A stretch of 64,000 bases of DNA, taken from an uncultured archaeon (GTDB lineage: Archaea > Micrarchaeota > Micrarchaeia > Micrarchaeales > CABMGC01). Shown piece after piece: positions 1 to 64,000 of this stretch (position 1 is its first letter; every line of letters starts with the position of its first letter). The notes under the pieces were generated by a model. The model was not told the DNA's origin. It ran no database searches and saw nothing but the letters and a program-made list of their open reading frames with translations. The stretch is taken from positions 136,949 through 200,948 of the forward strand of contig OY969902.1 in assembly GCA_963704435.1 (NCBI GenBank). Direction: 5' to 3'. The translations under genes were made by a program, and so were the position numbers.

Positions 1-935
1 CGCTCTCTAGGGTCCTAGACGGCTGCAAACGCCCGTCGTTCAGGATAGAGGTGAGGAAGGTGGGCTACGTGGCCTACGAGGCAGCTAAATCGATCGAGGT
101 CAGGCTGGGCAGGGACCTAGAGGAAAGAGGATACGCTGCGAACCTCAGGACTCCTGAAGTACTGCTATATGCCGTGCTGCTAGACTCATCGGCGGCGATA
201 GGGCACAGCGACGCTGGGGTGCATGAGGATCGTATACTGGACCCGTTCAGGCAGACTGACGGGAAAGGCGGAGGTAGGCTCAATAGGGCGGAATTCAAGA
301 TAGAGGAGGCGGTGGAATTCTTCGGGATAGACCTAAGCACCCGCAAGAGAGGGCTGGACATAGGCGCGGCGCCAGGAGGCTGGGCCCGCTACCTGTCCCG
401 TAACGGGATCAGGGTCGTCGCGGTGGACAACGGGCTCCTGGACTACGGAAGACTGAGCGAGGGCAAGAGGATCCTAGTCCTGGCAGACGATGCGGATGCG
501 TTGCGGATCCGAAAGAGTATATCAGACGCGGGCTTGAGCGGGAGCGTTTCGGTAGGGAATATCGAGGACCGGGTCGCGGAAGCGGATGGCTATGACATAA
601 TCCACATCAAGGCGAACATCGGACAGGAAAGGGTAACTGAATTGCTAAGGGAACTGGGCGGGTTCGACCTCCTGACCATAGACACGAACAGGTCGCCTTC
701 TGAAAGCGCCTCTGTCGCCAATTCCATGGCGGGGCTGCTGAATCCGGGGGCTGCGCTGGTCATGACGGTAAAGCTGAAGACGAGGAAATTTGGCGAGCAT
801 GTCTCCACGGCCGAGACCGAGCTCTCCAGGAATTATGTGTCACTGCGCCTGAAGAAGCTGCCGCACAATAGGAGGGAGCTCACGGCTTACGGGATAGTCG
901 AGAATCAGTCTGGTAAGAAGGCGTCATCTCTATAG
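1..935 (+). CDS. THUMP + FtsJ/RlmM-like SAM-dependent RNA methyltransferase (5' end probably cut by the window edge)
   Basis: ORF track gives 51..935 (GTG), but the frame stays open back to nt 3. The upstream residues (LSRVLDGCKRPSFRIEVRKVGY) continue a THUMP-like strand pattern. GLDIGAAPGGWARYL resembles the DxGAAPGGW SAM motif of FtsJ/RlmM 2'-O-methyltransferases. Confidence 0.6.
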   Translation, partial: LSRVLDGCKRPSFRIEVRKVGYVAYEAAKSIEVRLGRDLEERGYAANLRTPEVLLYAVLLDSSAAIGHSDAGVHEDRILDPFRQTDGKGGGRLNRAEFKIEEAVEFFGIDLSTRKRGLDIGAAPGGWARYLSRNGIRVVAVDNGLLDYGRLSEGKRILVLADDADALRIRKSISDAGLSGSVSVGNIEDRVAEADGYDIIHIKANIGQERVTELLRELGGFDLLTIDTNRSPSESASVANSMAGLLNPGAALVMTVKLKTRKFGEHVSTAETELSRNYVSLRLKKLPHNRRELTAYGIVENQSGKKASSL

Positions 936-1556
936 GCTGCGCAGAAAATCTTCTTGATTCACTAGCGGGGTGCCCTCTTTCATGTTGTTAGAGACCCAGA
1001 AAATTGCACCGTCATCCAGTTGGAGGTCGCCTTCCTTAGCGCCATAAATGCTGCCGTGACGCATCACCTGAGGCAGCTTATCGGGCTGCGCTACTGGCAC
1101 CGTAAAAATTTTGCCGTCCTTCCCCCTCTGTATTACGCTTACAGATTCAGAATCTCCTTTCTTGCTGTAGTGCAGCATTCCGCGGTATACGGCGGATACC
1201 CCGTCTATATTGCCCCTCTCCACAGAGAATATGAACATCGAGATCCCCAAGACGCGGTCTCCATTCTCGTGTTCGGTCAGCTTAGCGTTGTAGTGGACTG
1301 TCCTGTTTTGTAGGAACAGTTCCTCTGACCTGTCGCGGTCGAGCGCCGGATGGGACCCGAGAAGCGAACGCAGGTTGAACACATAGCTGTTTGCCAGCCT
1401 TTCTTTCGCGGCCCTGCTGGCATAGGTCAACTTTAATGCGGCATTCTTACCCGTCTCAGTCAGCTTTGCAGGACTTAGAGCGTCCGCAAGCCGCTGCGTC
1501 AGATGCGGTTGCGTTTGCGCATCCGCGGTCTTCTGAATCACTACGTCGTCACTCAT
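930..1556 (-). CDS. hypothetical protein (208 aa)
   Basis: Only long ORF in this interval. Convergent with the methyltransferase gene and overlaps it by 6 nt. No motif recognised. Confidence 0.45.
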   Translation of the reverse strand: MSDDVVIQKTADAQTQPHLTQRLADALSPAKLTETGKNAALKLTYASRAAKERLANSYVFNLRSLLGSHPALDRDRSEELFLQNRTVHYNAKLTEHENGDRVLGISMFIFSVERGNIDGVSAVYRGMLHYSKKGDSESVSVIQRGKDGKIFTVPVAQPDKLPQVMRHGSIYGAKEGDLQLDDGAIFWVSNNMKEGTPLVNQEDFLRSL

Positions 1557-1617
1557 GTTTTCCTTTTGCCGTCAGACATATTTAAACATTGTTGAAGAAT
1601 TCGGATAGGGGCCGCAA

Positions 1618-3120
1618 TTACATGTAGCTCATAGGGTCCTTGCCTTTCCACAGGCCCAGCCTGGTGTGGAGCCACGGAGAGGTATTAAGTCCGCCCTTCT
1701 CCGCTTCCTTGTCGATCGTATCAAGAATTTTCTTAGAAACGCTGCCTGGCTTTCCGTACAGCTGCCTCTTATGCGTCGCGGCGGATCCGCCCTCCCTGTA
1801 CGCGCTCTTCATTACTTCCTCCATCCATGCGCTGCTCGCCGGTGGTACCAGGACGTTTGACTTCGCGGTGAACACCGTCTCGGGGCGCTCGGTGCTGAAT
1901 CTCGCGGTGAAAGAGAGCACTTTCGGGAAGTAAAGCAGCTCCTCCTGGAGCGACCCGGAATCAGTAAGCGCGGCCCGGCACTTGCCGCTATCGAGGAATT
2001 CCAAGACGTTCCCCCACTCCTGCCAGAGAGGGGTCATTACGAAGCGGTCCGGATGCCTTTCCGCAAGCAGCCTCAGCCTCGAGCGCAGGCCGTACTGGTC
2101 TACCGCCGCATTGGTGGCGTTCATCATTACCATCGTTACCTTCTGGCCTCCATCAACGAGGCGCTCTACAGCGCCGATTATCGAAGTGAAGCGCCTTTCA
2201 GTAAGGTTCTCCCTGCGGTGTATGTCTACGCGCAACCAATCCCCTGACTCGAGAGCGGGATAAATCTCGAATATGCTTCTAGAAGGCCTCTCCTTCCTGC
2301 GAATCTGGAGCGCGTCTGTCACCGAATTGCCAACCACTGCTATCGATTCGTCAGGATAGCCCTCCCTGAGCAGGTGCCTCCGGTTCAGTTCGACCGGAGC
2401 GAAGAAGTAACCCGTTGCAGCCGAGCATATCCAAGTATCTATCTGTTCGGGAAACGGCTCCTCCCTTGCGATGAACCATTTCCCCTCGAACTGGTCTTGC
2501 ACGAAGCGCTCTGCAGTGGCCCTTGAGGGAGCCTTGTCGGCGCTTATCCTGCGCATCGCTTCGGGGCACATCGCCCTCAGCCCGGCCTCGTTCTGCGCTA
2601 CCTTCTGGCCGATTCCGAAAGTCCACGCCAGCGAAGCGATCCCGGCGACGAGCGTATCTCCGTGCACTATCGGAAGGATTTCGACAGATTCGCCGTAGGT
2701 CTTCTTGAAGTACCTGCCGAATCCGCCGAACTTCAGGAATATCTCGCTCGCCTTCTCGACGAGGTTTCCCCTTATGTTGAGGCTGCACGCTATGAACGGT
2801 TCCATGCTGAATTCCTTTATCCCGAATCCGAGCAGGTCATCGAAATGCTGGCCGGTGTTTATCACGACCAGGGGATAGCGCCTTGAAGCGGCCTCGAGCA
2901 CGAGGGGCGCCTGCTTGTAGAAATCGGGCTTCGTGCCTATCACGACCGCGATTATCGGCTTCCCCTGCTCCTTCGAATCGCGCACCGCCTTGTCAAGCGC
3001 ATCGACGCGCACATCGACGGGAAGCATCGCATTTGAGAAACTGAGCTTGACGGATTTCCCTTCATGGGAGTTGGTTTCGCGCGCCTTGCTGCCAGCCATC
3101 AGTGGGATTTGCACATCCAC
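1618..3120 (-). CDS. UDP-N-acetylglucosamine 2-epimerase (WecB)-like protein with N- and C-terminal extensions
   Basis: Motifs VIGTKPDFYKQAPL...NTGQHFD, NEAGLR, VGNSVTDAL and DSGSLQEE follow the WecB/non-hydrolysing epimerase pattern. The ORF starts at GTG 3120. ATG at 3099 (MAGSKA...) lies 26 nt from a TATA box and may be the real leaderless start. Confidence 0.7.
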   Translation of the reverse strand: MDVQIPLMAGSKARETNSHEGKSVKLSFSNAMLPVDVRVDALDKAVRDSKEQGKPIIAVVIGTKPDFYKQAPLVLEAASRRYPLVVINTGQHFDDLLGFGIKEFSMEPFIACSLNIRGNLVEKASEIFLKFGGFGRYFKKTYGESVEILPIVHGDTLVAGIASLAWTFGIGQKVAQNEAGLRAMCPEAMRRISADKAPSRATAERFVQDQFEGKWFIAREEPFPEQIDTWICSAATGYFFAPVELNRRHLLREGYPDESIAVVGNSVTDALQIRRKERPSRSIFEIYPALESGDWLRVDIHRRENLTERRFTSIIGAVERLVDGGQKVTMVMMNATNAAVDQYGLRSRLRLLAERHPDRFVMTPLWQEWGNVLEFLDSGKCRAALTDSGSLQEELLYFPKVLSFTARFSTERPETVFTAKSNVLVPPASSAWMEEVMKSAYREGGSAATHKRQLYGKPGSVSKKILDTIDKEAEKGGLNTSPWLHTRLGLWKGKDPMSYM

Positions 3121-3130
3121 ATATAAATAT
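3121..3130 (-). promoter_or_regulatory. TATA box candidate for the WecB-like gene
   Basis: Minus-strand ATATTTATAT sits about 26 nt upstream of ATG 3099, the usual archaeal TATA-to-start spacing for leaderless mRNAs. Confidence 0.4.
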
Positions 3131-3238
3131 TGATTCTCTGCGTCAAACTGCGGAACCAGAACCGCGATTGTATTTCAGTATAGACTATTTTCGCTGAGTG
3201 CTATAAATTCTGCCGTGCGATATAAGGAGGGGCATTTT

Positions 3239-4270
3239 ATGGTGGTCATCGGGCTTACCGGAGAGAACTGCTCCGGCAAGGGGACCTTCGCGGAATACCT
3301 CGTTACGACGGGGTTCCGCTACGCGTCCCTCTCGGACGTGCTGCGCGAGGAACTCTCCGCGGAGGGTAGGGAGGTAACGCGCGAGGCGCTGATAGAGAAG
3401 GGCAACGAGCTCAGGAGGGAGGCGGGACCTGGCGTGCTGGCCAAGAGGACGATGCTCAAGATGAAGGGCGCGACGAACTGCGTCATAGACTCGGTAAGGA
3501 ACCCCAGCGAGGTCGAGGAGCTCAGGAAGGAGAAGGGCTTCACGCTCGTATACGTGACCGCTAAGCCGGTGACCAGGTTCGAGCGGATGAGGAAGAGGGA
3601 CAGGGAGGGGGACCCGAAGACCCTGGAAGCGTTCATGGAGATGGACAAGAGGGAGATGTCCTCCTCTGACCCGACGCACCAGCAGCTGCTCGCGACCTTC
3701 GAGATGGCCGACAAGCGGATGGAGAACGACTCCGACCTGCAGCACTACCACGATGGGATAGACGCGCTCGTCGGAGCGCTGGAGGGGGAGCGGTCCCTCA
3801 GGCCGTCGTGGGACGAGTACTTCCTTGAGATAGCGAAGATGGTCGGCGCCAGGGGCACGTGCGACAGGGGAAGGAACGGCGCGGTACTGACGAGGGACAG
3901 GAGGATAATCTCGACCGGATATGTCGGTTCTCCGAGAGGGCTGCCGCACTGCGACGAGGCCGGACACCTGATGAGCGACGTGCTGAACCCCGACGGGACC
4001 GTATCGAAGCACTGCGTGCGCACCACTCACGCTGAGCAGAACGCGATAGTGCAGGCTGCGCTGCACGGCGTATCGACCGAGGGATCCACGCTTTACGTCA
4101 GGTTCGAGCCGTGCTTCACGTGCGCGAAGATGCTGATCAACGCGGGGGTGAGGCGGGTCGTCTGCCAGAGGAAGTACCACGCGGGCGAGATGAGCAGGGA
4201 GTTCTTCAGGGATGCGGGGGTCGAGCTGGTCTACGTCGAGGACAAGGTCGAGGAGTATCCCGACCAGTAG
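3239..4270 (+). CDS. fusion protein: N-terminal P-loop nucleotide/nucleoside kinase-like domain + C-terminal dCMP (deoxycytidylate) deaminase
   Basis: ATG 3239 is preceded by AGGAGG (the track starts at GTG 3215, same frame). Walker A is GLTGENCSGKGT. The C-terminal half carries cytidine/dCMP deaminase zinc motifs HAEQNA and PCFTCAKMLINAGV. Confidence 0.8.
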   Translation: MVVIGLTGENCSGKGTFAEYLVTTGFRYASLSDVLREELSAEGREVTREALIEKGNELRREAGPGVLAKRTMLKMKGATNCVIDSVRNPSEVEELRKEKGFTLVYVTAKPVTRFERMRKRDREGDPKTLEAFMEMDKREMSSSDPTHQQLLATFEMADKRMENDSDLQHYHDGIDALVGALEGERSLRPSWDEYFLEIAKMVGARGTCDRGRNGAVLTRDRRIISTGYVGSPRGLPHCDEAGHLMSDVLNPDGTVSKHCVRTTHAEQNAIVQAALHGVSTEGSTLYVRFEPCFTCAKMLINAGVRRVVCQRKYHAGEMSREFFRDAGVELVYVEDKVEEYPDQ

Positions 4271-4290
4271 GCCGAGAACGGGGTGGTTCG

Positions 4291-4797
4291 ATGCCGAAAG
4301 GAAATAACGTGGAAGTGTTCATAGAAATCCCGAAGGGCGATGACAGAAGGAGGCATCTCAGCCACGACAAGAAAGAAATGCTGGACCTGGGGCCTACGAA
4401 GAACGTGATACCTGTAAGTGACGGGGTAATGCCCATCGCATATGGTTTCATAATAGGAACTCTTCAAAGGGACGAGGCGTCCAAGAACCCGAACGAAATA
4501 CCTGATGAGGTCGACGTTCTCGTTTATTCGAGAAACAGCTTCAGTGTTGGTGAAACGCTAACTGCCGTCCCCATAGCTTTCATTACCCGTGGGGACGGGG
4601 ACCACAAGGTCGTGGCCGTGGATTCCACCACGAGCGGGCAGATAAAGGAATGGGAAGACATACCCAAGAAGGAGAGGGATTTGATAACCAAGTTCTTCGG
4701 CTACAAGTATCCTATAGAATCCATAGAAGGCGCTAAGGAAGCGATTGATTACATAAACAAGAATCGCGTAAATAAGCGGGAGAAGAACCGCTCCTGA
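4291..4797 (+). CDS. ppa: inorganic pyrophosphatase (family I)-like
   Basis: MPKGNNVEVFIEIPKGDDRR... resembles the PPase N-terminus (VxIEIPKG). Acidic clusters DEVDVLV and GDGDHKVVAVD are present. The first 60 codons of track ORF 4111..4797 overlap the previous gene and are R/G-rich, so the start is set at ATG 4291. Confidence 0.6.
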   Translation: MPKGNNVEVFIEIPKGDDRRRHLSHDKKEMLDLGPTKNVIPVSDGVMPIAYGFIIGTLQRDEASKNPNEIPDEVDVLVYSRNSFSVGETLTAVPIAFITRGDGDHKVVAVDSTTSGQIKEWEDIPKKERDLITKFFGYKYPIESIEGAKEAIDYINKNRVNKREKNRS

Positions 4798-4844
4798 AAC
4801 CGCAGTTGACTAACCTTTTTATCCTTGAGCATTTCAGATGAAGC

Positions 4845-6407
4845 ATGAATTTCGCGCTCCAGCTCGTCGTTGACCTGCTCTACTCCTGGGGAAGGATGCT
4901 TGTAGCGCTCGGGCTCTCCATAGTCTTCAGCGTGTTCGTCGGAATAGCTGCCGCGACGAGCAAGCGCGCCGAGGCGGTGGTGCTGCCCGCGATCGACGTG
5001 CTGCAGACCGTTCCGATACTCGCCTTCTTCCCAGTCGTGATATACCTGATTGCGCCACTCGGCTACATAGGGCTCAACGCCGCGGTGGTCCTGCTCATCT
5101 TCACCAGCATGGCCTGGAATATAACCTTCGGGGTGTACGAGGCGGTTAAGTCGATACCCGCGGACATGCTGGAGATAGCGAGGATAAGCCACCTGTCTAA
5201 GTTCCAGATGATAAGGAGCATCTATGCGCCCGCCGCGATGCCCAGGATAGCCTACCAGTCCTCGCTGTCGTGGTCGATAGGGCTCTTCTACCTGGTGACG
5301 AGCGAGATCTTCTCTGCCGGCAGCAAGAACTTCGCCGTGACCTACGGCATCGGCGTCGAGATCGCGCGGCTGGTCGTGACGCACAACCCGACGATGTACG
5401 CGGTAGCGCTGCTCTTCCTCGCGGCCGCGGTGGTCCTAACGTGGGTGCTCCTGTTCAGGCCGCTCGCGGCATATGCGGAGAGGTTCTCGTTCAGGGAGGA
5501 GCAGAGGCCTGCCAAGTACTCCAGGCTCATAGCTGCCTATTCAGGCATCGGGAGGTTCGTGGAGAAGATCATACCCGAGCCCAGGCCAAGGGAGACCGCG
5601 AGGGTTGTCGAACGGGTGCAGAGGCCCCGGCCCGCGCACGTCGCAGAGAGGAGGCCGGTATCGGGCGCAGTCAGCGCCGCGATAGTGCTGGGCCTCGTGG
5701 CCCTGTCCGCCGCGGCGGTGGTCGCCTGGAACGAGTACTCCTTCGTCCCGACGCTGCTCGAGGCGATGGCCTTCTCGTTCGCCAGGGTGTGGGGCATCTA
5801 CCTCGTTTGCGTCGCGATAGCCGTGCCGCTCGGTATAATGATAGCGAAGTCGTCGAGGGCCTACAGCCCGATGCTCGGCGGCCTGCAGGTGATCGCTTCG
5901 ATACCCGCTACCGTGCTGCTCCCCGCGATAGTCGCCCTGCTGTTCCTGCTGCCGTTCGGGAACGAGCTGACCGCGCTGGCGATAATCTTCCTTGCGATGA
6001 TATGGTACCTTCTGTTCAGCGTAATAGCCGGGATGAGGACCATACCCGAGCAGTTCGGCGAGCTCCTCAGGATATTCGGCACAGACTGGGTCAGCGCGTG
6101 GCGCGAGGTCTACATACCCGCGATACTGCCGTCGCTTGTGACGGGGTCCATAACCGCGATAGGCGGGGCGTGGAACGCGCTGATAGTCGCGGAGTACTTC
6201 AGCATCCAGTCGGGCGGGAGCACGGTGGTGCTGACGCAGGTGGGCAGCGGGCTGGGAAAGCTTCTGGACACCGCGACGTTCAACGGCAACTTCGTCCAGA
6301 TGTTCCTCGCGCTCGCGGCGATGGTGGCGATGGTCATGGTCATAAACAAGCTCGTGTGGCAGAGGCTATATAGGGATGTTACGCGGAAGTACAAGATCGA
6401 GGTCTAG
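4845..6407 (+). CDS. ABC transporter permease, two fused transmembrane domains (nitrate/sulfonate/taurine SsuC/TauC-like)
   Basis: 520 aa with many hydrophobic helices in two similar halves separated by a charged linker ([10 protein letters not shown]...[10 protein letters not shown]). Immediately followed by an SsuB/TauB-like ATPase. Confidence 0.7.
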
Positions 6408-6415
6408 GTGGTGTT

Positions 6416-7192
6416 TTGCCGAAAGGGAAGGACATAGCGGAGATCGAGAAGGTGTCGCTGACCTACGAGGTCGAGGGCGGCAAGGGGCTGAAGGTGATGG
6501 ACCGGCTCAGCTTCGGCGTGCGCGACGGGGAGTTCCTCTCCATAATCGGGCCCTCCGGCTGCGGCAAGTCCTCGCTGATAAGGATGATCATAGGCCTGCA
6601 GGAGCCCACGTCCGGCGGGATAACCTTCGAGGGAAGGAGGGTGAGCTCTCCGCCAGGGGGCATGTCGCTCATATTCCAGAACATAGCGCTCATACCCTGG
6701 AAGACAGCTCTCGAGAACGTCGAGTTCTCGATAGAGAACAGGGCCATGGCGCAGGACGAGGTCAGGAGGAAGAGCGCGGAGATGCTTAAGATCGTCGGGC
6801 TGGGCGGGTTCGAGGACTCGTACCCTAGCGAGCTCAGCGGCGGGATGCGGCAGAGGGTCGGAGTCGCGAGGGCGCTCGTGTCCGATCCGGAGCTTCTGCT
6901 TATGGACGAGCCGTTCAGTTCGCTGGACGAGCTCACGGCAGAGCAGCTCAGGGGAGAGGTGAAGTCCATACTCAAGGACAAGAGGCTGCCTCTGAAGTCG
7001 GTGATACTCGTGAGCCACAACGTCGATGAGGTGGTCGAGATGTCCGACAGGATAATCGTGCTTTCGAAGGCGCCGTCCCGCATAGTGGACACCATAACGG
7101 TCGGGCTGGGCTATCCGAGGGACAGGCACTCGAAGGCGGTCGGCGCGATAACCGACAGGATATTCAGGGACCTCCGCACCGCGGAAGCCTAG
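6416..7192 (+). CDS. ABC transporter ATP-binding protein
   Basis: Walker [10 protein letters not shown], signature [15 protein letters not shown], Walker [16 protein letters not shown] start preceded by AGGTGGTG (SD-like). Confidence 0.9.
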
Positions 7193-7255
7193 TTCGGAAG
7201 CGCGGAAGAAAGGAATATTAGGTTTTTCGGTGCCAATACCATCAAGGGGGTAAGA

Positions 7256-7672
7256 ATGGCAAAAGCAAACATTACGGGAACGGTGGAACAGGTACTTTAC
7301 GGCAGTGATCACAGCACAAGAGGCAATGCAAATGACGTGTCGGCAGCCAGAATCTCGCTGTCTCAAGTATCAGAAGAGGGTAAGAAAGTGGAAATAACCC
7401 TCTTCTATGATCAGGATGGCAAGACGCAGGCAATATTGACTTTCGACATAATATCCTTGGGAAAGACACGCACCAAAAACTTGTTTGATGACTTGCAACC
7501 GGAAAATGTTAAAGTCGGAGCACTTAAAGTGGAAACTGCAAATGCGCTTAACAAAGCTTGGGATCTGAAGAACCTTGACTTGGCATTTGGAGTTAAGGAA
7601 ACCCAGAGAACGGGCGACCAGCAGGGGAGTGCGCATCCAATAAAAATCGGCGGTGGCGTTATCCTAATCTAA
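7256..7672 (+). CDS. hypothetical protein (138 aa), G+C-poor orphan
   Basis: ATG preceded by AAGGGGGT. No motif recognised. Local composition is about 40% G+C (line 7441 = 24/60) against a much richer backbone. Confidence 0.5.
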   Translation: MAKANITGTVEQVLYGSDHSTRGNANDVSAARISLSQVSEEGKKVEITLFYDQDGKTQAILTFDIISLGKTRTKNLFDDLQPENVKVGALKVETANALNKAWDLKNLDLAFGVKETQRTGDQQGSAHPIKIGGGVILI

Positions 7673-7715
7673 GTGATTATCCCTGGCTCCCAGAATAAAA
7701 GCAGAGGAGGGCGAA

Positions 7716-8117
7716 TTACTTCTTGCGCTGCCTGACCTTCCTCATGCTCATTATCACGGCCGCTGCCGAGACGACGGCGAGAACCAGCATCACCGCGAAC
7801 GACGCGGTCCAATGGCTCCTGATGTCATTATACTGCACGCGCGCGGAATCGACCGCCTCGTTGGCGTAGAGCACAGCCGCGTCCGGCGACTTGTTGTAAA
7901 TCCCGGATGCCTGGTTTAGGTATCCGTAAGCCTGCGTCAAGTTCGGATAGAAGATAAGGTAGCCGCTCTGGTTCACCATGTCGACGTACGCCTGCGCCCC
8001 GTTTATTATGCCGTTGGCGCTGGACGGGGTGTAGCCCGTGGAGTTGAACTGCTGCGCTCCCGCGGCTGCCGTAAGCAGCGCGATCGCGAGCAGGGGTATC
8101 CAGGGCTGCGGCCTCAT
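7716..8117 (-). CDS. secreted protein with C-terminal membrane anchor (133 aa)
   Basis: N-terminal signal-like MRPQPWIPLLAIALLTAAAGA. Several N-x-S/T sequons. C-terminal TM FAVMLVLAVVSAAAVIM followed by the basic tail RKVRQRKK. Confidence 0.55.
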   Translation of the reverse strand: MRPQPWIPLLAIALLTAAAGAQQFNSTGYTPSSANGIINGAQAYVDMVNQSGYLIFYPNLTQAYGYLNQASGIYNKSPDAAVLYANEAVDSARVQYNDIRSHWTASFAVMLVLAVVSAAAVIMSMRKVRQRKK

Positions 8118-8124
8118 CGGACCA

Positions 8125-9333
8125 CTACAGGTTCACGTCTATGGCGAGCTCCTTCTTGAGCTCCCTGTACCTGTTCCTTATGGTGACCTCGGTCACTCCC
8201 GCGACCTCGGCCACCTCCTTCTGCGTCCTGCGCTCGCCTACGAGCGCGCTTGCGATGTAGACGGCCGCGGCGGAGACTCCGGTCGGGCTCCTCCCGCTCA
8301 CCAGGCCCCTCTTCATCGCCTGCTTCAGCAGCAGCGTGGACTTCTCCTGCGCCTCACCGCTGAGCTTAAGCGCGGCCACGTACCTGGGCACGTAGCTTAT
8401 CGGGTCGGTCAGCGGTATCTTCAGGTGGAGCTCGTGGGCTATGACCCTGTAGGTCCTGCCTATCTCCTTCTTCGGAACGCCGGATATCTGCGATATCTCG
8501 TCCAGCGTCCTCGGCATTCCCGCCTGCCTGCACGTCGCGTACAGCGCGGCGTTGACCACGGTCTCGATGGGCCTGCCCCTTATCAGGTTGTTCTTGACGC
8601 ACGACCTGTACAGCAGTGCGGCGCTCTCCCTGACGTTGTCAGGAAGGCCTAGGTAGCTTGCGACCCTGTTGAGCTCGGGCAGCGCGACGAGGTAGTTCCT
8701 CTCGCTGGAGCTCGCTATGCTCGCCCTCTTGTGCCACTTCCTTATCCTGTACAGCTGGGCCTGCCTCTTCGATGGCAGTTTCGCGCCCCTTATGTCCTTG
8801 TTGTACATGTCGATCTCTGTGACCAGGCCCTTGTTCGGCTTCATGTACTTGATCGGAGCGCCGGTCCTGGCCCTTGCATTCCTCTGCTCGGAGTCGAACG
8901 CCCTCCACTCTGGCCCGGTATCCGTGACGTTCTCCTCTATGACCAGGCCGCAGTTGTTGCAGATGTATTCGCCCCTCTCGCCGTCGAATATGATGTCGCC
9001 GCTTCCGCAGCTCGGGCAGCGCTTCACGCTCCCTATGACCTTCGGCCCCTCCTCGCCGTGGACTATGCCTATGTCAGCGCCGGCCTCCTTGTCCAGCACG
9101 TGCGCGTGCCTCTCGACCGCTATCTCGGCCGGACCGGAAATCGGCGCATGTACTGCGGCAGGCGCCCTTGCCGCGGGAGCCCTGATGGTGCGCACAGCGG
9201 ACACGTTCTGGGTGTGCCTCGCATTGGCATGCGCAGCCTTCCTGGCCTTCGCCTTGGCTGGCTTCCTCGCGGCTTTCTTAGCGACAGTCTTCTTGGCCTT
9301 CTTTGCAGTTCTCTTACGATCCTTACTCGCCAT
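8125..9333 (-). CDS. tfb: transcription initiation factor IIB (TFB) with about 100-aa basic N-terminal extension
   Basis: Zn-ribbon CPSCGSGDIIFDGERGEYICNNCG, followed by two cyclin-fold repeats and a C-terminal HTH (VAEVAGVTEVTIRNRYRELKK). The track ORF begins at TTG 9342; ATG 9333 gives MASKDRKRTAKKAKK... Confidence 0.9.
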   Translation of the reverse strand: MASKDRKRTAKKAKKTVAKKAARKPAKAKARKAAHANARHTQNVSAVRTIRAPAARAPAAVHAPISGPAEIAVERHAHVLDKEAGADIGIVHGEEGPKVIGSVKRCPSCGSGDIIFDGERGEYICNNCGLVIEENVTDTGPEWRAFDSEQRNARARTGAPIKYMKPNKGLVTEIDMYNKDIRGAKLPSKRQAQLYRIRKWHKRASIASSSERNYLVALPELNRVASYLGLPDNVRESAALLYRSCVKNNLIRGRPIETVVNAALYATCRQAGMPRTLDEISQISGVPKKEIGRTYRVIAHELHLKIPLTDPISYVPRYVAALKLSGEAQEKSTLLLKQAMKRGLVSGRSPTGVSAAAVYIASALVGERRTQKEVAEVAGVTEVTIRNRYRELKKELAIDVNL

Positions 9334-9486
9334 TCTAATCAACCTTGTTTTTCGTCTAAAATATAAGATAGTCTTTTAAATTTTGCTAAAAAGAGTAATT
9401 AATTTAGTGATTAAATAGATATTTAAACCTTTCGTTGGGGCTTCCGCCCACGGGAGGGCCGGACTGAAACAATCCTGCCGTAGATT

Positions 9487-10116
9487 TCACCTGGCCACCA
9501 GTCCCGCAAATCTCTTTGGGGCCAGGCCCTGCACAATGTCGCTCTCCTCGGTGTAGTAAAGGCAGGACGGACCGATTCGCTCAACCTTCTCGCCTGCTTT
9601 ACTAAGCGTCCCGCCGGTCCGTATGTAGTCGTCGAACATGACCGCCTTCGACATCGCCTTAATGAGTCTCATGTCCTCTCCAGACACGCACAGACCGCTG
9701 TCGCGCTGATACTCGATGAGGACGAACTCGAACGGCTTTCCGCGCTCCAGCAGCTGCCCCGCAACGTACGCTGCCGGGTATATCCCGGAGCGCATGAGGG
9801 GTATGAGCGCGACCCTGCCCCAGAATCTGCCCAGCAGATGATCCACATACTTGTCTTCGTTTGAGACGCGGCCGCAGTCAGTCAGCCGCATGCCAATCGC
9901 TTCGATGCTGAACTCGCCGTAGGTCCTTCCTCTTGCGCACTCGGCAAGCTCCATGAAACTCTGCCTGAGCTCCGACCTCACCTCGCCTCTCTCGCTTTCG
10001 CTCCTGCTGCGGTCGAACTGAAGTGACCACAGCTCTCTTATCCTGTGAAGGGAAGGTGGCCTCTTCAAGTCATTGAACGTGCCTGCAACGGCTGCCGCTT
10101 TTTGCACCGTATCCAT
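9487..10116 (-). CDS. phosphoribosyltransferase-like protein
   Basis: PRPP-binding-like motif AVMFDDYIRTGGTL near the C-terminus. The rest is unrecognised. Confidence 0.45.
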   Translation of the reverse strand: MDTVQKAAAVAGTFNDLKRPPSLHRIRELWSLQFDRSRSESERGEVRSELRQSFMELAECARGRTYGEFSIEAIGMRLTDCGRVSNEDKYVDHLLGRFWGRVALIPLMRSGIYPAAYVAGQLLERGKPFEFVLIEYQRDSGLCVSGEDMRLIKAMSKAVMFDDYIRTGGTLSKAGEKVERIGPSCLYYTEESDIVQGLAPKRFAGLVAR

Positions 10117-10282
10117 GCTTTTATTATGCCTTCTCCGGTATAAAAACGTGCTTCAGGAAAGTGCCCATAACGCTCTGGGAAGAATAGGGCGTCGCTCCAA
10201 TCGAACAGTTCGGGGCTCAATTTATAAATGTTCTTGATTAATAACATATTACAGTTGCTTTTCTGAGTTTTTAGGGTATCTA

Positions 10283-10738
10283 ATGGCAAGACTGCACACG
10301 CGGAAGCACGGCAAATCGAAGTCAAGGAAGCCGGTGGCGGAAGACGTCAAGATAACGGCCGACCGGAAGGAGGTCGAGGGCGCCATACTCGACTATGCCA
10401 GGCAGGGCATGAGCAGCAGCGAGATAGGCCAGAGCGTAAAGGTCGCCCACGGCGTCGGATACCTGAAGCCTCTGCTCGGCAAGAGGCTTAACCAGTTCCT
10501 CGCCGAGAAGGGAGTCAAGAAGGAGCTGCCGGACGACATTATGGCGCTTATGAGGAAGGCCGTGAGCATGAGGAAGCACCTCGCCAGCAACCACGGGGAC
10601 GTGTACGGCAGGATCAGGCTGGGAAGGGTCGAAGCCAAGATATGGAGGCTGAGCAGGTACTACAGGAGCTCGGGGAAGATACCCGCCGATTGGAAGTATG
10701 ACCCAGAGCAGGCTGCGCTTATGATAAAGAAGGCATGA
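10283..10738 (+). CDS. rps15: 30S ribosomal protein S15 (uS15, S13e-type)
   Basis: MARLHTRKHGKSKSRKP... N-terminus and C-terminal S15 fold motif HLASNHGDVYGRIRL. Confidence 0.9.
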   Translation: MARLHTRKHGKSKSRKPVAEDVKITADRKEVEGAILDYARQGMSSSEIGQSVKVAHGVGYLKPLLGKRLNQFLAEKGVKKELPDDIMALMRKAVSMRKHLASNHGDVYGRIRLGRVEAKIWRLSRYYRSSGKIPADWKYDPEQAALMIKKA

Positions 10739-10748
10739 GGTTAGTTGG

Positions 10749-11312
10749 ATGGCTGTTCAGAAGGGAGTTGACAAGTGGAAGGAGAAGCAGTGGTTCGACG
10801 TATACCCGCCGAAGGACATTGCCACCGAGATCATAGGCAGCGTGCCATCCAGCGACGAGAAGAACATGCTGGGCAGGGAGGTAAAGGTCAACCTGTCATG
10901 GATAACGAACAACCCCAACCACTCGTTCATCACGGTCGGGCTCAAGGTAACCGGCGTTAGCGGCAACTCCGCAAACACCGACGTGAGCTACCTGGCTCAG
11001 CAGTACAGCTACCTGCACTCGTTCGTCAAGAGGCGCGGAGACGTCATCTACACCTACGACAAGGTGAAGGACAAGGATGGCAAGGAGATGGTGCTCAAAC
11101 TCCTCATAACCACGAGGAACAAGATAGCCAGGAGGGCGCAGGCGGACATGAGGAAGGCGGTCAGCGTGTTCATCGCAGACTACGTCCCGAAGCTCGGGAA
11201 GGGCGAGTTCGTCAAGGCGATCATATCAGGGGCATTCCAGCAGGAGGGAGTGAAGAAGCTGGCGAAGATCGTACCGATCTCAAGGTTCGAGATAAAGAAG
11301 GCCGAGTTCTGA
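10749..11312 (+). CDS. rps3ae: 30S ribosomal protein S3Ae (eS1)
   Basis: KWKEKQWFDVYPPK and ...VKVNLSWIT pattern typical of S3Ae. Adjacent to S15. Confidence 0.85.
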   Translation: MAVQKGVDKWKEKQWFDVYPPKDIATEIIGSVPSSDEKNMLGREVKVNLSWITNNPNHSFITVGLKVTGVSGNSANTDVSYLAQQYSYLHSFVKRRGDVIYTYDKVKDKDGKEMVLKLLITTRNKIARRAQADMRKAVSVFIADYVPKLGKGEFVKAIISGAFQQEGVKKLAKIVPISRFEIKKAEF

Positions 11313-11338
11313 AGCCAGATACAAACAGATTCCTGTTT

Positions 11339-12970
11339 CTAGTTCTTGTAATACACCGTCACATTGGTGAAGTTCCCGAAGAAGGTATAGATCGAGGGCT
11401 CGTACTTGGTCAGCCATACGGGCCTCGCCGGAGGGACGTAGGCCACGGAAAGGCCGCAGTCCTGCTCGAGGATCGAGTTTGCGAAGCTCACGACATAACT
11501 GTCATTGACTATCCCGTCGCAGCCGTCCCACGGCCCGTTAACCAGGTTGAACTTGTAGTTCGAGTATTCCTCGAGGGGTATCGGGTTAGGCCTTACCACG
11601 GTCGTGTTCGGAGGCAATGCATTCACGAAGCTCGCCACCTTCAGCAGGGGATACAGATAACCATACTGGGAATATCCGATGTAGCTTATCGAGATGCACG
11701 ACTCCGCGAGCAGCGCAAGGAGCAGAGCCATAGCAAATACCTGCTTTGCCCTTGTGCCGATCCCCTTCTTCGCGCCCTTCCTGCTCTCCATGAGCCTCAC
11801 TATGAAGAAGCCTATCAGCAGGGCGAGAGCGGGGCCAAATATCAGCGTAAACCTCTGGTACTGGGGCTGGATAGGAAGGAAGTTCTTCAGGCTCATGGGG
11901 CCGTACGCGAGGTAAATGAGCGTGGAGAACACCCACAGCCCCGGAACTGCGACCCTCTTGTCGAATTTCAGGAGGAGGTACGCTGCTGCCAATAGCGCGA
12001 TGTAGAAATACGCTCCTATCAGGTAGCCGAACCATATCGCGTTCGCGTTGGACACCGAAGCATCCCATGCCGACAGCAGGGATACGAACGACGGGTGGGC
12101 TATGGCCTGCGACGCTACCCAAGCGACGTTGTACGGAAGGAGCTCGGACGCGTACGTGCGCAGCGAGGAGATTCCGTATCCGCAGGACATCTGGCCGCAG
12201 TAGTTTGAGTACCAAGAGGAGTCTGTGGTGTATATGTAGAGGGGGTTCCCTGCGGTGAGATAGCCAAGCAGCGCTATGATTGAGACCGCGCACAGTATGC
12301 CTACTGCAAATGAGGCGATTCTCAGCAGCTGTTTCCGGTTCATGTGCTTTACCGTGTCAAAAAGAAGGATTAGCAGCAGGAAGGGGATTATTATGAGCGT
12401 CTCTGGCACAGAAAGGAAGCCTATCACTGCGAAGAACGCGGACAAGGCATAGAAAATCTTTTTCCTCTCATTCTTTGTCGCGAGTATCATCATCAGTACC
12501 GCGAGGGACGCGAAGAATGCCATCTGCACGTCGTCCCCGACGCTGGACGCCTGGATTACCGCGAGCGGGAGAGCGCCGTACAGCAGCGCGGAAACGAGCC
12601 CCGCCTTCCTGTTGTAGAGCTCGCTCCCGATGAGATAGACCACCGCGACGGTGCCTAGGAACATCAAAAGGTCGAAGAACACGCTCGTGAACGGACTGTA
12701 CCCGAACAGCGAGTAGAGCACGGCCATGCTCCCTATTACGATGTATTTCATTCCGTCAGCGCCCGTCCCCACGAACCCAGTTATCCCGACAACGGCGACA
12801 TGGTGTGCGAACAGGTTGTAGAGGTAGTTGTCGGACTGGTTGAGCGGAGTTATCCCGTAGAAGAATGCGAGGGTCAACCCTGCGCTAAAGATAAGCACCA
12901 AACAGAGTGCTGCGAGATAGATGCGACTCTCGTCCTTAGCCTTTCTCTTTCTTGATTTCAAATCATCCAC
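11339..12970 (-). CDS. polytopic membrane glycosyltransferase (GT39/ArnT/PMT-like)
   Basis: 543 aa, about 12 hydrophobic helices in the N-terminal 420 aa and a soluble C-terminal domain. This architecture is typical of dolichyl/undecaprenyl-phosphate-sugar dependent glycosyltransferases. Confidence 0.55.
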   Translation of the reverse strand: MDDLKSRKRKAKDESRIYLAALCLVLIFSAGLTLAFFYGITPLNQSDNYLYNLFAHHVAVVGITGFVGTGADGMKYIVIGSMAVLYSLFGYSPFTSVFFDLLMFLGTVAVVYLIGSELYNRKAGLVSALLYGALPLAVIQASSVGDDVQMAFFASLAVLMMILATKNERKKIFYALSAFFAVIGFLSVPETLIIIPFLLLILLFDTVKHMNRKQLLRIASFAVGILCAVSIIALLGYLTAGNPLYIYTTDSSWYSNYCGQMSCGYGISSLRTYASELLPYNVAWVASQAIAHPSFVSLLSAWDASVSNANAIWFGYLIGAYFYIALLAAAYLLLKFDKRVAVPGLWVFSTLIYLAYGPMSLKNFLPIQPQYQRFTLIFGPALALLIGFFIVRLMESRKGAKKGIGTRAKQVFAMALLLALLAESCISISYIGYSQYGYLYPLLKVASFVNALPPNTTVVRPNPIPLEEYSNYKFNLVNGPWDGCDGIVNDSYVVSFANSILEQDCGLSVAYVPPARPVWLTKYEPSIYTFFGNFTNVTVYYKN

Positions 12971-12973
12971 TCT

Positions 12974-13339
12974 TCACAGTATCTTTTTCTGTTTGTCCAA
13001 ATCAAATATCTCTTCTAGGTCGATAGCCAATGCATGATGAGGCAAGGGAGGGACGCTTCTCTTGATGGCTAAGGAAAGGTAGTCTCCAGAAGAATAAACC
13101 TTAGCACGGTCATCTATCCGGTAATACTCTCCACCGCGCTTTGCTACAATTGAGACCTTTTTGTTTTTCCTGATGTTCTCTAAAGTTGTCTTCATCTGGC
13201 AAGCGCCTATCAATAACTTCTTTTTGTAAAAACCACACGACATCACGACGATGACGCGTGGATTTCCGGATTTTGAACTCGTAGCTAAAAAGATCTCCTG
13301 GCCCGGTTCCAATGCCTTCCTCCATCCCTTGCCCGGCAT
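12974..13339 (-). CDS. pyridoxamine 5'-phosphate oxidase-family (FMN-binding split-barrel) protein
   Basis: 121 aa. The pattern IFLATSSKSGNPRVIVV...TTLENIRKNKKVSIV resembles PNPOx-like small proteins. Confidence 0.5.
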   Translation of the reverse strand: MPGKGWRKALEPGQEIFLATSSKSGNPRVIVVMSCGFYKKKLLIGACQMKTTLENIRKNKKVSIVAKRGGEYYRIDDRAKVYSSGDYLSLAIKRSVPPLPHHALAIDLEEIFDLDKQKKIL

Positions 13340-13340
13340 C

Positions 13341-13682
13341 TCACAGCCTCTTCTTTATGAAATCGGCAAGCACGATCGCGCTGTTGTGCTCGGTGTCCTT
13401 CGCCGAGTAGACGAGCGTCACGTCGGTCTGCTTCACCATCGCTATGAGCTCTCCGACCTCGCCGTTGGTCTCAAGCTCCTTCTCGTACTTCCTCCTGAAC
13501 TCGTCCCATTTCGCGGGGTCGTGGGCGAACCACTTCCTCAGCGCGTCGCTGGGCGCGACCTCCTTCATCCAGAGGTCTATGCTCTGCGAGCTCTTCTTCA
13601 CTCCGCGTGGCCAGAGGCGCTCCACGAGGACCATCTTTCCGTCCGTGAGGTCCCTCCTTTCGTAGACCCTCTTCATTCCCAT
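13341..13682 (-). CDS. DUF488 family protein
   Basis: MGMKRVYERRDLTDGKMVLVERLWPRGVKK...APSDALRKWFAHDPAKWDEFRRKY...TLVYSAKDTEHNSA matches the DUF488 consensus. Start moved to ATG 13682 because the longer track ORF overlaps the upstream gene. Confidence 0.8.
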   Translation of the reverse strand: MGMKRVYERRDLTDGKMVLVERLWPRGVKKSSQSIDLWMKEVAPSDALRKWFAHDPAKWDEFRRKYEKELETNGEVGELIAMVKQTDVTLVYSAKDTEHNSAIVLADFIKKRL

Positions 13683-13719
13683 GAGCACAAAGGCACCGAT
13701 TTCAATTCTGTCTGCACAT

Positions 13720-14238
13720 TTAAATACGTTGGCTTGTTTTTTCTCGGGCGGATGGCATCTTTCCGACGGCCGAGGCGAGCAGGCTCTCCTTCCCGACAAG
13801 GGACAGGAATGATCCGATGTTCATGACCTTCCCGTTCCGCATGTGTATGTCCAGCATCTCAAGCATGAGTCCGTCGGCCTGGTCGAGCCTAGAGAAGTAG
13901 ACCCCCCTCTCGTTCACGAATCCCTTCGAGTCGAGCATGCCGGCCACGAGGCACGCCGCGAGCTCGCGGCTCCTCTTCGGGAGCGAGGCCTTCCGCTCGA
14001 GGATCTCCCTTATCATCCGGGCTATCCTAGAATGGTAGAAATGGACGTGCTTGACCTCGCCGCTCTCCTCGATAAGTATCTTCTTAGGGTCCGCGCCGAG
14101 CGCGAGGGCGAACTTCACGAACCGCTCCACTAGCTCGTCATTGCGCGTCCTGACCCCGATGTAGCTCTTGTCGGGGACCCTGTAGTTGTCCATGACTCCT
14201 GCGAGGTAGCACAGCTCCCTTGTAGTCCTGAAGCGCAT
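13720..14238 (-). CDS. LAGLIDADG-like (double-motif) homing-endonuclease-like protein, free-standing
   Basis: Two dodecapeptide-like motifs about 85 aa apart: YLAGVMDNYRV (res 11-21) and CLVAGMLDSKGFV (res 96-108). The 172-aa size fits monomeric double-motif enzymes. Confidence 0.4.
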   Translation of the reverse strand: MRFRTTRELCYLAGVMDNYRVPDKSYIGVRTRNDELVERFVKFALALGADPKKILIEESGEVKHVHFYHSRIARMIREILERKASLPKRSRELAACLVAGMLDSKGFVNERGVYFSRLDQADGLMLEMLDIHMRNGKVMNIGSFLSLVGKESLLASAVGKMPSAREKTSQRI

Positions 14239-14262
14239 GGTAAGAATGGGACGGATAAGGAT

Positions 14263-17200
14263 TTAAGCGTTGGAAGGCTGCTCCGATGAACGCTGCACGG
14301 CCATGAGCGGCTCCGCGGAGGCTACGGCTATCGTGCCTGCCCCCTCGACCCGCTCGTTGCCGTCCAATTCTTTTTTATTATATGTTGAACCTGCGGCATC
14401 CAGAGGGTTGTCGATGGGAATCTCTTGCCCCCATTCGGAGAACCCGAAAGGAACCTCGTTGGAGATGCCGGACTCAAAGGCTCTGAACAAATCGCCCATC
14501 CCCCTGAGTTCCATAGCCCGCACCGGAACGTTGCGGCGGCTGCACGCCCTTGTGAGGGAAGCGACCCGGTTATCTCCTGCGTATAGCTCGAATTTCATGT
14601 GAACGTCGTTTTTCTTGAGGGAATCATGGCGCTGATCTCCAAAGATCGCGCCCTTGTTGCTGACAAATACGTACGTGATTATCACCTTGTCGAGGCTCTT
14701 TTCCCTACCCTTCTCAACGACCTCACAGTACATCCTCGGGAACCTGATCTTTCCCTTGGAAGTGGCCATCACAAAGTCCTTCAATGGGAGGCCGTCCTTA
14801 CTGTCCTTGAACACAGGGAACCAAAGATCGGGCCGCACGGCTGCGCTCCCTGACTCAGTCTTGAAAAGCAGTTTCAATTGCACCTTCGGAGGCGCCGAGG
14901 CCTGCTTGGAAGATATAGGATTTGCTGGGACAGCTTCGCGGACGGTCCTTCCGAGGTCACGGAGGCGCGGCAGTGGTGGAGAGTCGCTGATTATGTGGTA
15001 TCCCTGCCCGCCGCGAGCAAGCTTACCGTCCGAGACGAGAGTAGCGATAGCGTGCACGACATCCGGCTTCTTCCTTCCGGTCATCTCCGTTATCTCCTCA
15101 GGCGTGCAAGACCCCGTCTTCCCTATCTTTTCCAAGATATCTGCGCGAACCTCTGTGGCCGGATCGGGAACATAGTATCCTTTTTTCCAGAACTGGATCG
15201 TACTGGCCGATTTGAGCGCGCTCAGCGCGTTGGCGACCTTGGATTGGTCCATCCCAATGGCGCTGGATATCGCACCTACGTCTGCCAGCCCAAGCTTCCC
15301 GAGAACATTGAGGATCGCATTGCAGGTTTGCGCATCATACGGCTTGTTTTTATTGACCGAACTCCCCTTGTTGGACTTCAGTTCCGTCCGGGTGATGCTC
15401 TCTGCCGGCACAAGTTCCACATTGATGGAGTCGGATGAGTCCTGAATTATTTTCTCGGAGTCGAGACCCTTCAGGTAATATTTGCCGCTGTTCTTGCTCC
15501 ACAGCTCCGCCACGCCATTCTTCATAAGTTCCTTCAGCGCATCACGGATATCTTGCAGGGATAGGTTGGCCGCCATCGCCTTTTCGGTGTTTGCGATTTC
15601 TTTGGGACGCATGTAGCGCTTCTCCTTCAGGATCTCCACGACCACACCCTGCGCTGCGGCCATCTTCGTAGCTTCCACATCAGATTGCTCCTTAGCGGCC
15701 TGGCCAGCCCGGGCCTGAAGGATCTGCTTGTTGTTAGCGATTGCGGATGCGACATCCGCAATTCCGAAAGCGCCGTCCTTGATTCTGAATCGGTTTGCCT
15801 TGGGGGAGGGAATGCACTCTATTAGCCCTTCCCGCGCGAGTTCATCCAATGAGCGAGTCATCATAGACGCTCTCGCACCGAGTCGCTTCCTTAGGACGGA
15901 CAGCGGCAACCTTCTCTCATCAAGGGCGATTATGGCCAGGATTTCAGCGTTCCTCTCGGCAACCTTATTGAGGTGCCTACCCGCATAGACTGAATTGAGG
16001 TACAGGTTGGCAAAATCAACAAACTTCCCGGTGGCCAGCGTCTCTTGAAGCTGCGGGTTTGCCCCAAGCGCGACGTCTGCGGCGAAGGCAGGCACCGGCT
16101 CAGCCAGGATTGCCAAAGCAGCCGCTGTGGACGGCACCGCTACGACCGCCGAAGTGGTCTGCACAGGACCTAGCTCGATGACATACTTCGGCATTGTGAA
16201 GTCTATCCGCCGGATTGGAGGATATCCCAGGTCTTGGGGGGTGCTTGCTGCGTTCCTGCCCCCTGAGAATTCAGTCATAGACGCCAGAGAGATCCTGACG
16301 TCCTCCATCCGCGCAGGCACCATGGCGGGATGCGTGGGAACCAGGAAGTGGGTATCGCTTGTTGTAGCCAGAGGCATTGGATTCGCCACAGTAACCGCCA
16401 TCGCAGGCTTAGCGTCGGCGCGCTCGGTTCCAGCAGTGGGAACGATGATGTGTTGTGTTTTCTTATGAAGGGCCTCCTTTCTTTTAGCGAACGGGCTTGT
16501 GCGGGCGCGCTTTGGATTGGTCTTGGCAGCAACTGGAACGATAACTTTTCTAGATCCATCATTGATGGTGGGCGGCGCGTCTGTTTCTGCTACATTATCT
16601 TCATCAACGACGCGGTATTTACCCCATCCAGTACACTCGATCAACCCTTCCCTCCAGAGCTCCGTGCGCATCTGGCGTACATAGGCTTCAGTCATATGCA
16701 TAGCGTTGGCGACCCTGGCCGGGCTATCGCTCTGCCGAAAGGCTGCAAGAACAGCATAAAGCCTTCTTCTGGACGAATTTCCAGAGGGCGCTTGGGATTG
16801 CCTTAGCGCTTCTTCCTTGCCTGCCTCTGTGAGTTCATAGACGCCATTCTTCCTTACGACATAGCCGTTCTTAATGAGCTTTGTCCCAATCCTGCATGCT
16901 GATGATTTACTACGCAAGCCAAGGATGCCAGTCAGCTGCGTTCTGGAGAGACTGCCTTGATCGGAATTATAGACGGCCTTGAGAAATTTCACGGCGTTGT
17001 CTGGCAGCTTTAAATCCATTGCAGGTGCAAGCTCCACTTCTCCATCTGGGTTTTCGTCGATGCGGTATGCGCCTTTGCCTTCGTGTAAGACTTTTCCCTC
17101 CTTCTGGAGCCCTCTAATAGTCTTCCACACCTCTCCGCTGTCTGCACCTAAATCTTTGGCGATTTTAGCTATGCCATCGCCATTTCCGATGGCCTCTCGA

Positions 17201-17697
17201 ATAGTAACCCGCAGCGCGTTGGTGTCTTCGGCACTCTTAAGCGCAGTCTTGCCTGCCTCTGTGAGTTTGTAGGAGTCCTCCGTCAGGGAGACATAGCCCC
17301 TTTTGGCGAGGCGCGTTCCTATCTTCACTACTGAATCCTTAAACGTCGGGGCGAGGACTTCTGATAGTTGCAGCCCAGTAAGGGAACCTTTCTCTGAGCC
17401 CTGGATGGCGCTAAGGAAGTCCAAGGATTTGTCCGACAGCCATGCACTTTTACCCGGACTTGGTAGGAATGCAGGCTCTGCCGCTGTGTCGGCATTCTCG
17501 TTGATTCGATATCTTCTATGGTGTGGAGTGCCATCGCGCAGAAGCTTCCCTTCGTCAACGAGCTCATTGAGTATTTGGCATACCCTGCTAGGGGTAACGC
17601 GAATTTTACATGCCGACTCTTTGGAATCAAAGTTTTCGCTCCGTATGTCGTCCAGAAGGGACTTGCGCATCTCAACTGATTTCGCGTGGTTTGTCAA
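14263..17697 (-). CDS. 1,144-aa multi-winged-helix protein (about 9 tandem wHTH modules + uncharacterised C-terminal domain)
   Basis: Uninterrupted ORF. Recurrent helix-plus-beta-hairpin endings are RRYRINE, SYKLTEAGKTAL, GAYRIDE, GVYELTEAGKEEAL, GKYRVVDE, NRFRIKD, GKYYLKG, KGYYVPD and GYHIIS. TTG start at 17697; first ATG at 17670. Confidence 0.75.
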   Translation of the reverse strand: MTNHAKSVEMRKSLLDDIRSENFDSKESACKIRVTPSRVCQILNELVDEGKLLRDGTPHHRRYRINENADTAAEPAFLPSPGKSAWLSDKSLDFLSAIQGSEKGSLTGLQLSEVLAPTFKDSVVKIGTRLAKRGYVSLTEDSYKLTEAGKTALKSAEDTNALRVTIREAIGNGDGIAKIAKDLGADSGEVWKTIRGLQKEGKVLHEGKGAYRIDENPDGEVELAPAMDLKLPDNAVKFLKAVYNSDQGSLSRTQLTGILGLRSKSSACRIGTKLIKNGYVVRKNGVYELTEAGKEEALRQSQAPSGNSSRRRLYAVLAAFRQSDSPARVANAMHMTEAYVRQMRTELWREGLIECTGWGKYRVVDEDNVAETDAPPTINDGSRKVIVPVAAKTNPKRARTSPFAKRKEALHKKTQHIIVPTAGTERADAKPAMAVTVANPMPLATTSDTHFLVPTHPAMVPARMEDVRISLASMTEFSGGRNAASTPQDLGYPPIRRIDFTMPKYVIELGPVQTTSAVVAVPSTAAALAILAEPVPAFAADVALGANPQLQETLATGKFVDFANLYLNSVYAGRHLNKVAERNAEILAIIALDERRLPLSVLRKRLGARASMMTRSLDELAREGLIECIPSPKANRFRIKDGAFGIADVASAIANNKQILQARAGQAAKEQSDVEATKMAAAQGVVVEILKEKRYMRPKEIANTEKAMAANLSLQDIRDALKELMKNGVAELWSKNSGKYYLKGLDSEKIIQDSSDSINVELVPAESITRTELKSNKGSSVNKNKPYDAQTCNAILNVLGKLGLADVGAISSAIGMDQSKVANALSALKSASTIQFWKKGYYVPDPATEVRADILEKIGKTGSCTPEEITEMTGRKKPDVVHAIATLVSDGKLARGGQGYHIISDSPPLPRLRDLGRTVREAVPANPISSKQASAPPKVQLKLLFKTESGSAAVRPDLWFPVFKDSKDGLPLKDFVMATSKGKIRFPRMYCEVVEKGREKSLDKVIITYVFVSNKGAIFGDQRHDSLKKNDVHMKFELYAGDNRVASLTRACSRRNVPVRAMELRGMGDLFRAFESGISNEVPFGFSEWGQEIPIDNPLDAAGSTYNKKELDGNERVEGAGTIAVASAEPLMAVQRSSEQPSNA

Positions 17698-17729
17698 CCC
17701 GCACCCCCGCTACGTAATCGGGTGCGCAC

Positions 17730-17757
17730 GAATATAATCCTTGACATATTCAGGATT
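17730..17757 (-). promoter_or_regulatory. palindrome overlapping a TATA-like box upstream of the multi-wHTH gene
   Basis: Plus strand AATCCT-TGACATATTC-AGGATT (17736..17757; 6-bp arms). Minus-strand ATTATATT lies at 17730..17738, about 35-65 nt upstream of the TTG/ATG starts. Confidence 0.3.
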
Positions 17758-17793
17758 TAGCAAGGTAGCAAGGCTACACATTCACTGGTCGTG

Positions 17794-18483
17794 CTAGGAA
17801 TTGCTGCTAATTTTGACTCCCACTTTTGTTGCATGCTCATACGCTCCGACCAAAGGGCGAATATCTTCGAGAGATAATGGCGAGGGCCTTCTCATAGCAT
17901 CATGGAATGACACTTTAAGGTTAGGATCATTACTATCTCCGACTTTAGTGACATATCTGTAGTATGCGGATTTGAGAATTTCGTGAAGGCCATCCCCAAA
18001 TTGCGTTACCGAGTCGATAGCCGCTCCGCTTTCGTAAAAGGATGCAGTTGGAAGGAAGGATTTTACGCGGCCGACGGTCATTTGGTAATGGCTGTTATCG
18101 CGAAGCCTAACCAGCCAGGTGGTGTTTTCCACTGCAGCTATTGTGAGCATATCTGACGAATTATCCAGCTCTTCGGATTTTTTAGCTTTCATATAATCCG
18201 CGATAACTTCATCAAATTTTCTGACTTTGCTACTCAAGAGAGGAAGATTGTACACTGCTTGAGTAAGACCAGATTGCGGACGATTATCTTCGATGTGCAC
18301 TTGCGGCATAAAATAAAGCTTATACCCCTCACCTTGGGGAAGGGTTATGGCTAAAATAGCATTTCCTTCTGCGGGATACTTCCTCACAGCGAGCGTGCTA
18401 TCGATATTTAGAAACTTTGCTATATTGCAACAAATATCTGCTTCCCAGACGACTCGCCTGGTCTCCTCGTCACCCGCTCTCAA
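17794..18483 (-). CDS. hypothetical protein (229 aa), G+C-poor orphan
   Basis: Long ORF on the same strand, directly upstream of the multi-wHTH gene. No motif recognised. Very low local G+C (line 18181 = 20/60). Confidence 0.5.
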   Translation of the reverse strand: MRAGDEETRRVVWEADICCNIAKFLNIDSTLAVRKYPAEGNAILAITLPQGEGYKLYFMPQVHIEDNRPQSGLTQAVYNLPLLSSKVRKFDEVIADYMKAKKSEELDNSSDMLTIAAVENTTWLVRLRDNSHYQMTVGRVKSFLPTASFYESGAAIDSVTQFGDGLHEILKSAYYRYVTKVGDSNDPNLKVSFHDAMRRPSPLSLEDIRPLVGAYEHATKVGVKISSNS

Positions 18484-18561
18484 AACAATGCACCGAGTAT
18501 ACTATCTTTCTGATGGTATAAATGCATTGACTTTGTTTTTTGTCCAGAAGAAAAGCAGAAG

Positions 18562-18600
18562 CCTTGAGGGAAATGCAAACGAAATGCGCAGCTGCACGGG
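18562..18600 (-). other. 16S rRNA trailer arm of the leader/trailer processing helix
   Basis: Trailer RNA ...CCCGUGCAGCUGCGCAUUUCGUUUGCAUUUCCCUCAAG is complementary to leader CUUGAGGAAAUGCAAACGA...CGCAGUUGCAUCAGGG (20139..20184). That gives about 19 + 13 bp with an internal loop and bulges. Confidence 0.7.
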
Positions 18601-18649
18601 CTAAACCTAATCGAGAAACTTATTCTCTTGTGTCTCGTTAAAAATATAC

Positions 18650-20133
18650 GAGGTGATCTATCCGCAGGTTCCCCTACGGATACCTTGTTACGACTTGACC
18701 CCCCTCACAAAGCTTTAGTTCGAAGGCGCCGTAGGCGCCGCCTCACTAAAACCCTACTTGGGTGATCTGACGGGCGGTGTGTGCAAGGAGCGGGGACATA
18801 TTCACCGCTTGATAGTGACGAGCGATTACTAGGGATTCCAGTTTCATGAGGGCGAGTTTCAGCCCTCAATCCAAACTTTGACTGCTTTTGGGGGATTGGC
18901 TTCCCCTCTCGGGGTTGCGACCCATTGTAGCAGCCTCTGTATGCCGCGTGTAGCCCTAGAGATTCGGGGCATACTGACCTACCGTCGCCCCCTCCTTCCT
19001 CCTCCTTAAACGGAGGCGGTCCCGACAGAGTGCTCGGCCCGTCTCCGGACCGGTGGCAACTGTCAGCGGGGCTCTCGCTCGTTACAGGACTTAACCTGAC
19101 ACTTCACAGCACGAGCTGACGATGGCCATGCACCACCTCTCGGCTCGTAAGGTAAAGTCTTTAGCTTGACCTTCATCCTGCCGTCGCTCTAGGTAATGTT
19201 TCTGACGTTGTATTCAATTAAACCGCAGCATCCACCCCTTGTGGTGCTCCCCCGCCAATTGCTTTAAGTTTCAACCTTGCGGCCGTACTCCCCAGGCGGC
19301 AGACTTATCAGTTTCCCTACGGTACTGCGCTGACACGCGGTCAGTGCAACACCTGAGTCTGCATAATTTACTGCTAGGGCTACTCGGGTATCTAATCCGA
19401 TTCGTTCTCCTAGCCTTCGCCACTCACCGTCGGATGTGTTCTGACCAAGCGCCTTCGCCACCGGTGGTCCTTTTAGGATTACAGGATTTTACCCCTACCC
19501 CAAAAGTACCCTTGGTCTCTCCCACTCCCTAGCCGGAAGGTATCCTACGCACGGGTTGACGTTGAGCGCCAACATTTCACGCAGGACTGTTCCAGCAGGC
19601 TACTGGCCCTTTAAGCCCAATAATCGCGGACACCGCTTGTGCCGCCGGTATTACCGTGGCGGCTGCCACCGGTCTTACCCAGCACTTATTCGCCAAGCTG
19701 TTTGGACTTGGCAAAAGGCGAACCGAAGTTCGCCACTCAGACTTCCCCCATCACGCTTACGCGCATTGTGGAGTTTTCGCGCCTGCTGCACGCCGTAGCG
19801 CTAGGACCCTTGTCTCAGTGTCCTTCTCGGGGCTCTTGCTCCCACATCCCCTACGGGTCAAAGGCATGGTGGGCCGTTACCCCGCCATCAACCTGATCCG
19901 ACGCGGCCTCATCGCAGGGCAGAAGCGCTGCAATTCGCGCCCCTTTGAGCTATGGAACATTCCAGTATCCTTAGCCTATGGAGTATTAGCCTTAGTTTCC
20001 CAAGGTTATCCTCCTCCCTGCGGTAGATTAGCCACGCGTTACTGAGCCGTACGCCGCCGAACGAAGCCGTTCAGCTGACTTGCATGGCTGTCGAAATCTG
20101 ATAGTAGTGTCCTCCAGCAGCATCGACTGGTGT
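18650..20133 (-). rRNA. rrs: 16S (SSU) ribosomal RNA, complete, no large intron
   Basis: The reverse complement contains the SSU landmarks: 5' CCAGUCGAUGCUGCUGGAGG, 530 loop GUGGCAGCCGCCACGGUAAUAC, 915 region AGCAAUUGGCGGGGGAGCAC, and 3' AAGUCGUAACAAGGUAUCCGUAGGGGAACCUGCGGAUAGAUCACCUCG. Ends are +/- a few nt. Confidence 0.95.
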
Positions 20134-20138
20134 TGAAA

Positions 20139-20184
20139 CCCTGATGCAACTGCGAGTGTATAATATCGTTTGCATTTCCTCAAG
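20139..20184 (-). other. 16S rRNA leader arm of the processing helix
   Basis: See the trailer arm feature. The inverted repeat brackets the mature 16S, as expected for the archaeal pre-rRNA bulge-helix-bulge processing stem. Confidence 0.7.
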
Positions 20185-20265
20185 ACTAAATCCAATTGCG
20201 GCTGCAATTTTCACGAGCCGTCCGTATCAGATGATACAGTCGGTAGAACTAATTAGTAGAGATAC

Positions 20266-20276
20266 ATTTATAAATT
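20266..20276 (-). promoter_or_regulatory. TATA box candidate for the 16S rRNA gene
   Basis: ATTTATAAATT lies about 135 nt upstream of the mature 5' end, upstream of the leader arm. No other strong TATA lies between the preceding gene (ends 20331) and the leader. Confidence 0.45.
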
Positions 20277-20330
20277 GCACCCGCAGACGAGGGAAAAGCG
20301 CAAGCGGAGGCAGCGCTACCTTCATGGATT

Positions 20331-20747
20331 TCAGGCTTTGATCTTGTGCAGATCCCCATAAATTATGACTGGTCTGACCGCTTCAATCTCGGTTTTGCAG
20401 TAAGGCATGTCCGGGATTGGATTCCACAGGAATATGGCCTGGTCCAATACGTGCGCGAAGCCTATCTCCATCAGGGTATTCCCGCCCACGTAGTTCTGAA
20501 TCCCGTCCTTGTCTAAGTTCATGACGAGCACAGCGTCGGCGCCCTGCATCTTCCTCCAGAATTCGCGGATGGCGTCCATATTATATTTCTGGTGCAGCTT
20601 TATTTTTTCTATCTCTTCCGAATTTTTACCTATCAGCGGCTTGTGCAAATCCGTTAAAAAGGCATCGTGGCCCATCGCTCTGAGTTCATCTTGGACTTCC
20701 ACCATTTTGTCGATAAATTGCATGGATCCGATTATCCCGATTCTCAT
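20331..20747 (-). CDS. nucleoside 2-deoxyribosyltransferase/DNPH1-like superfamily protein
   Basis: 138 aa. MRIGIIGSMQF... and GADAVLVMNLDKDG..YVGGNTLMEIGFAHVL resemble the Rossmann-like NDT/RCL pattern (aDvvvAevt.pS.GvgyElG.A). Confidence 0.4.
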   Translation of the reverse strand: MRIGIIGSMQFIDKMVEVQDELRAMGHDAFLTDLHKPLIGKNSEEIEKIKLHQKYNMDAIREFWRKMQGADAVLVMNLDKDGIQNYVGGNTLMEIGFAHVLDQAIFLWNPIPDMPYCKTEIEAVRPVIIYGDLHKIKA

Positions 20748-20860
20748 GCATGGAAAGGGGACTTAAAGCTTAAAAATAGACAGCCGAAAAGAATCGGATT
20801 TGTTCAGAAGCGGAAATTAAAGCCAACAGATAAATAGGGGCAGGAGCAAATCCTCTTTTT

Positions 20861-21217
20861 GTGATTCCAATGCCAAAGCAAATATCGATTGCAGCAAACG
20901 GAAGCGTTAGCGAGATTCATAAGGACGTCATTGCGATGTGCGCCGATCTGATAAGGAGCGGCGATGACAGGAAGGCCGAGTTCACCGCGCAGGAATACGT
21001 TAGGACCTTCCAGTACATCTCCTCCCAATCCGACCCGGATAAGCTGGCGTTCGAGCAGAATGTCGCTATCCAGCGCAACGTGAGCAAGCTGATGATCGCC
21101 TCTGCGCGAAAGGCGTGCGAAGGATTGGAGGAAACTCAGACGCAGGCAGACGCTGCCCGCGCAGACGACATAAGGCAGCGCTACGATCTGGTCCCGCGGG
21201 ACGGCAAGGCGAAATAA
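20861..21217 (+). CDS. hypothetical protein (118 aa)
   Basis: ORF with GTG 20861 / ATG 20870, about 27 nt downstream of TATA-like GATAAATAGG. No motif recognised. Confidence 0.4.
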   Translation: MIPMPKQISIAANGSVSEIHKDVIAMCADLIRSGDDRKAEFTAQEYVRTFQYISSQSDPDKLAFEQNVAIQRNVSKLMIASARKACEGLEETQTQADAARADDIRQRYDLVPRDGKAK

Positions 21218-21254
21218 GCGAAGAAACGCATCTTTAGATAGCGGGGCCTGACCG

Positions 21255-21806
21255 TTAAATCCTGCCCTTCGACTCGCCCCTCACTACGCCGTTCGCGATG
21301 ATGTGCGCGAGCCTGAGGAACCTTATCGCGCCTTCCGAGACCTCCGCGAGGTCCTTCTTAGACGCCCCCGCGCACTGGAAATAGAATCCGTCCTTTCTGA
21401 ACGTCTCCGAATTCGCGTGGATGGCTTTCAGCAGGGAGAGTTTGCGCCCGACGTCGTTCTTCGACGCGCGTATCGCCTTCTCCAGCTCTTTCTCGTGCGG
21501 CTTCTTCCTTACGATGCTGACGATCGGGATCTTCAGGCCCCGGTTAAGTTTTACTATGTCGACGAGATTCAGCCCCGCAAGGGTTATCCCATGCACTGCC
21601 ATTAGCCTTATCTGGTCCGCGAACCTTGACCCGCTCACGCTGTCCATTATCTTTTTGGTCGCATCGGATCCGTCGACGGCCACACGGAACGAGACGGCGC
21701 CCTCGACCCCTTCCCCTCTCCCTATCACTCCGATGATCAGCGAGTCCGCGTCCGTCTTCCTGTAGGCGGACCCGTCTATGGCGAGTATCCTTATTCCCTT
21801 CTTCAT
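21255..21806 (-). CDS. UPF0215/DUF99 family protein (endonuclease V-like fold)
   Basis: MKKGIRILAIDGS...IIGVIGRG..VEG...VDGSDAT...IRLMAVHGITLAGLNLVD matches the DUF99 pattern conserved in archaea. Confidence 0.7.
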   Translation of the reverse strand: MKKGIRILAIDGSAYRKTDADSLIIGVIGRGEGVEGAVSFRVAVDGSDATKKIMDSVSGSRFADQIRLMAVHGITLAGLNLVDIVKLNRGLKIPIVSIVRKKPHEKELEKAIRASKNDVGRKLSLLKAIHANSETFRKDGFYFQCAGASKKDLAEVSEGAIRFLRLAHIIANGVVRGESKGRI

Positions 21807-21811
21807 CGCGA

Positions 21812-22078
21812 CTACTTCTTCGGGATCTGCGTCGCGAGCTCCTTGACCTCGTCCTGCAGCTCCTCGATCGCCTTGAGGACCACCGCCCTGGCGCTCTTCG
21901 TGGATTTCACGACCAGCCGCGGGCCCCCAATCTCCGGATGGGTCTTCTCCACGCTGGCGAACTCCACGCCTGAGCTGGCAAGCACCTTCTCGCGTATCAG
22001 GTCGACTATGCTCCTATCCACTCCGTCGAACTCGGCCACGAAGCTCTTCGTCTCATCCTCTATTATCTTTATGTGCAT
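21812..22078 (-). CDS. rpoL: DNA-directed RNA polymerase subunit L (Rpo11)
   Basis: 88 aa. MHIKIIEDETKSFVAEFDGVDRSIVDLIREKVL...VEFASVEKTHPEIGGPRLVVKS follows the RpoL/Rpb11 pattern. Confidence 0.8.
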   Translation of the reverse strand: MHIKIIEDETKSFVAEFDGVDRSIVDLIREKVLASSGVEFASVEKTHPEIGGPRLVVKSTKSARAVVLKAIEELQDEVKELATQIPKK

Positions 22079-22238
22079 GAAGACACCAAACGTGAAAATG
22101 AATAAGGCTTATAAATTCAGTCTGCGATAACACTCATAAGCTACGAATACTAATGACAGTTCACATTTTAATACTCTACTGTGCAATATCTATGACATCC
22201 GATTCGCATGCTTTCTGATGTTCTGCAGGGTTTTATCA

Positions 22239-22655
22239 ATGTCTAACGTGTTTGAAGTTGATTCCGGGGCGCTGGTCAGCCGCGCCGCCGAGAAGCTGAA
22301 GGAGAAGGGCGTCGAGAAGCCGGCGTACATCGACTTCGTGAAGAGCGGGCCGGGCCGCGAGAGGCTGCCCAGCCAGAAGGACTTCTGGTACATCAGGTGC
22401 TCCTCGATCCTCAGGCAGGTCTACGTCAGCGGGCCCGTGGGGGTCTCCAGGCTAAGGACCCGGTTCGGCAACAGGAAGGTCCACGTCGTGAGCAGGCACC
22501 ACCACCAGAGGGCCGGTGGCAGCATCATAACCGATGCGCTCACTGCGCTCGAGAAGGCAGGATACGTCAAGAAGGGAAAGAAGGGCAGGGAGATAACCCC
22601 GGCCGGGAAGTCCTTCCTGGACAAGGTCGCTAACGACATTACGCGCGGTGCTTGA
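22239..22655 (+). CDS. rps19e: 30S ribosomal protein S19e (eS19)
   Basis: VFEVDSGALVSRAAEKLKEKGVEKPAYIDFVKSGPGRERLPSQKDFWYIRCSSILRQVY is the S19e signature region. Start taken at ATG 22239. Confidence 0.9.
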   Translation: MSNVFEVDSGALVSRAAEKLKEKGVEKPAYIDFVKSGPGRERLPSQKDFWYIRCSSILRQVYVSGPVGVSRLRTRFGNRKVHVVSRHHHQRAGGSIITDALTALEKAGYVKKGKKGREITPAGKSFLDKVANDITRGA

Positions 22656-22965
22656 GTTGCCAGAAGCGGAGGGCGAGGACCAGCAGGCCAAGCTGAAGAA
22701 AGCGGTCTACAAGCGCCTGAAGGAGATGCAGGTAGAGCAGGAGAGGCGCGCGCAGCTGAAGCGGCTGATGGAGCCGGACGCCTATGAGCGGCTGATGAAC
22801 GTGCGCATCTCGAACAACGAGCTGTATGCGCAGCTCGTCGAGCTGCTCTTCGCGATGGCGAGGAGCGGAAGGGTGTCCGGGAAGGTCACGGAGGAGCAGC
22901 TCAGGGGCCTCCTGACGAAGCTGACATACAGGCCGGAGTCAAGGATCGAGTTCAAGAAGAAATGA
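22648..22965 (+). CDS. PDCD5/TFAR19-like dsDNA-binding protein
   Basis: RRAQLKRLMEPDAYERLMNVRISNNELYAQLVELL... is typical of the archaeal PDCD5 homologue that follows rps19e. The GTG start overlaps the rps19e stop. Confidence 0.8.
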   Translation: MLELPEAEGEDQQAKLKKAVYKRLKEMQVEQERRAQLKRLMEPDAYERLMNVRISNNELYAQLVELLFAMARSGRVSGKVTEEQLRGLLTKLTYRPESRIEFKKK

Positions 22966-22979
22966 AAAGACGTGATGCA

Positions 22980-23141
22980 ATGGGAAAGAAAAGCCTTGAG
23001 AGGAAGATGATGCTAGGCAAGAGGCTGAGGAGGAAGCGCAGGTCGCTCCCGGTGCTCGCCAGCCTTAGGACGCACAGGAAGAAGACGTACAACAAGTTCT
23101 ACAGGGAATGGAGGCACAGGAAGCTGAAGCTGAAGGTGTGA
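22980..23141 (+). CDS. rpl39e: 50S ribosomal protein L39e (eL39), 53 aa; absent from the ORF track because it is under 60 aa
   Basis: Hand translation: MGKKSLERKMMLGKRLRRKRRSLPVLASLRTHRKKTYNKFYREWRHRKLKLKV*. It is very basic, ends in the typical RRxKLKV, and sits in the conserved position before rpl31e. SD-like GTGAT lies upstream. Confidence 0.8.
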   Translation: MGKKSLERKMMLGKRLRRKRRSLPVLASLRTHRKKTYNKFYREWRHRKLKLKV

Positions 23142-23143
23142 GC

Positions 23144-23596
23144 ATGGCAACAACTACGATAACGCTGAACCTGAGGAAGAGGCTGCTCAAGGTGCACCTC
23201 ACCAAGCGGAGGATGAGGGTGCCGACGTACACGAAGGAGGCGATAGCCAGGTTCGCGAAGGTCGACGTCGACAAGATAAGGATAGACGCGAACCTGAACA
23301 GGCACCTCATAGTCAACGTGGCGAGGAAGCCGCTGGCCTTCAAGGTCACGCTCGAGAAGACGGAGGACAAGGTCATGGCGAGGCTGCACGGCGCGCCGAA
23401 GGCGGAGGCCGCGAAGCCGGAGGCAAAGGCGGAGAAGGGCAAGGAGGCGAAGCCGGCCGCGCAGCGCGCCGAGGCCAAGAAGGATGAGAAGGCCGAGGCC
23501 CGTCACGCCGAACCGAAGAAGGAGGCCGCGGAGGCGAAGCCTGCCCATCATGCCGAGGCAGCCAAGCCGAAGAAGCCTGCCGAGAGCGAAGCTTGA
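23144..23596 (+). CDS. rpl31e: 50S ribosomal protein L31e (eL31) with about 68-aa A/E/K/P-rich C-terminal tail
   Basis: MATTTITLNLRKRLLKVHLTKRRMRVPTYTKEAIARFAKV...KVTLEKTEDKVMARL is the L31e core. ATG 23144 is preceded by AGGTGTGAGC. The tail is APKAEAAKPEAKAEKGKEAKP... Confidence 0.85.
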   Translation: MATTTITLNLRKRLLKVHLTKRRMRVPTYTKEAIARFAKVDVDKIRIDANLNRHLIVNVARKPLAFKVTLEKTEDKVMARLHGAPKAEAAKPEAKAEKGKEAKPAAQRAEAKKDEKAEARHAEPKKEAAEAKPAHHAEAAKPKKPAESEA

Positions 23597-23601
23597 TTCA
23601 G

Positions 23602-24273
23602 ATGTCGATAGAAAGGATAAAGATACACGGCAACGACTACGTCGGGGCCTGGGCGGTCGCGACCGAGAGGTTCTTCATCGTCGGGAACGACGTGAAGAAG
23701 AGGGCCGAGGCGATGGCGCGCGACGCGCTCGGCGTCGAGGTCGTCAGGGCCGCGGTGAGCGGCTCGAGCCTCCTTGGGATATACATAGCGGCCAACTCGA
23801 AGGGGGCGCTCCTGCCCAACCTCGCCGAGAGGCGCGAGGTGGAGCACCTGAGGCACGAGCTCGGCGGGGCGACGGTGGAGATACTCGATACCGACCTGAA
23901 CGCGCTAAGGAACAACATACTCGCGAACGACAGGATGGCGATAATCAACCCGAACTTCAGCAGGGAGGAAGAGGGAAGGATAGCCGACGTGCTCGACGTC
24001 GAGACGATAAGGATTACGATAGGCGGCTTCCACACGGTCGGCGCCAACAACATACTTACGAACAAGGGCTTCGTTCTCAACAACAGGGCGAGCGAGGAGG
24101 AGAAGGAGAGGGTCGAGGGAATCCTCGGGATGAAGGTTGAGCAGTCCACCGCGAACACCGGCTCGGTCAACATAGGCCTGTGCGTCGTCGCGAACTCGAA
24201 GGGCATGATGGCCGGGGAGGCCACCAGCGGCTACGAGCTGGCGAGAATCGCCGAGTCGCTAGAGCTAGATTGA
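23602..24273 (+). CDS. eif6: translation initiation factor 6 (aIF6)
   Basis: MSIERIKIHGNDYVGAWAVATERFFIVG... plus repeated pentein-fold segments (LLGIYIAANSKGALLP, TVGANNILTNKGFVL, NIGLCVVANSKGMM). The track start at TTG 23593 is in the same frame. Confidence 0.85.
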   Translation: MSIERIKIHGNDYVGAWAVATERFFIVGNDVKKRAEAMARDALGVEVVRAAVSGSSLLGIYIAANSKGALLPNLAERREVEHLRHELGGATVEILDTDLNALRNNILANDRMAIINPNFSREEEGRIADVLDVETIRITIGGFHTVGANNILTNKGFVLNNRASEEEKERVEGILGMKVEQSTANTGSVNIGLCVVANSKGMMAGEATSGYELARIAESLELD

Positions 24274-24283
24274 TATAAGCGGC

Positions 24284-24550
24284 TCAGCAGCGGGCGGGTT
24301 CGTTTGGAGCGAGGATGCCCTTCCCGGCCAGTTGGCGCGCCGAATTGGGATCCCTTCTTTCGATTTCCAGTGCTGCAGCGAGCTCCTTCTGGACTCCTGA
24401 ACGGATGGCAGCAAGCAGGGGAATGCAGCTGTGCGGGTTGCAGCTCATCTCCGAGTTAATTTTGAGCAATTCCCGCTCCAGTGCCGGAACGCTGGGCATC
24501 TTGCGCGTTTCTGCGCCACGGTTTGGATCATTATTCAGCAACGCATTCAC
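24284..24550 (-). CDS. hypothetical protein (88 aa), weak call
   Basis: ORF in the otherwise non-coding gap between aIF6 and the IS. No motif. Could be spurious. Confidence 0.25.
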   Translation of the reverse strand: MNALLNNDPNRGAETRKMPSVPALERELLKINSEMSCNPHSCIPLLAAIRSGVQKELAAALEIERRDPNSARQLAGKGILAPNEPARC

Positions 24551-24602
24551 CGATACGTGATGCGTTTTTCACATATTTAAGCGTTGCCCGCGTTTTCGGC
24601 CT

Positions 24603-25572
24603 TGTCATATCCCGCAATAATGTCCTCTCGTCAAAAAATAAAGAAACGAGAGAGGGCAATTATTTTATGCGGAAACTCACTAAGAGGAAGATTCGGTGGA
24701 TTATCGAGTATTCCAGGGAAGGAATGTCCATCTACAGACTGTCGATACTCCTGAAAGTGACGCCAAGGCACATCAGAAGGGTAATACGGAAATACGACGG
24801 CATTAAACTGTATCTCGTAGGCAAGGAACGCAGAAGACCGTGCGGCAGGGTTCTGGTCCCGATCACGGAGGAACAGCGGCTTATGGTCCTGGACAGGTAC
24901 ATTGCCGAACCCATGTGCGCTTCCATAATGGAAAGGGTTATAGAAGACGAGAACGGAGTACACATACCTCATAACAGGATTCACCGAATACTATCGGAAG
25001 CGGGAAAGGTGGAATTCGTGGACAAGAAAATACGCAGAAAGAGCTGGGTCAGGTATGAGAGAAGGCACAGCAACAGCCTTTGGCACGCGGATTTCTGCGA
25101 GATAAACGGCAAACAGGTCATCGTGTATATCGATGATGCATCGAGACTCATCGTAGGATACGGATTATTCGATAATGCGACGACAGACAATGCGCTTCTC
25201 GTTCTCAGGGCAGCGGTAAAGATGTATGGGGCGCCGAAGCAGGTAATGACTGACCATGGTGCGCAGTTCTGCGCCAATGAGGAGAAGGAATACAAGTTCA
25301 CCGAGGAACTGAAAAGACTCGGAATCGAACACATAATGGCGAAGGTAAAGAGGCCGCAGTCGAACGGCAAGATTGAGAGATTCTTCGGAACTCTGAAGAG
25401 GCTCTTGCGCCATTTCGGTGATCTGGATAGGTCCGTGGCCTGCTACAACAACAGGTTCCACCTGTCCCTTGAGATGTCTCCGGCGAAGGCATTTGCCCTG
25501 AAAATGCGAAAGGAATAAGAGGCGAGAATGTGAACTCAGTTTACAGAGAGGACATTAATTCGGGATACCACA
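24603..25572 (+). mobile_element. IS481-like insertion sequence (about 970 bp) with TG...CA ends, 27-bp imperfect terminal inverted repeats and a 14-16 bp target-site duplication
   Basis: IRL is TGTCATATCCCGCAATAATGTCCTCTC (24603..24629). IRR read inward is TGTGGTATCCCGAATTAATGTCCTCTC (25572..25546), matching at 23/27. Direct repeat CGCGTTTTCGGCCT(TG) lies immediately outside both ends (24589..24604 and 25573..25588). Confidence 0.8.
24667..25518 (+). CDS. DDE (rve/integrase-core) transposase with N-terminal HTH
   Basis: HTH region RKIRWIIEYSREGMSIYRLSILLKVTPRHIRRVIRKY. Catalytic-triad context WHADFCEI, VYIDDASRL and PQSNGKIERFF. Start at ATG 24667 inside the longer track ORF. Confidence 0.85.
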   Translation: MRKLTKRKIRWIIEYSREGMSIYRLSILLKVTPRHIRRVIRKYDGIKLYLVGKERRRPCGRVLVPITEEQRLMVLDRYIAEPMCASIMERVIEDENGVHIPHNRIHRILSEAGKVEFVDKKIRRKSWVRYERRHSNSLWHADFCEINGKQVIVYIDDASRLIVGYGLFDNATTDNALLVLRAAVKMYGAPKQVMTDHGAQFCANEEKEYKFTEELKRLGIEHIMAKVKRPQSNGKIERFFGTLKRLLRHFGDLDRSVACYNNRFHLSLEMSPAKAFALKMRKE

Positions 25573-25614
25573 CGCGTTTTCGGCCTTGGTATGCCTGCGG
25601 CACCAATCCCAACA

Positions 25615-25626
25615 GGTATAAAAATG
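25615..25626 (+). promoter_or_regulatory. TATA box candidate for pfdA-ftsY
   Basis: GGTATAAAAATG lies about 30 nt upstream of ATG 25653 and just downstream of the IS insertion point. Confidence 0.4.
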
Positions 25627-25652
25627 AAGAGAGGCATTTAGTTACCGATAGC

Positions 25653-26102
25653 ATGGCGGACCACGATCACGGGCATGAGCACGCGCACGACCACGAGCGT
25701 GAGGAGGAGTTCAACAGGCTCGTCTACCTGCAGAACGTGTACAACCAGCAGTACGAGGCGGTGATGAACGAGCTCGGGGCCTTCAGCGTGGCCCAGGCGG
25801 CTCTGCAGAGGAACCTGGACCTGCTCAAGCGGAAGGACGAGATGAAGAAGGCCAGCGTGCTGATAAACGCGGAGGGCGGCACTTACATCGAGGCGAGCGT
25901 GAAGGAGATATCCAAGGTGATGACGTACGTGGGCGCGGGCTACCTGGTGGAGAAGGGGATGGACGACGCGATCGCGTACATCGGCAGGAGCATAGCCTCC
26001 GGCGACGAGGCCATGAAGAGGATGATGTCGGACAGGAAGAAGCTCGAGGACGAGCTTGTGAAGCTCCAGTACTCGATCGAGGCAATGCAGAAGGGTCAGT
26101 GA
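25653..26102 (+). CDS. pfdA: prefoldin alpha subunit with His/Asp/Glu-rich N-terminus
   Basis: Coiled-coil / beta-hairpin / coiled-coil layout (LVYLQNVYNQQYEAVMNEL..., GTYIEASVKEISKVMTYVGAGYLVEK, ...RKKLEDELVKLQYSIEAM). Conserved position before ftsY. Confidence 0.75.
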   Translation: MADHDHGHEHAHDHEREEEFNRLVYLQNVYNQQYEAVMNELGAFSVAQAALQRNLDLLKRKDEMKKASVLINAEGGTYIEASVKEISKVMTYVGAGYLVEKGMDDAIAYIGRSIASGDEAMKRMMSDRKKLEDELVKLQYSIEAMQKGQ

Positions 26103-26103
26103 G

Positions 26104-27279
26104 ATGTTCGAGGGACTGAAGAAGAAGTTCGCGGAGTTCGCCGACTCATTCGGCAGGAAGGAGAAGGAGAAGATAGAGGAAGTCCGCGAGGAGGAGACGG
26201 TCCCTCCCGCCAAAACGGAGCGCGAGGCGGAATCCCGGCCAAAAAGGGAAGAGCATCCGAAGAAAGAGCCTGAGCGCGAGCAGGAGGCTGAAGCTCCGCG
26301 GGCTGAGCATGAGGTTCCGCACGTCCGTGCGCGGGCGGAAAGGCCCGCAGAAGCCAAGTCCAAGGAGAAGAAACCCGACGTGTCGTTCGCCACGAAGCTG
26401 AAGGGCGCGTTCCTCGTCGAGGTCAAAATCAGCGAGAAGGACGTTGACCCTTTCCTGGAGCAGCTCAGAATGGCGCTCCTGCAGACCGACGTCAACTATG
26501 ACGTCGCTGAGAAGATAGTCGAGAGGATGCGCGCCAACATGGTCGGGTCGCGGATGAGCTCTAGGGGCATAGCCAGCGGGATACGCGGCGAGATGCGCAG
26601 CGCGATAATGGAGATAATGAGCAAGAACAGGGACGCCGACATCGTGAAGCTCGCGGTGGAGAGGAAGGCGGCGCACGAGATTCCGTTCAAGGTCCTATTC
26701 ATCGGCCCCAACGGCGCGGGCAAGACCACGACGATAGCGAAGATGGCGAGCATGCTGGGCGAAAGGGGCGTGAGATGCGTCGTCTCGGCAAGTGACACGT
26801 TCAGGGCCGCAGCCATAGAGCAGGCAGTCTTCCACGCAAAGAAGCTTGGCGTCGACGTAGTGAAGGGGAGCTACGGGGCGGACCCAACGAGCGTGGCCTT
26901 CGACGCGATAGCTTATGCAAAGGCGCACGGCGCCGATGCGGTGCTGATCGACACCGCGGGCAGGCAGGAGACCAACAGGAGCCTCATTGAGGAACTCAGG
27001 AAGATGGTCAGGGTAAACAAGCCGGACCTGTGCATCTTCGTAGGGGAGGGCATAGCCGGAAACGCGCTGCTCGATCAGGTAAGGCAGTTCAATGAGGCGC
27101 TGAAGCTCGATGGGATAATACTGACTAAGCTGGACTGCGACGCGAAGGGAGGCAATACGCTCTCGATACTCAGCGAGACCACGGTGCCCGTGCTCTACTT
27201 CGGGACGGGCGAGAAGTATGGCGACCTCATTCCCTACGACCCGAAATTCGTGGTCGACAGCATCGTGCCCGAGGACTAG
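26104..27279 (+). CDS. ftsY: signal recognition particle receptor FtsY
   Basis: SRP-GTPase motifs GPNGAGKTTTIAKMA, DTFRAAAIEQ, DTAGRQE and LTKLDCDAKGG. Charged N-terminal A-domain. Confidence 0.9.
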   Translation: MFEGLKKKFAEFADSFGRKEKEKIEEVREEETVPPAKTEREAESRPKREEHPKKEPEREQEAEAPRAEHEVPHVRARAERPAEAKSKEKKPDVSFATKLKGAFLVEVKISEKDVDPFLEQLRMALLQTDVNYDVAEKIVERMRANMVGSRMSSRGIASGIRGEMRSAIMEIMSKNRDADIVKLAVERKAAHEIPFKVLFIGPNGAGKTTTIAKMASMLGERGVRCVVSASDTFRAAAIEQAVFHAKKLGVDVVKGSYGADPTSVAFDAIAYAKAHGADAVLIDTAGRQETNRSLIEELRKMVRVNKPDLCIFVGEGIAGNALLDQVRQFNEALKLDGIILTKLDCDAKGGNTLSILSETTVPVLYFGTGEKYGDLIPYDPKFVVDSIVPED

Positions 27280-27325
27280 CAGCAACGCATATAAAGATAT
27301 ACAAAATAAAGGATTCGGCCATCTC

Positions 27326-27604
27326 TTGAAAGGGGACGCGATAAGAAAGAGGATTCTATTTGCCAGCGTCTGCTGGATCGCCACAGGGGCTTTCACAGCG
27401 ATTATGGGCGCCTGGCTGGAGTTGGCGGTGCCGATAAACCAATGCCCGGTAAACGTGGCGGGCGGCACTTATCTGGTAGCGTGCAACGTCATGGGCATGC
27501 TGATGGTCATCGGCGGGATTCTCGCGCTGCTCGGCGGTATCGCGATATACCTGTCAAGGCACACGATAGAGCGCCTCAACAGGCGTTTCGTAAGGCGCCG
27601 CTGA
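27326..27604 (+). CDS. small membrane protein (about 92 aa, start uncertain)
   Basis: Two hydrophobic helices (ILFASVCWIATGAFTAIMGAWL; MGMLMVIGGILALLGGIAIYL) and a basic tail. Candidate TTG start at 27326 downstream of TATA-like CATATAAAGATATAC; an alternative ATG is at 27404. Confidence 0.35.
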   Translation: MKGDAIRKRILFASVCWIATGAFTAIMGAWLELAVPINQCPVNVAGGTYLVACNVMGMLMVIGGILALLGGIAIYLSRHTIERLNRRFVRRR

Positions 27605-27701
27605 ACGCGGAATGCGCACCTGCTCCTGCCTCATGTGGTCGTGCAGACCAACCCATAAATAAGTTATCAAACATAATAGTTACGTTAATCGGGTTCATCG
27701 A

Positions 27702-28664
27702 ATGGCCAGCATAGCGGACCTCGCCTGGACTGAGAAGTACAGGCCGAAGAAGATAAGCGACGTCATAGGCCAGGACGCGATAGCCGAGAGGCTCGGGGCG
27801 TTCGCCAAAAGCAGGAGCTTCCCGAACATGATATTCGCCGGGCCGGCCGGGGTGGGGAAGACGACATCCGCCATAGCGCTGGCGAACGAGCTGTACGAGG
27901 ACAAGATAGGCGAGGCCTTCCTGGAGCTCAACGCCAGCGACTCCAGGGGAATCGATGTCATAAGGGGCAGGGTCAAGGAGTTCGCAAGGACGCTGCCGAT
28001 GACCAACGGGCTCGTGAAGACCATATTCCTCGACGAGGCCGATGCGCTCACGCCTGAGGCGCAGCACGCGCTGCGAAGGACCATGGAGAAGTATTCCGCG
28101 ACCACGAGATTCATATTCAGCGCGAACTACGCGAGCAAGATAATAGAGCCGATACAGAGCAGGTGCGTAGTCCTGAGGTTCAAGCTTCTCAACGAGGACG
28201 AGGTGAAGGCGTACATAAAGCGCGTGGCGAAGGGCGAGGGCCTCGAGATAGACGAAAAGGCGATGGAGGCGCTGGTCTACGTGAGCGAGGGAGACCTCAG
28301 GAAGCTCACGAACACGCTCCAGAGCGCGGCAGTGCTCGACAGGAAGGTGACGGACAAGATCATATACGACCTATCCTCTCGGGCGAGGCCGAAGGAAGTA
28401 ATGTCGATGCTCAGGTTCGCGGCCACCGGAGACTACATGAAGGCGAGAGTGGAACTCAACACGCTGATGTTCTCCTATGGCATGAGCGGGGAGGACATAC
28501 TGATGCAGTGCTACAGGGAGGCGCTCAACATGGACATAGCTGACGAGCGGAAGCTGCAGCTGGTGAAGTCGATAGGAGAGTGCAACTTCAGGATAGTCGA
28601 GGGAGCAAACGAGCGGATCCAGCTCGAGGCGATGCTGGCTTCTATAGCGCTGACTGGAAAGTAA
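27702..28664 (+). CDS. rfcS: replication factor C small subunit
   Basis: WTEKYRPKKISDVIGQD, Walker A GPAGVGKTTSA, DEAD box FLDEADALT, SRC motif QSRCVVLRF. No intein. Confidence 0.9.
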   Translation: MASIADLAWTEKYRPKKISDVIGQDAIAERLGAFAKSRSFPNMIFAGPAGVGKTTSAIALANELYEDKIGEAFLELNASDSRGIDVIRGRVKEFARTLPMTNGLVKTIFLDEADALTPEAQHALRRTMEKYSATTRFIFSANYASKIIEPIQSRCVVLRFKLLNEDEVKAYIKRVAKGEGLEIDEKAMEALVYVSEGDLRKLTNTLQSAAVLDRKVTDKIIYDLSSRARPKEVMSMLRFAATGDYMKARVELNTLMFSYGMSGEDILMQCYREALNMDIADERKLQLVKSIGECNFRIVEGANERIQLEAMLASIALTGK

Positions 28665-28723
28665 CTCATTCTGCTGGAAAGACTTATATATCTATGAGGG
28701 TATATACTTATTAGGTGTAGCGA

Positions 28724-28993
28724 ATGCAGCAGATGCAGAAAGAGATAGTGCACTATCCGACGCTCAAGACCGTGCTGGCCATAGAGGAAGTCATCAAGAA
28801 GGCCAACACTCCGCTTAGCAGGAACCAGATACTTGGCAAGCTTCCGACCAAGGTTATGCGCTCCACGCTCAACTTCGCGCTTGACTACATGGAGAGGCGC
28901 GGAATGGTGCTGGATACCAAGAAGGGTTTTGTCTGGACATTCAATGCCAGCAAGAAGCTGGAGAAGGCGGAGGCGGAAGGCCTGCAAATGTGA
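28724..28993 (+). CDS. small winged-helix protein (89 aa)
   Basis: The pattern LSRNQILGKLPTKVMRSTLNFALDYMERRGMVLDTKKGFVWTF looks like an HTH plus wing. SD-like TAGGTGTAG lies upstream. Confidence 0.45.
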   Translation: MQQMQKEIVHYPTLKTVLAIEEVIKKANTPLSRNQILGKLPTKVMRSTLNFALDYMERRGMVLDTKKGFVWTFNASKKLEKAEAEGLQM

Positions 28994-29257
28994 TCATTTG
29001 GCAGAGAAGCGCGTGTCGATAAAATTCATAGGAGACGCAAAGGACGCGTACCTACGTTTGAGGAAGCAGGTAAACGAGGAGTTGGCTACACGCTGAAACA
29101 ACCCCAAAGGGAAGACACAGAAGTCGAAATACTCTCGATCTGGCTTGACGTGCTCGACATAATAGACCATGAAGAATACGATAGAATATTTGAATATAGA
29201 AAAAGGTAGGCAGCCATTAAGTAAAATCTTATAAAGTCCAAAGTTAAGGATTATGCT

Positions 29258-29785
29258 ATGAAAGTCATTTTGTACATGGCAATGACGCCAAACGGAATGA
29301 TAGCCACGGAAGACGATGACACGAGTTGGGTCAGCGAAAACGAGTGGAAAAGTTTTAGTGGCATGATAAAGAGATATGGAAACATGGTTATTGGCAGGCG
29401 AACCTATGAGATTATGCTAAGAAATGGCGATTTCAATAAATCAGATCTTAACGGAATAAAAACCGTCGTTTTGACAAGCAGATCGATAAGAACTCATGAT
29501 CTAAAATCGGTGCATACGGCTAAATCTCCTAGGGAGGCGCTGAACATCCTAAAAGAATTCAAAATTCTGATGGTCTGCGGCGGCGGCGGATTGAATGCAA
29601 GTTTCATGAAAGAAAGTCTGATTAATGAGATTTATCTTGATATTGAGCCGATCGCGTTTGGAAAAGGCGTACGGCTCTTTTCAGAAGCCAATTTTTCAAC
29701 TAAATTGAAACTTGTTGGAACAAGAAAACTTTCAAAGAATGAAATCCAACTTCATTATAAAGTTATCGGAGCAGCTGAAAGATAA
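29258..29785 (+). CDS. dihydrofolate reductase-family / RibD C-terminal domain protein
   Basis: MKVILYMAMTPNGMIA...WVSENEWKSF...MVIGRRTYE...LMVCGGGGLNASFMKESLINEIYLDIEPIAFGKG follows the RibD_C/DHFR-like pattern. AT-rich gene (line 29401 = 18/60 G+C). Confidence 0.6.
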   Translation: MKVILYMAMTPNGMIATEDDDTSWVSENEWKSFSGMIKRYGNMVIGRRTYEIMLRNGDFNKSDLNGIKTVVLTSRSIRTHDLKSVHTAKSPREALNILKEFKILMVCGGGGLNASFMKESLINEIYLDIEPIAFGKGVRLFSEANFSTKLKLVGTRKLSKNEIQLHYKVIGAAER

Positions 29786-29800
29786 ACTGACGCAGACAGG

Positions 29801-30367
29801 TCATCCCTTTCTCGCAAAGACCAGATACGCTGTGTGCCAAAGGCCAGTGTTCGATGGCCTCATCCCTTCCTTTCTGACTAGGAAATCCCTTACGATGACC
29901 TCGACAGTGTGAATCTCTATGAACTTTAGGGCCTCCAGCTTCATGACGTACTTCTTCACCTGCTCCACGTGCGGCAGGTAGCCCACGACCGTTCCGCCCT
30001 GCTTCAGCGCCTTCTTCGCGTTCCTCAGTGCCTTCTCCGAGTTCGGGAGGTCCAGCGTGACCAGGTCGGCATCGGTCTCGTCGATCCTCTTGGACACGTC
30101 CCCCTTTTTCAGCGTCACGTTGTCCAGGCCTAGCTGCTTCACGTTCTGGTCGGCTATCCTAAGGAAGTCATCGCGCAGGTCATAGGTGTAGACGTGCCTG
30201 CACAGCCGCGCCAGGCTGACCGCGAGCCATCCGCTCCCTGTGCCCGCGTCTATGCACACGCTGTTCTTGTCGATTCCCGAGTATGCGATTATTATCCCGA
30301 TGTCCTTCGGGAGTATGACCTGCGGCCCCCTTTTCATTTTCTTGTACGTCTTGGGATAGATGAACAA
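29801..30367 (-). CDS. trmI: tRNA (adenine-N1)-methyltransferase TrmI/Gcd14-like
   Basis: RGPQVILPKDIGIIIAYSGI...VCIDAGTGSGWLAVSLA...VYTYDLRDDF...DLVTLDLPN matches the TrmI catalytic domain. Confidence 0.65.
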   Translation of the reverse strand: MFIYPKTYKKMKRGPQVILPKDIGIIIAYSGIDKNSVCIDAGTGSGWLAVSLARLCRHVYTYDLRDDFLRIADQNVKQLGLDNVTLKKGDVSKRIDETDADLVTLDLPNSEKALRNAKKALKQGGTVVGYLPHVEQVKKYVMKLEALKFIEIHTVEVIVRDFLVRKEGMRPSNTGLWHTAYLVFARKG

Positions 30368-30371
30368 ACAA

Positions 30372-32603
30372 TCACTTCTTCTTGGCTGCCTTCGGCTTAG
30401 CTGCCGCTTTTAAAATAGTCTTCTTCGCTTTAATTGCTTTTGGCTTCTTCATTTCCTTCGCTACCGCGGGTGCGGGAGTCAGGACACTCTGCACCGTCTG
30501 CTTCAGTTCCGAGGCCGGCTTCGCCTCCACGGGCTTCGCGACCGGAACTGGCTTCTTGGCCCAGTCCTTCTTCGTGACGCACGTCGGGTCCAGGTCCATG
30601 GTGAACACCTTCCCCTGCCGGAATACCTTGACTATCGGAGTCTTGCAGAACTCGCAGACCTTCCCTGTCGGTACGATCTTCGCGCCCTGCGGAAGCGGAT
30701 AGGTGTTGTTGCAGTTCGGCCAGTTCGCGCACGCGGCGAACTGCTTGCCTGCGCGCGAGTGCTTCACGACAAGGTTCCCGCCGTCCTTCAGGCACTTGCC
30801 CAGGATGTTGGATTCGCTCGTCAGCTCAAGGCCCTTCTGCAGGCTCTGGCTTATCTCCCTCTGGTTCTTTGTGAATGTCGCGATTATGCCTGTTATCATC
30901 TCCTTGCCTTCGCTTATCACGGCCGCCTTCGTGGTCTTGCCCTTCACGATCTCGTCCATGTCCTCGTCGAGCTTCTTGGTCATCGACTCGTCCAGTATGG
31001 GCTCGCAGTACGACTTCAGCGCCCCGTAGACGCTCATCCCGTACTCAGTGGCCTCGATCCTCTTGTTCTGTATGTAGCCCCTATTGAACAGCGTGTCTAT
31101 TATCGCGGCGCGCGTGGCCTTAGTGCCCAGGTTCTTCTTCTCTAGCAGCGCGATTATTGTCGCTTTGGAGAACCTGTCCGGAGGCTTAGTGGTCTGCTTC
31201 TTCGTCTGCGACTTCTCCACAGGCTCGCTCGCACCCTTCTCGAACGCAGGTATGGTGGCCTCCGCGGGCCTGTAGTAGCCGTAGAAGGAGAGCCAGCCGC
31301 TCTTCGTCACCCTGCTGCCGTGCGCCGCGTACTTCTCGCCCCTGATGTCCAGGACCACGTCGATCTTCTCGATGCTGGCGTAGTCCGCGAACGCGGCGAG
31401 GAACCTCCTCACTATGAGGTCGTAGAGCTTGGCCTCGTCCGGCGCTAGCTTCGACGGGAGCTCGCCCGTGGGATATATCGCCGGATGCGCCTCGTCCTCT
31501 TTCATGCCTTCTGCTGGCCTGAACCTCGACGCGCCTATCAGCTGGTCCGCCAGCGCCTTGTACGACGGATTCTTCGCTATCTCGCTGATTATCTTGGGAA
31601 GGTTCAGGGAGGGGGGCAGCTTCTGCGACGCCGTCCTCGGATACGATATGAAGGACCGCTCATAGAGCGACTGCGCGAGTGCCAGCGTCTTCGTCGGGTC
31701 GAGGCCCAGCGCCCTGCTCGCCTCTAGCTGCATGGAGGTCAAGTCGAACGGAGGGAAGGGCCTCATTGCGTTCTCCTTCACGTCCACCTTCTCGACGACC
31801 GCGGTCGCTCCGTCCGCTGACTTTGCCAACGCATCCGCAGCGCGCTGGTCGAATATCGCGCCCTTCGCGCTCTCGAAGCTAGTCCCCTTCACAGTGACGA
31901 ATGCCTTCCAGTAGTCCTGCGGCTTGAAGCCCCTTATCTCCTTCTCACGCTCCGCGAGTATCGCGAGCGTGGGGCCCTGGACTCTGCCTATGCTCATGAC
32001 CTTCCTGGCGCCCACCGAGGACATCGCGCGCATCAGGGCCCTGCTGAGGTTTATGCCCCATATCCAATCGATTATGTGACGCGTTTCTCCGGCGTCGAAG
32101 TTTCCGCTGTCGAACTGCCCAGCAGCGTCGTACGACGCAATCAGGTCGGACCTCGTCGTGGTCGAGAATCGCATACGCCTTATGCTTCCTGTCTGCGTCC
32201 CAGCTATCTCCTCATTGACGTTGCCGTCCCTGACGTACTTTATTATGTTCGTGCCTATGACCGTGCCCTCCGTGTCATAGTCGCACGCGTTGACGTAGAC
32301 GTCGCAGCCCTTTGCGGCCTCCTTTATGGTGTCGAGGTACTTCTTGGTGAAATAGGATCCCTTGCTGACGCCGAACGACGGCACCCACTCGACGTCGAAG
32401 ACAGGCAGTTTCCCCCCCGCTCCTTTCTGGGTCAGCGAGAAGAGGTGGCCCACCGCGGCCACCACCACGAGCGTGCCTCCTTTGCTGCTCAGCTCGTAGT
32501 AGCTCACTCCGTTGAGGCTCTTCCTCATGGGGCCCGAGTCTCCGAGCGAGAGCGCTATCCTCAGCGCTACGCTAGGCTTCTCGGCTATTATGAGACTGCG
32601 CAT
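30372..32603 (-). CDS. topA: type IA DNA topoisomerase (TopA/Topo III-like) with Zn-ribbons and K/A/P-rich C-terminal tail
   Basis: Toprim start MRSLIIAEKPSVA, DYDTEGT, the active-site region SYPRTASQKL, C-terminal CxxC...CxxC ribbons, and a tail ...AKEMKKPKAIKAKKTILKAAAKPKAAKKK. Confidence 0.9.
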   Translation of the reverse strand: MRSLIIAEKPSVALRIALSLGDSGPMRKSLNGVSYYELSSKGGTLVVVAAVGHLFSLTQKGAGGKLPVFDVEWVPSFGVSKGSYFTKKYLDTIKEAAKGCDVYVNACDYDTEGTVIGTNIIKYVRDGNVNEEIAGTQTGSIRRMRFSTTTRSDLIASYDAAGQFDSGNFDAGETRHIIDWIWGINLSRALMRAMSSVGARKVMSIGRVQGPTLAILAEREKEIRGFKPQDYWKAFVTVKGTSFESAKGAIFDQRAADALAKSADGATAVVEKVDVKENAMRPFPPFDLTSMQLEASRALGLDPTKTLALAQSLYERSFISYPRTASQKLPPSLNLPKIISEIAKNPSYKALADQLIGASRFRPAEGMKEDEAHPAIYPTGELPSKLAPDEAKLYDLIVRRFLAAFADYASIEKIDVVLDIRGEKYAAHGSRVTKSGWLSFYGYYRPAEATIPAFEKGASEPVEKSQTKKQTTKPPDRFSKATIIALLEKKNLGTKATRAAIIDTLFNRGYIQNKRIEATEYGMSVYGALKSYCEPILDESMTKKLDEDMDEIVKGKTTKAAVISEGKEMITGIIATFTKNQREISQSLQKGLELTSESNILGKCLKDGGNLVVKHSRAGKQFAACANWPNCNNTYPLPQGAKIVPTGKVCEFCKTPIVKVFRQGKVFTMDLDPTCVTKKDWAKKPVPVAKPVEAKPASELKQTVQSVLTPAPAVAKEMKKPKAIKAKKTILKAAAKPKAAKKK

Positions 32604-32608
32604 TCGAA

Positions 32609-32875
32609 TCAGCTTCGCCTTCTCTTCCTTGGCTTCCTCGCTGGGGCAGCCTGGCGCGCGCGAGCGCTCTGGGCCGGCGCCTTCGAAAGGTGGTAGGCCA
32701 TGTAGAAGCCCAGCGCTATCGCGAGCACCGCGAACGCGTAGAACAGCGCCATTACCTGCAGCGCGAAGGATACGACCGCGATGATGCTCAGCACCACTAC
32801 GCCTATGGAGAAGGTGAACGCCTGCATCTCGTGCTTGTTGTCGATGAACGCGAACTGCATCGTACCACTGGACAA
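32609..32875 (-). CDS. small membrane protein (88 aa)
   Basis: Two TM helices (FTFSIGVVVLSIIAVVSFAL; FYAFAVLAIALGFYMAY) and an Arg-rich tail. Ends 5 nt before the topA start. Confidence 0.4.
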   Translation of the reverse strand: MSSGTMQFAFIDNKHEMQAFTFSIGVVVLSIIAVVSFALQVMALFYAFAVLAIALGFYMAYHLSKAPAQSARARQAAPARKPRKRRRS

Positions 32876-32907
32876 TCTCTTGTAATGCTAAAGATTTAAA
32901 GGCTTAG

Positions 32908-33297
32908 GTGCGAATCCCTACCGTTATGGACGGCGGGCTCTTCGTAATAGCGATCACCCTTGTCGCGGCGCTGATGGCCGCGGCCGCGCAGTACCTCTTC
33001 AAGAGGAACCTCAGGACTTTCAGGTTCACCGTGAAGGGGATAATCAGCATACTTGAGAGGAGGCAGACGGTGCTCGGGCTCGGCATGTACTTCGTGAGCC
33101 TGCTCATCTACCTGTACGCCCTGCACGCCACGCCCATACTTTCGCTGGTCTACCCCGTGTTCGCGAGCTCGTTCGTCTTCGTGCTGCTGATATCGAAGTA
33201 CGCCCTGAAGGAGAGGTTCAGCACGGCCAGGATACTCGGCCTCGCGCTGATAGTGCTGGGCATAGCGCTGGTGGCCCTCTCATACCCCGGACTGTGA
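32908..33297 (+). CDS. EamA/SMR-like 4-TM small transporter subunit (ArnE/ArnF-like)
   Basis: 129 aa, four hydrophobic helices. Paired with a similar 111-aa gene 4 nt downstream. Confidence 0.55.
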   Translation: MRIPTVMDGGLFVIAITLVAALMAAAAQYLFKRNLRTFRFTVKGIISILERRQTVLGLGMYFVSLLIYLYALHATPILSLVYPVFASSFVFVLLISKYALKERFSTARILGLALIVLGIALVALSYPGL

Positions 33298-33301
33298 TCG
33301 C

Positions 33302-33637
33302 ATGAAAGAGAACAAGATCGCATACGCCTGCCTCCTCCTAGGCAGCACGTTCCTCGGCGCGGTAGGGCAGGCGCTATTCAAGGTCGGGGTCGTCGGCAGC
33401 GCCATGGCGCTGGTCGAATTCGTCCTGCTAGGGCTCGTGTGCTACGGCGTGTCCACGCTGGTGTACTTCTACGTGCTCAGCAGGTCGCACCTTAGCTGGG
33501 CGTACGGGTTCACCGGGCTGAGCTACGTGTTCGCGAGCCTAATTGCGGTCTCCCTGCTCAGCGAGAAGGTGCCTGTGCTGAGATGGGTCGGCATAGCGAT
33601 CATAACGGTAGGGACCGTGCTGATAGGCTTCAGTTAA
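33302..33637 (+). CDS. EamA/SMR-like 4-TM small transporter subunit (second of pair)
   Basis: 111 aa, four hydrophobic helices. Ends with the typical ...WVGIAIITVGTVLIG motif. Confidence 0.55.
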   Translation: MKENKIAYACLLLGSTFLGAVGQALFKVGVVGSAMALVEFVLLGLVCYGVSTLVYFYVLSRSHLSWAYGFTGLSYVFASLIAVSLLSEKVPVLRWVGIAIITVGTVLIGFS

Positions 33638-33698
33638 CGCGAAATTCCGCCTTGTATTGTGAGAAGGATTTAAGAAGCTTGGAGAAAGATAGGTAACG

Positions 33699-34730
33699 AT
33701 GAAAACCATGGCGAAAAGCGAGCAAGCTAGGCTGGACCTCATAAGGAGGAACACCGAGGAGATACTCACGCTAGACGAGCTCGAGGGGCTGGTCTCGAGC
33801 AATAAACGCCTTTCGGCCTATTACGGTACTGCGCCAACTGGCCCGGTCCACCTTGGCTACCTGATACCGCTCAGCAAGGTCTTCGACTTCGGAAAGGCGG
33901 GCATGGATACTAAGATCCTGCTTGCGGACCTGCACGCTGCGCTCGACGACCGGAAGTCGAAGTGGGACGAGCTTGACAGGAAGGTTGAGTACTACAAGAA
34001 GTGCATGGAGCTGGCTTTCGACTGGGAACGCGTGCCTGTGTTCATCAGGGGTTCGAGCTTCCAGCTGAGCAAGGAGTACATGACTGACATGTTGAAGATC
34101 GCATCGATGGCCACGGTCAAGAGGGCGACTCGCGCAGCATCTGAGGTCACTCGGATGAAGGAACCAAAGGTCGGAGAGCTCATATACCCGATAATGCAGG
34201 CGCTGGACGAGCAGTACCTAAATGTTGACGTGCAGCTTGGCGGGATCGACCAGCGGCACATAATGGCTTTCGCAAGGGAGTACCTGGAGCTCGTCGGTTA
34301 CAGCAAGAGGGTCGAGATCATGACTCCAATTATGGTATCTCTGCAGGGGCCGGGCGCGAAGATGAGCGCCTCCGCTCCACTCACTCACATAAAGGTGTAT
34401 GAATCGGAGGAGTCGATAAGGAGCAAGATAAACAAGGCCTACTGCCCAGAGGGAGTGGTCCAGGACAATCCGATACTGCAGATATCGCGGTTCCTAATAT
34501 TCGGCACCAAGACGTCGCTGCTTATCAAGAGGGACGCGAAATTCGGCGGAGACCTGAAATTGGGATCTTACGAGGAGCTGGAGGAGAAGTTCAAGAACAG
34601 GAAGCTGCATCCGGCGGACCTCAAGAGGACCGTGACCGAGCACCTAATAAGCAGCTTTGACAAGGCAAGGGCGTATTTTGAGAGCAACAAGGACATGCTG
34701 GCTGAGCTTGGGGAGAATTTCCTGCCGTAG
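33699..34730 (+). CDS. tyrS: tyrosyl-tRNA synthetase (archaeal type)
   Basis: Class I motifs GTAPTGPVHLGY (HIGH-type) and GAKMSAS (KMSKS-type). GGIDQRHIM motif. About 340 aa, as in archaeal TyrRS. Confidence 0.85.
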   Translation: MKTMAKSEQARLDLIRRNTEEILTLDELEGLVSSNKRLSAYYGTAPTGPVHLGYLIPLSKVFDFGKAGMDTKILLADLHAALDDRKSKWDELDRKVEYYKKCMELAFDWERVPVFIRGSSFQLSKEYMTDMLKIASMATVKRATRAASEVTRMKEPKVGELIYPIMQALDEQYLNVDVQLGGIDQRHIMAFAREYLELVGYSKRVEIMTPIMVSLQGPGAKMSASAPLTHIKVYESEESIRSKINKAYCPEGVVQDNPILQISRFLIFGTKTSLLIKRDAKFGGDLKLGSYEELEEKFKNRKLHPADLKRTVTEHLISSFDKARAYFESNKDMLAELGENFLP

Positions 34731-34764
34731 CGCAGGCGCGCCATCGGCGCAGATCTGTAGAAAA

Positions 34765-34775
34765 GATTATAAATG
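34765..34775 (+). promoter_or_regulatory. strong BRE/TATA-like element (GTAGAAAA-GATTATAAATG)
   Basis: A purine-rich stretch followed by ATTATAAA. The predicted start about 26 nt downstream coincides with the first G of a perfect 10-bp hairpin (34796). Confidence 0.45.
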
Positions 34776-34795
34776 TTTCACAATATACCTAATAG

Positions 34796-34840
34796 GCGTT
34801 TAGAGCGTATTTTACCTGTTATTCCCCACCCTCTAAACGC
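34796..34840 (+). other. perfect 10-bp stem / 25-nt loop hairpin at the start of a 200-nt non-coding stretch (candidate small RNA or structured leader)
   Basis: GCGTTTAGAG (34796..34805) pairs with CTCTAAACGC (34831..34840). No ORF over 60 aa on this strand until 35001. Confidence 0.3.
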
Positions 34841-35000
34841 TGTGTAATTACGCCATTCAGCGCGCCCAAGATTTGCGCTTCTTTTGAGGTCTGTTCCGGG
34901 CGGCTGCTGAGCGCGATTGGACTGCAGATCGTCTTGGCCTAGGCCGAACACGGGATCTCAGAGGCAATAATCCGCCGCGCATTGGGGAAAACGGGAGACG

Positions 35001-35285
35001 ATGAACATGAAGAAACTGCACAACGCAGCGGTAAGGCTGCACAATTTCAACAAGGCCACCCACAGTGGTTGGGAGACGTACATCAACCCATACCTCTCGA
35101 TGATATGGTACATCTCCATACCCGAGCTCATAATGGCGAAGTTCTTCCCCGACCTTCTGGCCAGCGCCACGCTGCTGGCCGTAGTCTCGTTCGCGGCCAT
35201 GATAGTCCTCAGCTATGCGCTAGGTAAGAGGCACGAGCACTTCGACAGGTATGCGAAGGCGCAGGGAAAGGGCAAAGGACGCTGA
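35001..35285 (+). CDS. small membrane protein (94 aa)
   Basis: One clear TM (LLASATLLAVVSFAAMIVLSYAL) and a basic C-terminus. No motif recognised. Confidence 0.4.
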   Translation: MNMKKLHNAAVRLHNFNKATHSGWETYINPYLSMIWYISIPELIMAKFFPDLLASATLLAVVSFAAMIVLSYALGKRHEHFDRYAKAQGKGKGR

Positions 35286-35371
35286 TGCGGAGAGCAGGGT
35301 GCCCCTCCTCGGCGAGCGAAGCGTCAGAGTAAACTTATATAATTAATTGGCGAGAGTAATACATCAGGAAA

Positions 35372-37384
35372 GTGCCTGGCGGCATGGGACCGGATTTTAT
35401 GAGAAGATTCAAGACCACCGAAGAGATAAAAATCCCAGACAAGCTCATAGACCAGGTCATCGGCCAGGAGCGCGCCGTCAGGATGGTCAAGAAGGCCGCC
35501 AACCAGCGACGCAATATCTTATTAATAGGCGATCCAGGAACGGGAAAGACGATGCTGGCGCAGGCCATGGCGGAGCTCAGGCCGCCAGCTGACCTCGAGG
35601 ACGTGCTCGTCTACAAGAACCCGAACAACGAGAACATGCCACTCGTCAAGACCGTGAAGACCTATCCCAACTACGACCCGAGCAAGCCGCTCGGAGACGG
35701 CCAGGGCAGGCAGATCGTGCAGAAGGAGAGGGTCAGGGGCAGGACCGAGGCCAACCAGTCCAGGCCGAGCGCGCTCCCGATAGTGATCGCGATAGTGGTG
35801 ATCCTGTTCTTCGTATCGCTCACGAGCCTGGTAAAGGGATACGAGACCATAGTGCTCGCAGCCCTGATGCTCGGCGTGCTGATATTCGGGGCCGCGATGC
35901 TGTTCGTGGGGGGATTCAGGCGCGTAGGGGGGATGATGCCCGGGCTGTTCGAGTCCGGCGAGCCGAAGCTGATAGTCGACAACACGGGGATGACGCACGC
36001 GCCGTTCATAGATGCGACGGGCTCCAAGGCGGGATCCCTCTTCGGGGACGTCAAGCACGATCCCCTGCAGAGCGGCGGGCTCGGGACGCCGCCCCATCTG
36101 CGGGTCGAGAGCGGGGCGGTGCACAGGGCCAACAAGGGAGTGCTGTTCATAGACGAAATAGCCGACCTGGAGCCCAAGTCGCAGCAGGAGCTGCTCACTG
36201 CGATGCAGGAGAAGAAGTGCGCGATAACCGGGCAGAGCGAGCTCAGCTCAGGCGCGATCGTCAGGACGGAGCCGGTGCCCGCCGACTTCCTGCTCGTCGC
36301 CGCAGGCAACCTCATGGACATACAGAAGATGCATCCTGCGCTGAGGTCCAGGATAAGGGGCTACGGGTACGAGGTCTACATGGAGTCCACCATGAAAGAC
36401 ACTCCCGAGAACAGGGAGAGGATAATAAAGTTCATAGCTCAGGAGGTGAAGAAGGACGGCAGGATACCGCCATTCGAATATGACGCGTGCATGGCAGTCA
36501 TCGACGAGGCGAAGAGAAGGAGCGGAAAGAAGAACAGCCTGACGCTGATACTCAGGGACCTCGGCGGGGTCATAAGGGCCGCAGGGGACATAACCGTGGA
36601 GCGGGGCGGAAAGGTCGTTACCGCCAAGGACGTGCTGGATGCGCTAGAGCTCGCCAAGCCCATAGAGGCGCAGTACGCGGAGCAGATGCTGGAGTACACC
36701 AAGGACTACAAGGTGTTCAGCAACACCGGGTTCGCGATAGGCAGGGTGAACGGGCTTGCGGTGCTCGGGGCGGCCGCCACGTCCACAGGAATAATAACCC
36801 CCATCGCGGCGGAGGTCACGCCCGCGAGCTCGAGGTCAGAGGGCAAGCTGATCGCGACGGGCAAGCTGGGCAAGATAGCGCAGGAGGCGGTCAAGAACAT
36901 AAGCGCGATAATAAAGAGGCACATGCACAGGGACATGGCCAGCTACGACGTGCACGTGCAGTTCATACAGACCTACTCCGGGGTCGAGGGCGACAGCGCC
37001 AGCGTGTCCGTTGCGGTGGGCGTCATCTCGGCGATGGAGGGCATACCGATAAGGCAGGACGTCGCGATGACCGGCTCGCTGTCAGTCAGGGGAGCGGTGC
37101 TGCCCGTGGGGGGGATAACCGCGAAGGTCAACGCCGCGCTCGACGCGGGCATGAAGTACGTGATCATACCGAGGAGCAACAAGGACGACGTCTACATAGA
37201 CAAGAAGAGGCTCAGGAGGATAAAGGTGCTATACGCCAACAACATCGCGGACGTCCTCGAGTACGCGCTGAAGAAGAGCAACAGGGGCCGCGCGATAATA
37301 AGGGAGCTGAGGCACTACATGACGACGGACTACAGGGAGAAGGCGCCGCTAATAGTCAACGCGCAGGGGGGGGTGGTCGAATGA
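35372..37384 (+). CDS. lonB: archaeal membrane-bound ATP-dependent protease LonB
   Basis: Walker [14 protein letters not shown] insertion ([17 protein letters not shown]...[18 protein letters not shown]) inside the AAA+ module. Walker B VLFIDEI. Protease domain [16 protein letters not shown] and [16 protein letters not shown]. Confidence 0.9.
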
Positions 37385-38472
37385 GCGACGCCAGGAAGAA
37401 GCTGGAGGAGATGGGGAAGGGCATAGTCTCAGACATCAAGTCGGGCAAGAACCCCAAGTTCGTCGCTGCCTCCAGGACCCGGAGCAACATAATCTACGAC
37501 AGGAAGAACGGATACCTCAAGCTCGGCACGGCGAAGGAGGAGAGGACGTTCGTGAACGTGGCCCAGGCCAAGAAGTTCATGCAGACCGTCGCGATAGCCG
37601 CGAAGTGCCACAGCTTCCTGGAGCAGAACCTCCACACGGCGATAAGGGGCCTCTTCTACCAGCTCAAGTTCACCCTGGGCGAGGACGTGGACGAGAACGT
37701 ATTCAGCGAGCAGGCGGAGTCGAACCCGCTGATAGAGGACCTCGAGGTTTCGCTCGGGGTCAAGAGGGAGGACCTCAACCTCTACGCGCAGAGGAAGGGG
37801 GTGCTCGCCGGGGCGATGAAGATCATAGACACGTTCGGCGGAGAGAGGGCGGAGATAGACTGCAGCAAGATGGGCAGGAGCGGCTGGGCCATACCGAGCG
37901 ACGTCGACAGCGAGATAGAGTTCGTGGACATAAAGGCGAAGTACGTGCTCGTCGTGGAGAAGGACGCGATGTGGCAGAGGCTTAATGAGGACAGGTTCTG
38001 GAAGAAGGAGAACGCGATCGTCATGACCCCGGGCGGACAGGCCGCGAGGGGAACCAGGAGGCTCATACGCAAGCTCGCGGACAAGGGGCTTCCCATCTAC
38101 GTGTTCACCGACTCGGACGCGTGGGGGTGGTACATCTACTGGACGATAAAGACAGGGAGCATAAACCTCGCGTACATCGGGGGCAGCGTCGCGACGCCGG
38201 AGGCGAGATTCATAGGCGTGACGATGTCCGACCTTGACAAGTACGATTTCCTGAACAAGCTCACGATAAACGCCACGGAGATGGACCTCAAGCGGGCCCA
38301 GGAGATGCTAGATTACACATGGATAAAGCAGCACAAGGAGTGGGTCGTCGAGCTCGAGCGGATGATAAAGAGCAAGAAGAAGCTCGAGCAGGACGCGCTG
38401 CAGGGCCAGAGGCTGACCTTCGTCGGAGAATACATAAAGGAGAAGATCTCGAAGAAGGAGTTCCTGCCATGA
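37381..38472 (+). CDS. top6A: DNA topoisomerase VI subunit A (Spo11 homologue)
   Basis: RGLFYQLK region with the catalytic Tyr context, and Toprim segment [13 protein letters not shown]...[17 protein letters not shown]...[19 protein letters not shown] 37381 overlaps the lonB stop (ATGA). The upstream 298 codons of the track ORF are an out-of-frame shadow of lonB. Confidence 0.9.
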
Positions 38473-38482
38473 CCGGAACGTA

Positions 38483-38767
38483 TTAGGAAGAGGACGCTCT
38501 GTCCGGGATCGAACCGTCAATTGCGCTGTACCTTATATACACGCCATCATCTATTCCGCGCACTACCACGGTGCGTAAAACGCAAGGCTCGCGCATCGCG
38601 CTTGTAATCTTTTCCGTCAGCACTTCCGAAGTCATTTTTGCTGGCGTCAATTTTAAAAGGGGTACGAATTGCTCCCCCGGGCCGAGCTCGTCAGGGCCGC
38701 GCTTCGTATGTATGAGCTCCAAAGTAGTCCTATTTTTGATGGCTCCTATTTTGATTTTAGCACCCAC
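38483..38767 (-). CDS. hypothetical protein (94 aa), weak call
   Basis: GTG-initiated ORF downstream of the secretion ATPase, after a T6 run and TATA-like GCATATAAACG / CATAATTTACATAT. No motif. The region could instead be non-coding. Confidence 0.3.
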   Translation of the reverse strand: MGAKIKIGAIKNRTTLELIHTKRGPDELGPGEQFVPLLKLTPAKMTSEVLTEKITSAMREPCVLRTVVVRGIDDGVYIRYSAIDGSIPDRASSS

Positions 38768-38852
38768 TGCAATCGATATGTAAATTATGCATTTTGACGT
38801 TTATATGCATTTGCGTTAAAAAATTCCGCGCCCCGATGGCCTCGGAAAATGC

Positions 38853-40172
38853 CTACCAAGGGAGTGCTCCAAGGTTGCCCGCACCTATCTTCTCCAGCGC
38901 CTTCTGCGGGTTGTCGTAATAGTCCTTCACGAACGCGTTTATGCTCTTCATGTCCCTTATCCCCATGGCGTTGAGCCTCTCCAGTATCTTCCCCCGCCTC
39001 TGCTCCTCCGCGACTATCTCCGCTGGAGGGTAGCCGGTCAGCCTCGCGAGGCTGTCCCTGTACATCACGCTCGGGAGAATCTCAGAGCCCCTGTGCATCT
39101 TGTAGTCGTAGGAGTAGAGGTCCGACAGAAGTATCTGCGTCTCGACGCCCGCTATCTCAGAGACCTGAGTGACTTTCCTGACGAACTTGTTGCTCTCGTT
39201 GACCTGCGAGACCATTATGAGCGCGTCTATCTGCGGTATTATGTCCCTCGGCACGTTCATCGGCGCGTGCTCCAGCCTGACTATGACGTCCCTGGCGGTG
39301 CTTGCGTGTATGGTCCCCATCGCGATCTTGCCGACGTTCATGGCGGTCAGCATGTCGTGCGCCTCCTCGCCCCTGACCTCGCCTATGATTATGAGGTCGG
39401 GCCTCATCCTGAGCGCGTTCTTCACCAGGTCCTCCATGGGCACGTCGGGGCTCGTCTCGAGCCTGACGGTGTTCTCCTGCGTCTCCGTGTTGAGCTCGTA
39501 GGTCTCCTCTATGACCACGACCCGCTGCTCTGGCCTGAAGAGGCTGAACATCGCATTGAGAAGGGAGGTCTTGCCGCTGGCGGGCATTCCGCCTATCAGC
39601 AGGTTGGCAGGCCTGACCTTCAGCCCCTCTACGTACAGCCAGAACCTCCCGGCCATGTTGTAGGTCAGCTCCCCCAGGTTTATGAGGTCTATGATGCTAA
39701 GCGCGCTCTTCTTGAAGTTCCTGATCGTTATGTCGGCGCCTATCGGGGAGTCGACTATGTTGACCCTGGAGCCGTTCGGGAGGTGCACGTCGAAGATCTT
39801 CTTGTTCGCGACGGCAGTAGTGGCGTACATCTTTAGCTTCTTGACGAGCAGGTCCAGGTCCCTCTTGTCCCCGAACTTCTCGGGCGCCTTCACGTAGCCC
39901 TTTCCGGACTGGTAGAAGAAGATGTTCGAGGTGTTGTTTATCATGATGTCCTCGCAGGTCTCATCCGAGAGGTACTTGTTCAGGATCCCGAACGTGCGGG
40001 ATTCCGAGGTGAGCTTGGAAATGTCCTCCGCGCTCACGTCGGGCGCCATGGTCTTCGCGATGTCCGCTATGTACTTGTCCCTCTCCTCGGTGGTGGAGAG
40101 CTCGCTGAGCTTGCCCTCCAGCAGCCTGAACACCTGCGATTCAAGATTGAAGAGTTCATCAGCGTTCATCAA
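38853..40172 (-). CDS. type II/IV secretion-family ATPase (archaeal type IV pilus/archaellum assembly ATPase, PilB/ArlI/VirB11-like)
   Basis: Walker A GGMPASGKTSLLNAM, Asp box RVVVIEETYEL, Walker B PDLIIIGEVRGEEA, His box GTIHAS. Confidence 0.85.
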   Translation of the reverse strand: MMNADELFNLESQVFRLLEGKLSELSTTEERDKYIADIAKTMAPDVSAEDISKLTSESRTFGILNKYLSDETCEDIMINNTSNIFFYQSGKGYVKAPEKFGDKRDLDLLVKKLKMYATTAVANKKIFDVHLPNGSRVNIVDSPIGADITIRNFKKSALSIIDLINLGELTYNMAGRFWLYVEGLKVRPANLLIGGMPASGKTSLLNAMFSLFRPEQRVVVIEETYELNTETQENTVRLETSPDVPMEDLVKNALRMRPDLIIIGEVRGEEAHDMLTAMNVGKIAMGTIHASTARDVIVRLEHAPMNVPRDIIPQIDALIMVSQVNESNKFVRKVTQVSEIAGVETQILLSDLYSYDYKMHRGSEILPSVMYRDSLARLTGYPPAEIVAEEQRRGKILERLNAMGIRDMKSINAFVKDYYDNPQKALEKIGAGNLGALPW

Positions 40173-40260
40173 ACCAGCAGACTATATAAAAAAACATAAT
40201 TTATTAACTACATAGGCGAAGAAGGGGAGCGGCAGCGGTCCCTATGCTGTTCAGGCCTGC

Positions 40261-41151
40261 TCAGGGAGGGGTGTATCCCGTAAGCCACGAGCCGGAGTAG
40301 AGGACGTTCGTGGCGGATCCGCCGTCGTTGTTTCCGCTGTAGTCGTTCGGGTTGCCGTTGAGCGGCCACCACCCGACGATGTGATACGGGTCAATCGGCG
40401 CCGCGCCTATCCCCTTGATGTAGAGCGCCATCATCTGGTTCGCGTCAAGCGTGGTGTTATAGACCTGGAGGTCTGCGATGCTGCCACTGAAGAAATAGGT
40501 GGCGGCTGAGGCATATGTGCCTATAAAGGGGTTATAGCCGGAGGTAGAATAGATGTTTCCCGTAGCCGCTACTGTCGAGCCCAAAGGCGCGCCGTTCTCG
40601 TAGAAGTTGACAAAATAGCCATTGTAGGTCGCCGCCACCTGATACCACTGGTTTGCAGCAGGCAGCCCGGCAGTCGATGCGATATTGGCCCATGCGACTG
40701 AGTTCGCGTTGTATCGATAATATAAATCAGAACCACTAACCGCGAATTCATAGCCAGAATAGGAGCTCTCGTATCTTTGGTCGATTATGTCCTGAGTACC
40801 GCTTAATGTTGTGGGATTAATCCAAGCAGAGATGGTTATCGTGTTCGCGGGAAAAGTAGTGATTGACGATCCTCCCGTAAGCGTGACATAGCTGCTCTGG
40901 CCGTTGAACTGCGCGACCTGCTGCGGCAGGACACCGCCGCACGTGCCCTCGAGGTTCGCCTCGCCCGACGACCGGAATATCTTGCAGTTCCCCGGCGGTG
41001 CACGGGGGCCAATGTTCGACGATCCGAACGCGCCGACGCTGTAGAGCGCGCCCAGGATCACTGTGATTATGAGGATTGACCATCCGTAGGTCATCAGGTA
41101 CTCCATCGCGGACTGCGACCTGAGACTCTTAGGGGATTTGGAATCCAGCAT
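40261..41151 (-). CDS. archaeal type IV pilin-like protein (class III signal peptide) with LamG/concanavalin-A-like lectin domain
   Basis: N-terminus KSLRSQSAMEYLMTYGWSILIITVILGALYSVGAF. The C-terminal region is ITISAWINPTTLSGTQDIID...WYQVAATYNGYFVNFYENG...FFSGSIADLQVYNTTLDANQMMALY (LamG-type pattern). Confidence 0.75.
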   Translation of the reverse strand: MLDSKSPKSLRSQSAMEYLMTYGWSILIITVILGALYSVGAFGSSNIGPRAPPGNCKIFRSSGEANLEGTCGGVLPQQVAQFNGQSSYVTLTGGSSITTFPANTITISAWINPTTLSGTQDIIDQRYESSYSGYEFAVSGSDLYYRYNANSVAWANIASTAGLPAANQWYQVAATYNGYFVNFYENGAPLGSTVAATGNIYSTSGYNPFIGTYASAATYFFSGSIADLQVYNTTLDANQMMALYIKGIGAAPIDPYHIVGWWPLNGNPNDYSGNNDGGSATNVLYSGSWLTGYTPP

Positions 41152-41256
41152 GGGCTCACGAAACTATGTGAAGGAAAGGATAAAACCATATCGATGCACA
41201 TATCCTGATCCAATCTGCTGCATTGAGGCCCAGTCTCGAAGGTGGGAAATGCGCCT

Positions 41257-41736
41257 TCAGCTCACGCGCGCCACGACCTTTCCGAACGTGGAATTGAACG
41301 GCAACAGCGTAACAGCATCGGTATAGTTGATTATCACGTAGCCGCTGTAGCTGGCCCCGATCGGGACCGTGAACGGTGAGTTCGAGTTCAGGTAGCACTG
41401 CACGGTGAAAGTGTAGTTGGCTCCGATAGGCAGGTAGACCTGATTCCCGGCCGTGAAGGCCACCATGCCGTTGGCCGTTGTGGCGTTCTGGTTGCAGCCG
41501 AGCGCCGTCACGTTTATGGGGTCCTGCAGGGACTGCCTGAGGTTCAGCGAGAGCAGGCCGTTGGGCGCGATGAAGGAACTGATGCAGCTGAAGCCCGACG
41601 GGAAGGCGCACTCCTGCGCGTAGTACGTGCTGGGGCTGAACAGCCCGAACGAGTACAGGACACCCAGGATAAGGGCTATCAGTATGAAGGTCCAGCCGTA
41701 GGTCGTGATGTACTCTGTAGCGCTCTGCAGCCTCAT
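41257..41736 (-). CDS. archaeal type IV pilin-like protein (class III signal peptide)
   Basis: N-terminus MRLQSATEYITTYGWTFILIALILGVLYSFGLF has the same QSA(T/M)EY..TYGW motif as the neighbouring pilin. Confidence 0.7.
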   Translation of the reverse strand: MRLQSATEYITTYGWTFILIALILGVLYSFGLFSPSTYYAQECAFPSGFSCISSFIAPNGLLSLNLRQSLQDPINVTALGCNQNATTANGMVAFTAGNQVYLPIGANYTFTVQCYLNSNSPFTVPIGASYSGYVIINYTDAVTLLPFNSTFGKVVARVS

Positions 41737-41768
41737 GCTCTGTGGATATGATGGCCGGATTTATTAGC

Positions 41769-42419
41769 CTAATGCTTCGGGCCCGGCAGCGCCTCGTATA
41801 TCTCTGCGGCGCCCCTTACGAGCGAATACGTGACGACTATCGCGGTGAGCGCGTAGCCTATCCACGCGGGCCATCCAGATATGTACACGAGCGAGAGATA
41901 GATGAAGGCCAGCGTCTTGGTGGTCATGTAGAGGCCGCGGCTCGCGCGCGACGACGCCACGCGTCCGAACTTGGTCTTCATCTTGGAGAAGCTCTTGCCC
42001 GCGGACATCGTGAGCGCGTCCGACAGTGAGTTGCGGGTGAGGAATATGAACACGACGAACAGCGGTATGACGCCGAGATACGCGAAGATTATCCAGAAGG
42101 TGTACTCGGTTATCCTGTCCCCGGCTATGTCCAGCGCGGCGCCGTACCTCGGGGGCTTGCTGGCCTTCCTGTCCTTCGGCGCCCTGATGCCCCTCACCTC
42201 CTTGCCGCTGTAGGAGAGGTAGCCACGCAGCGAAGGCGCGCTGCTCCTGGCAAGATAGCCGTCGACGTTGTCGAGAGCGACGATGAACAGTATCAGGAAG
42301 ATGACGAGGAGCGCGCTCGCCTTGACTATTATGAGGTAGCCTATGACGAAAGCCAGGGCCACCCGCAGGGCGGTCGCGAGGTCAGCGCTTCTCATCGAAA
42401 TCACATATAAGAGGTACAC
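41769..42419 (-). CDS. CDP-alcohol phosphatidyltransferase family protein
   Basis: Signature DNVDGYLAR...GAALDIAGDRITE (D-G-x2-A-R...G-x3-D-x3-D with an insertion). Multi-TM. Confidence 0.7.
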   Translation of the reverse strand: MYLLYVISMRSADLATALRVALAFVIGYLIIVKASALLVIFLILFIVALDNVDGYLARSSAPSLRGYLSYSGKEVRGIRAPKDRKASKPPRYGAALDIAGDRITEYTFWIIFAYLGVIPLFVVFIFLTRNSLSDALTMSAGKSFSKMKTKFGRVASSRASRGLYMTTKTLAFIYLSLVYISGWPAWIGYALTAIVVTYSLVRGAAEIYEALPGPKH

Positions 42420-42467
42420 AACATTTATAATGATAGAAACAGCAGTTACTTACGATTTCGGTGAGTC

Positions 42468-45400
42468 TTGGTGCTTGACCTTAGAAAGCGGGAGAAGGAG
42501 ATACTGGAGTACTGGAAGTCGCACGGGACCAACGGCGCGCTGAGGGAGAGGGGCAAGGGCGGGAAGCCCTTCTACTTCCTTGACGGCCCGCCGTACGCGT
42601 ACACCGAGCTGGCGTCGCACCACCTCTGGGTCTATTCGGTCAAGGACCTGATAGTCAGGTACAAGAGATACAGGGGATTCAGGGTGCACGACAGGCCCGG
42701 ATTCGACGTCCACGGGGTGCCCACCGAGAACAAGGTCGAGAGGAACCTCAAGATATCCTCAAAGGCCGACATCGAGAGCAAGATCGGCGTGGCGAACTTC
42801 ATAGGCGACTGCAGGAAGCTCGCGGAGGCGAACATCAGGAACGGGATTGAGACGCTAACGGAATTCGGGGTGTCGCTGGACTTCGAGAACGTCTACGTGC
42901 CATTCAGGAACGGCTACATATCGAAGGGCTGGGAGATATTCAAGACCATCTACGACAAGGGGCTGGTGTACCGGAGCCTCCAGCCGCTCGCGTACTGCCC
43001 CCACTGCGAGACCGTGCTGTCCGCGCAGGGGCCCGAGGTGGAGTACGCCGACGATTCGGATCCGTCGATATTCGTCGCCTTCAGGATCGTGAAGAGCAAG
43101 AGAAGCAAGGTCGACCTCGGAGCGGACGCGCATCTGGTGATATGGACCACGACGCCGTGGACGCTGCCGGCCAACATGGCGATAGCCGCGAACCCGAAGG
43201 CGCTGTACGTGGAGGTCAAGGGCGACTCCGCGACCTATGTGGTGGCCAAGGAGAGGCTTGAGGACTTCGCGGGCGCGGCGCGGATGAACGTGACGGTGCT
43301 GAAGGAGTTCTACGGGAGCGAGCTGGACGGGGTCAAGTACGTGAGCCCGCTTGAGGGCCGGATACCCGCGCAGAAGCGGTTCAGGAAGTACCACAAGGTC
43401 ATACTCAGCGAGACCTTCGTCACGGTTTCTGACGGGACTGGACTGCTCCATGTCGCGCCAGGGCACGGAATAGAGGACGCAAAGCTCGGAAAGGAGCGCA
43501 GGATACCCTTCTTCTCGCCTGTGGACGAGCACGCGAGATACACCAAGGACGCGGGCGAGTACGAGGGGCTGGCGATACCCGAAGGGGCGAACGAGAGGGT
43601 CCTCGGCGACCTCGCTCAGCTGGGCGCACTGCTGTTCAGGGGAGAGGTAAGGCACAGCTACCCGCACTGCTGGCGCTGCTCGAGCAAGCTGATCTACAGG
43701 TCCACAGAGCAGTGGTTCATAAACATACGCAAGATAAAACGCAGGATGATCGCCGCGAACGGCAGGGTCGCATGGCATCCCGCGCAGGGCGGCGCCTGGT
43801 TCGAGGACGCGGTCGAGAGCTCGCCGGACTGGAACGTGTCCAGGCAGAGGTACTGGGGCATACCGATGCCCATATGGATATGCGGATCCTGCGGGGACGT
43901 CGAGGTCATCGGATCGGCCAAGGCGCTCGCCTCGCGCGCCGGGCTGGAGAAGGAGCCCGCTGACCTGCACAAGCCGTCCGTCGACGCCATAGGCTTCAAG
44001 TGCGGCAAGTGCGGCGGCGCGATGAAGAGGATTCCTGACATCTTCGACGTCTGGTACGACTCGGGGATAGCTCACACCGCAAGCCTCACGGACGGCGAAT
44101 TCGCGGAGCTCTTCCCGGCGGACTGGATAACCGAGAGCCTCGACCAGATAAGGGGCTGGTTCAGCACGCTGATGAGGACGGGCGTGGCCGCCTACGGCAA
44201 GGCCCCGTTCAGGAGCGTGAGCATAGGCGGGATGCTCAAGGACGAGCTCGGGGACGAGATGCACAGGCACCTCGGCAACTCGGTCAGCGTGAAGGAGCTC
44301 CTGACGATGACGAGCGCAGACGGATTCAGGCTGTGGTGCCTGAGCCACCCGAGATGGCAGGACCTGAAGCTAAAGAAGCAGGAGATAGTCGCGTCCGACA
44401 GGGAGGTCATCACGCTGTACAACACGGCCGAGCTCGTGGGAGAGTTCGCGGAGACGGCGGGAGTCGACACTAGGGTAGCGAAGCAGCCTGCGCGGGGCCG
44501 GCTGAGCAAGGAGGACGCCTGGATACTTTCCAGGCTGAACTCGTTGATAGAGGAGACCACCCGGGAGCTGGACGCCTACGCGATAGACGAGGCCGTCAAC
44601 GCGATAAGGAACTTCGTGATCGAGGACTTCAGCAGGTTCTACCTGAGGCTGGCGAAGAGCAGGTTCTCCGAGGGCGGAAGCGCGGAGATGAGGCGTATCG
44701 CGAACATCACTGCGCACGTGCTGAGGAACACGGTGATCCTCGCGTCGGTCGTCGTGCCGTTCTCCTCAGAAGGGATATACCAGCAGCTGTTCAGCGCGAA
44801 CGGGGAGAGCGTATTCATGAGCGCATGGCCGAAGGCGCGCAAGGGCGCAGCAGACAAGGAGCTGGAACGGGAGTTCGGGATGGCAAAGGAGGCGATAACC
44901 GCGCTGCTGAACAGCAGGGAGAAGGCGAATGTCAAGCTAAGGTGGCCGCTCCCGAGCGCGACGATAGAGGTCAACGACCCAGTACTTCAGAGATCGCTCG
45001 AGAAGTTCTCCGACATGATCTGCGAGTACGCGAACGTGAAGCGCTTGGATTTCAAGATGGTGGAGGCGCTCGGCAGGGAGCTGAAGCCGGTCTTCACGAA
45101 GATCGGGCCCGAGTTCAAGGCGGACGCACAAACGGTTGCCGAGGCGCTCAGGAAAGAGGACGCGGACAAGGTCGAAAGGGAGGTCGCTGCCAGCGGCCAC
45201 TACTCATTGCACACGGACCGCGGACTCTTTGACATAAAGGCCGAGCACTTCACGGTGTCCGAGAAGCTCGAGAACCCGGACGCCGTGCCCTTCAAGCACG
45301 GAATGGCGTACGTCGACAAGCAGGTCAGCGAGGCGCTGATGGAGGAGGCGATGGTCAGGGAGTTCGAGCGCAGGGTCCAGCTCGCGAGGAAGGAGGCGGG

Positions 45401-45599
45401 ACTGAAGAAGTCGGACAGGATAACGCTGCACTACCAGGTAGGCGCATCGCTCGCCGGGATAGTAAAGCGCAACTCCAGCGAGATAAAGAGATACGTGAAC
45501 GCGAAGGCGATGCACGATTCCATAAAGGATTCCGCAAAGTCAAAGGAGTTCGACCTTGAAGAGGAGAAGATTCTGCTGGAGATCGAGAAGGCTCAGTAG
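42468..45599 (+). CDS. ileS: isoleucyl-tRNA synthetase (signature motifs divergent)
   Basis: CP1 editing motif WTTTPWTLPAN, Zn motif CWRCSSKLIY, WFDSG-type VWYDSGIAH, and a 1,043-aa size. The HIGH position reads ASHH and the KMSKS position reads EMHRH. TTG start. Confidence 0.85.
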   Translation: MVLDLRKREKEILEYWKSHGTNGALRERGKGGKPFYFLDGPPYAYTELASHHLWVYSVKDLIVRYKRYRGFRVHDRPGFDVHGVPTENKVERNLKISSKADIESKIGVANFIGDCRKLAEANIRNGIETLTEFGVSLDFENVYVPFRNGYISKGWEIFKTIYDKGLVYRSLQPLAYCPHCETVLSAQGPEVEYADDSDPSIFVAFRIVKSKRSKVDLGADAHLVIWTTTPWTLPANMAIAANPKALYVEVKGDSATYVVAKERLEDFAGAARMNVTVLKEFYGSELDGVKYVSPLEGRIPAQKRFRKYHKVILSETFVTVSDGTGLLHVAPGHGIEDAKLGKERRIPFFSPVDEHARYTKDAGEYEGLAIPEGANERVLGDLAQLGALLFRGEVRHSYPHCWRCSSKLIYRSTEQWFINIRKIKRRMIAANGRVAWHPAQGGAWFEDAVESSPDWNVSRQRYWGIPMPIWICGSCGDVEVIGSAKALASRAGLEKEPADLHKPSVDAIGFKCGKCGGAMKRIPDIFDVWYDSGIAHTASLTDGEFAELFPADWITESLDQIRGWFSTLMRTGVAAYGKAPFRSVSIGGMLKDELGDEMHRHLGNSVSVKELLTMTSADGFRLWCLSHPRWQDLKLKKQEIVASDREVITLYNTAELVGEFAETAGVDTRVAKQPARGRLSKEDAWILSRLNSLIEETTRELDAYAIDEAVNAIRNFVIEDFSRFYLRLAKSRFSEGGSAEMRRIANITAHVLRNTVILASVVVPFSSEGIYQQLFSANGESVFMSAWPKARKGAADKELEREFGMAKEAITALLNSREKANVKLRWPLPSATIEVNDPVLQRSLEKFSDMICEYANVKRLDFKMVEALGRELKPVFTKIGPEFKADAQTVAEALRKEDADKVEREVAASGHYSLHTDRGLFDIKAEHFTVSEKLENPDAVPFKHGMAYVDKQVSEALMEEAMVREFERRVQLARKEAGLKKSDRITLHYQVGASLAGIVKRNSSEIKRYVNAKAMHDSIKDSAKSKEFDLEEEKILLEIEKAQ

Positions 45600-45814
45600 C
45601 GCTCCCGCGGCTGCTCCTGCTCGGCCCTCACCATGATCGTGCTCTTGTAGGTCTTCCTGCTGGGCATCTTGCTCCAGCAGTCCTTGCAGATCACCATCCT
45701 GACGACCTTCGTGTACCTCTTGGAGCTCTTGACGCAGTCGAAGCACACCTTTCTCTTGCAGTAGTCACAGGTCTCGAACTTGTGAATGTCCCTGCTGCAC
45801 CTTTCGCATATCAT
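45593..45814 (-). CDS. small Cys-rich zinc-ribbon protein (73 aa)
   Basis: CERC...CDYC...CFDC...CKDC gives four CxxC pairs. Overlaps the ileS stop by 7 nt (convergent). Confidence 0.45.
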   Translation of the reverse strand: MICERCSRDIHKFETCDYCKRKVCFDCVKSSKRYTKVVRMVICKDCWSKMPSRKTYKSTIMVRAEQEQPRERY

Positions 45815-45891
45815 TGAAACACCATGGTCTGGGTTAAAAGTATAGAAGAATATGTAGGTAAAGATATTAAAACACGTGCGAAGTGTCCATT

Positions 45892-47190
45892 ATGGCCAGG
45901 ATTCTTATCGAGACGTACGGCTGCGCCCTCAATCAGGCGGACAGTGAGATCATGGGCTCGCTGCTGGAGCGCGCGGGCCACAGCGTCGACTACGGCAGCC
46001 CTGCAGGGCGCAATGACTTCGACTACCTTGTTGTTAACACATGCACTGTGAAGGCGCCGACCGAGCAGAGGATACTCGACAGGCTTGCCATCCAAAGAAG
46101 ACTCGGGAAGCGGCTCGTCGTCTCGGGCTGCATGGCGAGCGCCAACAGGGGCGCGATAGAGAGGATCGTGCCGGAAGCTAGCCTGATAGGGACGAGCAAT
46201 ATCTCCAGGATAGCTGACGCGATAGCCGAGATTGGGAGGGGAAGGCAAGTCTCCTACACCTCATACGCCCGCTCAGACAAGCTATCCGGATGCGCCTGCA
46301 CGGGCAGGCGCGGTTCCGTGATAGCGAGAATCCCTATCAGCGAGGGCTGCCTCAGCAGCTGCTCCTTCTGCGAGAGCAGGTTCGCGCGCGGGCCGCTGAA
46401 CAGCTTCTCTGAGCAGCTCATACTGAAGGCAATAGAGGCCAGCATCGCGAATGGAGCGCGGGAGATAGACCTAACCTCGCAGGATGCGGGAGCCTACGGC
46501 CTCGACAGGAAGACCAACATAGCGGAACTCGTGGCAAGAGCAAGCGAGATACCTGGAGATTTTAGAATAAGAATCGGCATGCTGAACCCCGAGCACTTGA
46601 ATAGGTACATCGATGCGCTGATAGAATCTCTCAGGTCCGAGAAGGTCTACAAGTTCCTGCACCTCCCGATACAGTCGGGCAGCGACAGGGTGCTGAAGGA
46701 CATGGGCAGACGCTACACAGTGGATGAGTACGACGGCTATGCGGGCGAGTTCAGGAGCAAGGTGCGCGGGATCAGCATAGAGACGGACATCATGGTGGGC
46801 TACCCCACCGAGACAGATAACGATTTCGAGGAATCCGTCAGCTGGTTAAGGAGAATGAGACCGATGATGGTCAACATTTCAAGGTTCGGGCCGAGGCCAC
46901 ACGCGGAGGCGTCCAAGCTCCCGCAACTGCCGAATGGAGAGATCAAGAAAAGAAGCGCAAGGATGGCACACGCCATGAAGGAGGTGCTAAGCGAGGAAAG
47001 GAGGAAGTTCGTTGGAACTGTATGTGATGTCCTAGTAACCGAAAGGAGCGAGAAATCGCTCATGGGCAGGAACGAAAGCTACGTATCTGTGGCGCTTTCC
47101 GGAGGAATCCACGAACCTGGAGAATTCGCGCGCGCCAAGGTATCCGGAAACACCACATTCTGCCTCATCGCAGATGCGATTCCCTCTTAA
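45892..47190 (+). CDS. radical-SAM methylthiotransferase (MiaB/MtaB/CDKAL1-like tRNA modification enzyme)
   Basis: N-terminal UPF0004 motif ILIETYGCALNQADSE..., radical SAM CLSSCSFC, and a TRAM-like C-terminus. ATG 45892 lies 26 nt after TATA-like AAAGATATTAAAA. Confidence 0.85.
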   Translation: MARILIETYGCALNQADSEIMGSLLERAGHSVDYGSPAGRNDFDYLVVNTCTVKAPTEQRILDRLAIQRRLGKRLVVSGCMASANRGAIERIVPEASLIGTSNISRIADAIAEIGRGRQVSYTSYARSDKLSGCACTGRRGSVIARIPISEGCLSSCSFCESRFARGPLNSFSEQLILKAIEASIANGAREIDLTSQDAGAYGLDRKTNIAELVARASEIPGDFRIRIGMLNPEHLNRYIDALIESLRSEKVYKFLHLPIQSGSDRVLKDMGRRYTVDEYDGYAGEFRSKVRGISIETDIMVGYPTETDNDFEESVSWLRRMRPMMVNISRFGPRPHAEASKLPQLPNGEIKKRSARMAHAMKEVLSEERRKFVGTVCDVLVTERSEKSLMGRNESYVSVALSGGIHEPGEFARAKVSGNTTFCLIADAIPS

Positions 47191-47256
47191 GGCGCACGTT
47201 ACGAAACACAAGGATACTTTTATAATATAGGAAAAGGATAGTGTATTTGTGATTGA

Positions 47257-47784
47257 ATGGCCGTAATGTCCCGCAGAAATGAATCTACGCCAGAAATGGC
47301 GCCACGCATCACTCCAGAAGTAGAACTTACGCCAGATGAGAAGGCGCGTAGCCCTCTCCTTGTGGCGACAGATTTAGTCAAGGCAGGGAATTTCGGAAGG
47401 GCCGCCAGCATTTTTGAGAATGAGGGAGATCCCTTACTTGCCGCACACGCTGCACTCAAGGCAGGGCGCGCAGCCACTATAAAAAACAATAGTGAAGAAG
47501 CAGGAAAGTACTACGATAATGCGGTCGCACTCTATGAAATGCAAATACAAAAATGCATAGGTGACAAGACATTCAAATCGGCCGCAATGGCGGCGCGCGA
47601 GATGAGCGGACTATTCCAAGAGCGGGGCATGCCTGACAAGGCAGATGCGGCGCAAGCCAGAGCACGCGACTTGCTCAAAGAGGGCGGCTGGAAGGAAACC
47701 AGAACAGCTAAAGGAATGGAAGCGTATGTGCGTATAGGAGACGTAAAAGCAACTGCGCGAGATGGCGTCACCTCCGGCGCGTAG
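47257..47784 (+). CDS. hypothetical protein (175 aa), helical
   Basis: ORF between miaB-like and gatD. Ala-rich helical repeats. No motif recognised. Confidence 0.4.
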   Translation: MAVMSRRNESTPEMAPRITPEVELTPDEKARSPLLVATDLVKAGNFGRAASIFENEGDPLLAAHAALKAGRAATIKNNSEEAGKYYDNAVALYEMQIQKCIGDKTFKSAAMAAREMSGLFQERGMPDKADAAQARARDLLKEGGWKETRTAKGMEAYVRIGDVKATARDGVTSGA

Positions 47785-47820
47785 CAAAGGGATTTAAAAT
47801 AGGGAAACCTATTCCTTCCC

Positions 47821-49158
47821 ATGTATTCGGAGAGGATAGAAAAGCTGCTGAAGGCCAAGAGCATAGGCGCTGGAGACGATGTCAGGCTGTCGTCAGCAGA
47901 CGGAACAATTGAAGGCATTCTCATACCGAGGCCCGACTCAGGAAACAACGAGATAGTAATAATCAAGCTAAAGAACGGCTACAATATAGGAGTGCTGCTT
48001 GACGAGAAGACGAAGGTGGAGAAGTCTGCAAGCAAGTCCAGAGAAACATTTTCATTTCCTAAAGTGAAGCTAAAGGAGAACAGGAACCTTCCGAAAGTCA
48101 CGATGATGACGACCGGAGGCACGATAGGCAGCAAGGTGGACTACAAGACAGGAGGCGTGTACACGCTAACAAAGCCAGAGGAGCTTCTGTATCTGGTACC
48201 CGAGCTCTCAGACATGGCGGACATCAAGATAGAAGGTCTCATGAGCGTCTGGAGCGAGGACATGACGTATAGGGAGTGGCAGAAGTTGGCCACCGAAACG
48301 GCGAACGCGCTCAACAACGGATCGCGGGGCGTCGTGATACTGCAAGGTACGGACACGATGCATTACACGTCGGCCGCGCTGAGCTTCATGCTCAGCGGCC
48401 TTAACGCTCCTGTCGTGATAACCGGGGCGCAAAGAAGCAGCGACAGGGGCTCCAGCGACGCGTTCACCAACCTGGTCTCTGCGGTCCGCATAGCTGCGGG
48501 GAGCGACATCGCTGAAGTTGGGATATGCATGCATGCAAGCTCCTCGGACGAGTTCTGCAACTTCACAAGGGGCACGAAGGTAAGGAAGATGCACACCTCA
48601 AGGAGGGATGCATTCAGGCCGATAAACAACAGGCCAATCGCGCGCGTGGCGGTAGACGGAGGCATAGAGTACCTGAGCGATTACAGGAAGGCACGCGATA
48701 GCAAAGGCAAGGTCAAGGCAATCACCGGCTTCGAGCCGAAGGTCGCGCTGGTGAAGTTCTATCCGCATGCAGATCCAGATATCATTGATTGGTATGCGGA
48801 CAGAGGCTACAAGGGCATCATAATAGAGGGCACGGGACTCGGGCACGTCGCCGTCACGCAGGGAGAGGGCAAGCGTCCATGGCTGAAGAGCATTGAAAAG
48901 GCAATCGATTCAGGCATCATTGTGGGCATGACGCCTCAGTGCCTGAATGGTAGGGTGCACTCTGCCGTCTACACCACGGGAAGGTTGCTTTCAAAGACGG
49001 GCGTGATCTACTGCGAGGACATGCTGCCCGAGGTCGCGCTGGTGAAGCTAAGCTTCCTGCTTGGAAATTATGATAGGAAAAAGGCCTCTGAACTTCTAAA
49101 CAAGAACATCGCCGGCGAGATAACTGAGAGGACTGAAGTTGACACTTTCATGGTGTGA
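47821..49158 (+). CDS. gatD: Glu-tRNA(Gln) amidotransferase subunit D
   Basis: Asparaginase-like motifs TTGGTIGS and VILQGTDTMHYTSAAL. Followed directly by gatE. Confidence 0.9.
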   Translation: MYSERIEKLLKAKSIGAGDDVRLSSADGTIEGILIPRPDSGNNEIVIIKLKNGYNIGVLLDEKTKVEKSASKSRETFSFPKVKLKENRNLPKVTMMTTGGTIGSKVDYKTGGVYTLTKPEELLYLVPELSDMADIKIEGLMSVWSEDMTYREWQKLATETANALNNGSRGVVILQGTDTMHYTSAALSFMLSGLNAPVVITGAQRSSDRGSSDAFTNLVSAVRIAAGSDIAEVGICMHASSSDEFCNFTRGTKVRKMHTSRRDAFRPINNRPIARVAVDGGIEYLSDYRKARDSKGKVKAITGFEPKVALVKFYPHADPDIIDWYADRGYKGIIIEGTGLGHVAVTQGEGKRPWLKSIEKAIDSGIIVGMTPQCLNGRVHSAVYTTGRLLSKTGVIYCEDMLPEVALVKLSFLLGNYDRKKASELLNKNIAGEITERTEVDTFMV

Positions 49159-49162
49159 AGAG

Positions 49163-50995
49163 ATGACCGACTACGAGGCCATAGGGTTCAAGTGCGGGCT
49201 CGAGATACACCAGAGGCTCGCCACCCGGTGCAAGCTCTTCTGCTCGTGCGACGCCAGCATATCGGAGGACGTCTCGGTTGGAGAGGTGGAGCGGACCCAG
49301 AGGGCGGTCTCAGGAGAGCTCGGGAAGATCGATCCCTCCGCGATGTTCGAGAGCGCTAGGAAGAGGAAGTTCATCTACAATGCGTTCAAGAGATCGTCCT
49401 GCCTCGTGGACATCGATGAAGAGCCGCCCCACGAGCTCAACAGGGAGGCGCTGGACACCGCGCTGCAGATCGCCGCATCTCTTGGGATGAAGGCCCCTTC
49501 AGAACTGGAGGTCATGAGGAAGGGCGTCGTCGACGGGAGCGACCCTAGTGCGTTCCAGAGGACGCTCCTTGTAGGTTACGATGGCAGGCTCCGCGTTGAC
49601 GGCAGGGAGGTGGTCATACCTGACCTGTTCCTAGAGGAGGAATCTAGTGGGATAGAGCACAGCGACAGGGATGCGGTCATCTACAACGTAGACCGGCTCG
49701 GAGTGCCGCTCGTGGAGCTTGACACGACTCCGGACATAAGGACGCCGGCCGAGGCCAAGGCGGTCGCTAAGAGGATAGGGCTCATGCTCAGGATAACCGG
49801 GAAGGTCCAGAGGGGCATAGGCTCGATAAGGCAGGACGTCAACGTGTCCATACGCGACGGCGCGAGGGTGGAGGTGAAGGGCTTCCAGGAGCTGGACACC
49901 ATGGACACCATAATAGAGAGGGAGGTCGAGAGGCAGCTCAAGCTCGTCGAACTGAAGAAGCTGCTGCTAAAGAGGAAGGCGAAAGTCCACGCCGCGAAGG
50001 ACGTCACAAACCTATTCAAGGGATCGGGCGCGAAGATAATGAAGCAGACGGAAGGCGAAGCGTCCGTATTCGCGGCGAGGCTCGAGGGGTTCGAGGGCGC
50101 TCTCGGCACCGAGATAAACCCGAACAGGAGGCTCGGGAGCGAGATAAGCGACTACGCGAAGCTCGCCGGGGTCGGCGGGCTCATACACAGCGACGAGAAT
50201 CTCGACCGCTACGGATTCAGCGATGCGGAACTCTCATCACTGCGGAAGGCTCTAGGCGTGGAGAAGGGCGACGCCTTCATGCTCATAGTCGGGCCGAGGG
50301 AGACATGCATCTCCGCGATAGGTTTCGCGATAAAGAGGGCGGAGCACGCGATGGAGGGAGTGCCGAAAGAGACCCGCGGCGCGGACAGCAAGCAGCTAAT
50401 AACCGTTTTCATGAGACCGCTGCCTGGAGGGTCGCGAATGTACCCCGAGACCGACGTACGGTCTATTCCAGTAGACAAAAGGAATTTCAATCTGCTTAAA
50501 AAGAACGCTGCGGATCCCGACAGGATCGCCAAGTGGCTCGATGAGAAGATAGGGAACAGGCAGCTGTCCGAGCAGATGCTGTGGTCTCCGTACATGCCAC
50601 TGTTCAGGGAGATAGTCGAGAAAACAGGGGTTAGCGGGTCTGTGGTCGCGCCGATACTCCTCGAGAAGACGAAGGAGGTTAGGAGGGGCGGTGTTGACGT
50701 GGACAGGATAAGCGCAGAGGCCTTCACGCACATATTCGAGATATACAAGAAAGGAGGGATAACGAAGGCGGCCATAGCGGAACTGCTCAAGGGCGCGCCA
50801 GTGGACGCGAGGAGCGTCGATAAAGCCATAAAGGAAGGCGGGCTTGAAAGACTTAGCGGCACCAAACTCGAAGGGCTCATCAAGAATTCAGGGAAGAAGA
50901 GCAGGGAGGAAGTGGTGCGTGAGCTGATGCAGAAGCACAGGCTAAACGTCGACGGGGAGGAGCTCAACGCGCTGCTAAAAGGCCGTGGGAAATAG
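49163..50995 (+). CDS. gatE: Glu-tRNA(Gln) amidotransferase subunit E
   Basis: GFKCGLEIHQRL, VDIDEEPPHE, CDVNVS-type QDVNVSI. ATG 49163 is preceded by GGTGTGA. Confidence 0.9.
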   Translation: MTDYEAIGFKCGLEIHQRLATRCKLFCSCDASISEDVSVGEVERTQRAVSGELGKIDPSAMFESARKRKFIYNAFKRSSCLVDIDEEPPHELNREALDTALQIAASLGMKAPSELEVMRKGVVDGSDPSAFQRTLLVGYDGRLRVDGREVVIPDLFLEEESSGIEHSDRDAVIYNVDRLGVPLVELDTTPDIRTPAEAKAVAKRIGLMLRITGKVQRGIGSIRQDVNVSIRDGARVEVKGFQELDTMDTIIEREVERQLKLVELKKLLLKRKAKVHAAKDVTNLFKGSGAKIMKQTEGEASVFAARLEGFEGALGTEINPNRRLGSEISDYAKLAGVGGLIHSDENLDRYGFSDAELSSLRKALGVEKGDAFMLIVGPRETCISAIGFAIKRAEHAMEGVPKETRGADSKQLITVFMRPLPGGSRMYPETDVRSIPVDKRNFNLLKKNAADPDRIAKWLDEKIGNRQLSEQMLWSPYMPLFREIVEKTGVSGSVVAPILLEKTKEVRRGGVDVDRISAEAFTHIFEIYKKGGITKAAIAELLKGAPVDARSVDKAIKEGGLERLSGTKLEGLIKNSGKKSREEVVRELMQKHRLNVDGEELNALLKGRGK

Positions 50996-51006
50996 GCAGG
51001 CACGCT

Positions 51007-52764
51007 TCATTTCTTGGTTCTCTTTATCCTTGATATCTCGTCGAGCAGGTCCTTCTCCTCATCCGACAGCATGTAGGCGAACTTCGATCTGAGCAGGCGC
51101 TCCTCATCGTCGTTGATGTGTGCGTAGAGCACGTCACCCTCCCTTATCTGCCTGCCGAACGTGACGCCGTCTATCGAGATCGCGACGCTGTCCCCCTTCT
51201 TGGCCTCAAGCAGGCTCGTGCCCGAGTCCTGTATCTCCCTCACCCTGCCCACGACCTCGCCCTGCGCGTTCATCAGCAGTATTGACGACTTCAACCTGCC
51301 TGCGGTAACGTCGACTCCGAAGACCGCCGGGTGCGATATCCTGAACACGTGGTTCGGCAGCGACTTGACCGTGCACGGGAACGTGAGCGTCTTGCCCGCC
51401 GTATCGCGTTCTCTCTTCTTCTCAGCCGCGAGCCACTCCTGGTAGTCGTCGATTATCTTGTAGATGACGTTCTCGTTTATCACATTGACGGACGTGGCCT
51501 CGCTCTCCGAGCGCGCGTCATCCTCGATCTTCACGTTGAACGCGAGCACCACGGCGCTGTAGGGGTCTATCGCTCGCATCGCGAAGGCATCGAGCACGTC
51601 CCTCCTGGAGACGTTGCCTATACCCTTCTTGCTCACCTTTATGCCCTCGTTGTCCAGCAGCCTAGACAGCGCCTCGATGCTCCCTATCGTGTCCGCCTTG
51701 AGAACTATGCCCATCTGCCCGGTCGCGAATATGTCCTTGATCTCCGTTGTTATCTCGGTCTCGTAGTCCTTGTCCTCCGTGGATAGGACTAGCGACCCTG
51801 GCAGCGCGTCGTCCAGGCCCACTCCGCTTATCTTCACACCGGATGCGGCCGCGACCGAGTCCACATAATAGTACTTGCTGGCGGAGTCGCGCATCTCCTG
51901 CAGCGGCTTGGGCTTCAGCAGCGCCTTTATCCTCGCAATGCCCGTGCCAGTGGTGGTTGCGAAGGCGATGGTGTCGTTGACCTTGAGCGTGCCGTTGTAG
52001 AGCATCACGTCTATCGTGGTACCGAGGCCCTTCTCCTCCTTCTTCTCGAGTATGCTGCCCCTGCCGGGGCCCTCCACCTGCACGTTGAGCCTCAGCTCCA
52101 GGAACTTCTGCGATATGCCGGCCGCGAACACCAGCAGCTCGGCTATGCCCTCTCCCGTCTTCGCGCTGACCGGGAGTATGACTATCTCCTTCCTGAAGTC
52201 GGTGACCCTGTCGAACCTCTCGCTGGCGAACCCCAGCTCGCTCAGCTTGCCCACGAGCCCGTATATCTTGGCGTCGAGAGACTCGACGACATCCTGGTTT
52301 TGCTTGGCGATCGACTCCTTGAAGCTGTTGGTCTTCTGGTCCCTCCAGCCGGTGACCAGGTCTATCTTGTTGGCCGCGACTATGAAGGGGGTCTTGTACT
52401 CCTTCAGTATGTCTATCGCCTCGTATGTCTGCGGCTCGAAGCTCTTTGCCACGTCGACGACGAGGATGGCGAGGTCGGCGACCGCGCCGCCCCGCTTCCT
52501 GAGGTTGGTGAAGACCTCGTGCCCCGGCGTGTCTATGAAGAGCAGGCCTGGAATCGTGATCTGCGCCTTGAACGACTTCAGTACGTCTCCGACGGTGTCC
52601 TCTATGACGCTTATAGGGACCTCGCTCGCGCCTATGTGCTGCGTTATCGCGCCGGCCTCCTTGCTCGCCATCGTCGTGTTGCGTATCCGGTCAAGAAGGC
52701 TCGTCTTCCCGTGATCGACGTGCCCCATGACGCAGATTATCGGCTGCCTGATCATCAGAACCAT
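51007..52764 (-). CDS. infB: translation initiation factor aIF5B (IF2-like GTPase)
   Basis: G motifs VMGHVDHGKTSLLD, DTPGHE and NKID. Domains II-IV follow. No intein. Confidence 0.9.
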   Translation of the reverse strand: MVLMIRQPIICVMGHVDHGKTSLLDRIRNTTMASKEAGAITQHIGASEVPISVIEDTVGDVLKSFKAQITIPGLLFIDTPGHEVFTNLRKRGGAVADLAILVVDVAKSFEPQTYEAIDILKEYKTPFIVAANKIDLVTGWRDQKTNSFKESIAKQNQDVVESLDAKIYGLVGKLSELGFASERFDRVTDFRKEIVILPVSAKTGEGIAELLVFAAGISQKFLELRLNVQVEGPGRGSILEKKEEKGLGTTIDVMLYNGTLKVNDTIAFATTTGTGIARIKALLKPKPLQEMRDSASKYYYVDSVAAASGVKISGVGLDDALPGSLVLSTEDKDYETEITTEIKDIFATGQMGIVLKADTIGSIEALSRLLDNEGIKVSKKGIGNVSRRDVLDAFAMRAIDPYSAVVLAFNVKIEDDARSESEATSVNVINENVIYKIIDDYQEWLAAEKKRERDTAGKTLTFPCTVKSLPNHVFRISHPAVFGVDVTAGRLKSSILLMNAQGEVVGRVREIQDSGTSLLEAKKGDSVAISIDGVTFGRQIREGDVLYAHINDDEERLLRSKFAYMLSDEEKDLLDEISRIKRTKK

Positions 52765-52925
52765 CTTTTGGCTAGCGGGTTAATCCGCTGCTTGCACAAT
52801 GGATTAAGAAGGGCTTGAAGGTATTTATATCGCGAGGTAGATGCGATAAGCAGTCGGAAGAATGTCATTCGCAGCAAAAAGGTATTAAAGATGCCAGAAC
52901 ATATTCCATTTAATGGTGTCTTAAT

Positions 52926-53498
52926 TTGATCGTCTCAGCCAAGACTGTCTTGGAGCTAAACGAAAGGTACAAGTTGATTTCCAACTTGGCGGAGAGGGAA
53001 TACTCGCCGGAGGGCGCAGGTTTTGACATACGCGCAGGCGAGATATACCTGATAAAGGGCGACGGATATCTCGGGGTTGAGGACAGGAAGACCCCTGGCG
53101 TAGAAAAGGTGGCGGACGTAAAGAACGGGGACAAGAAGTTCGTATTGCTGCCGGGGGAGTTCGTGCTCGTCAAGACCATGGAGAGCGTGAGCCTGCCTTC
53201 GGAGAAGATAGTTGTGGAGGAAGGATATAAACCTACGCTCCTCACGATTCACGTCTATCCGCGGAGCACCCTGCAGAGGTGCGGCATTCACCTGATGGCG
53301 ACCAAAATCGACCCTGGATACTCGGGAGAGCTCACTTTCGGACTGGCAAACATGGGAAAATCCAGATTCGAGCTGGAGTTGGGCGCGCGGATAGCGAACC
53401 TCGTGTTCATGCAGGTGGTAGGTGATCTTCACAGGGCATATGGCGGACAGTGGCAAGGCGGAAGGGTATCGGCGGATACGGTCGAGAGGCAGATTTAA
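52926..53498 (+). CDS. dcd: dCTP deaminase / dUTPase-superfamily protein
   Basis: GFDIRAG...VLLPGEFVLVKTME...KIDPGYSGELTFGLANMG...ARIANLVF is the trimeric dUTPase-fold pattern. TTG start. Confidence 0.75.
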   Translation: MIVSAKTVLELNERYKLISNLAEREYSPEGAGFDIRAGEIYLIKGDGYLGVEDRKTPGVEKVADVKNGDKKFVLLPGEFVLVKTMESVSLPSEKIVVEEGYKPTLLTIHVYPRSTLQRCGIHLMATKIDPGYSGELTFGLANMGKSRFELELGARIANLVFMQVVGDLHRAYGGQWQGGRVSADTVERQI

Positions 53499-53512
53499 CG
53501 ATAGGTGTGAAT

Positions 53513-54076
53513 ATGGAGAGAACGTTTGTTTTGATAAAGCCGGACGGGGTGCAGAGGGCGCTGATGGGAAGGATAATCGGCAGGTTCGAGGATGCTGGGC
53601 TGAAGATCGTTGCGATGAAGATGGTCATGGCCGACAAGGAGCTGGTGGGCCGCCACTATGTGGATGACGTTGCCTGGCTGGAAGACTTGGGGAAGAAATC
53701 GATAGCCTCATACGAAGCGAAGGGAATCAAGATGGACGGAACGCCTGCTGAGATCGGCCGCAAGATCAGGGGCTACCTGATGGACTACCTGACCTCGGGG
53801 CCGGTGGTTGCGATGGTCATGGAGGGAAACGATGCCGTATCGATCGTGCGGAAGATCGTTGGAAGCACCGCGCCTTCGAAGGCGGATCCATCCACGATAA
53901 GGGGCATGTACGCGAGCGACTCGTACCAGCTCGCAGACGAGAGGAAGAGGCCCGTGCGAAACCTTATCCACACTTCGGACAGCCCCGAAACGGCCGAGAA
54001 GGAGATCGGGATCTGGTTTGAGAAGGGAGAGATGCGGGAGTATAGGCGGGCTGACGAGTCTGCGATGTTCGGGTAA
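53513..54076 (+). CDS. ndk: nucleoside diphosphate kinase (with about 30-aa insertion)
   Basis: MERTFVLIKPDGVQRALMGRIIGRFEDAGLKIVAMKM, SGPVVAMVMEG, TIRGMYA and NLIHTSDS (active-site His). ATG preceded by TAGGTGTGA. Confidence 0.9.
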   Translation: MERTFVLIKPDGVQRALMGRIIGRFEDAGLKIVAMKMVMADKELVGRHYVDDVAWLEDLGKKSIASYEAKGIKMDGTPAEIGRKIRGYLMDYLTSGPVVAMVMEGNDAVSIVRKIVGSTAPSKADPSTIRGMYASDSYQLADERKRPVRNLIHTSDSPETAEKEIGIWFEKGEMREYRRADESAMFG

Positions 54077-54828
54077 TGCGAGATGATATCGTGAATAAGC
54101 TAGTTGTAAGATGCATGGACGGAAGGCTCAATGCCCACTGCGACAAGGCGCTCAACGACGGCAATACCGTCTTCGTGAGCAATGCAGGGGCGAGCGTGCT
54201 TGGCGTGAAAGGCACCATAACGCAGGCCATCCAGCATTTTGGCGTGAATGAGATCATCCTCCTCACGCACAGCGACTGCGGCAACAACAAAGAGATCGCA
54301 CTCGAGATCGGAAGGAATGAGATGCGCCTTGGCAAGGTGTTCTACGACACACACGTGAAGCCCTTTGAGAAAAGGGCGTTCGAGGACAATTCTGATCTCG
54401 ATGAAATGAACCCCCACGTCCAGCTGGAGGCGGCAAAGAGGCTATTCCCCGGCGTGAGGCGGATAAGTTCGGAACTGATAGACCTGAAGAAGATAAGCAT
54501 CCCCGCAGGCGGCGGCGATCACTCGCTCATAATAGCGAATCCCTCAAAGCGCAAGTTCTCCGCCATGGCCAGGGCGGTTGGGAAGGACGTTTCTGATTGC
54601 TATGTGGCGCTGGGCTACGGTTCGGAAATCCTGCCGGACATGCTGCTCGCCACGAAGGTCATGGGCATAAGGCACCTGCACTTCCTGGAGCAGGCGGGGG
54701 ATGACAAAAGGGATTTGAAACTCAGGATGGAGAAGGCGAAGAACATACTGCGCACCAACGACGAGCTGAACTGGATGCTCGCGGACGGCTCGATGACGCT
54801 CGAGTACGTGCGGCTAGCGCGAGCATGA
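54076..54828 (+). CDS. beta-carbonic-anhydrase-like protein with unknown C-terminal half
   Basis: CMDGR (C13, D15, R17) and HSDCG (H65, C68) reproduce the beta-CA CxDxR...HxxC zinc-site pattern and spacing. The start overlaps the ndk stop (TAATG). Confidence 0.4.
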   Translation: MRDDIVNKLVVRCMDGRLNAHCDKALNDGNTVFVSNAGASVLGVKGTITQAIQHFGVNEIILLTHSDCGNNKEIALEIGRNEMRLGKVFYDTHVKPFEKRAFEDNSDLDEMNPHVQLEAAKRLFPGVRRISSELIDLKKISIPAGGGDHSLIIANPSKRKFSAMARAVGKDVSDCYVALGYGSEILPDMLLATKVMGIRHLHFLEQAGDDKRDLKLRMEKAKNILRTNDELNWMLADGSMTLEYVRLARA

Positions 54829-54830
54829 GC

Positions 54831-55136
54831 CTACGCGCCCAGCGACTCCCTTGACTCCTCGCTCATCATGCCGGGGTTCCACGCGGGTTCCCATACGAGG
54901 TCGACAGTCACCTTGCCTGCGCCAGGAATGCGCTCGAGCCTTAGCTGGATGTCCTCAAGTATTACGCCCGCCACAGGGCACATCGGGCTCGTCATGGTTA
55001 CAGCCACGTCTATGTCATCCTTCCCGGAAACGCGGATGCCGTACACGAGACCCATGTCCACTACATTGATCCCGAGCTCGGGGTCGAGCGCGCCCCTCAG
55101 GGCCTTTACTACCCCGGCAGTTGTGACCTCGGCCAT
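54831..55136 (-). CDS. DUF59 / SufT-MIP18 family Fe-S assembly protein
   Basis: DPELGINVVDMGLVYGI...VAVTMTSPMCPVAG is the DUF59 signature. Confidence 0.75.
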   Translation of the reverse strand: MAEVTTAGVVKALRGALDPELGINVVDMGLVYGIRVSGKDDIDVAVTMTSPMCPVAGVILEDIQLRLERIPGAGKVTVDLVWEPAWNPGMMSEESRESLGA

Positions 55137-55228
55137 ATTGTGTTGCAGACATTCCAGAATATAAAGCGTGCGCAGGGCGCCGCTCGCGGTTTTATTAATC
55201 CCTTTGTAGTTTTATTATCGGTTTTTAC

Positions 55229-55489
55229 ATGGAGCACAAGGACCACCAAACCCTGGAAAGGGAACTTGAGATGGCAAAAGAAAAAGTCAAGATAGGCGGG
55301 GTCTACTCTCACTACAAGAATCCGGAGCACAGGGTCAGAGTCATAGCGATAGGAATACAGGAGGCCACCGAAAAGCTGTGCGTCATATACCGGGATGCGG
55401 CCGACGAGAACCTCATCTTCGTCAGGGACCTGGACATCTGGCTGGAGAAGCCGCTAAAGGACACGCCGCGCTTCAGGCTCGTCGGGTGA
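55229..55489 (+). CDS. DUF1653-like small protein
   Basis: GGVYSHYKNPEHRVRVIAIGIQEATEKLCVIYR...IFVRDLDIWLE resembles the DUF1653 pattern (YxHYKG..Y.V......TEE..VvY). Confidence 0.55.
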   Translation: MEHKDHQTLERELEMAKEKVKIGGVYSHYKNPEHRVRVIAIGIQEATEKLCVIYRDAADENLIFVRDLDIWLEKPLKDTPRFRLVG

Positions 55490-55528
55490 GGCGCGGAAGT
55501 TGGGATAGTAAGCGGCAGGATCCGGAAC

Positions 55529-56308
55529 CTACTTCATCAACACTTGAAGGCGCACCAGGTCCGCCTGGGACCCCTTCACCTTCAGCTTCCCGGTAAGGGT
55601 TGCCATCATGAGGTTCACGGTCTTGTTCAGGATGGCATCGAACGTGGCGCTTGTGACATTCATCACCACGTCGGCATCGGGAAGCCTCTTCCTTTCCATC
55701 TTGGACAGTCTGCCGTCGTTGATTATGAAGGCGTAGTCCTCATTCAGGTCAGTGAGCGTGATCTGTACGGTCTTTGTGAAGCCCTTCAGCGACGCGCGCA
55801 CGGCCGGATCCGCGAACTTCGCGGTCACCCGCTTGATGCAGGACGGCAGGGCTCCTCTGCCTGCTGGCTTAGGCGCAACCGCCGCATGCCTCCCGGTGCC
55901 TGCCGCGTTGGCCCTTGAAGCGGCGGCGCCTTTGCCTGCGGTGGCCGCAGGTCCGTTCAGCGTGAGCCCGAAGAACCCGACATCCATTGTCTCGCCCGGA
56001 TAGAATAGGAGCGCCGCACCGGCAATGAGCCCAAGACACACGAGGGAAAATAGGTTGACCAACAGGCCAAGAAGGACTATCGCGACCGAGATCCTCAGCA
56101 CCAGCTCATAGGGCAGACCCGAGAGCGCGTCCTCGATCTGCTTCCTGTATTCGCTGCTGCTCAGCCACACAAGGGCGCCCAATACCAGGAACCCGAACAC
56201 CCCGAAAGGCAGTAGGCCTCTCGGGAGCGATTCCAGAAGGAATGCAACTGCTAGCAGGATGAATATCCCCTGAAGGTCCTTCTGGGTCAGCGTAGCCATG
56301 CGGGACAT
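55529..56308 (-). CDS. membrane protein with C-terminal SCP2 sterol/lipid-carrier domain
   Basis: Four N-terminal TM helices. C-terminal ...VQITLTDLNEDYAFIINDG...ATFDAILNKTVNLMMATLTGKLKVKGSQADLVRL is an SCP2 pattern. Confidence 0.55.
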   Translation of the reverse strand: MSRMATLTQKDLQGIFILLAVAFLLESLPRGLLPFGVFGFLVLGALVWLSSSEYRKQIEDALSGLPYELVLRISVAIVLLGLLVNLFSLVCLGLIAGAALLFYPGETMDVGFFGLTLNGPAATAGKGAAASRANAAGTGRHAAVAPKPAGRGALPSCIKRVTAKFADPAVRASLKGFTKTVQITLTDLNEDYAFIINDGRLSKMERKRLPDADVVMNVTSATFDAILNKTVNLMMATLTGKLKVKGSQADLVRLQVLMK

Positions 56309-56439
56309 TAGCAGCAGCCCTTTTTATTCCTTTCTGCAGCCCGAAGGCGGAGAATCCAGCGGGCTCCGCGAGTAGCGGAATTGACCCGTGCGCACGAACC
56401 GCATATAAAGGTTGTGACTGGATAGTATTGGCGATCAGT

Positions 56440-57048
56440 ATGGAACTGGACAGAGCGGCAGTAGCCTGCCTTAGCTTGGCGAACGGCCAGAAGGACGGCT
56501 GCCTCTTCGTGATAGAGTCCAGGAGAACCAGGGAGAAGTACTACAAGGACTACAACGTCGACCCGTACAAGAAGAACGGGAAGAGATTCTCGGCCTTCGA
56601 CAAGAGGGACCGCCAGCTGATACACAGGCTAGCGGGCATAGACGGCGCCGTCGTAATAGGCAGGAACGGGGACATGCTCCACTACGGCGCGACGCTGCTC
56701 AACTCGGAGAAGATGATAGGTCACGGGAAGCGCCACGCCTTCGCGCTCGGGACGAGCAGGGCGGTGAAGGGCATCGTGTGCGTGCTGGCGAGCGAGGAGG
56801 ACGGCCACGTGAGGGTGTTCGAGAACGGTGCGCTGGTCGCAGACGTAGACAAGGACACCCAGCTGAGCATCTCGACGAAGCGCAGGATCGGCGAGGTCCT
56901 GAACTCCCCGATAACGAAGACGCTGGTGGCTTCGGGGCTAGTGGCATCCATACTCACGCTGAACCCGCTGCCGGCGATAGTGACCATGGTAGGCAGCTTC
57001 GCGGTGGTCTCCGAGGGCTTCAACAGGCTGAAGGCGCTTCTGGACTAG
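56440..57048 (+). CDS. diadenylate cyclase (DAC/DisA_N)-like domain protein with C-terminal TM segment
   Basis: IDGAVVIGRNGDMLHYGATL, GHGKRHAFALG and VCVLASEEDGHVRVFENG parallel the DAC motifs DGAxxI, GTRHRAA and VSEETGxIS. ATG 56440 lies about 32 nt after GCATATAAAG. Confidence 0.5.
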   Translation: MELDRAAVACLSLANGQKDGCLFVIESRRTREKYYKDYNVDPYKKNGKRFSAFDKRDRQLIHRLAGIDGAVVIGRNGDMLHYGATLLNSEKMIGHGKRHAFALGTSRAVKGIVCVLASEEDGHVRVFENGALVADVDKDTQLSISTKRRIGEVLNSPITKTLVASGLVASILTLNPLPAIVTMVGSFAVVSEGFNRLKALLD

Positions 57049-57061
57049 GGGACGCCGGAAT

Positions 57062-60000
57062 TCAGGACGCGAGGCACTTGGGCGACGTCATCCAGGTGCA
57101 GCCCTTGTTGGATGAGCACGAGTTCCCTCCGAGGTCCTCTTCGACCCTCGACGTGGAGGTCCCGTTGCACACTATGCCCCTGGCGCTCATGTTGAGGAAC
57201 GAGTTGCCCTTGAGTATGAAGGCGGTGGCGTTCACCATCGACATGCCTGTGGAGCCATGCCCCGCATTGGTGGTCGACACGCTCGACGAGGAGCCGCCGA
57301 CGAATCTCAGTCCGGTGCTCACATTGTAGAACGTGTTGTTCGTTATCGTGGCGTAGTTCACATTCAAGGCGACCAGGCCATAGGTGCTGTTCGATATCTT
57401 ATTATTGAGGATGTTCGGGAACTGCGCGCTGGATACCAGTATCGACGCGTTCGCGTTCGTGATCGTGTTGTTGATCACGGTGTCATGCTGCCCACCGACT
57501 GCTATGCCTGTGGTGAAGTTCCTTATGAAGCAGTTCTCCACTTTCACGTTGCTGGAGTTGACTATGTTGACGAAAGTCCCTCCCTTGCTGGAATAGACGG
57601 TGTGGCCGTTGCAGTTTATCACGGAGGCGTTCGCCGTTGTGTTGGCGGTATTGTACGCGCTGAAGCAGGTGTTGCCGTACGGGTAGAGCATGTCCTCGGT
57701 CAGGGTTATGGTCTGGGGCGAGACAATCGCGGCGCACGGCGGGCTGAACGATATCGGAGGCACCACCAGGAGCCACCTGCACGTGTTCTTCGAAATACCG
57801 AAGTTGACCCCTATTCCGTCCGAGTAGAGCCCGCCGGACGACGGCGAGCAGTAATAGTCGAGAACACCGCTCTGGGACGCGGTGTTGTTGAAGATGGCGT
57901 TACCGAGCGTATTGACGAACATGTACCCGTTGCCGGTACTGTGCTGCGCGTTGTTGAACGAGACGATGTCATTGGTCGCGTTCCTGAACACGAAGCCGCT
58001 GGACGCATTGAGACCGGTCGTGGCCGTGTCCAGCGTGACCGTGCTGGAGACGAGCTTTGAGAAGTTGAAGCCGGAGACCGTGTACGTCGACACTGCGATG
58101 CCGTTCACCGTGCTTGACGAGACGTTCCTCATTATGACCCCCTGGCGCACGTTCCCTAGAGTGAGGTTCATCAGGCTAATGCGCCTTGAATTGCTCACGT
58201 TGACTCCGGTGGCGAACTGGTAGGTGTTGCATCCGGAGATGGTGACGTTGGACACGCCGCTCGCCGAGAATGCGCCGTTCGTGGCGCCGCTGACAAAGGC
58301 GCCCGTGAGCCCGTAGCCGCCGGTGCAGGTCAGCTGCACGTTGGACGCCCTTATGTTGAAGCAGGTGCCTGAGCTCGGGGCTATGACGTTGGACGTGACG
58401 ACGTAGTTGCCGGGGGCGACTATGGGCTGGCAGCTGGTGAGCGGGTACGAAGAGAGCACCGGTAGCACGTGCTGTCTGCATGATCCTGCCCACAGGCAGT
58501 CGGTGACCCCGCAGGACATGCCTTGCAGGAGGTCGTCCGTCGAGTTGGTGTACGTGCCCGCGGTGCAGTACAGGTCGGCCTTCGTGTCGTTCGTGGCCGT
58601 GCCGCCGCTGAATATGTTAGTGCCGCCGCTGTTCGCGTAGATTCCGTAGGTGTTGTTCCTCGCGCCAACGGAGCTCAGCGTTATCCCGTTCGTCTTGTTC
58701 ATGTACACGCCATAGGTGTCATTGGTAAGGCTGGCGCCGGTGAGGGTCCCGGTCGTGGAGTTCTGGAAGTATATGCCGTAGGTGGAGCCGGTGGAGGTTA
58801 TGTTGCGCAAGTGGGCGTTGAAGGAGTTCGCCACATAGAGGCCGTAGGTGTTGTTCGAGAGGACGCAGTTGGAGACGTTATCGTTGAACGACCCGACGTA
58901 GACCCCGTAGCCGAACCCGCTTATGCTCATGCCCCCGCACGCGAAGTTGACGTTGGGCGCGGTCACCTTTATGCACGGCTCACCCTGGGATACCGAATTG
59001 GAGGTGTTGAGGAAGTTCGGTGCGCTGAGGCTGGCGCCAAGAGAATAGGTCCCTGGCGAGGAGATCGTTCCGCACGAGCTCACTCTTCCCGGAGAGAGTC
59101 TCGTGCCGGAGAGGTTGAACGGCACGTTCCTGGAGCACTGCGCGAACGCGCAGTAGTCGTTGAGCGAGCAGGTCGAGTTCGAGAACGAGTTGGAGTACCT
59201 GAACGCCGAAGTGTAGTTGCACACTAGATCTACAGTGTTCCTGAACAGCTTGTCCCCGGAGAATGTGTTGCCCGTGGAGTTCACCACTATGCCGTAATAT
59301 GCGTTGTTCGTTATGGTGTTGTTGACCACGAGATTGACCCCTCCCTGCAGGTAGATCGCCCCTTGCACGCTGTTGGACCACGAGACCTGGTTGTTCAGTA
59401 TGTTGTCGTTATGAGAGTTGCTCAGGTAAATCCCAGACATGACCGGCTTGGTCAGGTTGTCGTTCGTGATCGTGGACGACGTCACGTTGGCGAAGTAGAC
59501 GTCATAGGAGAACTGCAGCACCCTCACACCGGTTATCGTCACGTTCGAGGCGTTGTACACCGCTATGCCGTACGAAAAGGGGGGCAGGCCGACGTAGGGT
59601 CCGTTCCCGGTTAACGTGTTCAGGTTTCCTACCAGCTTGACATTGCTAGCGGTGATCGCTATGCAGGCGCCGCTCTGCGCGCTCGTATTGATGTTGCTCG
59701 CGATGAAATACGTTCCGGACTTGCTTATCGTCGTGCAGTTCCTGATGTTCGCTACGTTGGCCTGCGAGACCGTCGTGGTCGCGGCGACCGTGGTCGTGGC
59801 AAGGGTGGTCATGGTGGTGGTCACATGGGATGTCCCAATGCCGCGGAGAAGCATGAACGCGATCGCAGCTATCACCACAATCGCGATTATCGAGACGATG
59901 AGCTTTATCGGAATACGCATCGGGGGCTTAGGGACAGGAGGCTGCTGGACTGGTTGGGCCTCCTGGGGCGCGGGCTGCGGAGCAGGGGCGGGCTGAGGTA

Positions 60001-60196
60001 GAGCCGCCTCCGGAGCGGATTGCGGAGGCTGAGCGGGTGGCGGAGAGGGAGGCGGAGGTGGCGGAGAGGGAGGCGGAGGTGGCGGAGGCTGCGGAGGATA
60101 GGTAGTGGAAGGGGCCGGAGGGACCGCCTGCGGCGGAGCGCCTCCAGTCGTGGATTGTCCCGCACCTCCCTGCTGGGGCCAGTCGTTGTCGCTCAT
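57062..60196 (-). CDS. 1,044-aa cell-surface protein: Pro-rich N-terminal tail, single TM, Thr-rich stalk, long right-handed parallel beta-helix (PbH1/NosD-like) repeats
   Basis: PPQPPPPPPPSPPPPPPSPPPAQPP..., TM IKLIVSIIAIVVIAAIAFML, TTTMTTLATTTVAATTTV, then dozens of about 22-aa units of the type N.I..N.I....YGI.....SNN.I, with many N-x-S/T sequons. Confidence 0.8.
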   Translation of the reverse strand: MSDNDWPQQGGAGQSTTGGAPPQAVPPAPSTTYPPQPPPPPPPSPPPPPPSPPPAQPPQSAPEAALPQPAPAPQPAPQEAQPVQQPPVPKPPMRIPIKLIVSIIAIVVIAAIAFMLLRGIGTSHVTTTMTTLATTTVAATTTVSQANVANIRNCTTISKSGTYFIASNINTSAQSGACIAITASNVKLVGNLNTLTGNGPYVGLPPFSYGIAVYNASNVTITGVRVLQFSYDVYFANVTSSTITNDNLTKPVMSGIYLSNSHNDNILNNQVSWSNSVQGAIYLQGGVNLVVNNTITNNAYYGIVVNSTGNTFSGDKLFRNTVDLVCNYTSAFRYSNSFSNSTCSLNDYCAFAQCSRNVPFNLSGTRLSPGRVSSCGTISSPGTYSLGASLSAPNFLNTSNSVSQGEPCIKVTAPNVNFACGGMSISGFGYGVYVGSFNDNVSNCVLSNNTYGLYVANSFNAHLRNITSTGSTYGIYFQNSTTGTLTGASLTNDTYGVYMNKTNGITLSSVGARNNTYGIYANSGGTNIFSGGTATNDTKADLYCTAGTYTNSTDDLLQGMSCGVTDCLWAGSCRQHVLPVLSSYPLTSCQPIVAPGNYVVTSNVIAPSSGTCFNIRASNVQLTCTGGYGLTGAFVSGATNGAFSASGVSNVTISGCNTYQFATGVNVSNSRRISLMNLTLGNVRQGVIMRNVSSSTVNGIAVSTYTVSGFNFSKLVSSTVTLDTATTGLNASSGFVFRNATNDIVSFNNAQHSTGNGYMFVNTLGNAIFNNTASQSGVLDYYCSPSSGGLYSDGIGVNFGISKNTCRWLLVVPPISFSPPCAAIVSPQTITLTEDMLYPYGNTCFSAYNTANTTANASVINCNGHTVYSSKGGTFVNIVNSSNVKVENCFIRNFTTGIAVGGQHDTVINNTITNANASILVSSAQFPNILNNKISNSTYGLVALNVNYATITNNTFYNVSTGLRFVGGSSSSVSTTNAGHGSTGMSMVNATAFILKGNSFLNMSARGIVCNGTSTSRVEEDLGGNSCSSNKGCTWMTSPKCLAS
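60037..60088 (-). repeat. 21-bp tandem repeat (2.5 copies) inside the Pro-rich coding region
   Basis: GTGGCGGAGAGGGAGGCGGAG occurs identically at 60037..60057 and 60058..60078, with a partial third copy to 60088. It encodes the repeated PPPPSPP heptad on the minus strand. Confidence 0.85.
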
Positions 60197-60265
60197 TTAA
60201 ACCCATCCGAGATGCTCAAGAAAGTAATTTATGTTAATATCCTACTTATTTATAGCTTGTGTGAC

Positions 60266-60337
60266 GCCCCGGTAGCTCAGTGGTAGAGCGACTGTCTCGT
60301 AAGCAGTAGGTCGAGGGTTCAATTCCCTTTCGGGGCT
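60266..60337 (+). tRNA. tRNA-Thr (anticodon CGU), no encoded CCA, no intron
   Basis: Hand-folded cloverleaf. Acceptor GCCCCGG/UCGGGGC. D arm GCUC-AGUGGUA-GAGC. Anticodon arm ACUGU-CUCGUAA-GCAGU. T arm GAGGG-UUCAAUU-CCCUU. Discriminator U. Confidence 0.9.
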
Positions 60338-60385
60338 TATATTTATTTCGAGGAAATTCAAGTAACCCCTCAACGATGTCCCATT

Positions 60386-61186
60386 TTATAGTATTCCACG
60401 CTTGCTTTTTGCAGAGGTCGTGTTCCCGCTAGCATAAGCCTCAGAGAGTGTATTCAACGTGTTCCTCAGCGCCCCGATGTACCTCTTGTTCTTGTTTGCT
60501 ATGATCAACCGCATCGTCAGGGCCTTCTTCAGATTTGGTATCGACGCTTCTGCGTCTCCCATTTTCAGCTGAGTTGCGCCCAGGATGTGGTAAGTCCATG
60601 AGAGATTGGGATAGCCCTTCTCCTTCTCTCTGCCTTTGAAGTTGTTCGATTTGGCGACTTTTGTCTGAACTTTCAGAGATTCCTTCAGTAGCGAAACGGC
60701 AGCTGCAAACCTCTTCTTGTCGGCAAGCCTACACGAAGTTCCGTTGAGCCCATATACGAAATATGGGAGGTTGTTGGCGCTTTTGGAGTACAGTTTTCTG
60801 GCTATCGCAAGTTCCTTCTTTGATAAGGCAAGTGCCTTATCTATGTGGTTGAGATCTGCTAGAACGTCGGCTGTGTAGTGCAACGCCAGCACCATCCTGC
60901 TGTCGAGGTTTTTATCGCCTTTTGCCAGCCTCTCATACAGTTTCAGGGCCTTGACCTGGAAGGCATAGGATTTTGCAAACTGTCCCATGGATCTCAACGT
61001 ATGCCCCATCCCGTTATAAGCGTCGGCAAGAGCCAATCTATTCTTGTTATCTGGCTTGTTTTCGCAGTTCTTTACGGTCTTGGAATAATACGAAATCGCT
61101 TTGTCGTAGTCCCCTTTCTGGAAAGAGGAATTTCCAGACTTGATCAATCCATCTAATTTCTTGGTGTTTACCATATAACCAAACAC
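60386..61186 (-). CDS. tetratricopeptide-repeat (TPR) protein
   Basis: 266 aa with repeated 34-aa A..Y...G......G.Y.KA..YY..AL units (for example GDYDKAISYYSKTVK and ALADAYNGMGHTLRSMGQFAKSYAFQVKAL). Lower G+C than the backbone. Confidence 0.7.
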   Translation of the reverse strand: MFGYMVNTKKLDGLIKSGNSSFQKGDYDKAISYYSKTVKNCENKPDNKNRLALADAYNGMGHTLRSMGQFAKSYAFQVKALKLYERLAKGDKNLDSRMVLALHYTADVLADLNHIDKALALSKKELAIARKLYSKSANNLPYFVYGLNGTSCRLADKKRFAAAVSLLKESLKVQTKVAKSNNFKGREKEKGYPNLSWTYHILGATQLKMGDAEASIPNLKKALTMRLIIANKNKRYIGALRNTLNTLSEAYASGNTTSAKSKRGIL

Positions 61187-61349
61187 CTACTTTATCGAAT
61201 GCGAAGTTATTAACACTTTACAACAAATGCGACGCTCCAGAATATTGTGGTATATACATGCGTATGTAAAGGTAACTGAACTTATTACATAAACGCCTCC
61301 TGGGGCTGACCAAGCGAGATGCTCCTGCTTTGCGAAAATCCAATAAAAT

Positions 61350-62010
61350 GACCTCCTCCCCCGACTAAAGTCGGGGGTATCCCCTGCGCTCTAGGCGGCA
61401 AGTCTCATTTGTCCGTACTGATCCTGCTTTCTGATGTAATTTTGTATCGTCTCCTCGTTCTGAGGGCCTACGCTTCCGTTACTGTATCCTTCACTCCAGA
61501 AATGCCCTCTCCAATACCTAAGTCGATGGTTTGGCATTTCTTTGAAGACCACGTACGCCGAATATCCCTTCAGCAGTTGCACCGCGGTTGAAACTGACAT
61601 AGTATTTGGTACGTCAATCTCAAGATGCACGTGTTGAAAGTCTTCTCCGACAGCGAATTCTTTAATTCCGATTCCATGTCTACGCGCGGCGTCATAAATC
61701 GCATCGTGTATTATTCGGCAGGTCTCTGGATTTTTGAACATCCTGTATCGATATTTCGACACAAAAACCATGTGCTGCCAGTTGTACCTGTGGATGCATG
61801 CCGTCGCGCTTTCCTTTATATCCCTTACATTGTTTACACTATTCACAATAACACTTCGGCGGCAGAAACTTCAGGACCGCAAAAATTCTGGGGCCACACT
61901 GCCGTCGCTAATCCTTCTCAGAATTTGTTAAAAATAGAGCAGGAACACTCAAAGTGGGGTCAATTCCTGTCCGCGGGCTAAAGCCCGTGGTATACCTTGA
62001 CCCCACACCC
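61350..62010 (-). mobile_element. IS200-type element (IS200/IS605 family, tnpA only) with subterminal hairpins; boundaries approximate
   Basis: Hairpin CCCCCGAC-TAAA-GTCGGGGG lies at 61358..61377. A nested hairpin GTGGGGTCAA...CCGCGGGC-TAAA-GCCCGTGG...TTGACCCCAC lies at 61954..62006. Together they flank the Y1 transposase gene. Total size is about 0.66 kb. Confidence 0.7.
61391..61846 (-). CDS. tnpA: IS200/IS605-family Y1 (HUH) transposase TnpA
   Basis: WQHMVFVSKYRYRMF, HUH motif DFQHVHLEIDVP, LKGYSAYV and RGHFWSEGYSNGSVG (catalytic Tyr region). 151 aa. Confidence 0.85.
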   Translation of the reverse strand: MNSVNNVRDIKESATACIHRYNWQHMVFVSKYRYRMFKNPETCRIIHDAIYDAARRHGIGIKEFAVGEDFQHVHLEIDVPNTMSVSTAVQLLKGYSAYVVFKEMPNHRLRYWRGHFWSEGYSNGSVGPQNEETIQNYIRKQDQYGQMRLAA

Positions 62011-62152
62011 CCTAATTAATAAGCTTTATACAGATGGAGGATGCCGTCATTAAATGACCCGCTTCCATGGTCTCCTCCCTTATCCTAAGCAGCAAGAGAG
62101 GCTTATTGCGCGCTACCCTATGACATCGCGCTCCCTTCTCGGCTGCGAGGAG

Positions 62153-62677
62153 TCAGCTAGCTGAAGTTCTGCTCCGCTTCCTGCGGGCGGCTGCCGCCTG
62201 CTGCGCCCTTATCTCAAGTATCGCCTGCCTTATCAGGGCCGCATGCGCCACCTTGAACCTGTGCTCCCTCATCCTTTCCGCGGCTATCAGCCCCACGTAG
62301 TAGAATATGAAGAAGATGTCGGCGCCGATGAACAGCACCATGATCACGGGATTTGCCGTGAACTCCGCGAGAAGGAGTCCCAGCAGCAGGTTGTAGACCA
62401 GTATTATCCCGATGATGAGGTTGACCCTGCTCTTCATGAGGCCGAGTCCGGCAACCTTCTCCGTCCCCTTCCCGGCCAGCTTGCTCAGCCGCATTATCCG
62501 CATGCTTCCCAGGTCGAACACGTAGGCGATGAAATAGAACAGTATCAGGCAGTCCACGCCCACCACCGCCAGGATGACGAGCTTGTACGCGCTTATCGTG
62601 GCATTCGTCACGACATAGCCGAGTATCAGGTTGTACAGGAACAAGAGGGCTGTCACCCACTTTATGGTATTGTTCAA
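62153..62677 (-). CDS. membrane protein with internal two-fold duplication (174 aa)
   Basis: The two halves share L..YNL.LG......T.........G.D..F.FY (ALLFLYNLILGYVV...VGVDCLILFYFIAY versus GIILVYNLLLGLLL...IGADIFFIFYYVGL). Arg-rich tail. Confidence 0.5.
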   Translation of the reverse strand: MNNTIKWVTALLFLYNLILGYVVTNATISAYKLVILAVVGVDCLILFYFIAYVFDLGSMRIMRLSKLAGKGTEKVAGLGLMKSRVNLIIGIILVYNLLLGLLLAEFTANPVIMVLFIGADIFFIFYYVGLIAAERMREHRFKVAHAALIRQAILEIRAQQAAAARRKRSRTSAS

Positions 62678-62811
62678 CGAGTCACCGGCTTGAAACTTTT
62701 TACGGTAAAGAGACTCTGAATAGATTTATAAATAGTAGGCTCCGGCAGGCTTACTTGCGCGTGCGGCAGGCCCTGGCGGACTGTGCCATCTGATTGCACA
62801 AGAGCTCGGCA

Positions 62812-63621
62812 TCATCTGACAGATGCGCGAAGTTTCCTGGCGATCTCGCCCTCCTGAGCGCCTATCTCCTTCCTTACGTTGTCCGTCACGATCGCTATGC
62901 CTCCGCCGATCTCGTCGTACGCGACGAGCAGCGCGTCGAGCCTCCTGCCGTTCTCCCTGAGCCTGTTGAGCGTGACTTCGCCCGCCTCCCTCTGCAGCAG
63001 CCTCCTGTTGACCGAGCCCAGCTTCCTGACCCGCTTTCCGTAGGTCCTGAAGTTGCCGAAGGTCGCGTTCGTGACCCTGTTGAACCTGTTGTTCCAGTCG
63101 CACACCTCCTCCACGGCCGCGCTGAGCGCGTCGGCCTGCAGAGGCACCGAGACCGTCCTCTCGAACTCCTTGAAGTCCCCGGCGCGTACCTCCATGTACC
63201 TCCTCACCAGCTCCCTTGACACGCCCTTCGCCATGTCCGCGCCCATTACGCTGCTGCCCTTGCGGGAGCTCTGGTCGTACTCGGACTTCAGCCTCTCGTC
63301 CTTCAGCACTGCGTAGACCTCGTTTATCCTCTTGGTCATCTCGGCAGCATCTATCTCCCTGCTCACGTCGGGATGGTACTTCTTCACCAGCTCCACGTAC
63401 GCGTCCCTTATCTCCTTCGGGTCCTCGGTGTACTTTATGCCGAGGACCTCGTAGTAGCTTCCCGTCTTGATCCCGCCGAGGTCTATGCCCAGCCTCTTCG
63501 CCTCGCCCTCGAGCCTTGCCCCGAAGTCCCTGCTCCTGACCAGCAGCCTCTCTAGGCTCCTCTCTTTCCTGGCGGCGTTGAAGCGCCTGAAACTTTCGGC
63601 CACGTTCCCTAGAATGCCCAT
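62812..63621 (-). CDS. J-domain (DnaJ-like) protein with unknown C-terminal domain
   Basis: SYYEVLGIKYTEDPKEIRDAYVELVKKYHPDVSRE contains the HPD motif. The track ORF runs to 63927, but ATG 63621 lies 27 nt after TATA-like AAAGATTAAATCC, so I prefer the shorter form. Confidence 0.65.
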   Translation of the reverse strand: MGILGNVAESFRRFNAARKERSLERLLVRSRDFGARLEGEAKRLGIDLGGIKTGSYYEVLGIKYTEDPKEIRDAYVELVKKYHPDVSREIDAAEMTKRINEVYAVLKDERLKSEYDQSSRKGSSVMGADMAKGVSRELVRRYMEVRAGDFKEFERTVSVPLQADALSAAVEEVCDWNNRFNRVTNATFGNFRTYGKRVRKLGSVNRRLLQREAGEVTLNRLRENGRRLDALLVAYDEIGGGIAIVTDNVRKEIGAQEGEIARKLRASVR

Positions 63622-64000
63622 GAACTGAATTAGGGGCGAGGATGGATTTAATCTTTTCTCTCTGAGCGTACCCGGTCTTGCGGAGTGCTGCTGCCAGGTT
63701 GCCGCCGACTGCCCGCGCGAGGGCAGAAGCGGGGCGGGAATGCCTCCCGAGCCGCCCCTTATCGTCTTGGCATGCTCCTTCTTTGAAGAAAACGGCCCGG
63801 GATAGCTGAACTGCGTTGACCTGATGCTCAAATGAGCCATGGCATTCGCATGCGCCTCGGCCGGCGCTGCCGAAGAGAGCATTGGAACGGGAACTGCCGA
63901 TTGTGAAATTCTATTGGACTCCTTCATATAGCGCGCCTGCGGCGCAAAGACCGCGATTCCTGCCTTGGCATCGGTTGAGACGCCTATGCTGCCACCCGCC

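Follow-up and report, generated by a model that had tools for sequence, protein, structure and literature searches.

An archaeal genome fragment from the Micrarchaeales encodes, close to its 16S rRNA gene, a protein of 1,144 residues in which five winged-helix (wH) units, a disordered linker, four further wH units and a conserved C-terminal domain (CTD) follow one another from N to C terminus. The family is very rare. Our preferred reading, to which we assign a probability of roughly 0.45, is that it is a Micrarchaeales-specific multivalent nucleic-acid-binding (most likely DNA-binding) protein that was assembled at the locus by domain accretion.

Genomic context and integrity of the gene

The window is the whole 64,000-nucleotide stretch analysed, and its source is a small symbiotic archaeon (Micrarchaeales, DPANN). 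The features are listed by window position; L002 is a sister strain with 98.7% 16S identity.

13720..14238 (-): orf172, a highly conserved LAGLIDADG-like protein directly downstream of the large gene (58-81% identity, five loci)
14239..14277 (-): promoter-like element of orf172, CCAACGCTTAAATCCTTATCC, 24-27 nt before the ATG
14263..17697 (-): multi-winged-helix protein gene, 1,144 codons (1,144 aa, pI 9.3, 124 kDa)
14413..14862 (-): conserved C-terminal alpha/beta domain (CTD, FPRMY domain), aa ~946-1095 (alignment A2, AlphaFold2)
14983..15972 (-): second wH cluster, units 6-9, aa 576-905 (Pfam, AlphaFold2)
15973..16596 (-): disordered A/P/T/V-rich linker, aa 368-575 (pLDDT, composition)
16229..17572 (-): segment hyperdivergent from L002, codons ~42-490, most of units 1-5 and the first part of the linker
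16597..17670 (-): N-terminal wH cluster, units 1-5 in the order A-B-A-B-A, aa 10-367 (AlphaFold2, repeats)
17698..17793 (-): spacer 5' of the large gene, holding the next three elements
17702-17708: Shine-Dalgarno (SD)-like GGGGGTG
~17731-17738: TATA-like ATTATAT
17736-17757: palindrome AATCCT-N10-AGGATT
17794..18483 (-): orf229, 229 codons, a lineage-restricted protein of low G+C
18569-18585 and 20163-20179: arms of the 16S processing stem
18648..20133 (-): 16S rRNA gene, anchor of the conserved locus, next to the block in L002, L032 and L039

The large gene is real and under purifying selection (dN/dS 0.27-0.47). Both it and the 229-codon frame are open as the earlier note had described them, and an assembly artefact, which would have undone that description, is ruled out by independent assemblies: Logan and ENA sequences from other runs and other samples match the window at 100% identity, one Logan contig spanning the whole gene and the remaining contigs covering parts of it. 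The start codon is TTG at 17697, aligned with GTG in L002 and ATG in the more distant relative L003, and each of the three starts lies 4-6 nt past a conserved SD-like element, GGGTGCGG; the alignment and the conserved element together support the TTG start.

Architecture of the protein

All nine unit endings quoted in the earlier note are found in the protein (9/9), at aa 40-67, 126-153, 190-215, 270-298 and 340-366 in the first cluster and at aa 616-641, 717-744, 821-845 and 880-904 in the second. The units measure 57-73 aa, a long helix lies between units 6 and 7 (aa ~646-693), and eight of the nine have a pI of 8.1-10.4 (6.1-10.4 overall). Their wH nature is borne out by whole-protein Pfam scores, predicted topology and structural matches. 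On the whole protein, MarR reaches 44.8 bits against a gathering cut-off of 24.6, and MarR_2, HVO_A0261_N, IclR, TrmB, Fe_dep_repress and HTH_45 also lie above their cut-offs. Single units give sub-threshold Pfam matches only, with best E values from 1e-4 to 0.04-0.11 depending on the unit; wH/HTH families make up the majority of matches for seven units (MarR/MarR_2/IclR in unit 6, TrmB/ArsR in unit 8, MarR in unit 9), and unrelated families are the sole match of unit 1 and the top matches of units 2 and 5. AlphaFold2 predicts the H-H-H-strand-strand topology in units 1-7 (pLDDT 55-87; 63-87 in the N-terminal cluster) and low-confidence three-helix bundles in units 8-9, every structure model being built on four-sequence alignments. 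Foldseek with the full-length model places tandem-wH proteins on top, the best being a SelB C-terminal fragment (E 1.7e-7).

The proposal that the A-B-A-B-A alternation arose by duplication of a two-domain unit holds up: A1B1 and A2B2 are 40% identical (E 9e-21), a DNA repeat recurs at a spacing of 432 nt, and the paralogue P0003 carries the same array. The linker is also as described, at aa ~366-578 with a pLDDT of ~25 and an A+P+T+V content of 45%, and its C-terminal third (aa ~479-575) is 62% identical to that of L002. The CTD carries the motifs WFP, LxDF, FPRMYxE, YxF and FRxFE, is modelled with a pLDDT of 70-89 in its core, and is conserved with L002 (79% identity, dN/dS 0.27). In agreement with the earlier impression that the C-terminal part belongs to no recognisable family, it has no match in Pfam at E<=10 or by PDB profile search, and no fold match by Foldseek against PDB and BFVD.

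Relatives and origin at the locus

A search of 1.84 billion representative proteins returned three relatives. All three map to this same locus, and their common CTD is preceded by 2, 5 or about 9 HTH modules. These are the orthologue P0002, in which an HTH_23-like segment replaces unit 5, and the paralogues P0003 and P0004, with five and two wH units, respectively, against nine in the window protein. L003 has tandem paralogues and a 2-wH gene.

Family-level Micrarchaeales relatives share a conserved block of 16S, orf229, the LAGLIDADG-like orf172 (Pfam Hom_end only at E 0.014-0.035) and then DUF488, past which gene order differs even in L002. The wH array is missing from family-level relatives that retain this locus, and the wH arrangement is syntenic in L002 and L003. 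As had been suggested, the large gene is wedged in beside the LAGLIDADG-like gene: it is an addition between orf229 and orf172, which are adjacent in L004 and L039. The idea of a two-gene module with an orphan partner does not survive this comparison. orf229 has homologues in relatives at 36-75% identity (dN/dS 0.35 against L002) and is present in L004 and L039, which lack the wH gene, and L003, which begins at the 16S 3' end, has its wH genes without orf229 in the slot, where the 2-wH gene follows the 16S end instead.

L032 and L039 encode candidate stand-alone CTD proteins at the syntenic position. These proteins match each other (E 3e-12) and share motifs with the CTD (hhalign P 1.8e-4, probability 48%), to which they are probably homologous, with moderate support. 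The CTD therefore probably derives from a stand-alone gene already resident at the locus, and the apparent CTD-only genes in these more distant relatives suggest that the wH arrays accreted onto a local gene.

Composition agrees only in part with the view that both genes are G+C-poor. This stands for orf229 (G+C 0.451, GC3 0.439). The large gene is backbone-like in G+C (0.545; mean over genes 0.570, sd 0.047) and in tetranucleotides (distance z = 0.2). GC3 alone is reduced, at 0.617 against 0.70-0.87 for most of the window's other long ORFs. Backbone-like composition, together with synteny in a strain of 98.7% 16S identity and in a more distant relative, contradicts a recent foreign low-GC island.

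The divergence of the large gene from L002 is mosaic. The hyperdivergent segment shows no similarity by blastn between flanks of 91% and 80% DNA identity, and its dS is 1.68 or saturated, against 0.27-0.59 elsewhere in the gene and in its neighbours, a range that excludes the short divergent C-terminal tail. Amino acid identity is 36-38% over the N-terminal array and linker and 67% over the second wH cluster.

The palindrome noted in the spacer is present and unique in the window (one copy, 0.02 expected). Its arms are kept in L002 and L003, with spacings of 10, 10 and 7 nt over the three loci. Inverted-repeat operators are typical binding sites of MarR/ArsR/TrmB/IclR-type regulators. The operator reading is possible, and it competes with another: the left arm looks like the orf172 promoter's TATA element, and may be a TATA-like relic of that promoter. 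The large gene ends within that promoter-like element, which covers the gene's final four codons (PSNA) and stop codon and is conserved in six loci independent of the identity of the upstream gene.

Comparison with known winged-helix proteins

Known multi-wH proteins had been taken to carry 2-4 wH domains, a premise contradicted by human TFIIIC220, which has nine: five N-terminal (WH1-4 and an eWH), a flexible linker and WH5-8 (PMC11811891). The linker, which tethers two modules whose WH domains read DNA jointly, has ~550 aa in human and ~100 aa in the 1,161-aa yeast tau138, where WH8 is predicted to be absent (PMC11811891). The archaeal protein shares the order of five wH, linker and four wH, and yeast and human tauB chains are among its Foldseek matches (9gc3_A, E 6e-5, 663 columns; 8cli_A, E 5e-4). 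However, sequence homology is undetectable and TM-scores are low, at 0.07-0.14; TFIIIC220 lacks an FPRMY-type CTD and works in a six-subunit eukaryotic complex, whereas the archaeal family is limited to one Micrarchaeales subclade, and the Pfam-scanned window ORFs near the large gene include no match to TFIIIC subunits. The shorter family members indicate that the second wH cluster is a recent accretion. Given these differences, the likeness is one of convergent architecture, not membership.

The best structural match, the SelB C-terminal domain (1lva, E 1.7e-7; 2uwm), is a tandem chain of four wH (wH1-wH4), and Pfam SelB-wing_1 matches unit 7 weakly; SelB has an EF-Tu-like GTPase and binds SECIS RNA, whereas the archaeal protein lacks a GTPase domain. 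Serial wH also occur in UFL1-DDRGK1, RPC62/Rpc82, ESCRT-II and ScpB (8b9x, E 1.2e-5; 2xub, 1.7e-4; 3cuq; 3w6j), which are protein- or ribosome-binding scaffolds in defined complexes; their partner proteins have no match among the Pfam-scanned window ORFs. Individual units find their best sequence matches in archaeal and bacterial MarR/ArsR/TrmB/IclR regulators, a likeness extended by the inverted repeat at the gene's own promoter, but MarR-type regulators are of ~100-150 aa with one wH and dimerisation helices, compared with nine bare wH and a novel CTD. The match of B-type units (…GYV…YELTEAGKEEAL) to Sso10a/HTH_45 takes in the wing and the beginning of the next helix, with an NCBIfam Sso10a_fam match at aa 273-295 (30.4 bits, far under the family cut-off of 60); Sso10a is a small dimeric single-wH protein, unlike the nine-wH protein.

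Possible function

The protein might instead be a conflict or specificity factor, such as a sensor in defence or exclusion or a protein that mediates symbiont-host interaction. On this view, diversifying selection would act on the N-terminal array, an exchangeable cassette for recognition, and the CTD would be a conserved effector. The saturated N-terminal divergence amid 80-91% identical flanks, pointing to allelic replacement or recombination, would fit this, as would the variable copy and domain number seen in L003, the shift in gene order past DUF488 and a GC3 below most other long ORFs of the window. We nevertheless hold it doubtful. PADLOC matches are limited to wH segments of Csa3, CARF and CasR models, the protein has no CARF, nuclease or NTPase domain and, in its sequence as read, no signal peptide or transmembrane segment, the CTD has no effector-like fold match, and the genes nearby are ribosomal-protein, TFB and housekeeping-type. 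Somewhat less probable again is a scaffold that binds RNA or protein rather than DNA, either a ribosome- or rRNA-associated factor or a platform like UFL1, RPC62 or ESCRT-II: the top structural matches are to the SECIS RNA-binding wH1-4 of SelB and the ribosome-bound UFL1/DDRGK1, and the locus lies directly downstream of 16S in L002, L032 and L039 (L003 begins at the 16S 3' end), but the gene, which is not enclosed by the 16S processing stem, has a promoter-like region of its own, family-level relatives keep the locus without the wH array, which argues against a core ribosome factor, and the unit matches that point to wH are DNA-binding regulators (MarR, ArsR, TrmB, IclR).

Very improbable is a reading along the lines of the earlier note, by which the gene is a recent mobile-element acquisition, coding for a protein of viral or plasmid replication or partition, and forms a foreign low-GC island with orf229. 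Its backbone-like composition and syntenic position in L002 and L003 weigh against this, orf229 is part of the conserved block rather than of the insertion, and an integrase, tRNA target and long flanking repeats were looked for and none found. What it can draw on is the insertion relative to L004 and L039, two TAAATCCT-containing elements that bracket the large gene, the low G+C of orf229 and weak matches to phage-regulator PHROGs. The viral, plasmid or defence link raised in the earlier note is thus not upheld, as PADLOC and PHROG matches fall only on wH segments, and 50,697 phage records, 72,556 plasmids and IMG/VR yielded no homologues. Overall, the sequence observation of that note is partly confirmed and its interpretation partly supported.

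For the preferred DNA-binding protein, we infer binding, tethering and autoregulation as follows. The starting point would have been a small alpha/beta protein (the FPRMY domain) whose gene lay downstream of 16S and which then gained N-terminal arrays of a duplicated two-wH unit (A-B). The clusters of five and four wH, mildly basic and joined by a disordered tether of ~210 residues, could contact two DNA regions, or DNA and a partner, at variable distance, as in TFIIIC220. wH domains serve in RNA binding (SelB) and protein binding (ESCRT-II, RPC62, UFL1) as well, and these proteins are the best structural matches, which counts against a DNA-binding tether, as do the sub-threshold unit scores, the poorly modelled units 8-9 and the moderate homology of the CTD to stand-alone proteins. 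In such a tether, the N-terminal cluster would be a variable reading head, the conserved CTD would serve an invariant function (oligomerisation, or partner or ligand binding), and autoregulation may be possible through the inverted repeat that overlaps the TATA-like box in the gene's promoter. The large protein was invented within this lineage and put together where it now lies, and did not arrive recently as an island from elsewhere.

The large gene and its setting

Both reading frames that the earlier note had described beside the 16S rRNA gene were recovered exactly as given, and they lie in the following arrangement.

Features at the locus (window coordinates)
13341-13799 (-): DUF488 gene, in its longest, 152-aa reading
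13720-14238 (-): orf172, a LAGLIDADG-like gene
14239-14277 (-): region of the 21-nt BRE/TATA-like element CCAACGCTTAAATCCTTATCC, which precedes the orf172 ATG by 24-27 nt
14263-17697 (-): large gene, 1,144 codons
17736-17757: palindrome AATCCT-N10-AGGATT
17794-18483 (-): orf229, 229 codons
18569-18585 and 20163-20179: arms of a 17-nt inverted repeat, 94% complementary
18648-20133 (-): 16S rRNA gene

The large gene opens with TTG. The aligned position is GTG in the sister-strain locus (L002) and ATG in a related locus (L003), and in all three loci the start codon sits 4-6 nt past a conserved GGGTGCGG element holding a Shine-Dalgarno-like GGTG, which supports the TTG as the start. The window is matched at 100% identity by Logan and ENA assemblies of different runs and samples; a single Logan contig (L001) covers the large gene in full, and the remaining assemblies cover part of the region. 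The long frame is therefore not an assembly artefact, which the earlier note had named as grounds for discarding it. The 152-aa reading of the DUF488 gene starts at an upstream TTG and would overlap the end of orf172; gene callers and homologues favour a length of ~111-113 aa (compare L001 5003-5338).

The 16S gene stands alone, with no 23S gene within the window, and the inverted repeat that flanks it is most likely a pre-rRNA processing stem. Neighbouring genes are ordinary (TFB, PRTase, S15, S3Ae, a PMT_2 glycosyltransferase, a PNPOx-like protein, DUF488 and endonuclease dU), and no paralogue of the large gene was found elsewhere in the window. The nearest named genome is LFW-125_1 (75% identity in S3Ae, 91% in TFB), a Micrarchaeales assembly of 0.82 Mb that is 85% complete and has 54.7% G+C (PMC8561730). 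This places the window in a DPANN micrarchaeon.

Composition and mobility

The two genes had been read as an imported, low-GC island. The compositional claim holds for orf229, which is clearly low (G+C 0.451, GC3 0.439). The large gene is backbone-like, with a G+C of 0.545 that lies within one standard deviation of the gene mean (0.570, sd 0.047) and a tetranucleotide z-score of 0.2, save for a GC3 of 0.617, which most other long ORFs of the window exceed (mostly 0.70-0.87). Genes with low GC3 occur throughout the window and are not special to this locus. Further ORFs with markedly low G+C or GC3 occur at 29258-29785 (+) (G+C 0.394, GC3 0.409), 60386-61186 (-), 61391-61846 (-) and 24481-25518 (+).

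That the large gene belongs to a mobile element is the least supported of the readings considered. Its absence from family-level relatives is a partial point in favour of an island. The other marks of one, namely foreign composition, an integrase or tRNA target with repeats, and patchy presence in close relatives, were not found: the large gene is present and syntenic in L002 and L003, no integrase or tRNA lies next to it, its borders have no long direct repeats and are bracketed only by a 9-nt TAAATCCT-type element, and phage and plasmid tblastn searches gave no match to it. Being syntenic in both relatives and backbone-like in composition, the large gene appears to have been built in place, and not brought in with orf229 as a two-gene island. 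Matches to PHROG and PADLOC were set aside as functional assignments, as they cover wH (winged-helix) segments only (profile positions about 120-210 in the PADLOC models). No cas or defence genes were found near the large gene, and it lacks the pairing of a sensor or effector domain with a wH domain beside such genes that marks Csa3/CasR/CARF regulators and the other PADLOC systems.

Domain architecture of the protein

All nine unit endings quoted in the earlier note are in place. Whole-protein Pfam scores exceed gathering cut-offs for MarR, MarR_2, HVO_A0261_N, HTH_IclR, TrmB, Fe_dep_repress and HTH_45, and partial NCBIfam matches are to ArsR, Csa3-HTH and Sso10a-type models. Scanned singly, the units gave sub-threshold matches throughout (best E per unit 1e-4 to about 0.1); wH/HTH families made up most matches for seven units, and unrelated families supplied the only match of unit 1 and the best matches of units 2 and 5. 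An AlphaFold2 model built from a four-sequence alignment has an H-H-H-strand-strand topology in units 1-7 (pLDDT 55-87) and low-confidence three-helix bundles in units 8-9, for which the wH assignment comes from profiles only. With the full model, the top Foldseek matches are tandem-wH proteins (SelB wH1-4 at E 1.7e-7, UFL1/DDRGK1, TFIIIC tauB, RPC62, ScpB and ESCRT-II), ranking before single-wH regulators, and the probability to wH proteins is about 1.0. The three-helix bundle with a beta-hairpin wing that defines the wHTH superfamily is thus recovered by profile and by structure, and the proposed repeats stand.

The duplication of an A-B didomain, from the two wH subtypes that alternate in units 1-5, is significant (40% identity, E 9e-21) and can be traced in the DNA as a repeat with 432-nt spacing. 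The linker is rich in A, P, T and V as described (45% together), and the model is disordered at residues about 366-578 (pLDDT about 25), with a long helix at about 646-693. The protein is basic (pI 9.3).

The C-terminal domain (CTD, residues about 946-1095) is a conserved alpha/beta domain with the aligned motifs WFP, LxDF, FPRMYxE, YxF and FRxFE and a model core pLDDT of 70-89. Fold searches of PDB and BFVD gave no significant match (best E 0.078 and 0.012, TM <= 0.31), and sequence searches of Pfam at E<=10 and of PDB profiles returned nothing; the description of this domain as unrecognisable is therefore confirmed. A PD-(D/E)xK nuclease, suggested by LPDF…E.EK and faint influenza PA matches, was discarded: the E/K positions are not conserved in the L003 paralogue P0003 or in the locus L032, and fold matches all have E>=0.01 and TM<=0.3. 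We also rejected orf229 as a remote CTD paralogue, as the alignments, though consistent in register, fall short of significance (P 0.29-0.68).

Distribution and origin

Word-index homology searches with the whole protein and with the CTD returned self only or nothing; three relatives emerged once 1.84 billion representative proteins had been searched exhaustively with HMMER.

Relatives of the large-gene protein
P0002, in L002: 1,121 aa, 55-58% identical, orthologue
P0003, in L003: 624 aa, A-B-A-B-A plus CTD
P0004, in L003: 503 aa, two wH, linker, CTD

Scans for the CTD motif FPRMY in GTDB genomes, JGI metagenomes and IMG/VR found no relatives; they missed even L002, which means that either the collections or the pattern have gaps.

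The 16S gene of the window is 98.7% identical to that of L002 and 93.6-93.8% identical to those of L032 and L039. Gene order in L002 is 16S, orf228, large gene, orf172, DUF488. In L003, P0004 and P0003 lie in tandem between the 16S end and orf172, DUF488 … S3Ae, S15. Three tandem wH genes in fact follow the 16S end there (162-680, 837-2348 and 2460-4334), the first encoding a 172-aa, two-wH protein in the orf229 slot, then P0004, then P0003. In the more distant loci L004 and L039, the orf229-like gene immediately neighbours the orf172-like one, and no wH gene intervenes. On its 11.5-kb MAG contig (CAVSOP010000011), L004 carries the orf229-like, orf172-like and DUF488 block twice, in inverted and nearly identical copies (1147-2712 (+) and 8667-10225 (-)); the inverted duplication is either genuine or a product of the assembly.

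L032 and L039 each encode, immediately downstream of their 16S gene, a protein of 170-188 aa, and the two proteins are homologues (E 3e-12). A profile of the pair can be aligned with the CTD by way of the motifs IPRM, VEYSFA, VSICYVC and LGSVGDRFRDKFE, which both sides share (hhalign P 1.8e-4, probability 48%), and we consider the two proteins with moderate confidence to be the putative ancestral stand-alone form of the CTD. The probable homologue in L032 (188 aa, 9093-9659) overlaps a long alternative frame (9128-9976), which extends into the promoter of orf172 and terminates in -SSNA. With G+C this high the frame is probably spurious, a contig frameshift being the alternative.

The shorter family members show the second wH cluster to be a late addition. 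The picture we draw is of a conserved block downstream of 16S where, in one subclade, a small gene of the locus acquired wH arrays through fusion and duplication. The locus apparently records stepwise, in-place growth of a tandem-domain protein, from a stand-alone CTD to two, five and then nine wH domains, in a family restricted to one Micrarchaeales subclade.

A hyperdivergent segment

DNA identity to L002 by blastn is 91% across 20290-17572 and 80% across 16229-13335; between them, from 17572 to 16229 (codons about 42-490), similarity is not detectable.

Divergence from L002 (amino-acid identity; dS; dN/dS; Nei-Gojobori estimates)
wH1-5: 38%; 1.68; 0.35
First part of linker: 36%; saturated; not computable
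wH6-9: 67%; 0.46; 0.46
CTD core: 79%; 0.38; 0.27
C-terminal tail (aa 1096-1144): 40%; 1.25; 0.44
orf229: 75%; 0.40; 0.35
orf172: 81%; 0.59; 0.21
DUF488: 86%; 0.27; 0.26

Purifying selection acts throughout the large gene (dN/dS 0.27-0.47), and the gene is therefore functional. Relaxed or positive selection alone cannot account for the excess synonymous divergence, which therefore points to a divergent allele having replaced the segment through recombination, or to old polymorphism. In P0002 (gene at L002 3190-6555), residues about 320-420 form a divergent segment in place of unit 5, with a faint HTH_23 (transposase or resolvase-type HTH) signal and not an A-type wH.

Promoter elements and orf172

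The palindrome before the large gene is unique in the window (0.02 copies expected). Its arms recur upstream of the L002 orthologue (AATCtT-N10-AGGATT) and of P0004 (ATCCT-N7-AGGAT), and the spacer varies in sequence and length among the three loci. The right arm abuts a TATA-like ATTATAT, and the left arm (CTAAATCCT) is similar to the TATA element of the orf172 promoter (CTTAAATCCT). The palindrome and its TATA-like box are as first reported; an operator is a possible reading of them, and a pair of TATA-like elements would be an equally simple one. Two TATA-like elements, at about 17754-17761 and about 17731-17738, are candidates for driving the large gene. The AGGATT/AATCCT hexamer has 10 copies in 14258-18057 (3.8 kb, about 2 expected; 32 in 64 kb), most within the large-gene coding sequence. 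Upstream of P0003 is a different inverted repeat, AACTTT-N6-AAAGAGTT, abutting that gene's TATA-like box. As a general promoter motif, AGGATTWTAWA was dropped, its enrichment being too small to interpret (4 matches, 1.35 expected), and a sigma-70 promoter and terminator scan was uninformative for an archaeon.

The CCAACGCTTAAATCCTTATCC element covers the last four codons (PSNA) and the stop of the large gene, whose frame ends in the TAA of the TATA-like box. It is conserved across genera in six loci (window, L002, L003, L004, L032 and L039), whatever gene precedes it; in L002 it is placed after a premature TAG, and L003 has a second copy after P0004. This conservation, with the distance of 24-27 nt to the ATG, suggests that the orf172 transcript is leaderless or has a very short leader. 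We rejected the idea that the C-terminal -PSNA directs sorting or degradation: these residues are a translation of the BRE/TATA-like element, and the -SNA end is a by-product of the orf172 promoter, since the element is conserved whatever gene lies upstream.

Positions of orf172 in other loci
L002: 6595-7113
L003: 4359-4856
L004: 1782-2294 and 9081-9590
L032: 10001-10501
L039: 3236-3736

This small gene is highly conserved (58-81% identity) and always adjoins the DUF488 gene. It has two LAGLIDADG-like motifs, YLAGVMDNYR and LVAGMLDSKG, with Y and K, as read from the sequence, at the usual catalytic acidic (D/E) positions. The match to Pfam Hom_end is weak and below cut-off (E 0.014-0.035), and PDB sequences gave no match. 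One possibility is that the protein has a homing-endonuclease fold that is domesticated and inactive.

Comparison with known systems

The premise that known multi-wH proteins carry 2-4 such domains fails on human TFIIIC220, which has nine, arranged as WH1-4 plus an eWH, a flexible linker and WH5-8; its yeast counterpart in this comparison, tau138, has 1,161 aa (PMC11811891). The window protein is similar in size to tau138 (1,144 aa) and, as modelled, also has five wH, a ~210-aa linker and four wH, a likeness of architecture only. Foldseek links TFIIIC220 to the model weakly (TM-scores 0.07-0.14), no TFIIIC family is among the best 25 of 30 Pfam matches (E<=1), and no eukaryotic protein is among the three relatives. 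We found no B-block binding domain and, among the unrelated neighbours of the large gene, no TFIIIC partner (tau91/tau60 WD40 or tau131 TPR). With no sequence homology, no partner nearby, a family of one subclade and a second cluster that came late, the layout is a convergence in design, an independent re-invention and not membership.

Single units are closest to MarR, ArsR, TrmB and IclR-type regulators, and B-type units also to Sso10a/HTH_45; the whole-protein hallmarks of these families are missing. MarR proteins proper have ~140-150 aa, one wH and N- and C-terminal dimerisation helices, whereas the units here (57-73 aa) match only profile positions about 15-57 of the MarR wH core, and PDB MarR sequences match the protein only at E 0.3-1. 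SelB carries EF-Tu-like GTPase domains N-terminal to wH1-4; the window protein has no GTPase family match.

Proposed function and significance

The large gene is real, expressed-looking and lineage-specific, with an architecture that is unusual but not unprecedented and a CTD of unknown fold. The best-supported account of its product is a multivalent DNA-binding tether, of which only the architecture and the evolutionary pattern are observed; we infer the binding, bridging and autoregulation. A disordered linker of ~210 residues would join two clusters of wH domains that are mildly basic; of these the N-terminal one would be the variable part and the conserved CTD would carry the invariant function, and the inverted repeat at the promoter may permit autoregulation. 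A rival reading is a factor for conflict or specificity whose recognition cassette can be swapped; the N-terminal wH array would be that cassette. The ordinary neighbouring genes count against this reading. Another is a scaffold that binds RNA or protein. We think it improbable, though worth stating, that the protein is a prokaryotic counterpart of the TFIIIC220 design, with two wH clusters bridging two nucleic-acid sites, an exchangeable, hypervariable N-terminal specificity cassette and a new-fold CTD as effector, possibly serving genetic conflict or dealings with a host. If true, DPANN archaea would have a class of programmable recognition protein not described before. With its function inferred, the protein is a well-characterised lead rather than the discovery of a mechanism.

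Genomes of DPANN archaea measure about 1 Mb and encode few regulators, so the 124 kDa spent here on a protein that consists almost wholly of DNA-reading modules is a large investment. Annotation also misses the protein: it carries no family name, and the 1.84 billion representative proteins searched include three relatives of it. What makes the locus notable is the hyperdivergent cassette, a sharp case within an otherwise conserved gene, together with the TFIIIC220-like layout. If the variable head sets binding specificity, the family would offer a natural system for studying how multi-wH proteins recognise DNA and how uncultured symbionts diversify at the level of strains.

Follow-up and report, generated by a model that had tools for sequence, protein, structure and literature searches.

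A single-copy, unlinked 16S rRNA gene of a Micrarchaeota archaeon with lineage-wide changes at conserved sites and a predicted processing stem that lacks the bulge-helix-bulge motif

Gene layout and lineage

The window, which is the whole 64-kb stretch of DNA analysed here, carries a 16S rRNA gene on its minus strand. The gene matches the Rfam family SSU_rRNA_archaea (RF01959) from model position 1 to 1478, untruncated, and scores 1415 bits, the cut-off being 50. At 1486 nt it contains no large insertion or intron. An earlier note made from the sequence had called an intron-free archaeal 16S on this strand; the full-length match, with its model end at 18648, agrees. The features of the locus, in the direction of transcription, are as follows.

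20266..20274, minus strand: TATA-like box TTTATAAAT, read by eye about 130 nt 5′ of the 16S gene; presumed promoter
20190..20214, minus strand: leader hairpin with stem AAUUGC/GCAAUU and flanks UGA (5′) and GGA (3′); the unlinked 23S gene has a close copy in front of it
20166..20187, minus strand: leader strand of helix I (cofold), at the site where relatives have a bulge-helix-bulge (BHB) motif
20137..20154, minus strand: leader strands of helices II and III (cofold), with a 2-nt bulge between them
18648..20133, minus strand: 16S rRNA gene, full length, the single match to RF01959 in the genome (1415 bits)
20113..20132, minus strand: Arch21F primer site, 6 mismatches in 20; one helix-1 pair changed from G-C to A-U on both sides
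19651..19669, minus strand: 530 loop and 515F primer site GTGGCAGCCGCCACGGTAA, with G518 at 19666 and A527 at 19657 (covariance-model alignment)
19244..19263, minus strand: Arch915R primer site, one mismatch, AGCAATTGG in place of AGGAATTGG
18648..18658, minus strand: 3′ tail GAUCACCUCGU, with the anti-Shine-Dalgarno CACCU intact and CCUCG where CCUCC is canonical
18587..18602, minus strand: trailer strands of helices II and III (cofold)
18560..18582, minus strand: trailer strand of helix I (cofold)
18546..18560, minus strand: T-rich tract directly past the helix, read by eye; presumed terminator

The genome is a single contig (C1) of 852,977 bp with a marker-gene completeness of 92%. It holds one copy of each rRNA gene: the 16S at C1:155596-157081 (minus strand), the 23S at C1:439437-442287 (plus strand), which is 282 kb away and on the opposite strand, and the 5S at C1:493695-493808 (plus strand), a further 51 kb beyond the 23S. 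The earlier note had described the 16S as solitary and had asked for the rest of the genome to be searched for its partners; the whole-genome search found one of each, both distant, and the gene is indeed solitary. No 23S, 5S or spacer tRNA lies on the 16S transcription unit, and the window contains a single further RNA gene, a tRNA-Thr(CGU) at 60266-60337, 40 kb from the 16S. A protein gene does follow on the 16S strand, as had been noted: the next open reading frame (17794-18483) starts 164 nt past the model end, and the TTTATA at 18517-18522 belongs to it. This frame and two others flanking the 16S (20331-20747 and 13720-14238) gave no Pfam match. Relatives share the unlinked layout: distances of 24 kb (taken from an incomplete 16S match), 81 kb and 87 kb lie between their 16S and 23S on single contigs.

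DPANN and Asgard archaea, like Thermoplasma acidophilum, are known to have unlinked rRNA genes (Tu and Zillig 1982; Juttner and Ferreira-Cerca 2022, PMC8997704). The layout there is the one found here, with 16S, 23S and 5S separate and no spacer tRNA, and we see no essential difference from it. Such layouts are prevalent in DPANN and in symbiotic, small-genome lineages, organisms for which degeneration of the processing stems is also mentioned (PMC8997704). The 16S would form an independent transcription unit, in which a TATA box is followed by a leader of some 115 nt, the gene itself, a trailer of some 90 nt and a closing T-rich tract; the role of the TATA-like box is presumed from the archaeal promoter consensus.

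The nearest named 16S sequences come from uncultured Micrarchaeota, with isolate LFW-125_1 at 93.1% identity. Many Micrarchaeota metagenome-assembled genomes lie at 84-92%, and Ca. Micrarchaeum sp. A_DKE reaches 85.6% over the first 1049 nt. The genome also encodes an EndA of 385 aa that aligns over its full length with the ARMAN-2 enzyme (PDB 4fz2; 375 residues, E = 2.4e-146). The assignment to Micrarchaeota, that is to the ARMAN-type DPANN archaea, is supported by these comparisons and falls within the range of lineages that had been proposed from the locus itself. The 16S appears to be a functional single-copy gene of this archaeon, and its expression is predicted.

Primer sites and the 3′ tail

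Recomputation gave exactly the mismatch numbers first counted in the earlier note: six for Arch21F, two for 515F and one for Arch915R. The two mismatches to 515F, which are shared by 515F-Y, are a G at 518 (window position 19666) and an A at 527 (window position 19657; both in E. coli numbering). Further mismatches fall in the sites of Arch958R (four), 806R (one) and 1492R (one); Arch349F and UA1406R match perfectly. The substitutions hold, and the covariance-model alignment shows the helix-1 change from G-C to A-U to be compensatory, as had been suspected. In 25 relatives the Arch21F site is the same or similar, with three to seven mismatches.

Since the primer-site changes occur across the lineage, under-detection by these primers, which had been predicted for this genome, is a fair inference; with two mismatches to 515F and 515F-Y and six to Arch21F, Micrarchaeota would be under-counted in V4 amplicon surveys. 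ARMAN and Micrarchaeota 16S genes reportedly escape standard primers, and those of ARMAN, Micrarchaeota and other DPANN archaea likewise carry several broad-range primer mismatches, including at the 5′ end and the 515 site, across their lineages. A DPANN-wide survey has already recorded primer mismatches (PMC8407392). The single-contig genome confirms the mismatches for Micrarchaeota, and the under-counting has been published for DPANN generally. Since the separate rRNA genes and the poor primer fit have both been published for DPANN before, this core of the finding is ordinary. The accessible published primer work consists of mismatch lists, and it does not deal with the meaning of G518 and A527 for the decoding loop or with the changes in uS12 described below.

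The 3′ end of the 16S reads exactly ...GAUCACCUCG. Among relatives in the order, conservation of the tail ends after CCUC. The tail had been called unusual; its sequence stands, but it is unusual only when set against the canonical CCUCC, and the anti-Shine-Dalgarno in use is intact. The AGGTG/GGTGA-type motifs that had been noticed before genes were borne out: the share of ATGs preceded by GGTG is 15.1% for first-ATG starts and 6.0% for internal ones, with a peak at -9 to -11, and GGAGG showed no enrichment upstream of starts. The working anti-Shine-Dalgarno is CACCU, whose partner AGGUG lies some 9-12 nt ahead of the start codons. Judged by comparison with the relatives, the departures at the helix-1 end, at G518/A527, at the 915 site and in the CCUCG tail are fixed signatures of the lineage and not errors.

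The 530 loop and uS12

The 530 loop differs from 515F at the two positions already given, in line with the first reading. The C522-G527 pair becomes C.A, which the covariance-model alignment marks as non-standard. The decoding nucleotides G529, G530 and A532 are canonical, and so is the 1492/1493 stretch GUCGUAACAAGG. Changes at the usually invariant positions 518 and 527, together with a C.A mismatch in this loop, are what would be expected if the gene were a pseudogene, part of a chimeric assembly or marred by sequencing errors at conserved sites. This is exceedingly improbable. The gene is the sole and full-length 16S of the genome, its helix changes are compensatory, and its unlinked layout is common to relatives. 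The 530-loop sequence is identical in 21 of the 25 relatives, and the same variant occurs at 58 of 110 sites in a sample of the phylum and in more than 100 public contigs. Within one class of that sample position 518 can be C, G or A. An order of events in which A527 preceded G518 was considered and dropped, as G518 with G527 is common in other orders of the sample.

Across several DPANN phyla the state of 518/527 covaries with three near-universal residues of uS12, and departures from C518/G527 were found only in genomes in which uS12 is altered. The Asn of the PNSA motif is replaced by His, Tyr, Ser or Ala (it is kept in two genomes), the Arg of xRK by Ile, Leu, Val or Ala, and the Asp of GDxPG by Ser, Cys, Ala, Thr, His or Arg. 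As a plausible but still tentative proposal, suggested by these sequence comparisons, the decoding centre of several DPANN lineages may have been remodelled by coupled change in rRNA and protein; on the same tentative footing, the three uS12 residues may line the pocket that holds 518 and 527.

The co-occurrence could also reflect shared ancestry, the 530-loop changes being neutral drift within lineages that has no functional tie to uS12. We regard this as a serious candidate that falls short of a favoured one. On the uS12 tree the altered proteins of Micrarchaeia, Huberarchaeum and most Aenigmatarchaeota group in one clade and so may have a single origin, 16 genomes whose uS12 is altered nevertheless retain C518/G527, the canonical state, and the variation at 518 within one class looks like relaxed constraint. 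Set against drift are the following: (i) none of the 17 genomes that keep the uS12 Arg and Asp has a changed 518/527; (ii) both residues are lost in every genome with changed 518/527 (43/43); (iii) C518 with A527 is accompanied by Ser at the Asn position in all six genomes that have it, on at least three separate, well-supported branches in two phyla; (iv) in the Nanoarchaeota phylum (150 genomes sampled, 94 matching) the sole genome with G518/A527 is likewise the sole genome with all three uS12 changes. The particular state of 518/527 thus follows the residue at the Asn position, C518 with A527 going with Ser as given under (iii), while G518 goes with His at the Asn position in 30 of 33 cases. 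A one-to-one rule linking this His to G518 was rejected: His is found alongside C518 and A518 as well, and Asn is present in two of the G518 genomes.

If the coupled change of rRNA and uS12 is real, the change in uS12 would have come first and made otherwise forbidden 530-loop changes possible, and the covariation would point to the protein residues that constrain nearly invariant decoding nucleotides.

Leader-trailer stem and 16S maturation

On cofolding, the leader and trailer of the 16S pair in three helices. Helix I joins its two strands by 22 bp with one bulged C (18570), helix II pairs 20144-20154 with 18587-18597 (11 bp) and helix III pairs 20137-20141 with 18598-18602 (5 bp). The total is 38 bp at -61.7 kcal/mol, against -29.8 +/- 3.4 kcal/mol for dinucleotide-shuffled trailers (z = -9.5). 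Relatives show compensatory variants of the outer helix, such as CCUCGAG/CUCGAGG and GCUUGAUCUC/GAGAUCAAGC. The modelled 38-bp stem joins both ends of the precursor. The earlier note had described a 35-bp processing helix of the BHB type; the helix is real, but the BHB reading of it fails.

Archaeal pre-rRNA processing stems are reportedly of the BHB type, and circularisation of pre-16S by EndA and RtcB is the route of Euryarchaeota and TACK archaea. ARMAN-type EndA is described as broad in its substrate range. As one preprint sets out, EndA cuts the BHB stems of archaeal pre-rRNA and RtcB circularises (bioRxiv 10.64898/2026.03.23.713588). The present locus has in common with such systems a long leader-trailer helix round the 16S, a genome that encodes both EndA and RtcB, and relatives with a well-formed BHB at the corresponding place (12 of 25, two of them of the same genus). 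These likenesses, with an EndA of the broad-specificity ARMAN-2 type, are the case for the helix being a BHB substrate, cut on both strands by EndA, with the pre-16S then circularised by RtcB. The defining motif, however, is absent. A strict search of leader against trailer for a 4-bp helix with two flanking 3-nt bulges gave no match, and a relaxed search returned only slipped registers of the same duplex, with G.U pairs and weaker than the continuous 22-bp duplex. The consensus of the relatives is a helix, RUGC/GCAU, with 3-nt bulges AAA and UAA; here the bulge residues face complementary bases (AAA/UUU) and both bulges are paired within the 22-bp duplex, as is also the case in one congener. 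We consider BHB cleavage of this helix unlikely. The missing motif is a matter of predicted pairing, and in vivo the A/U-rich pairs now closing the bulges could come apart.

The 23S stem has no bulges either, being a 20-bp duplex in this genome and a short bulge-free duplex across the order. RNase III was rejected as the enzyme for these duplexes, as its domain PF14622 has no match in the genome. A search of the class with PIN_6 (PF17146), the one model on which this absence rests, turned up no recognisable Nob1; the PF08772 zinc ribbon is uninformative because it matches one control genome only, and there below its cut-off.

We propose that 16S maturation in this organism proceeds without BHB cleavage or circularisation; the precursor, held together by the helix, would most likely be trimmed directly at the mature ends. 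In relatives with the motif, the BHB would be the substrate of the lineage's three-unit EndA, and of RtcB. Here EndA and RtcB would be retained for tRNA introns. The EndA corresponds to the three-unit epsilon2 endonuclease of ARMAN-2 (4fz2); it is encoded outside the 16S locus and is relevant only as a would-be cutter of a BHB. Taken as a whole, we think it highly probable that the locus is a functional, independent and unlinked 16S unit with lineage-fixed departures, a BHB-free stem and maturation by trimming. Both large rRNAs would then be unlinked and enclosed in bulge-free duplexes, though splicing endonuclease and ligase are present, and the lineage may serve as a natural experiment on whether archaeal rRNA can mature with neither BHB cleavage nor circularisation.

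A hairpin in the 16S and 23S leaders

In its strict pattern the leader hairpin has two occurrences in the genome. One lies some 60 nt ahead of the 16S 5′ end, the other some 15 nt ahead of the 23S model start. As such a text pattern is expected about twice by chance at this genome size, the count alone proves nothing. The hairpin is kept in 20 16S leaders and 14 23S leaders of relatives. The 23S set has compensatory changes in five of its seven pairs and 93.9% of cells paired, a result equalled in none of 500 shuffles. Searched with a covariance model of the 23S leader hairpins, the genome gave a match only at the 23S copy (E <= 1), so the connection of the 16S hairpin with its 23S counterpart rests on shared motif and position; the 16S leader matched no Rfam family. 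A kink-turn reading was rejected, since inspection of the relatives' leaders revealed no conserved complement to the 3′ flank in the 5′ flanks and thus no second stem. The flanks themselves are conserved, with UGA on the 5′ side and (G)GA on the 3′ side of the stem in nearly all 34 copies.

rRNA gene organisation and lineage

The 16S gene (18648-20133, minus strand) matches the whole Rfam archaeal SSU model from first to last position (1415 bits) with no large insertion. Besides it, the 64-kb window has one RNA gene, a tRNA-Thr(CGU) at 60266-60337. On the 16S strand the following ORF (17794-18483) begins 164 nt past the model end. The genome is one contig (C1) of 852,977 bp with 55.5% G+C, of which the window is 136,949-200,948, and it holds a single copy of each rRNA gene.

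C1:155,596-157,081, minus strand, 16S
C1:439,437-442,287, plus strand, 23S
C1:493,695-493,808, plus strand, 5S

These positions leave gaps of 282 kb and 51 kb. Neither the 23S nor the 5S found in the rest of the genome adjoins the 16S, which is therefore solitary genome-wide, as the earlier note had described it from the window. The sequence observation in that note is confirmed in every detail; the core finding is already known biology for ARMAN/DPANN archaea. At the 5S gene, a TATA-like box (ATTATAAAT) ends ~20-25 nt ahead of the first base (C1:493650-493694), and 5S transcription seems leaderless.

The note's placement of the genome in a lineage of the ARMAN/DPANN type is right. The 530-loop variant of this gene, scanned as an exact pattern with one genome per species, was found in more than 100 contigs, nearly all under the label Micrarchaeota, Ca. 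Micrarchaeum sp. A_DKE and ARM-1 among them; a few carry the labels Aenigmatarchaeota, Nanopusillaceae or Huberarchaeum. The nearest 16S is that of isolate LFW-125_1 (93.1% identity), and identity to A_DKE is 85.6% over the stretch preceding the A_DKE intron. Three matches from 'bacterial' bins were compared (L042, L053 and L096, labelled Armatimonadetes, 'bacterium' and Saccharimonadales respectively); their 16S genes are 84-86% identical to this one, so these are mis-binned Micrarchaeota contigs in bacterial MAGs. The tRNA-splicing endonuclease EndA of this genome (385 aa) matches the three-unit ARMAN-2 enzyme 4fz2 from end to end (E = 2.4e-146).

Primer sites and the 530 loop

Mismatches were counted anew against the standard primer sequences.

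Arch21F, 6 mismatches
515F and 515F-Y, 2 mismatches
Arch519F, 1 mismatch
806R, 1 mismatch
Arch915R, 1 mismatch
Arch958R, 4 mismatches
1492R, 1 mismatch
Arch349F, 0 mismatches
UA1406R, 0 mismatches

The recount agrees with the values first reported for Arch21F, 515F and Arch915R, and covariance-model alignment bears out the compensatory helix-1 change (G-C to A-U). The same alignment shows the C522-G527 pair broken by A527. The 515 site is identical in 21 of 25 relatives from the same family and order; three others combine C518 with A527, and the remaining one, which belongs to another family, has the canonical site. These relatives also share the 5' end, the 915 site and the 3' tail. Sequencing error at the primer sites is ruled out, since the changes are common to relatives. 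Mismatches of DPANN 16S genes to common primers have already been published (PMC8407392).

A phylum sample of 201 genomes yielded 110 sites, with the following states at positions 518 and 527 (E. coli numbering).

G518/A527, 58
G518/G527, 38
C518/G527 (canonical), 7
A518/G527, 4
C518/A527, 3

G518 thus characterises the whole class and A527 mainly this order, and within the class position 518 is unusually free to vary. Elsewhere in the 16S, the normally invariant 1400 region (CCGCCCGUCA) is altered to CCGCCUGCCA or CCGCCUACCA in many relatives, at the equivalent of window 18767-18786; in this genome it is canonical.

Possible covariation of the 530 loop with uS12

At the decoding site, A1492 is contacted by both C518 and Ser50 of uS12 (PMC5270523), and the 521-522/527-528 pairs stack on the 530 pseudoknot (PMC9014874); uS12 was therefore compared. 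The protein encoded here (C1:51,696-52,124, outside the window; locus L185:1405-1833, plus strand) reads KQPHSGLIK and GCIPGLKY where solved archaeal ribosomes have KQPNS(G/A)xRK and GD(I/L)PG(I/V)RY. Thus the Asn of PNSA is replaced by His, the Arg of xRK by Ile and the Asp of GDxPG by Cys.

The comparison covered 77 genomes of known 518/527 state from four DPANN groups. All 17 proteins that keep the Arg and Asp come from C518/G527 genomes (17/17), and genomes in any other state lack both residues (43/43). The Asn position is His in 30 of 33 G518 genomes (Asn in two, Tyr in one) and Ser in all six genomes with C518 and A527, which occur in Micrarchaeales and in Aenigmatarchaeota. These six fall on at least three strongly separated branches of a uS12 tree built with the positions in question masked; the two from Micrarchaeales do not form a sister pair on the 16S tree, in a region that is poorly resolved. 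In the Nanoarchaeota phylum (150 genomes sampled, 94 matching), 93 of the 94 are canonical at 518/527, and uS12 is fully canonical in 13 of 15 checked. The sole G518/A527 genome of that sample, a member of the Nanopusillaceae, has PYSG, IK and GS in uS12.

Two points speak against a strict coupling: C518/G527 is retained in 16 genomes whose uS12 is altered, and three of the groups may owe their altered uS12 to one common origin. Across these 77 related, non-independent genomes the uncorrected counts suggest that the 518/527 state tracks changes in uS12. We regard this as a lead, not a result, and as the foremost of those worth further work. Two Aenigmatarchaeota loci, L246 (genome G442) and L253 (genome G383), each have one in-frame TGA in the uS12 match, which may reflect a sequencing error or stop-codon recoding.

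Processing stems

Three elements around the 16S gene were read by eye.

20266-20274, TATA-like box, ~130 nt ahead of the 16S
18546-18560, T-rich tract after the stem
downstream of the T-rich tract, TTTATA of the next gene

Leader and trailer pair over 22 + 11 + 5 bp, and the duplex is much more stable than those formed with shuffled trailers (z = -9.5), which bears out the helix proposed earlier. The canonical archaeal bulge-helix-bulge (BHB) consists of a central 4-bp helix with a 3-nt bulge on the 3' side of each of its strands. In relatives it lies at a fixed place beside a conserved outer helix (AGUCUUGAGG/CCUCAAGACU), with leader ...GAGGA RUGC [AAA] GAGG... and trailer ...CCUC GCAU [UAA] UCCUC...; it was recognised in 12 of 25 relatives, two of them from the same genus, when each flanking helix had to form 5 or more of its 6 pairs. 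This gene has GAGGAAAUGCAAACGA in the leader and UCGUUUGCAUUUCC(C)UC in the trailer. The AAA bulged in relatives stands opposite UUU, and the smaller trailer bulge opposite two extra A; both bulges are paired, and the result is an unbroken duplex with a single bulged C. In the congener L012 the bulges are likewise paired away, by other bases (AAG/CUU). A strict BHB search of the whole leader against the trailer of this gene found none, and a relaxed one gave slipped G.U registers only. The BHB reading in the earlier note is therefore wrong for this gene but right for many relatives.

The 23S stem is a 20-bp duplex without bulges (C1:439417-439456 with 442268-442307; locus L001), followed immediately by a T run, and 23S genes of the order have this short helix and T run and no BHB. 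The genome encodes EndA and the ligase RtcB; a profile search of it found no RNase III domain. On our reading of these sequences, rRNA maturation in this organism would proceed without BHB cleavage, and the bulge-free stems are worth further work.

A hairpin shared by the 16S and 23S leaders

Both leaders carry a similar hairpin upstream of the processing helix.

20190-20214, minus strand, 16S leader, ~60 nt ahead of the 16S 5' end; stem AAUUGC/GCAAUU, flanks UGA and GGA
C1:439405-439422, plus strand, 23S leader; stem AUUGC/GCAAU, flanks UGA and UGA

The 23S near-copy lies ~15 nt ahead of the model start, directly before the terminal duplex. Genome-wide, the strict pattern occurs in these two leaders only, and the 5S gene has no copy. 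About two chance matches are expected in a genome this size, so the weight rests on the positions and not on the count. Across the order the hairpin is conserved with compensatory changes, and it is present in 20 of the 16S and 14 of the 23S leaders examined. In the 23S set, five of seven pairs show both-sided changes and 93.9% of cells pair, a value that no shuffle and no slid register comes near. With GA/GA on its flanks, the hairpin is reminiscent of a kink-turn core; that reading was set aside, as a second stem was not found. No Rfam family matches the hairpin-bearing leader, and the 16S copy is missed by a model trained on the 23S hairpins. The hairpin is best described as a putative lineage-specific rRNA-leader element, kept at both genes after their unlinking.

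The 16S 3' end

The 16S ends in GAUCACCUCGU. The tail is conserved among relatives up to GAUCACCUC, the following base being A or G, and C in one. For 710 long ORFs, the 20 nt ahead of the first ATG were compared with those ahead of internal ATGs: GGTG precedes 15.1% of first against 6.0% of internal ATGs, with a sharp peak at -9 to -11. Enrichment is 4.3-fold for AGGTG and absent for GGAGG. The anti-Shine-Dalgarno sequence in use is therefore CACCU, a stretch that is intact in this 16S, and nothing visible follows from the missing second C of CCUCC. The unusual tail and the AGGTG/GGTGA-type motifs noticed at the outset are both upheld.

In other archaea the 16S 3' end is generated by the nuclease Nob1. 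Profile searches did not find its PIN_6 domain (PF17146) in this genome, and across 81 Micrarchaeia genomes of 90% completeness or more, this one included, no match passed the cut-off; the domain was present in all four archaeal controls. The 3' end may be made by a different pathway, or the protein may be too diverged for the model. This missing signal and the shared leader hairpin also merit further work.

A free-standing relative of 16S insertion proteins

In 11 relatives the 16S contains a protein-coding insertion of ~520 nt after GGUUAAGUCCGGU, which this genome lacks. A free-standing 172-aa gene at 13720-14238 (minus strand), 4.4 kb downstream of the 16S, encodes a homologue of the insertion proteins (tblastn E = 4e-29, 34% identity). 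Because of this homology and the insertion-free 16S, it has the look of a homing-endonuclease-type gene that has parted from its intron or outlasted it.
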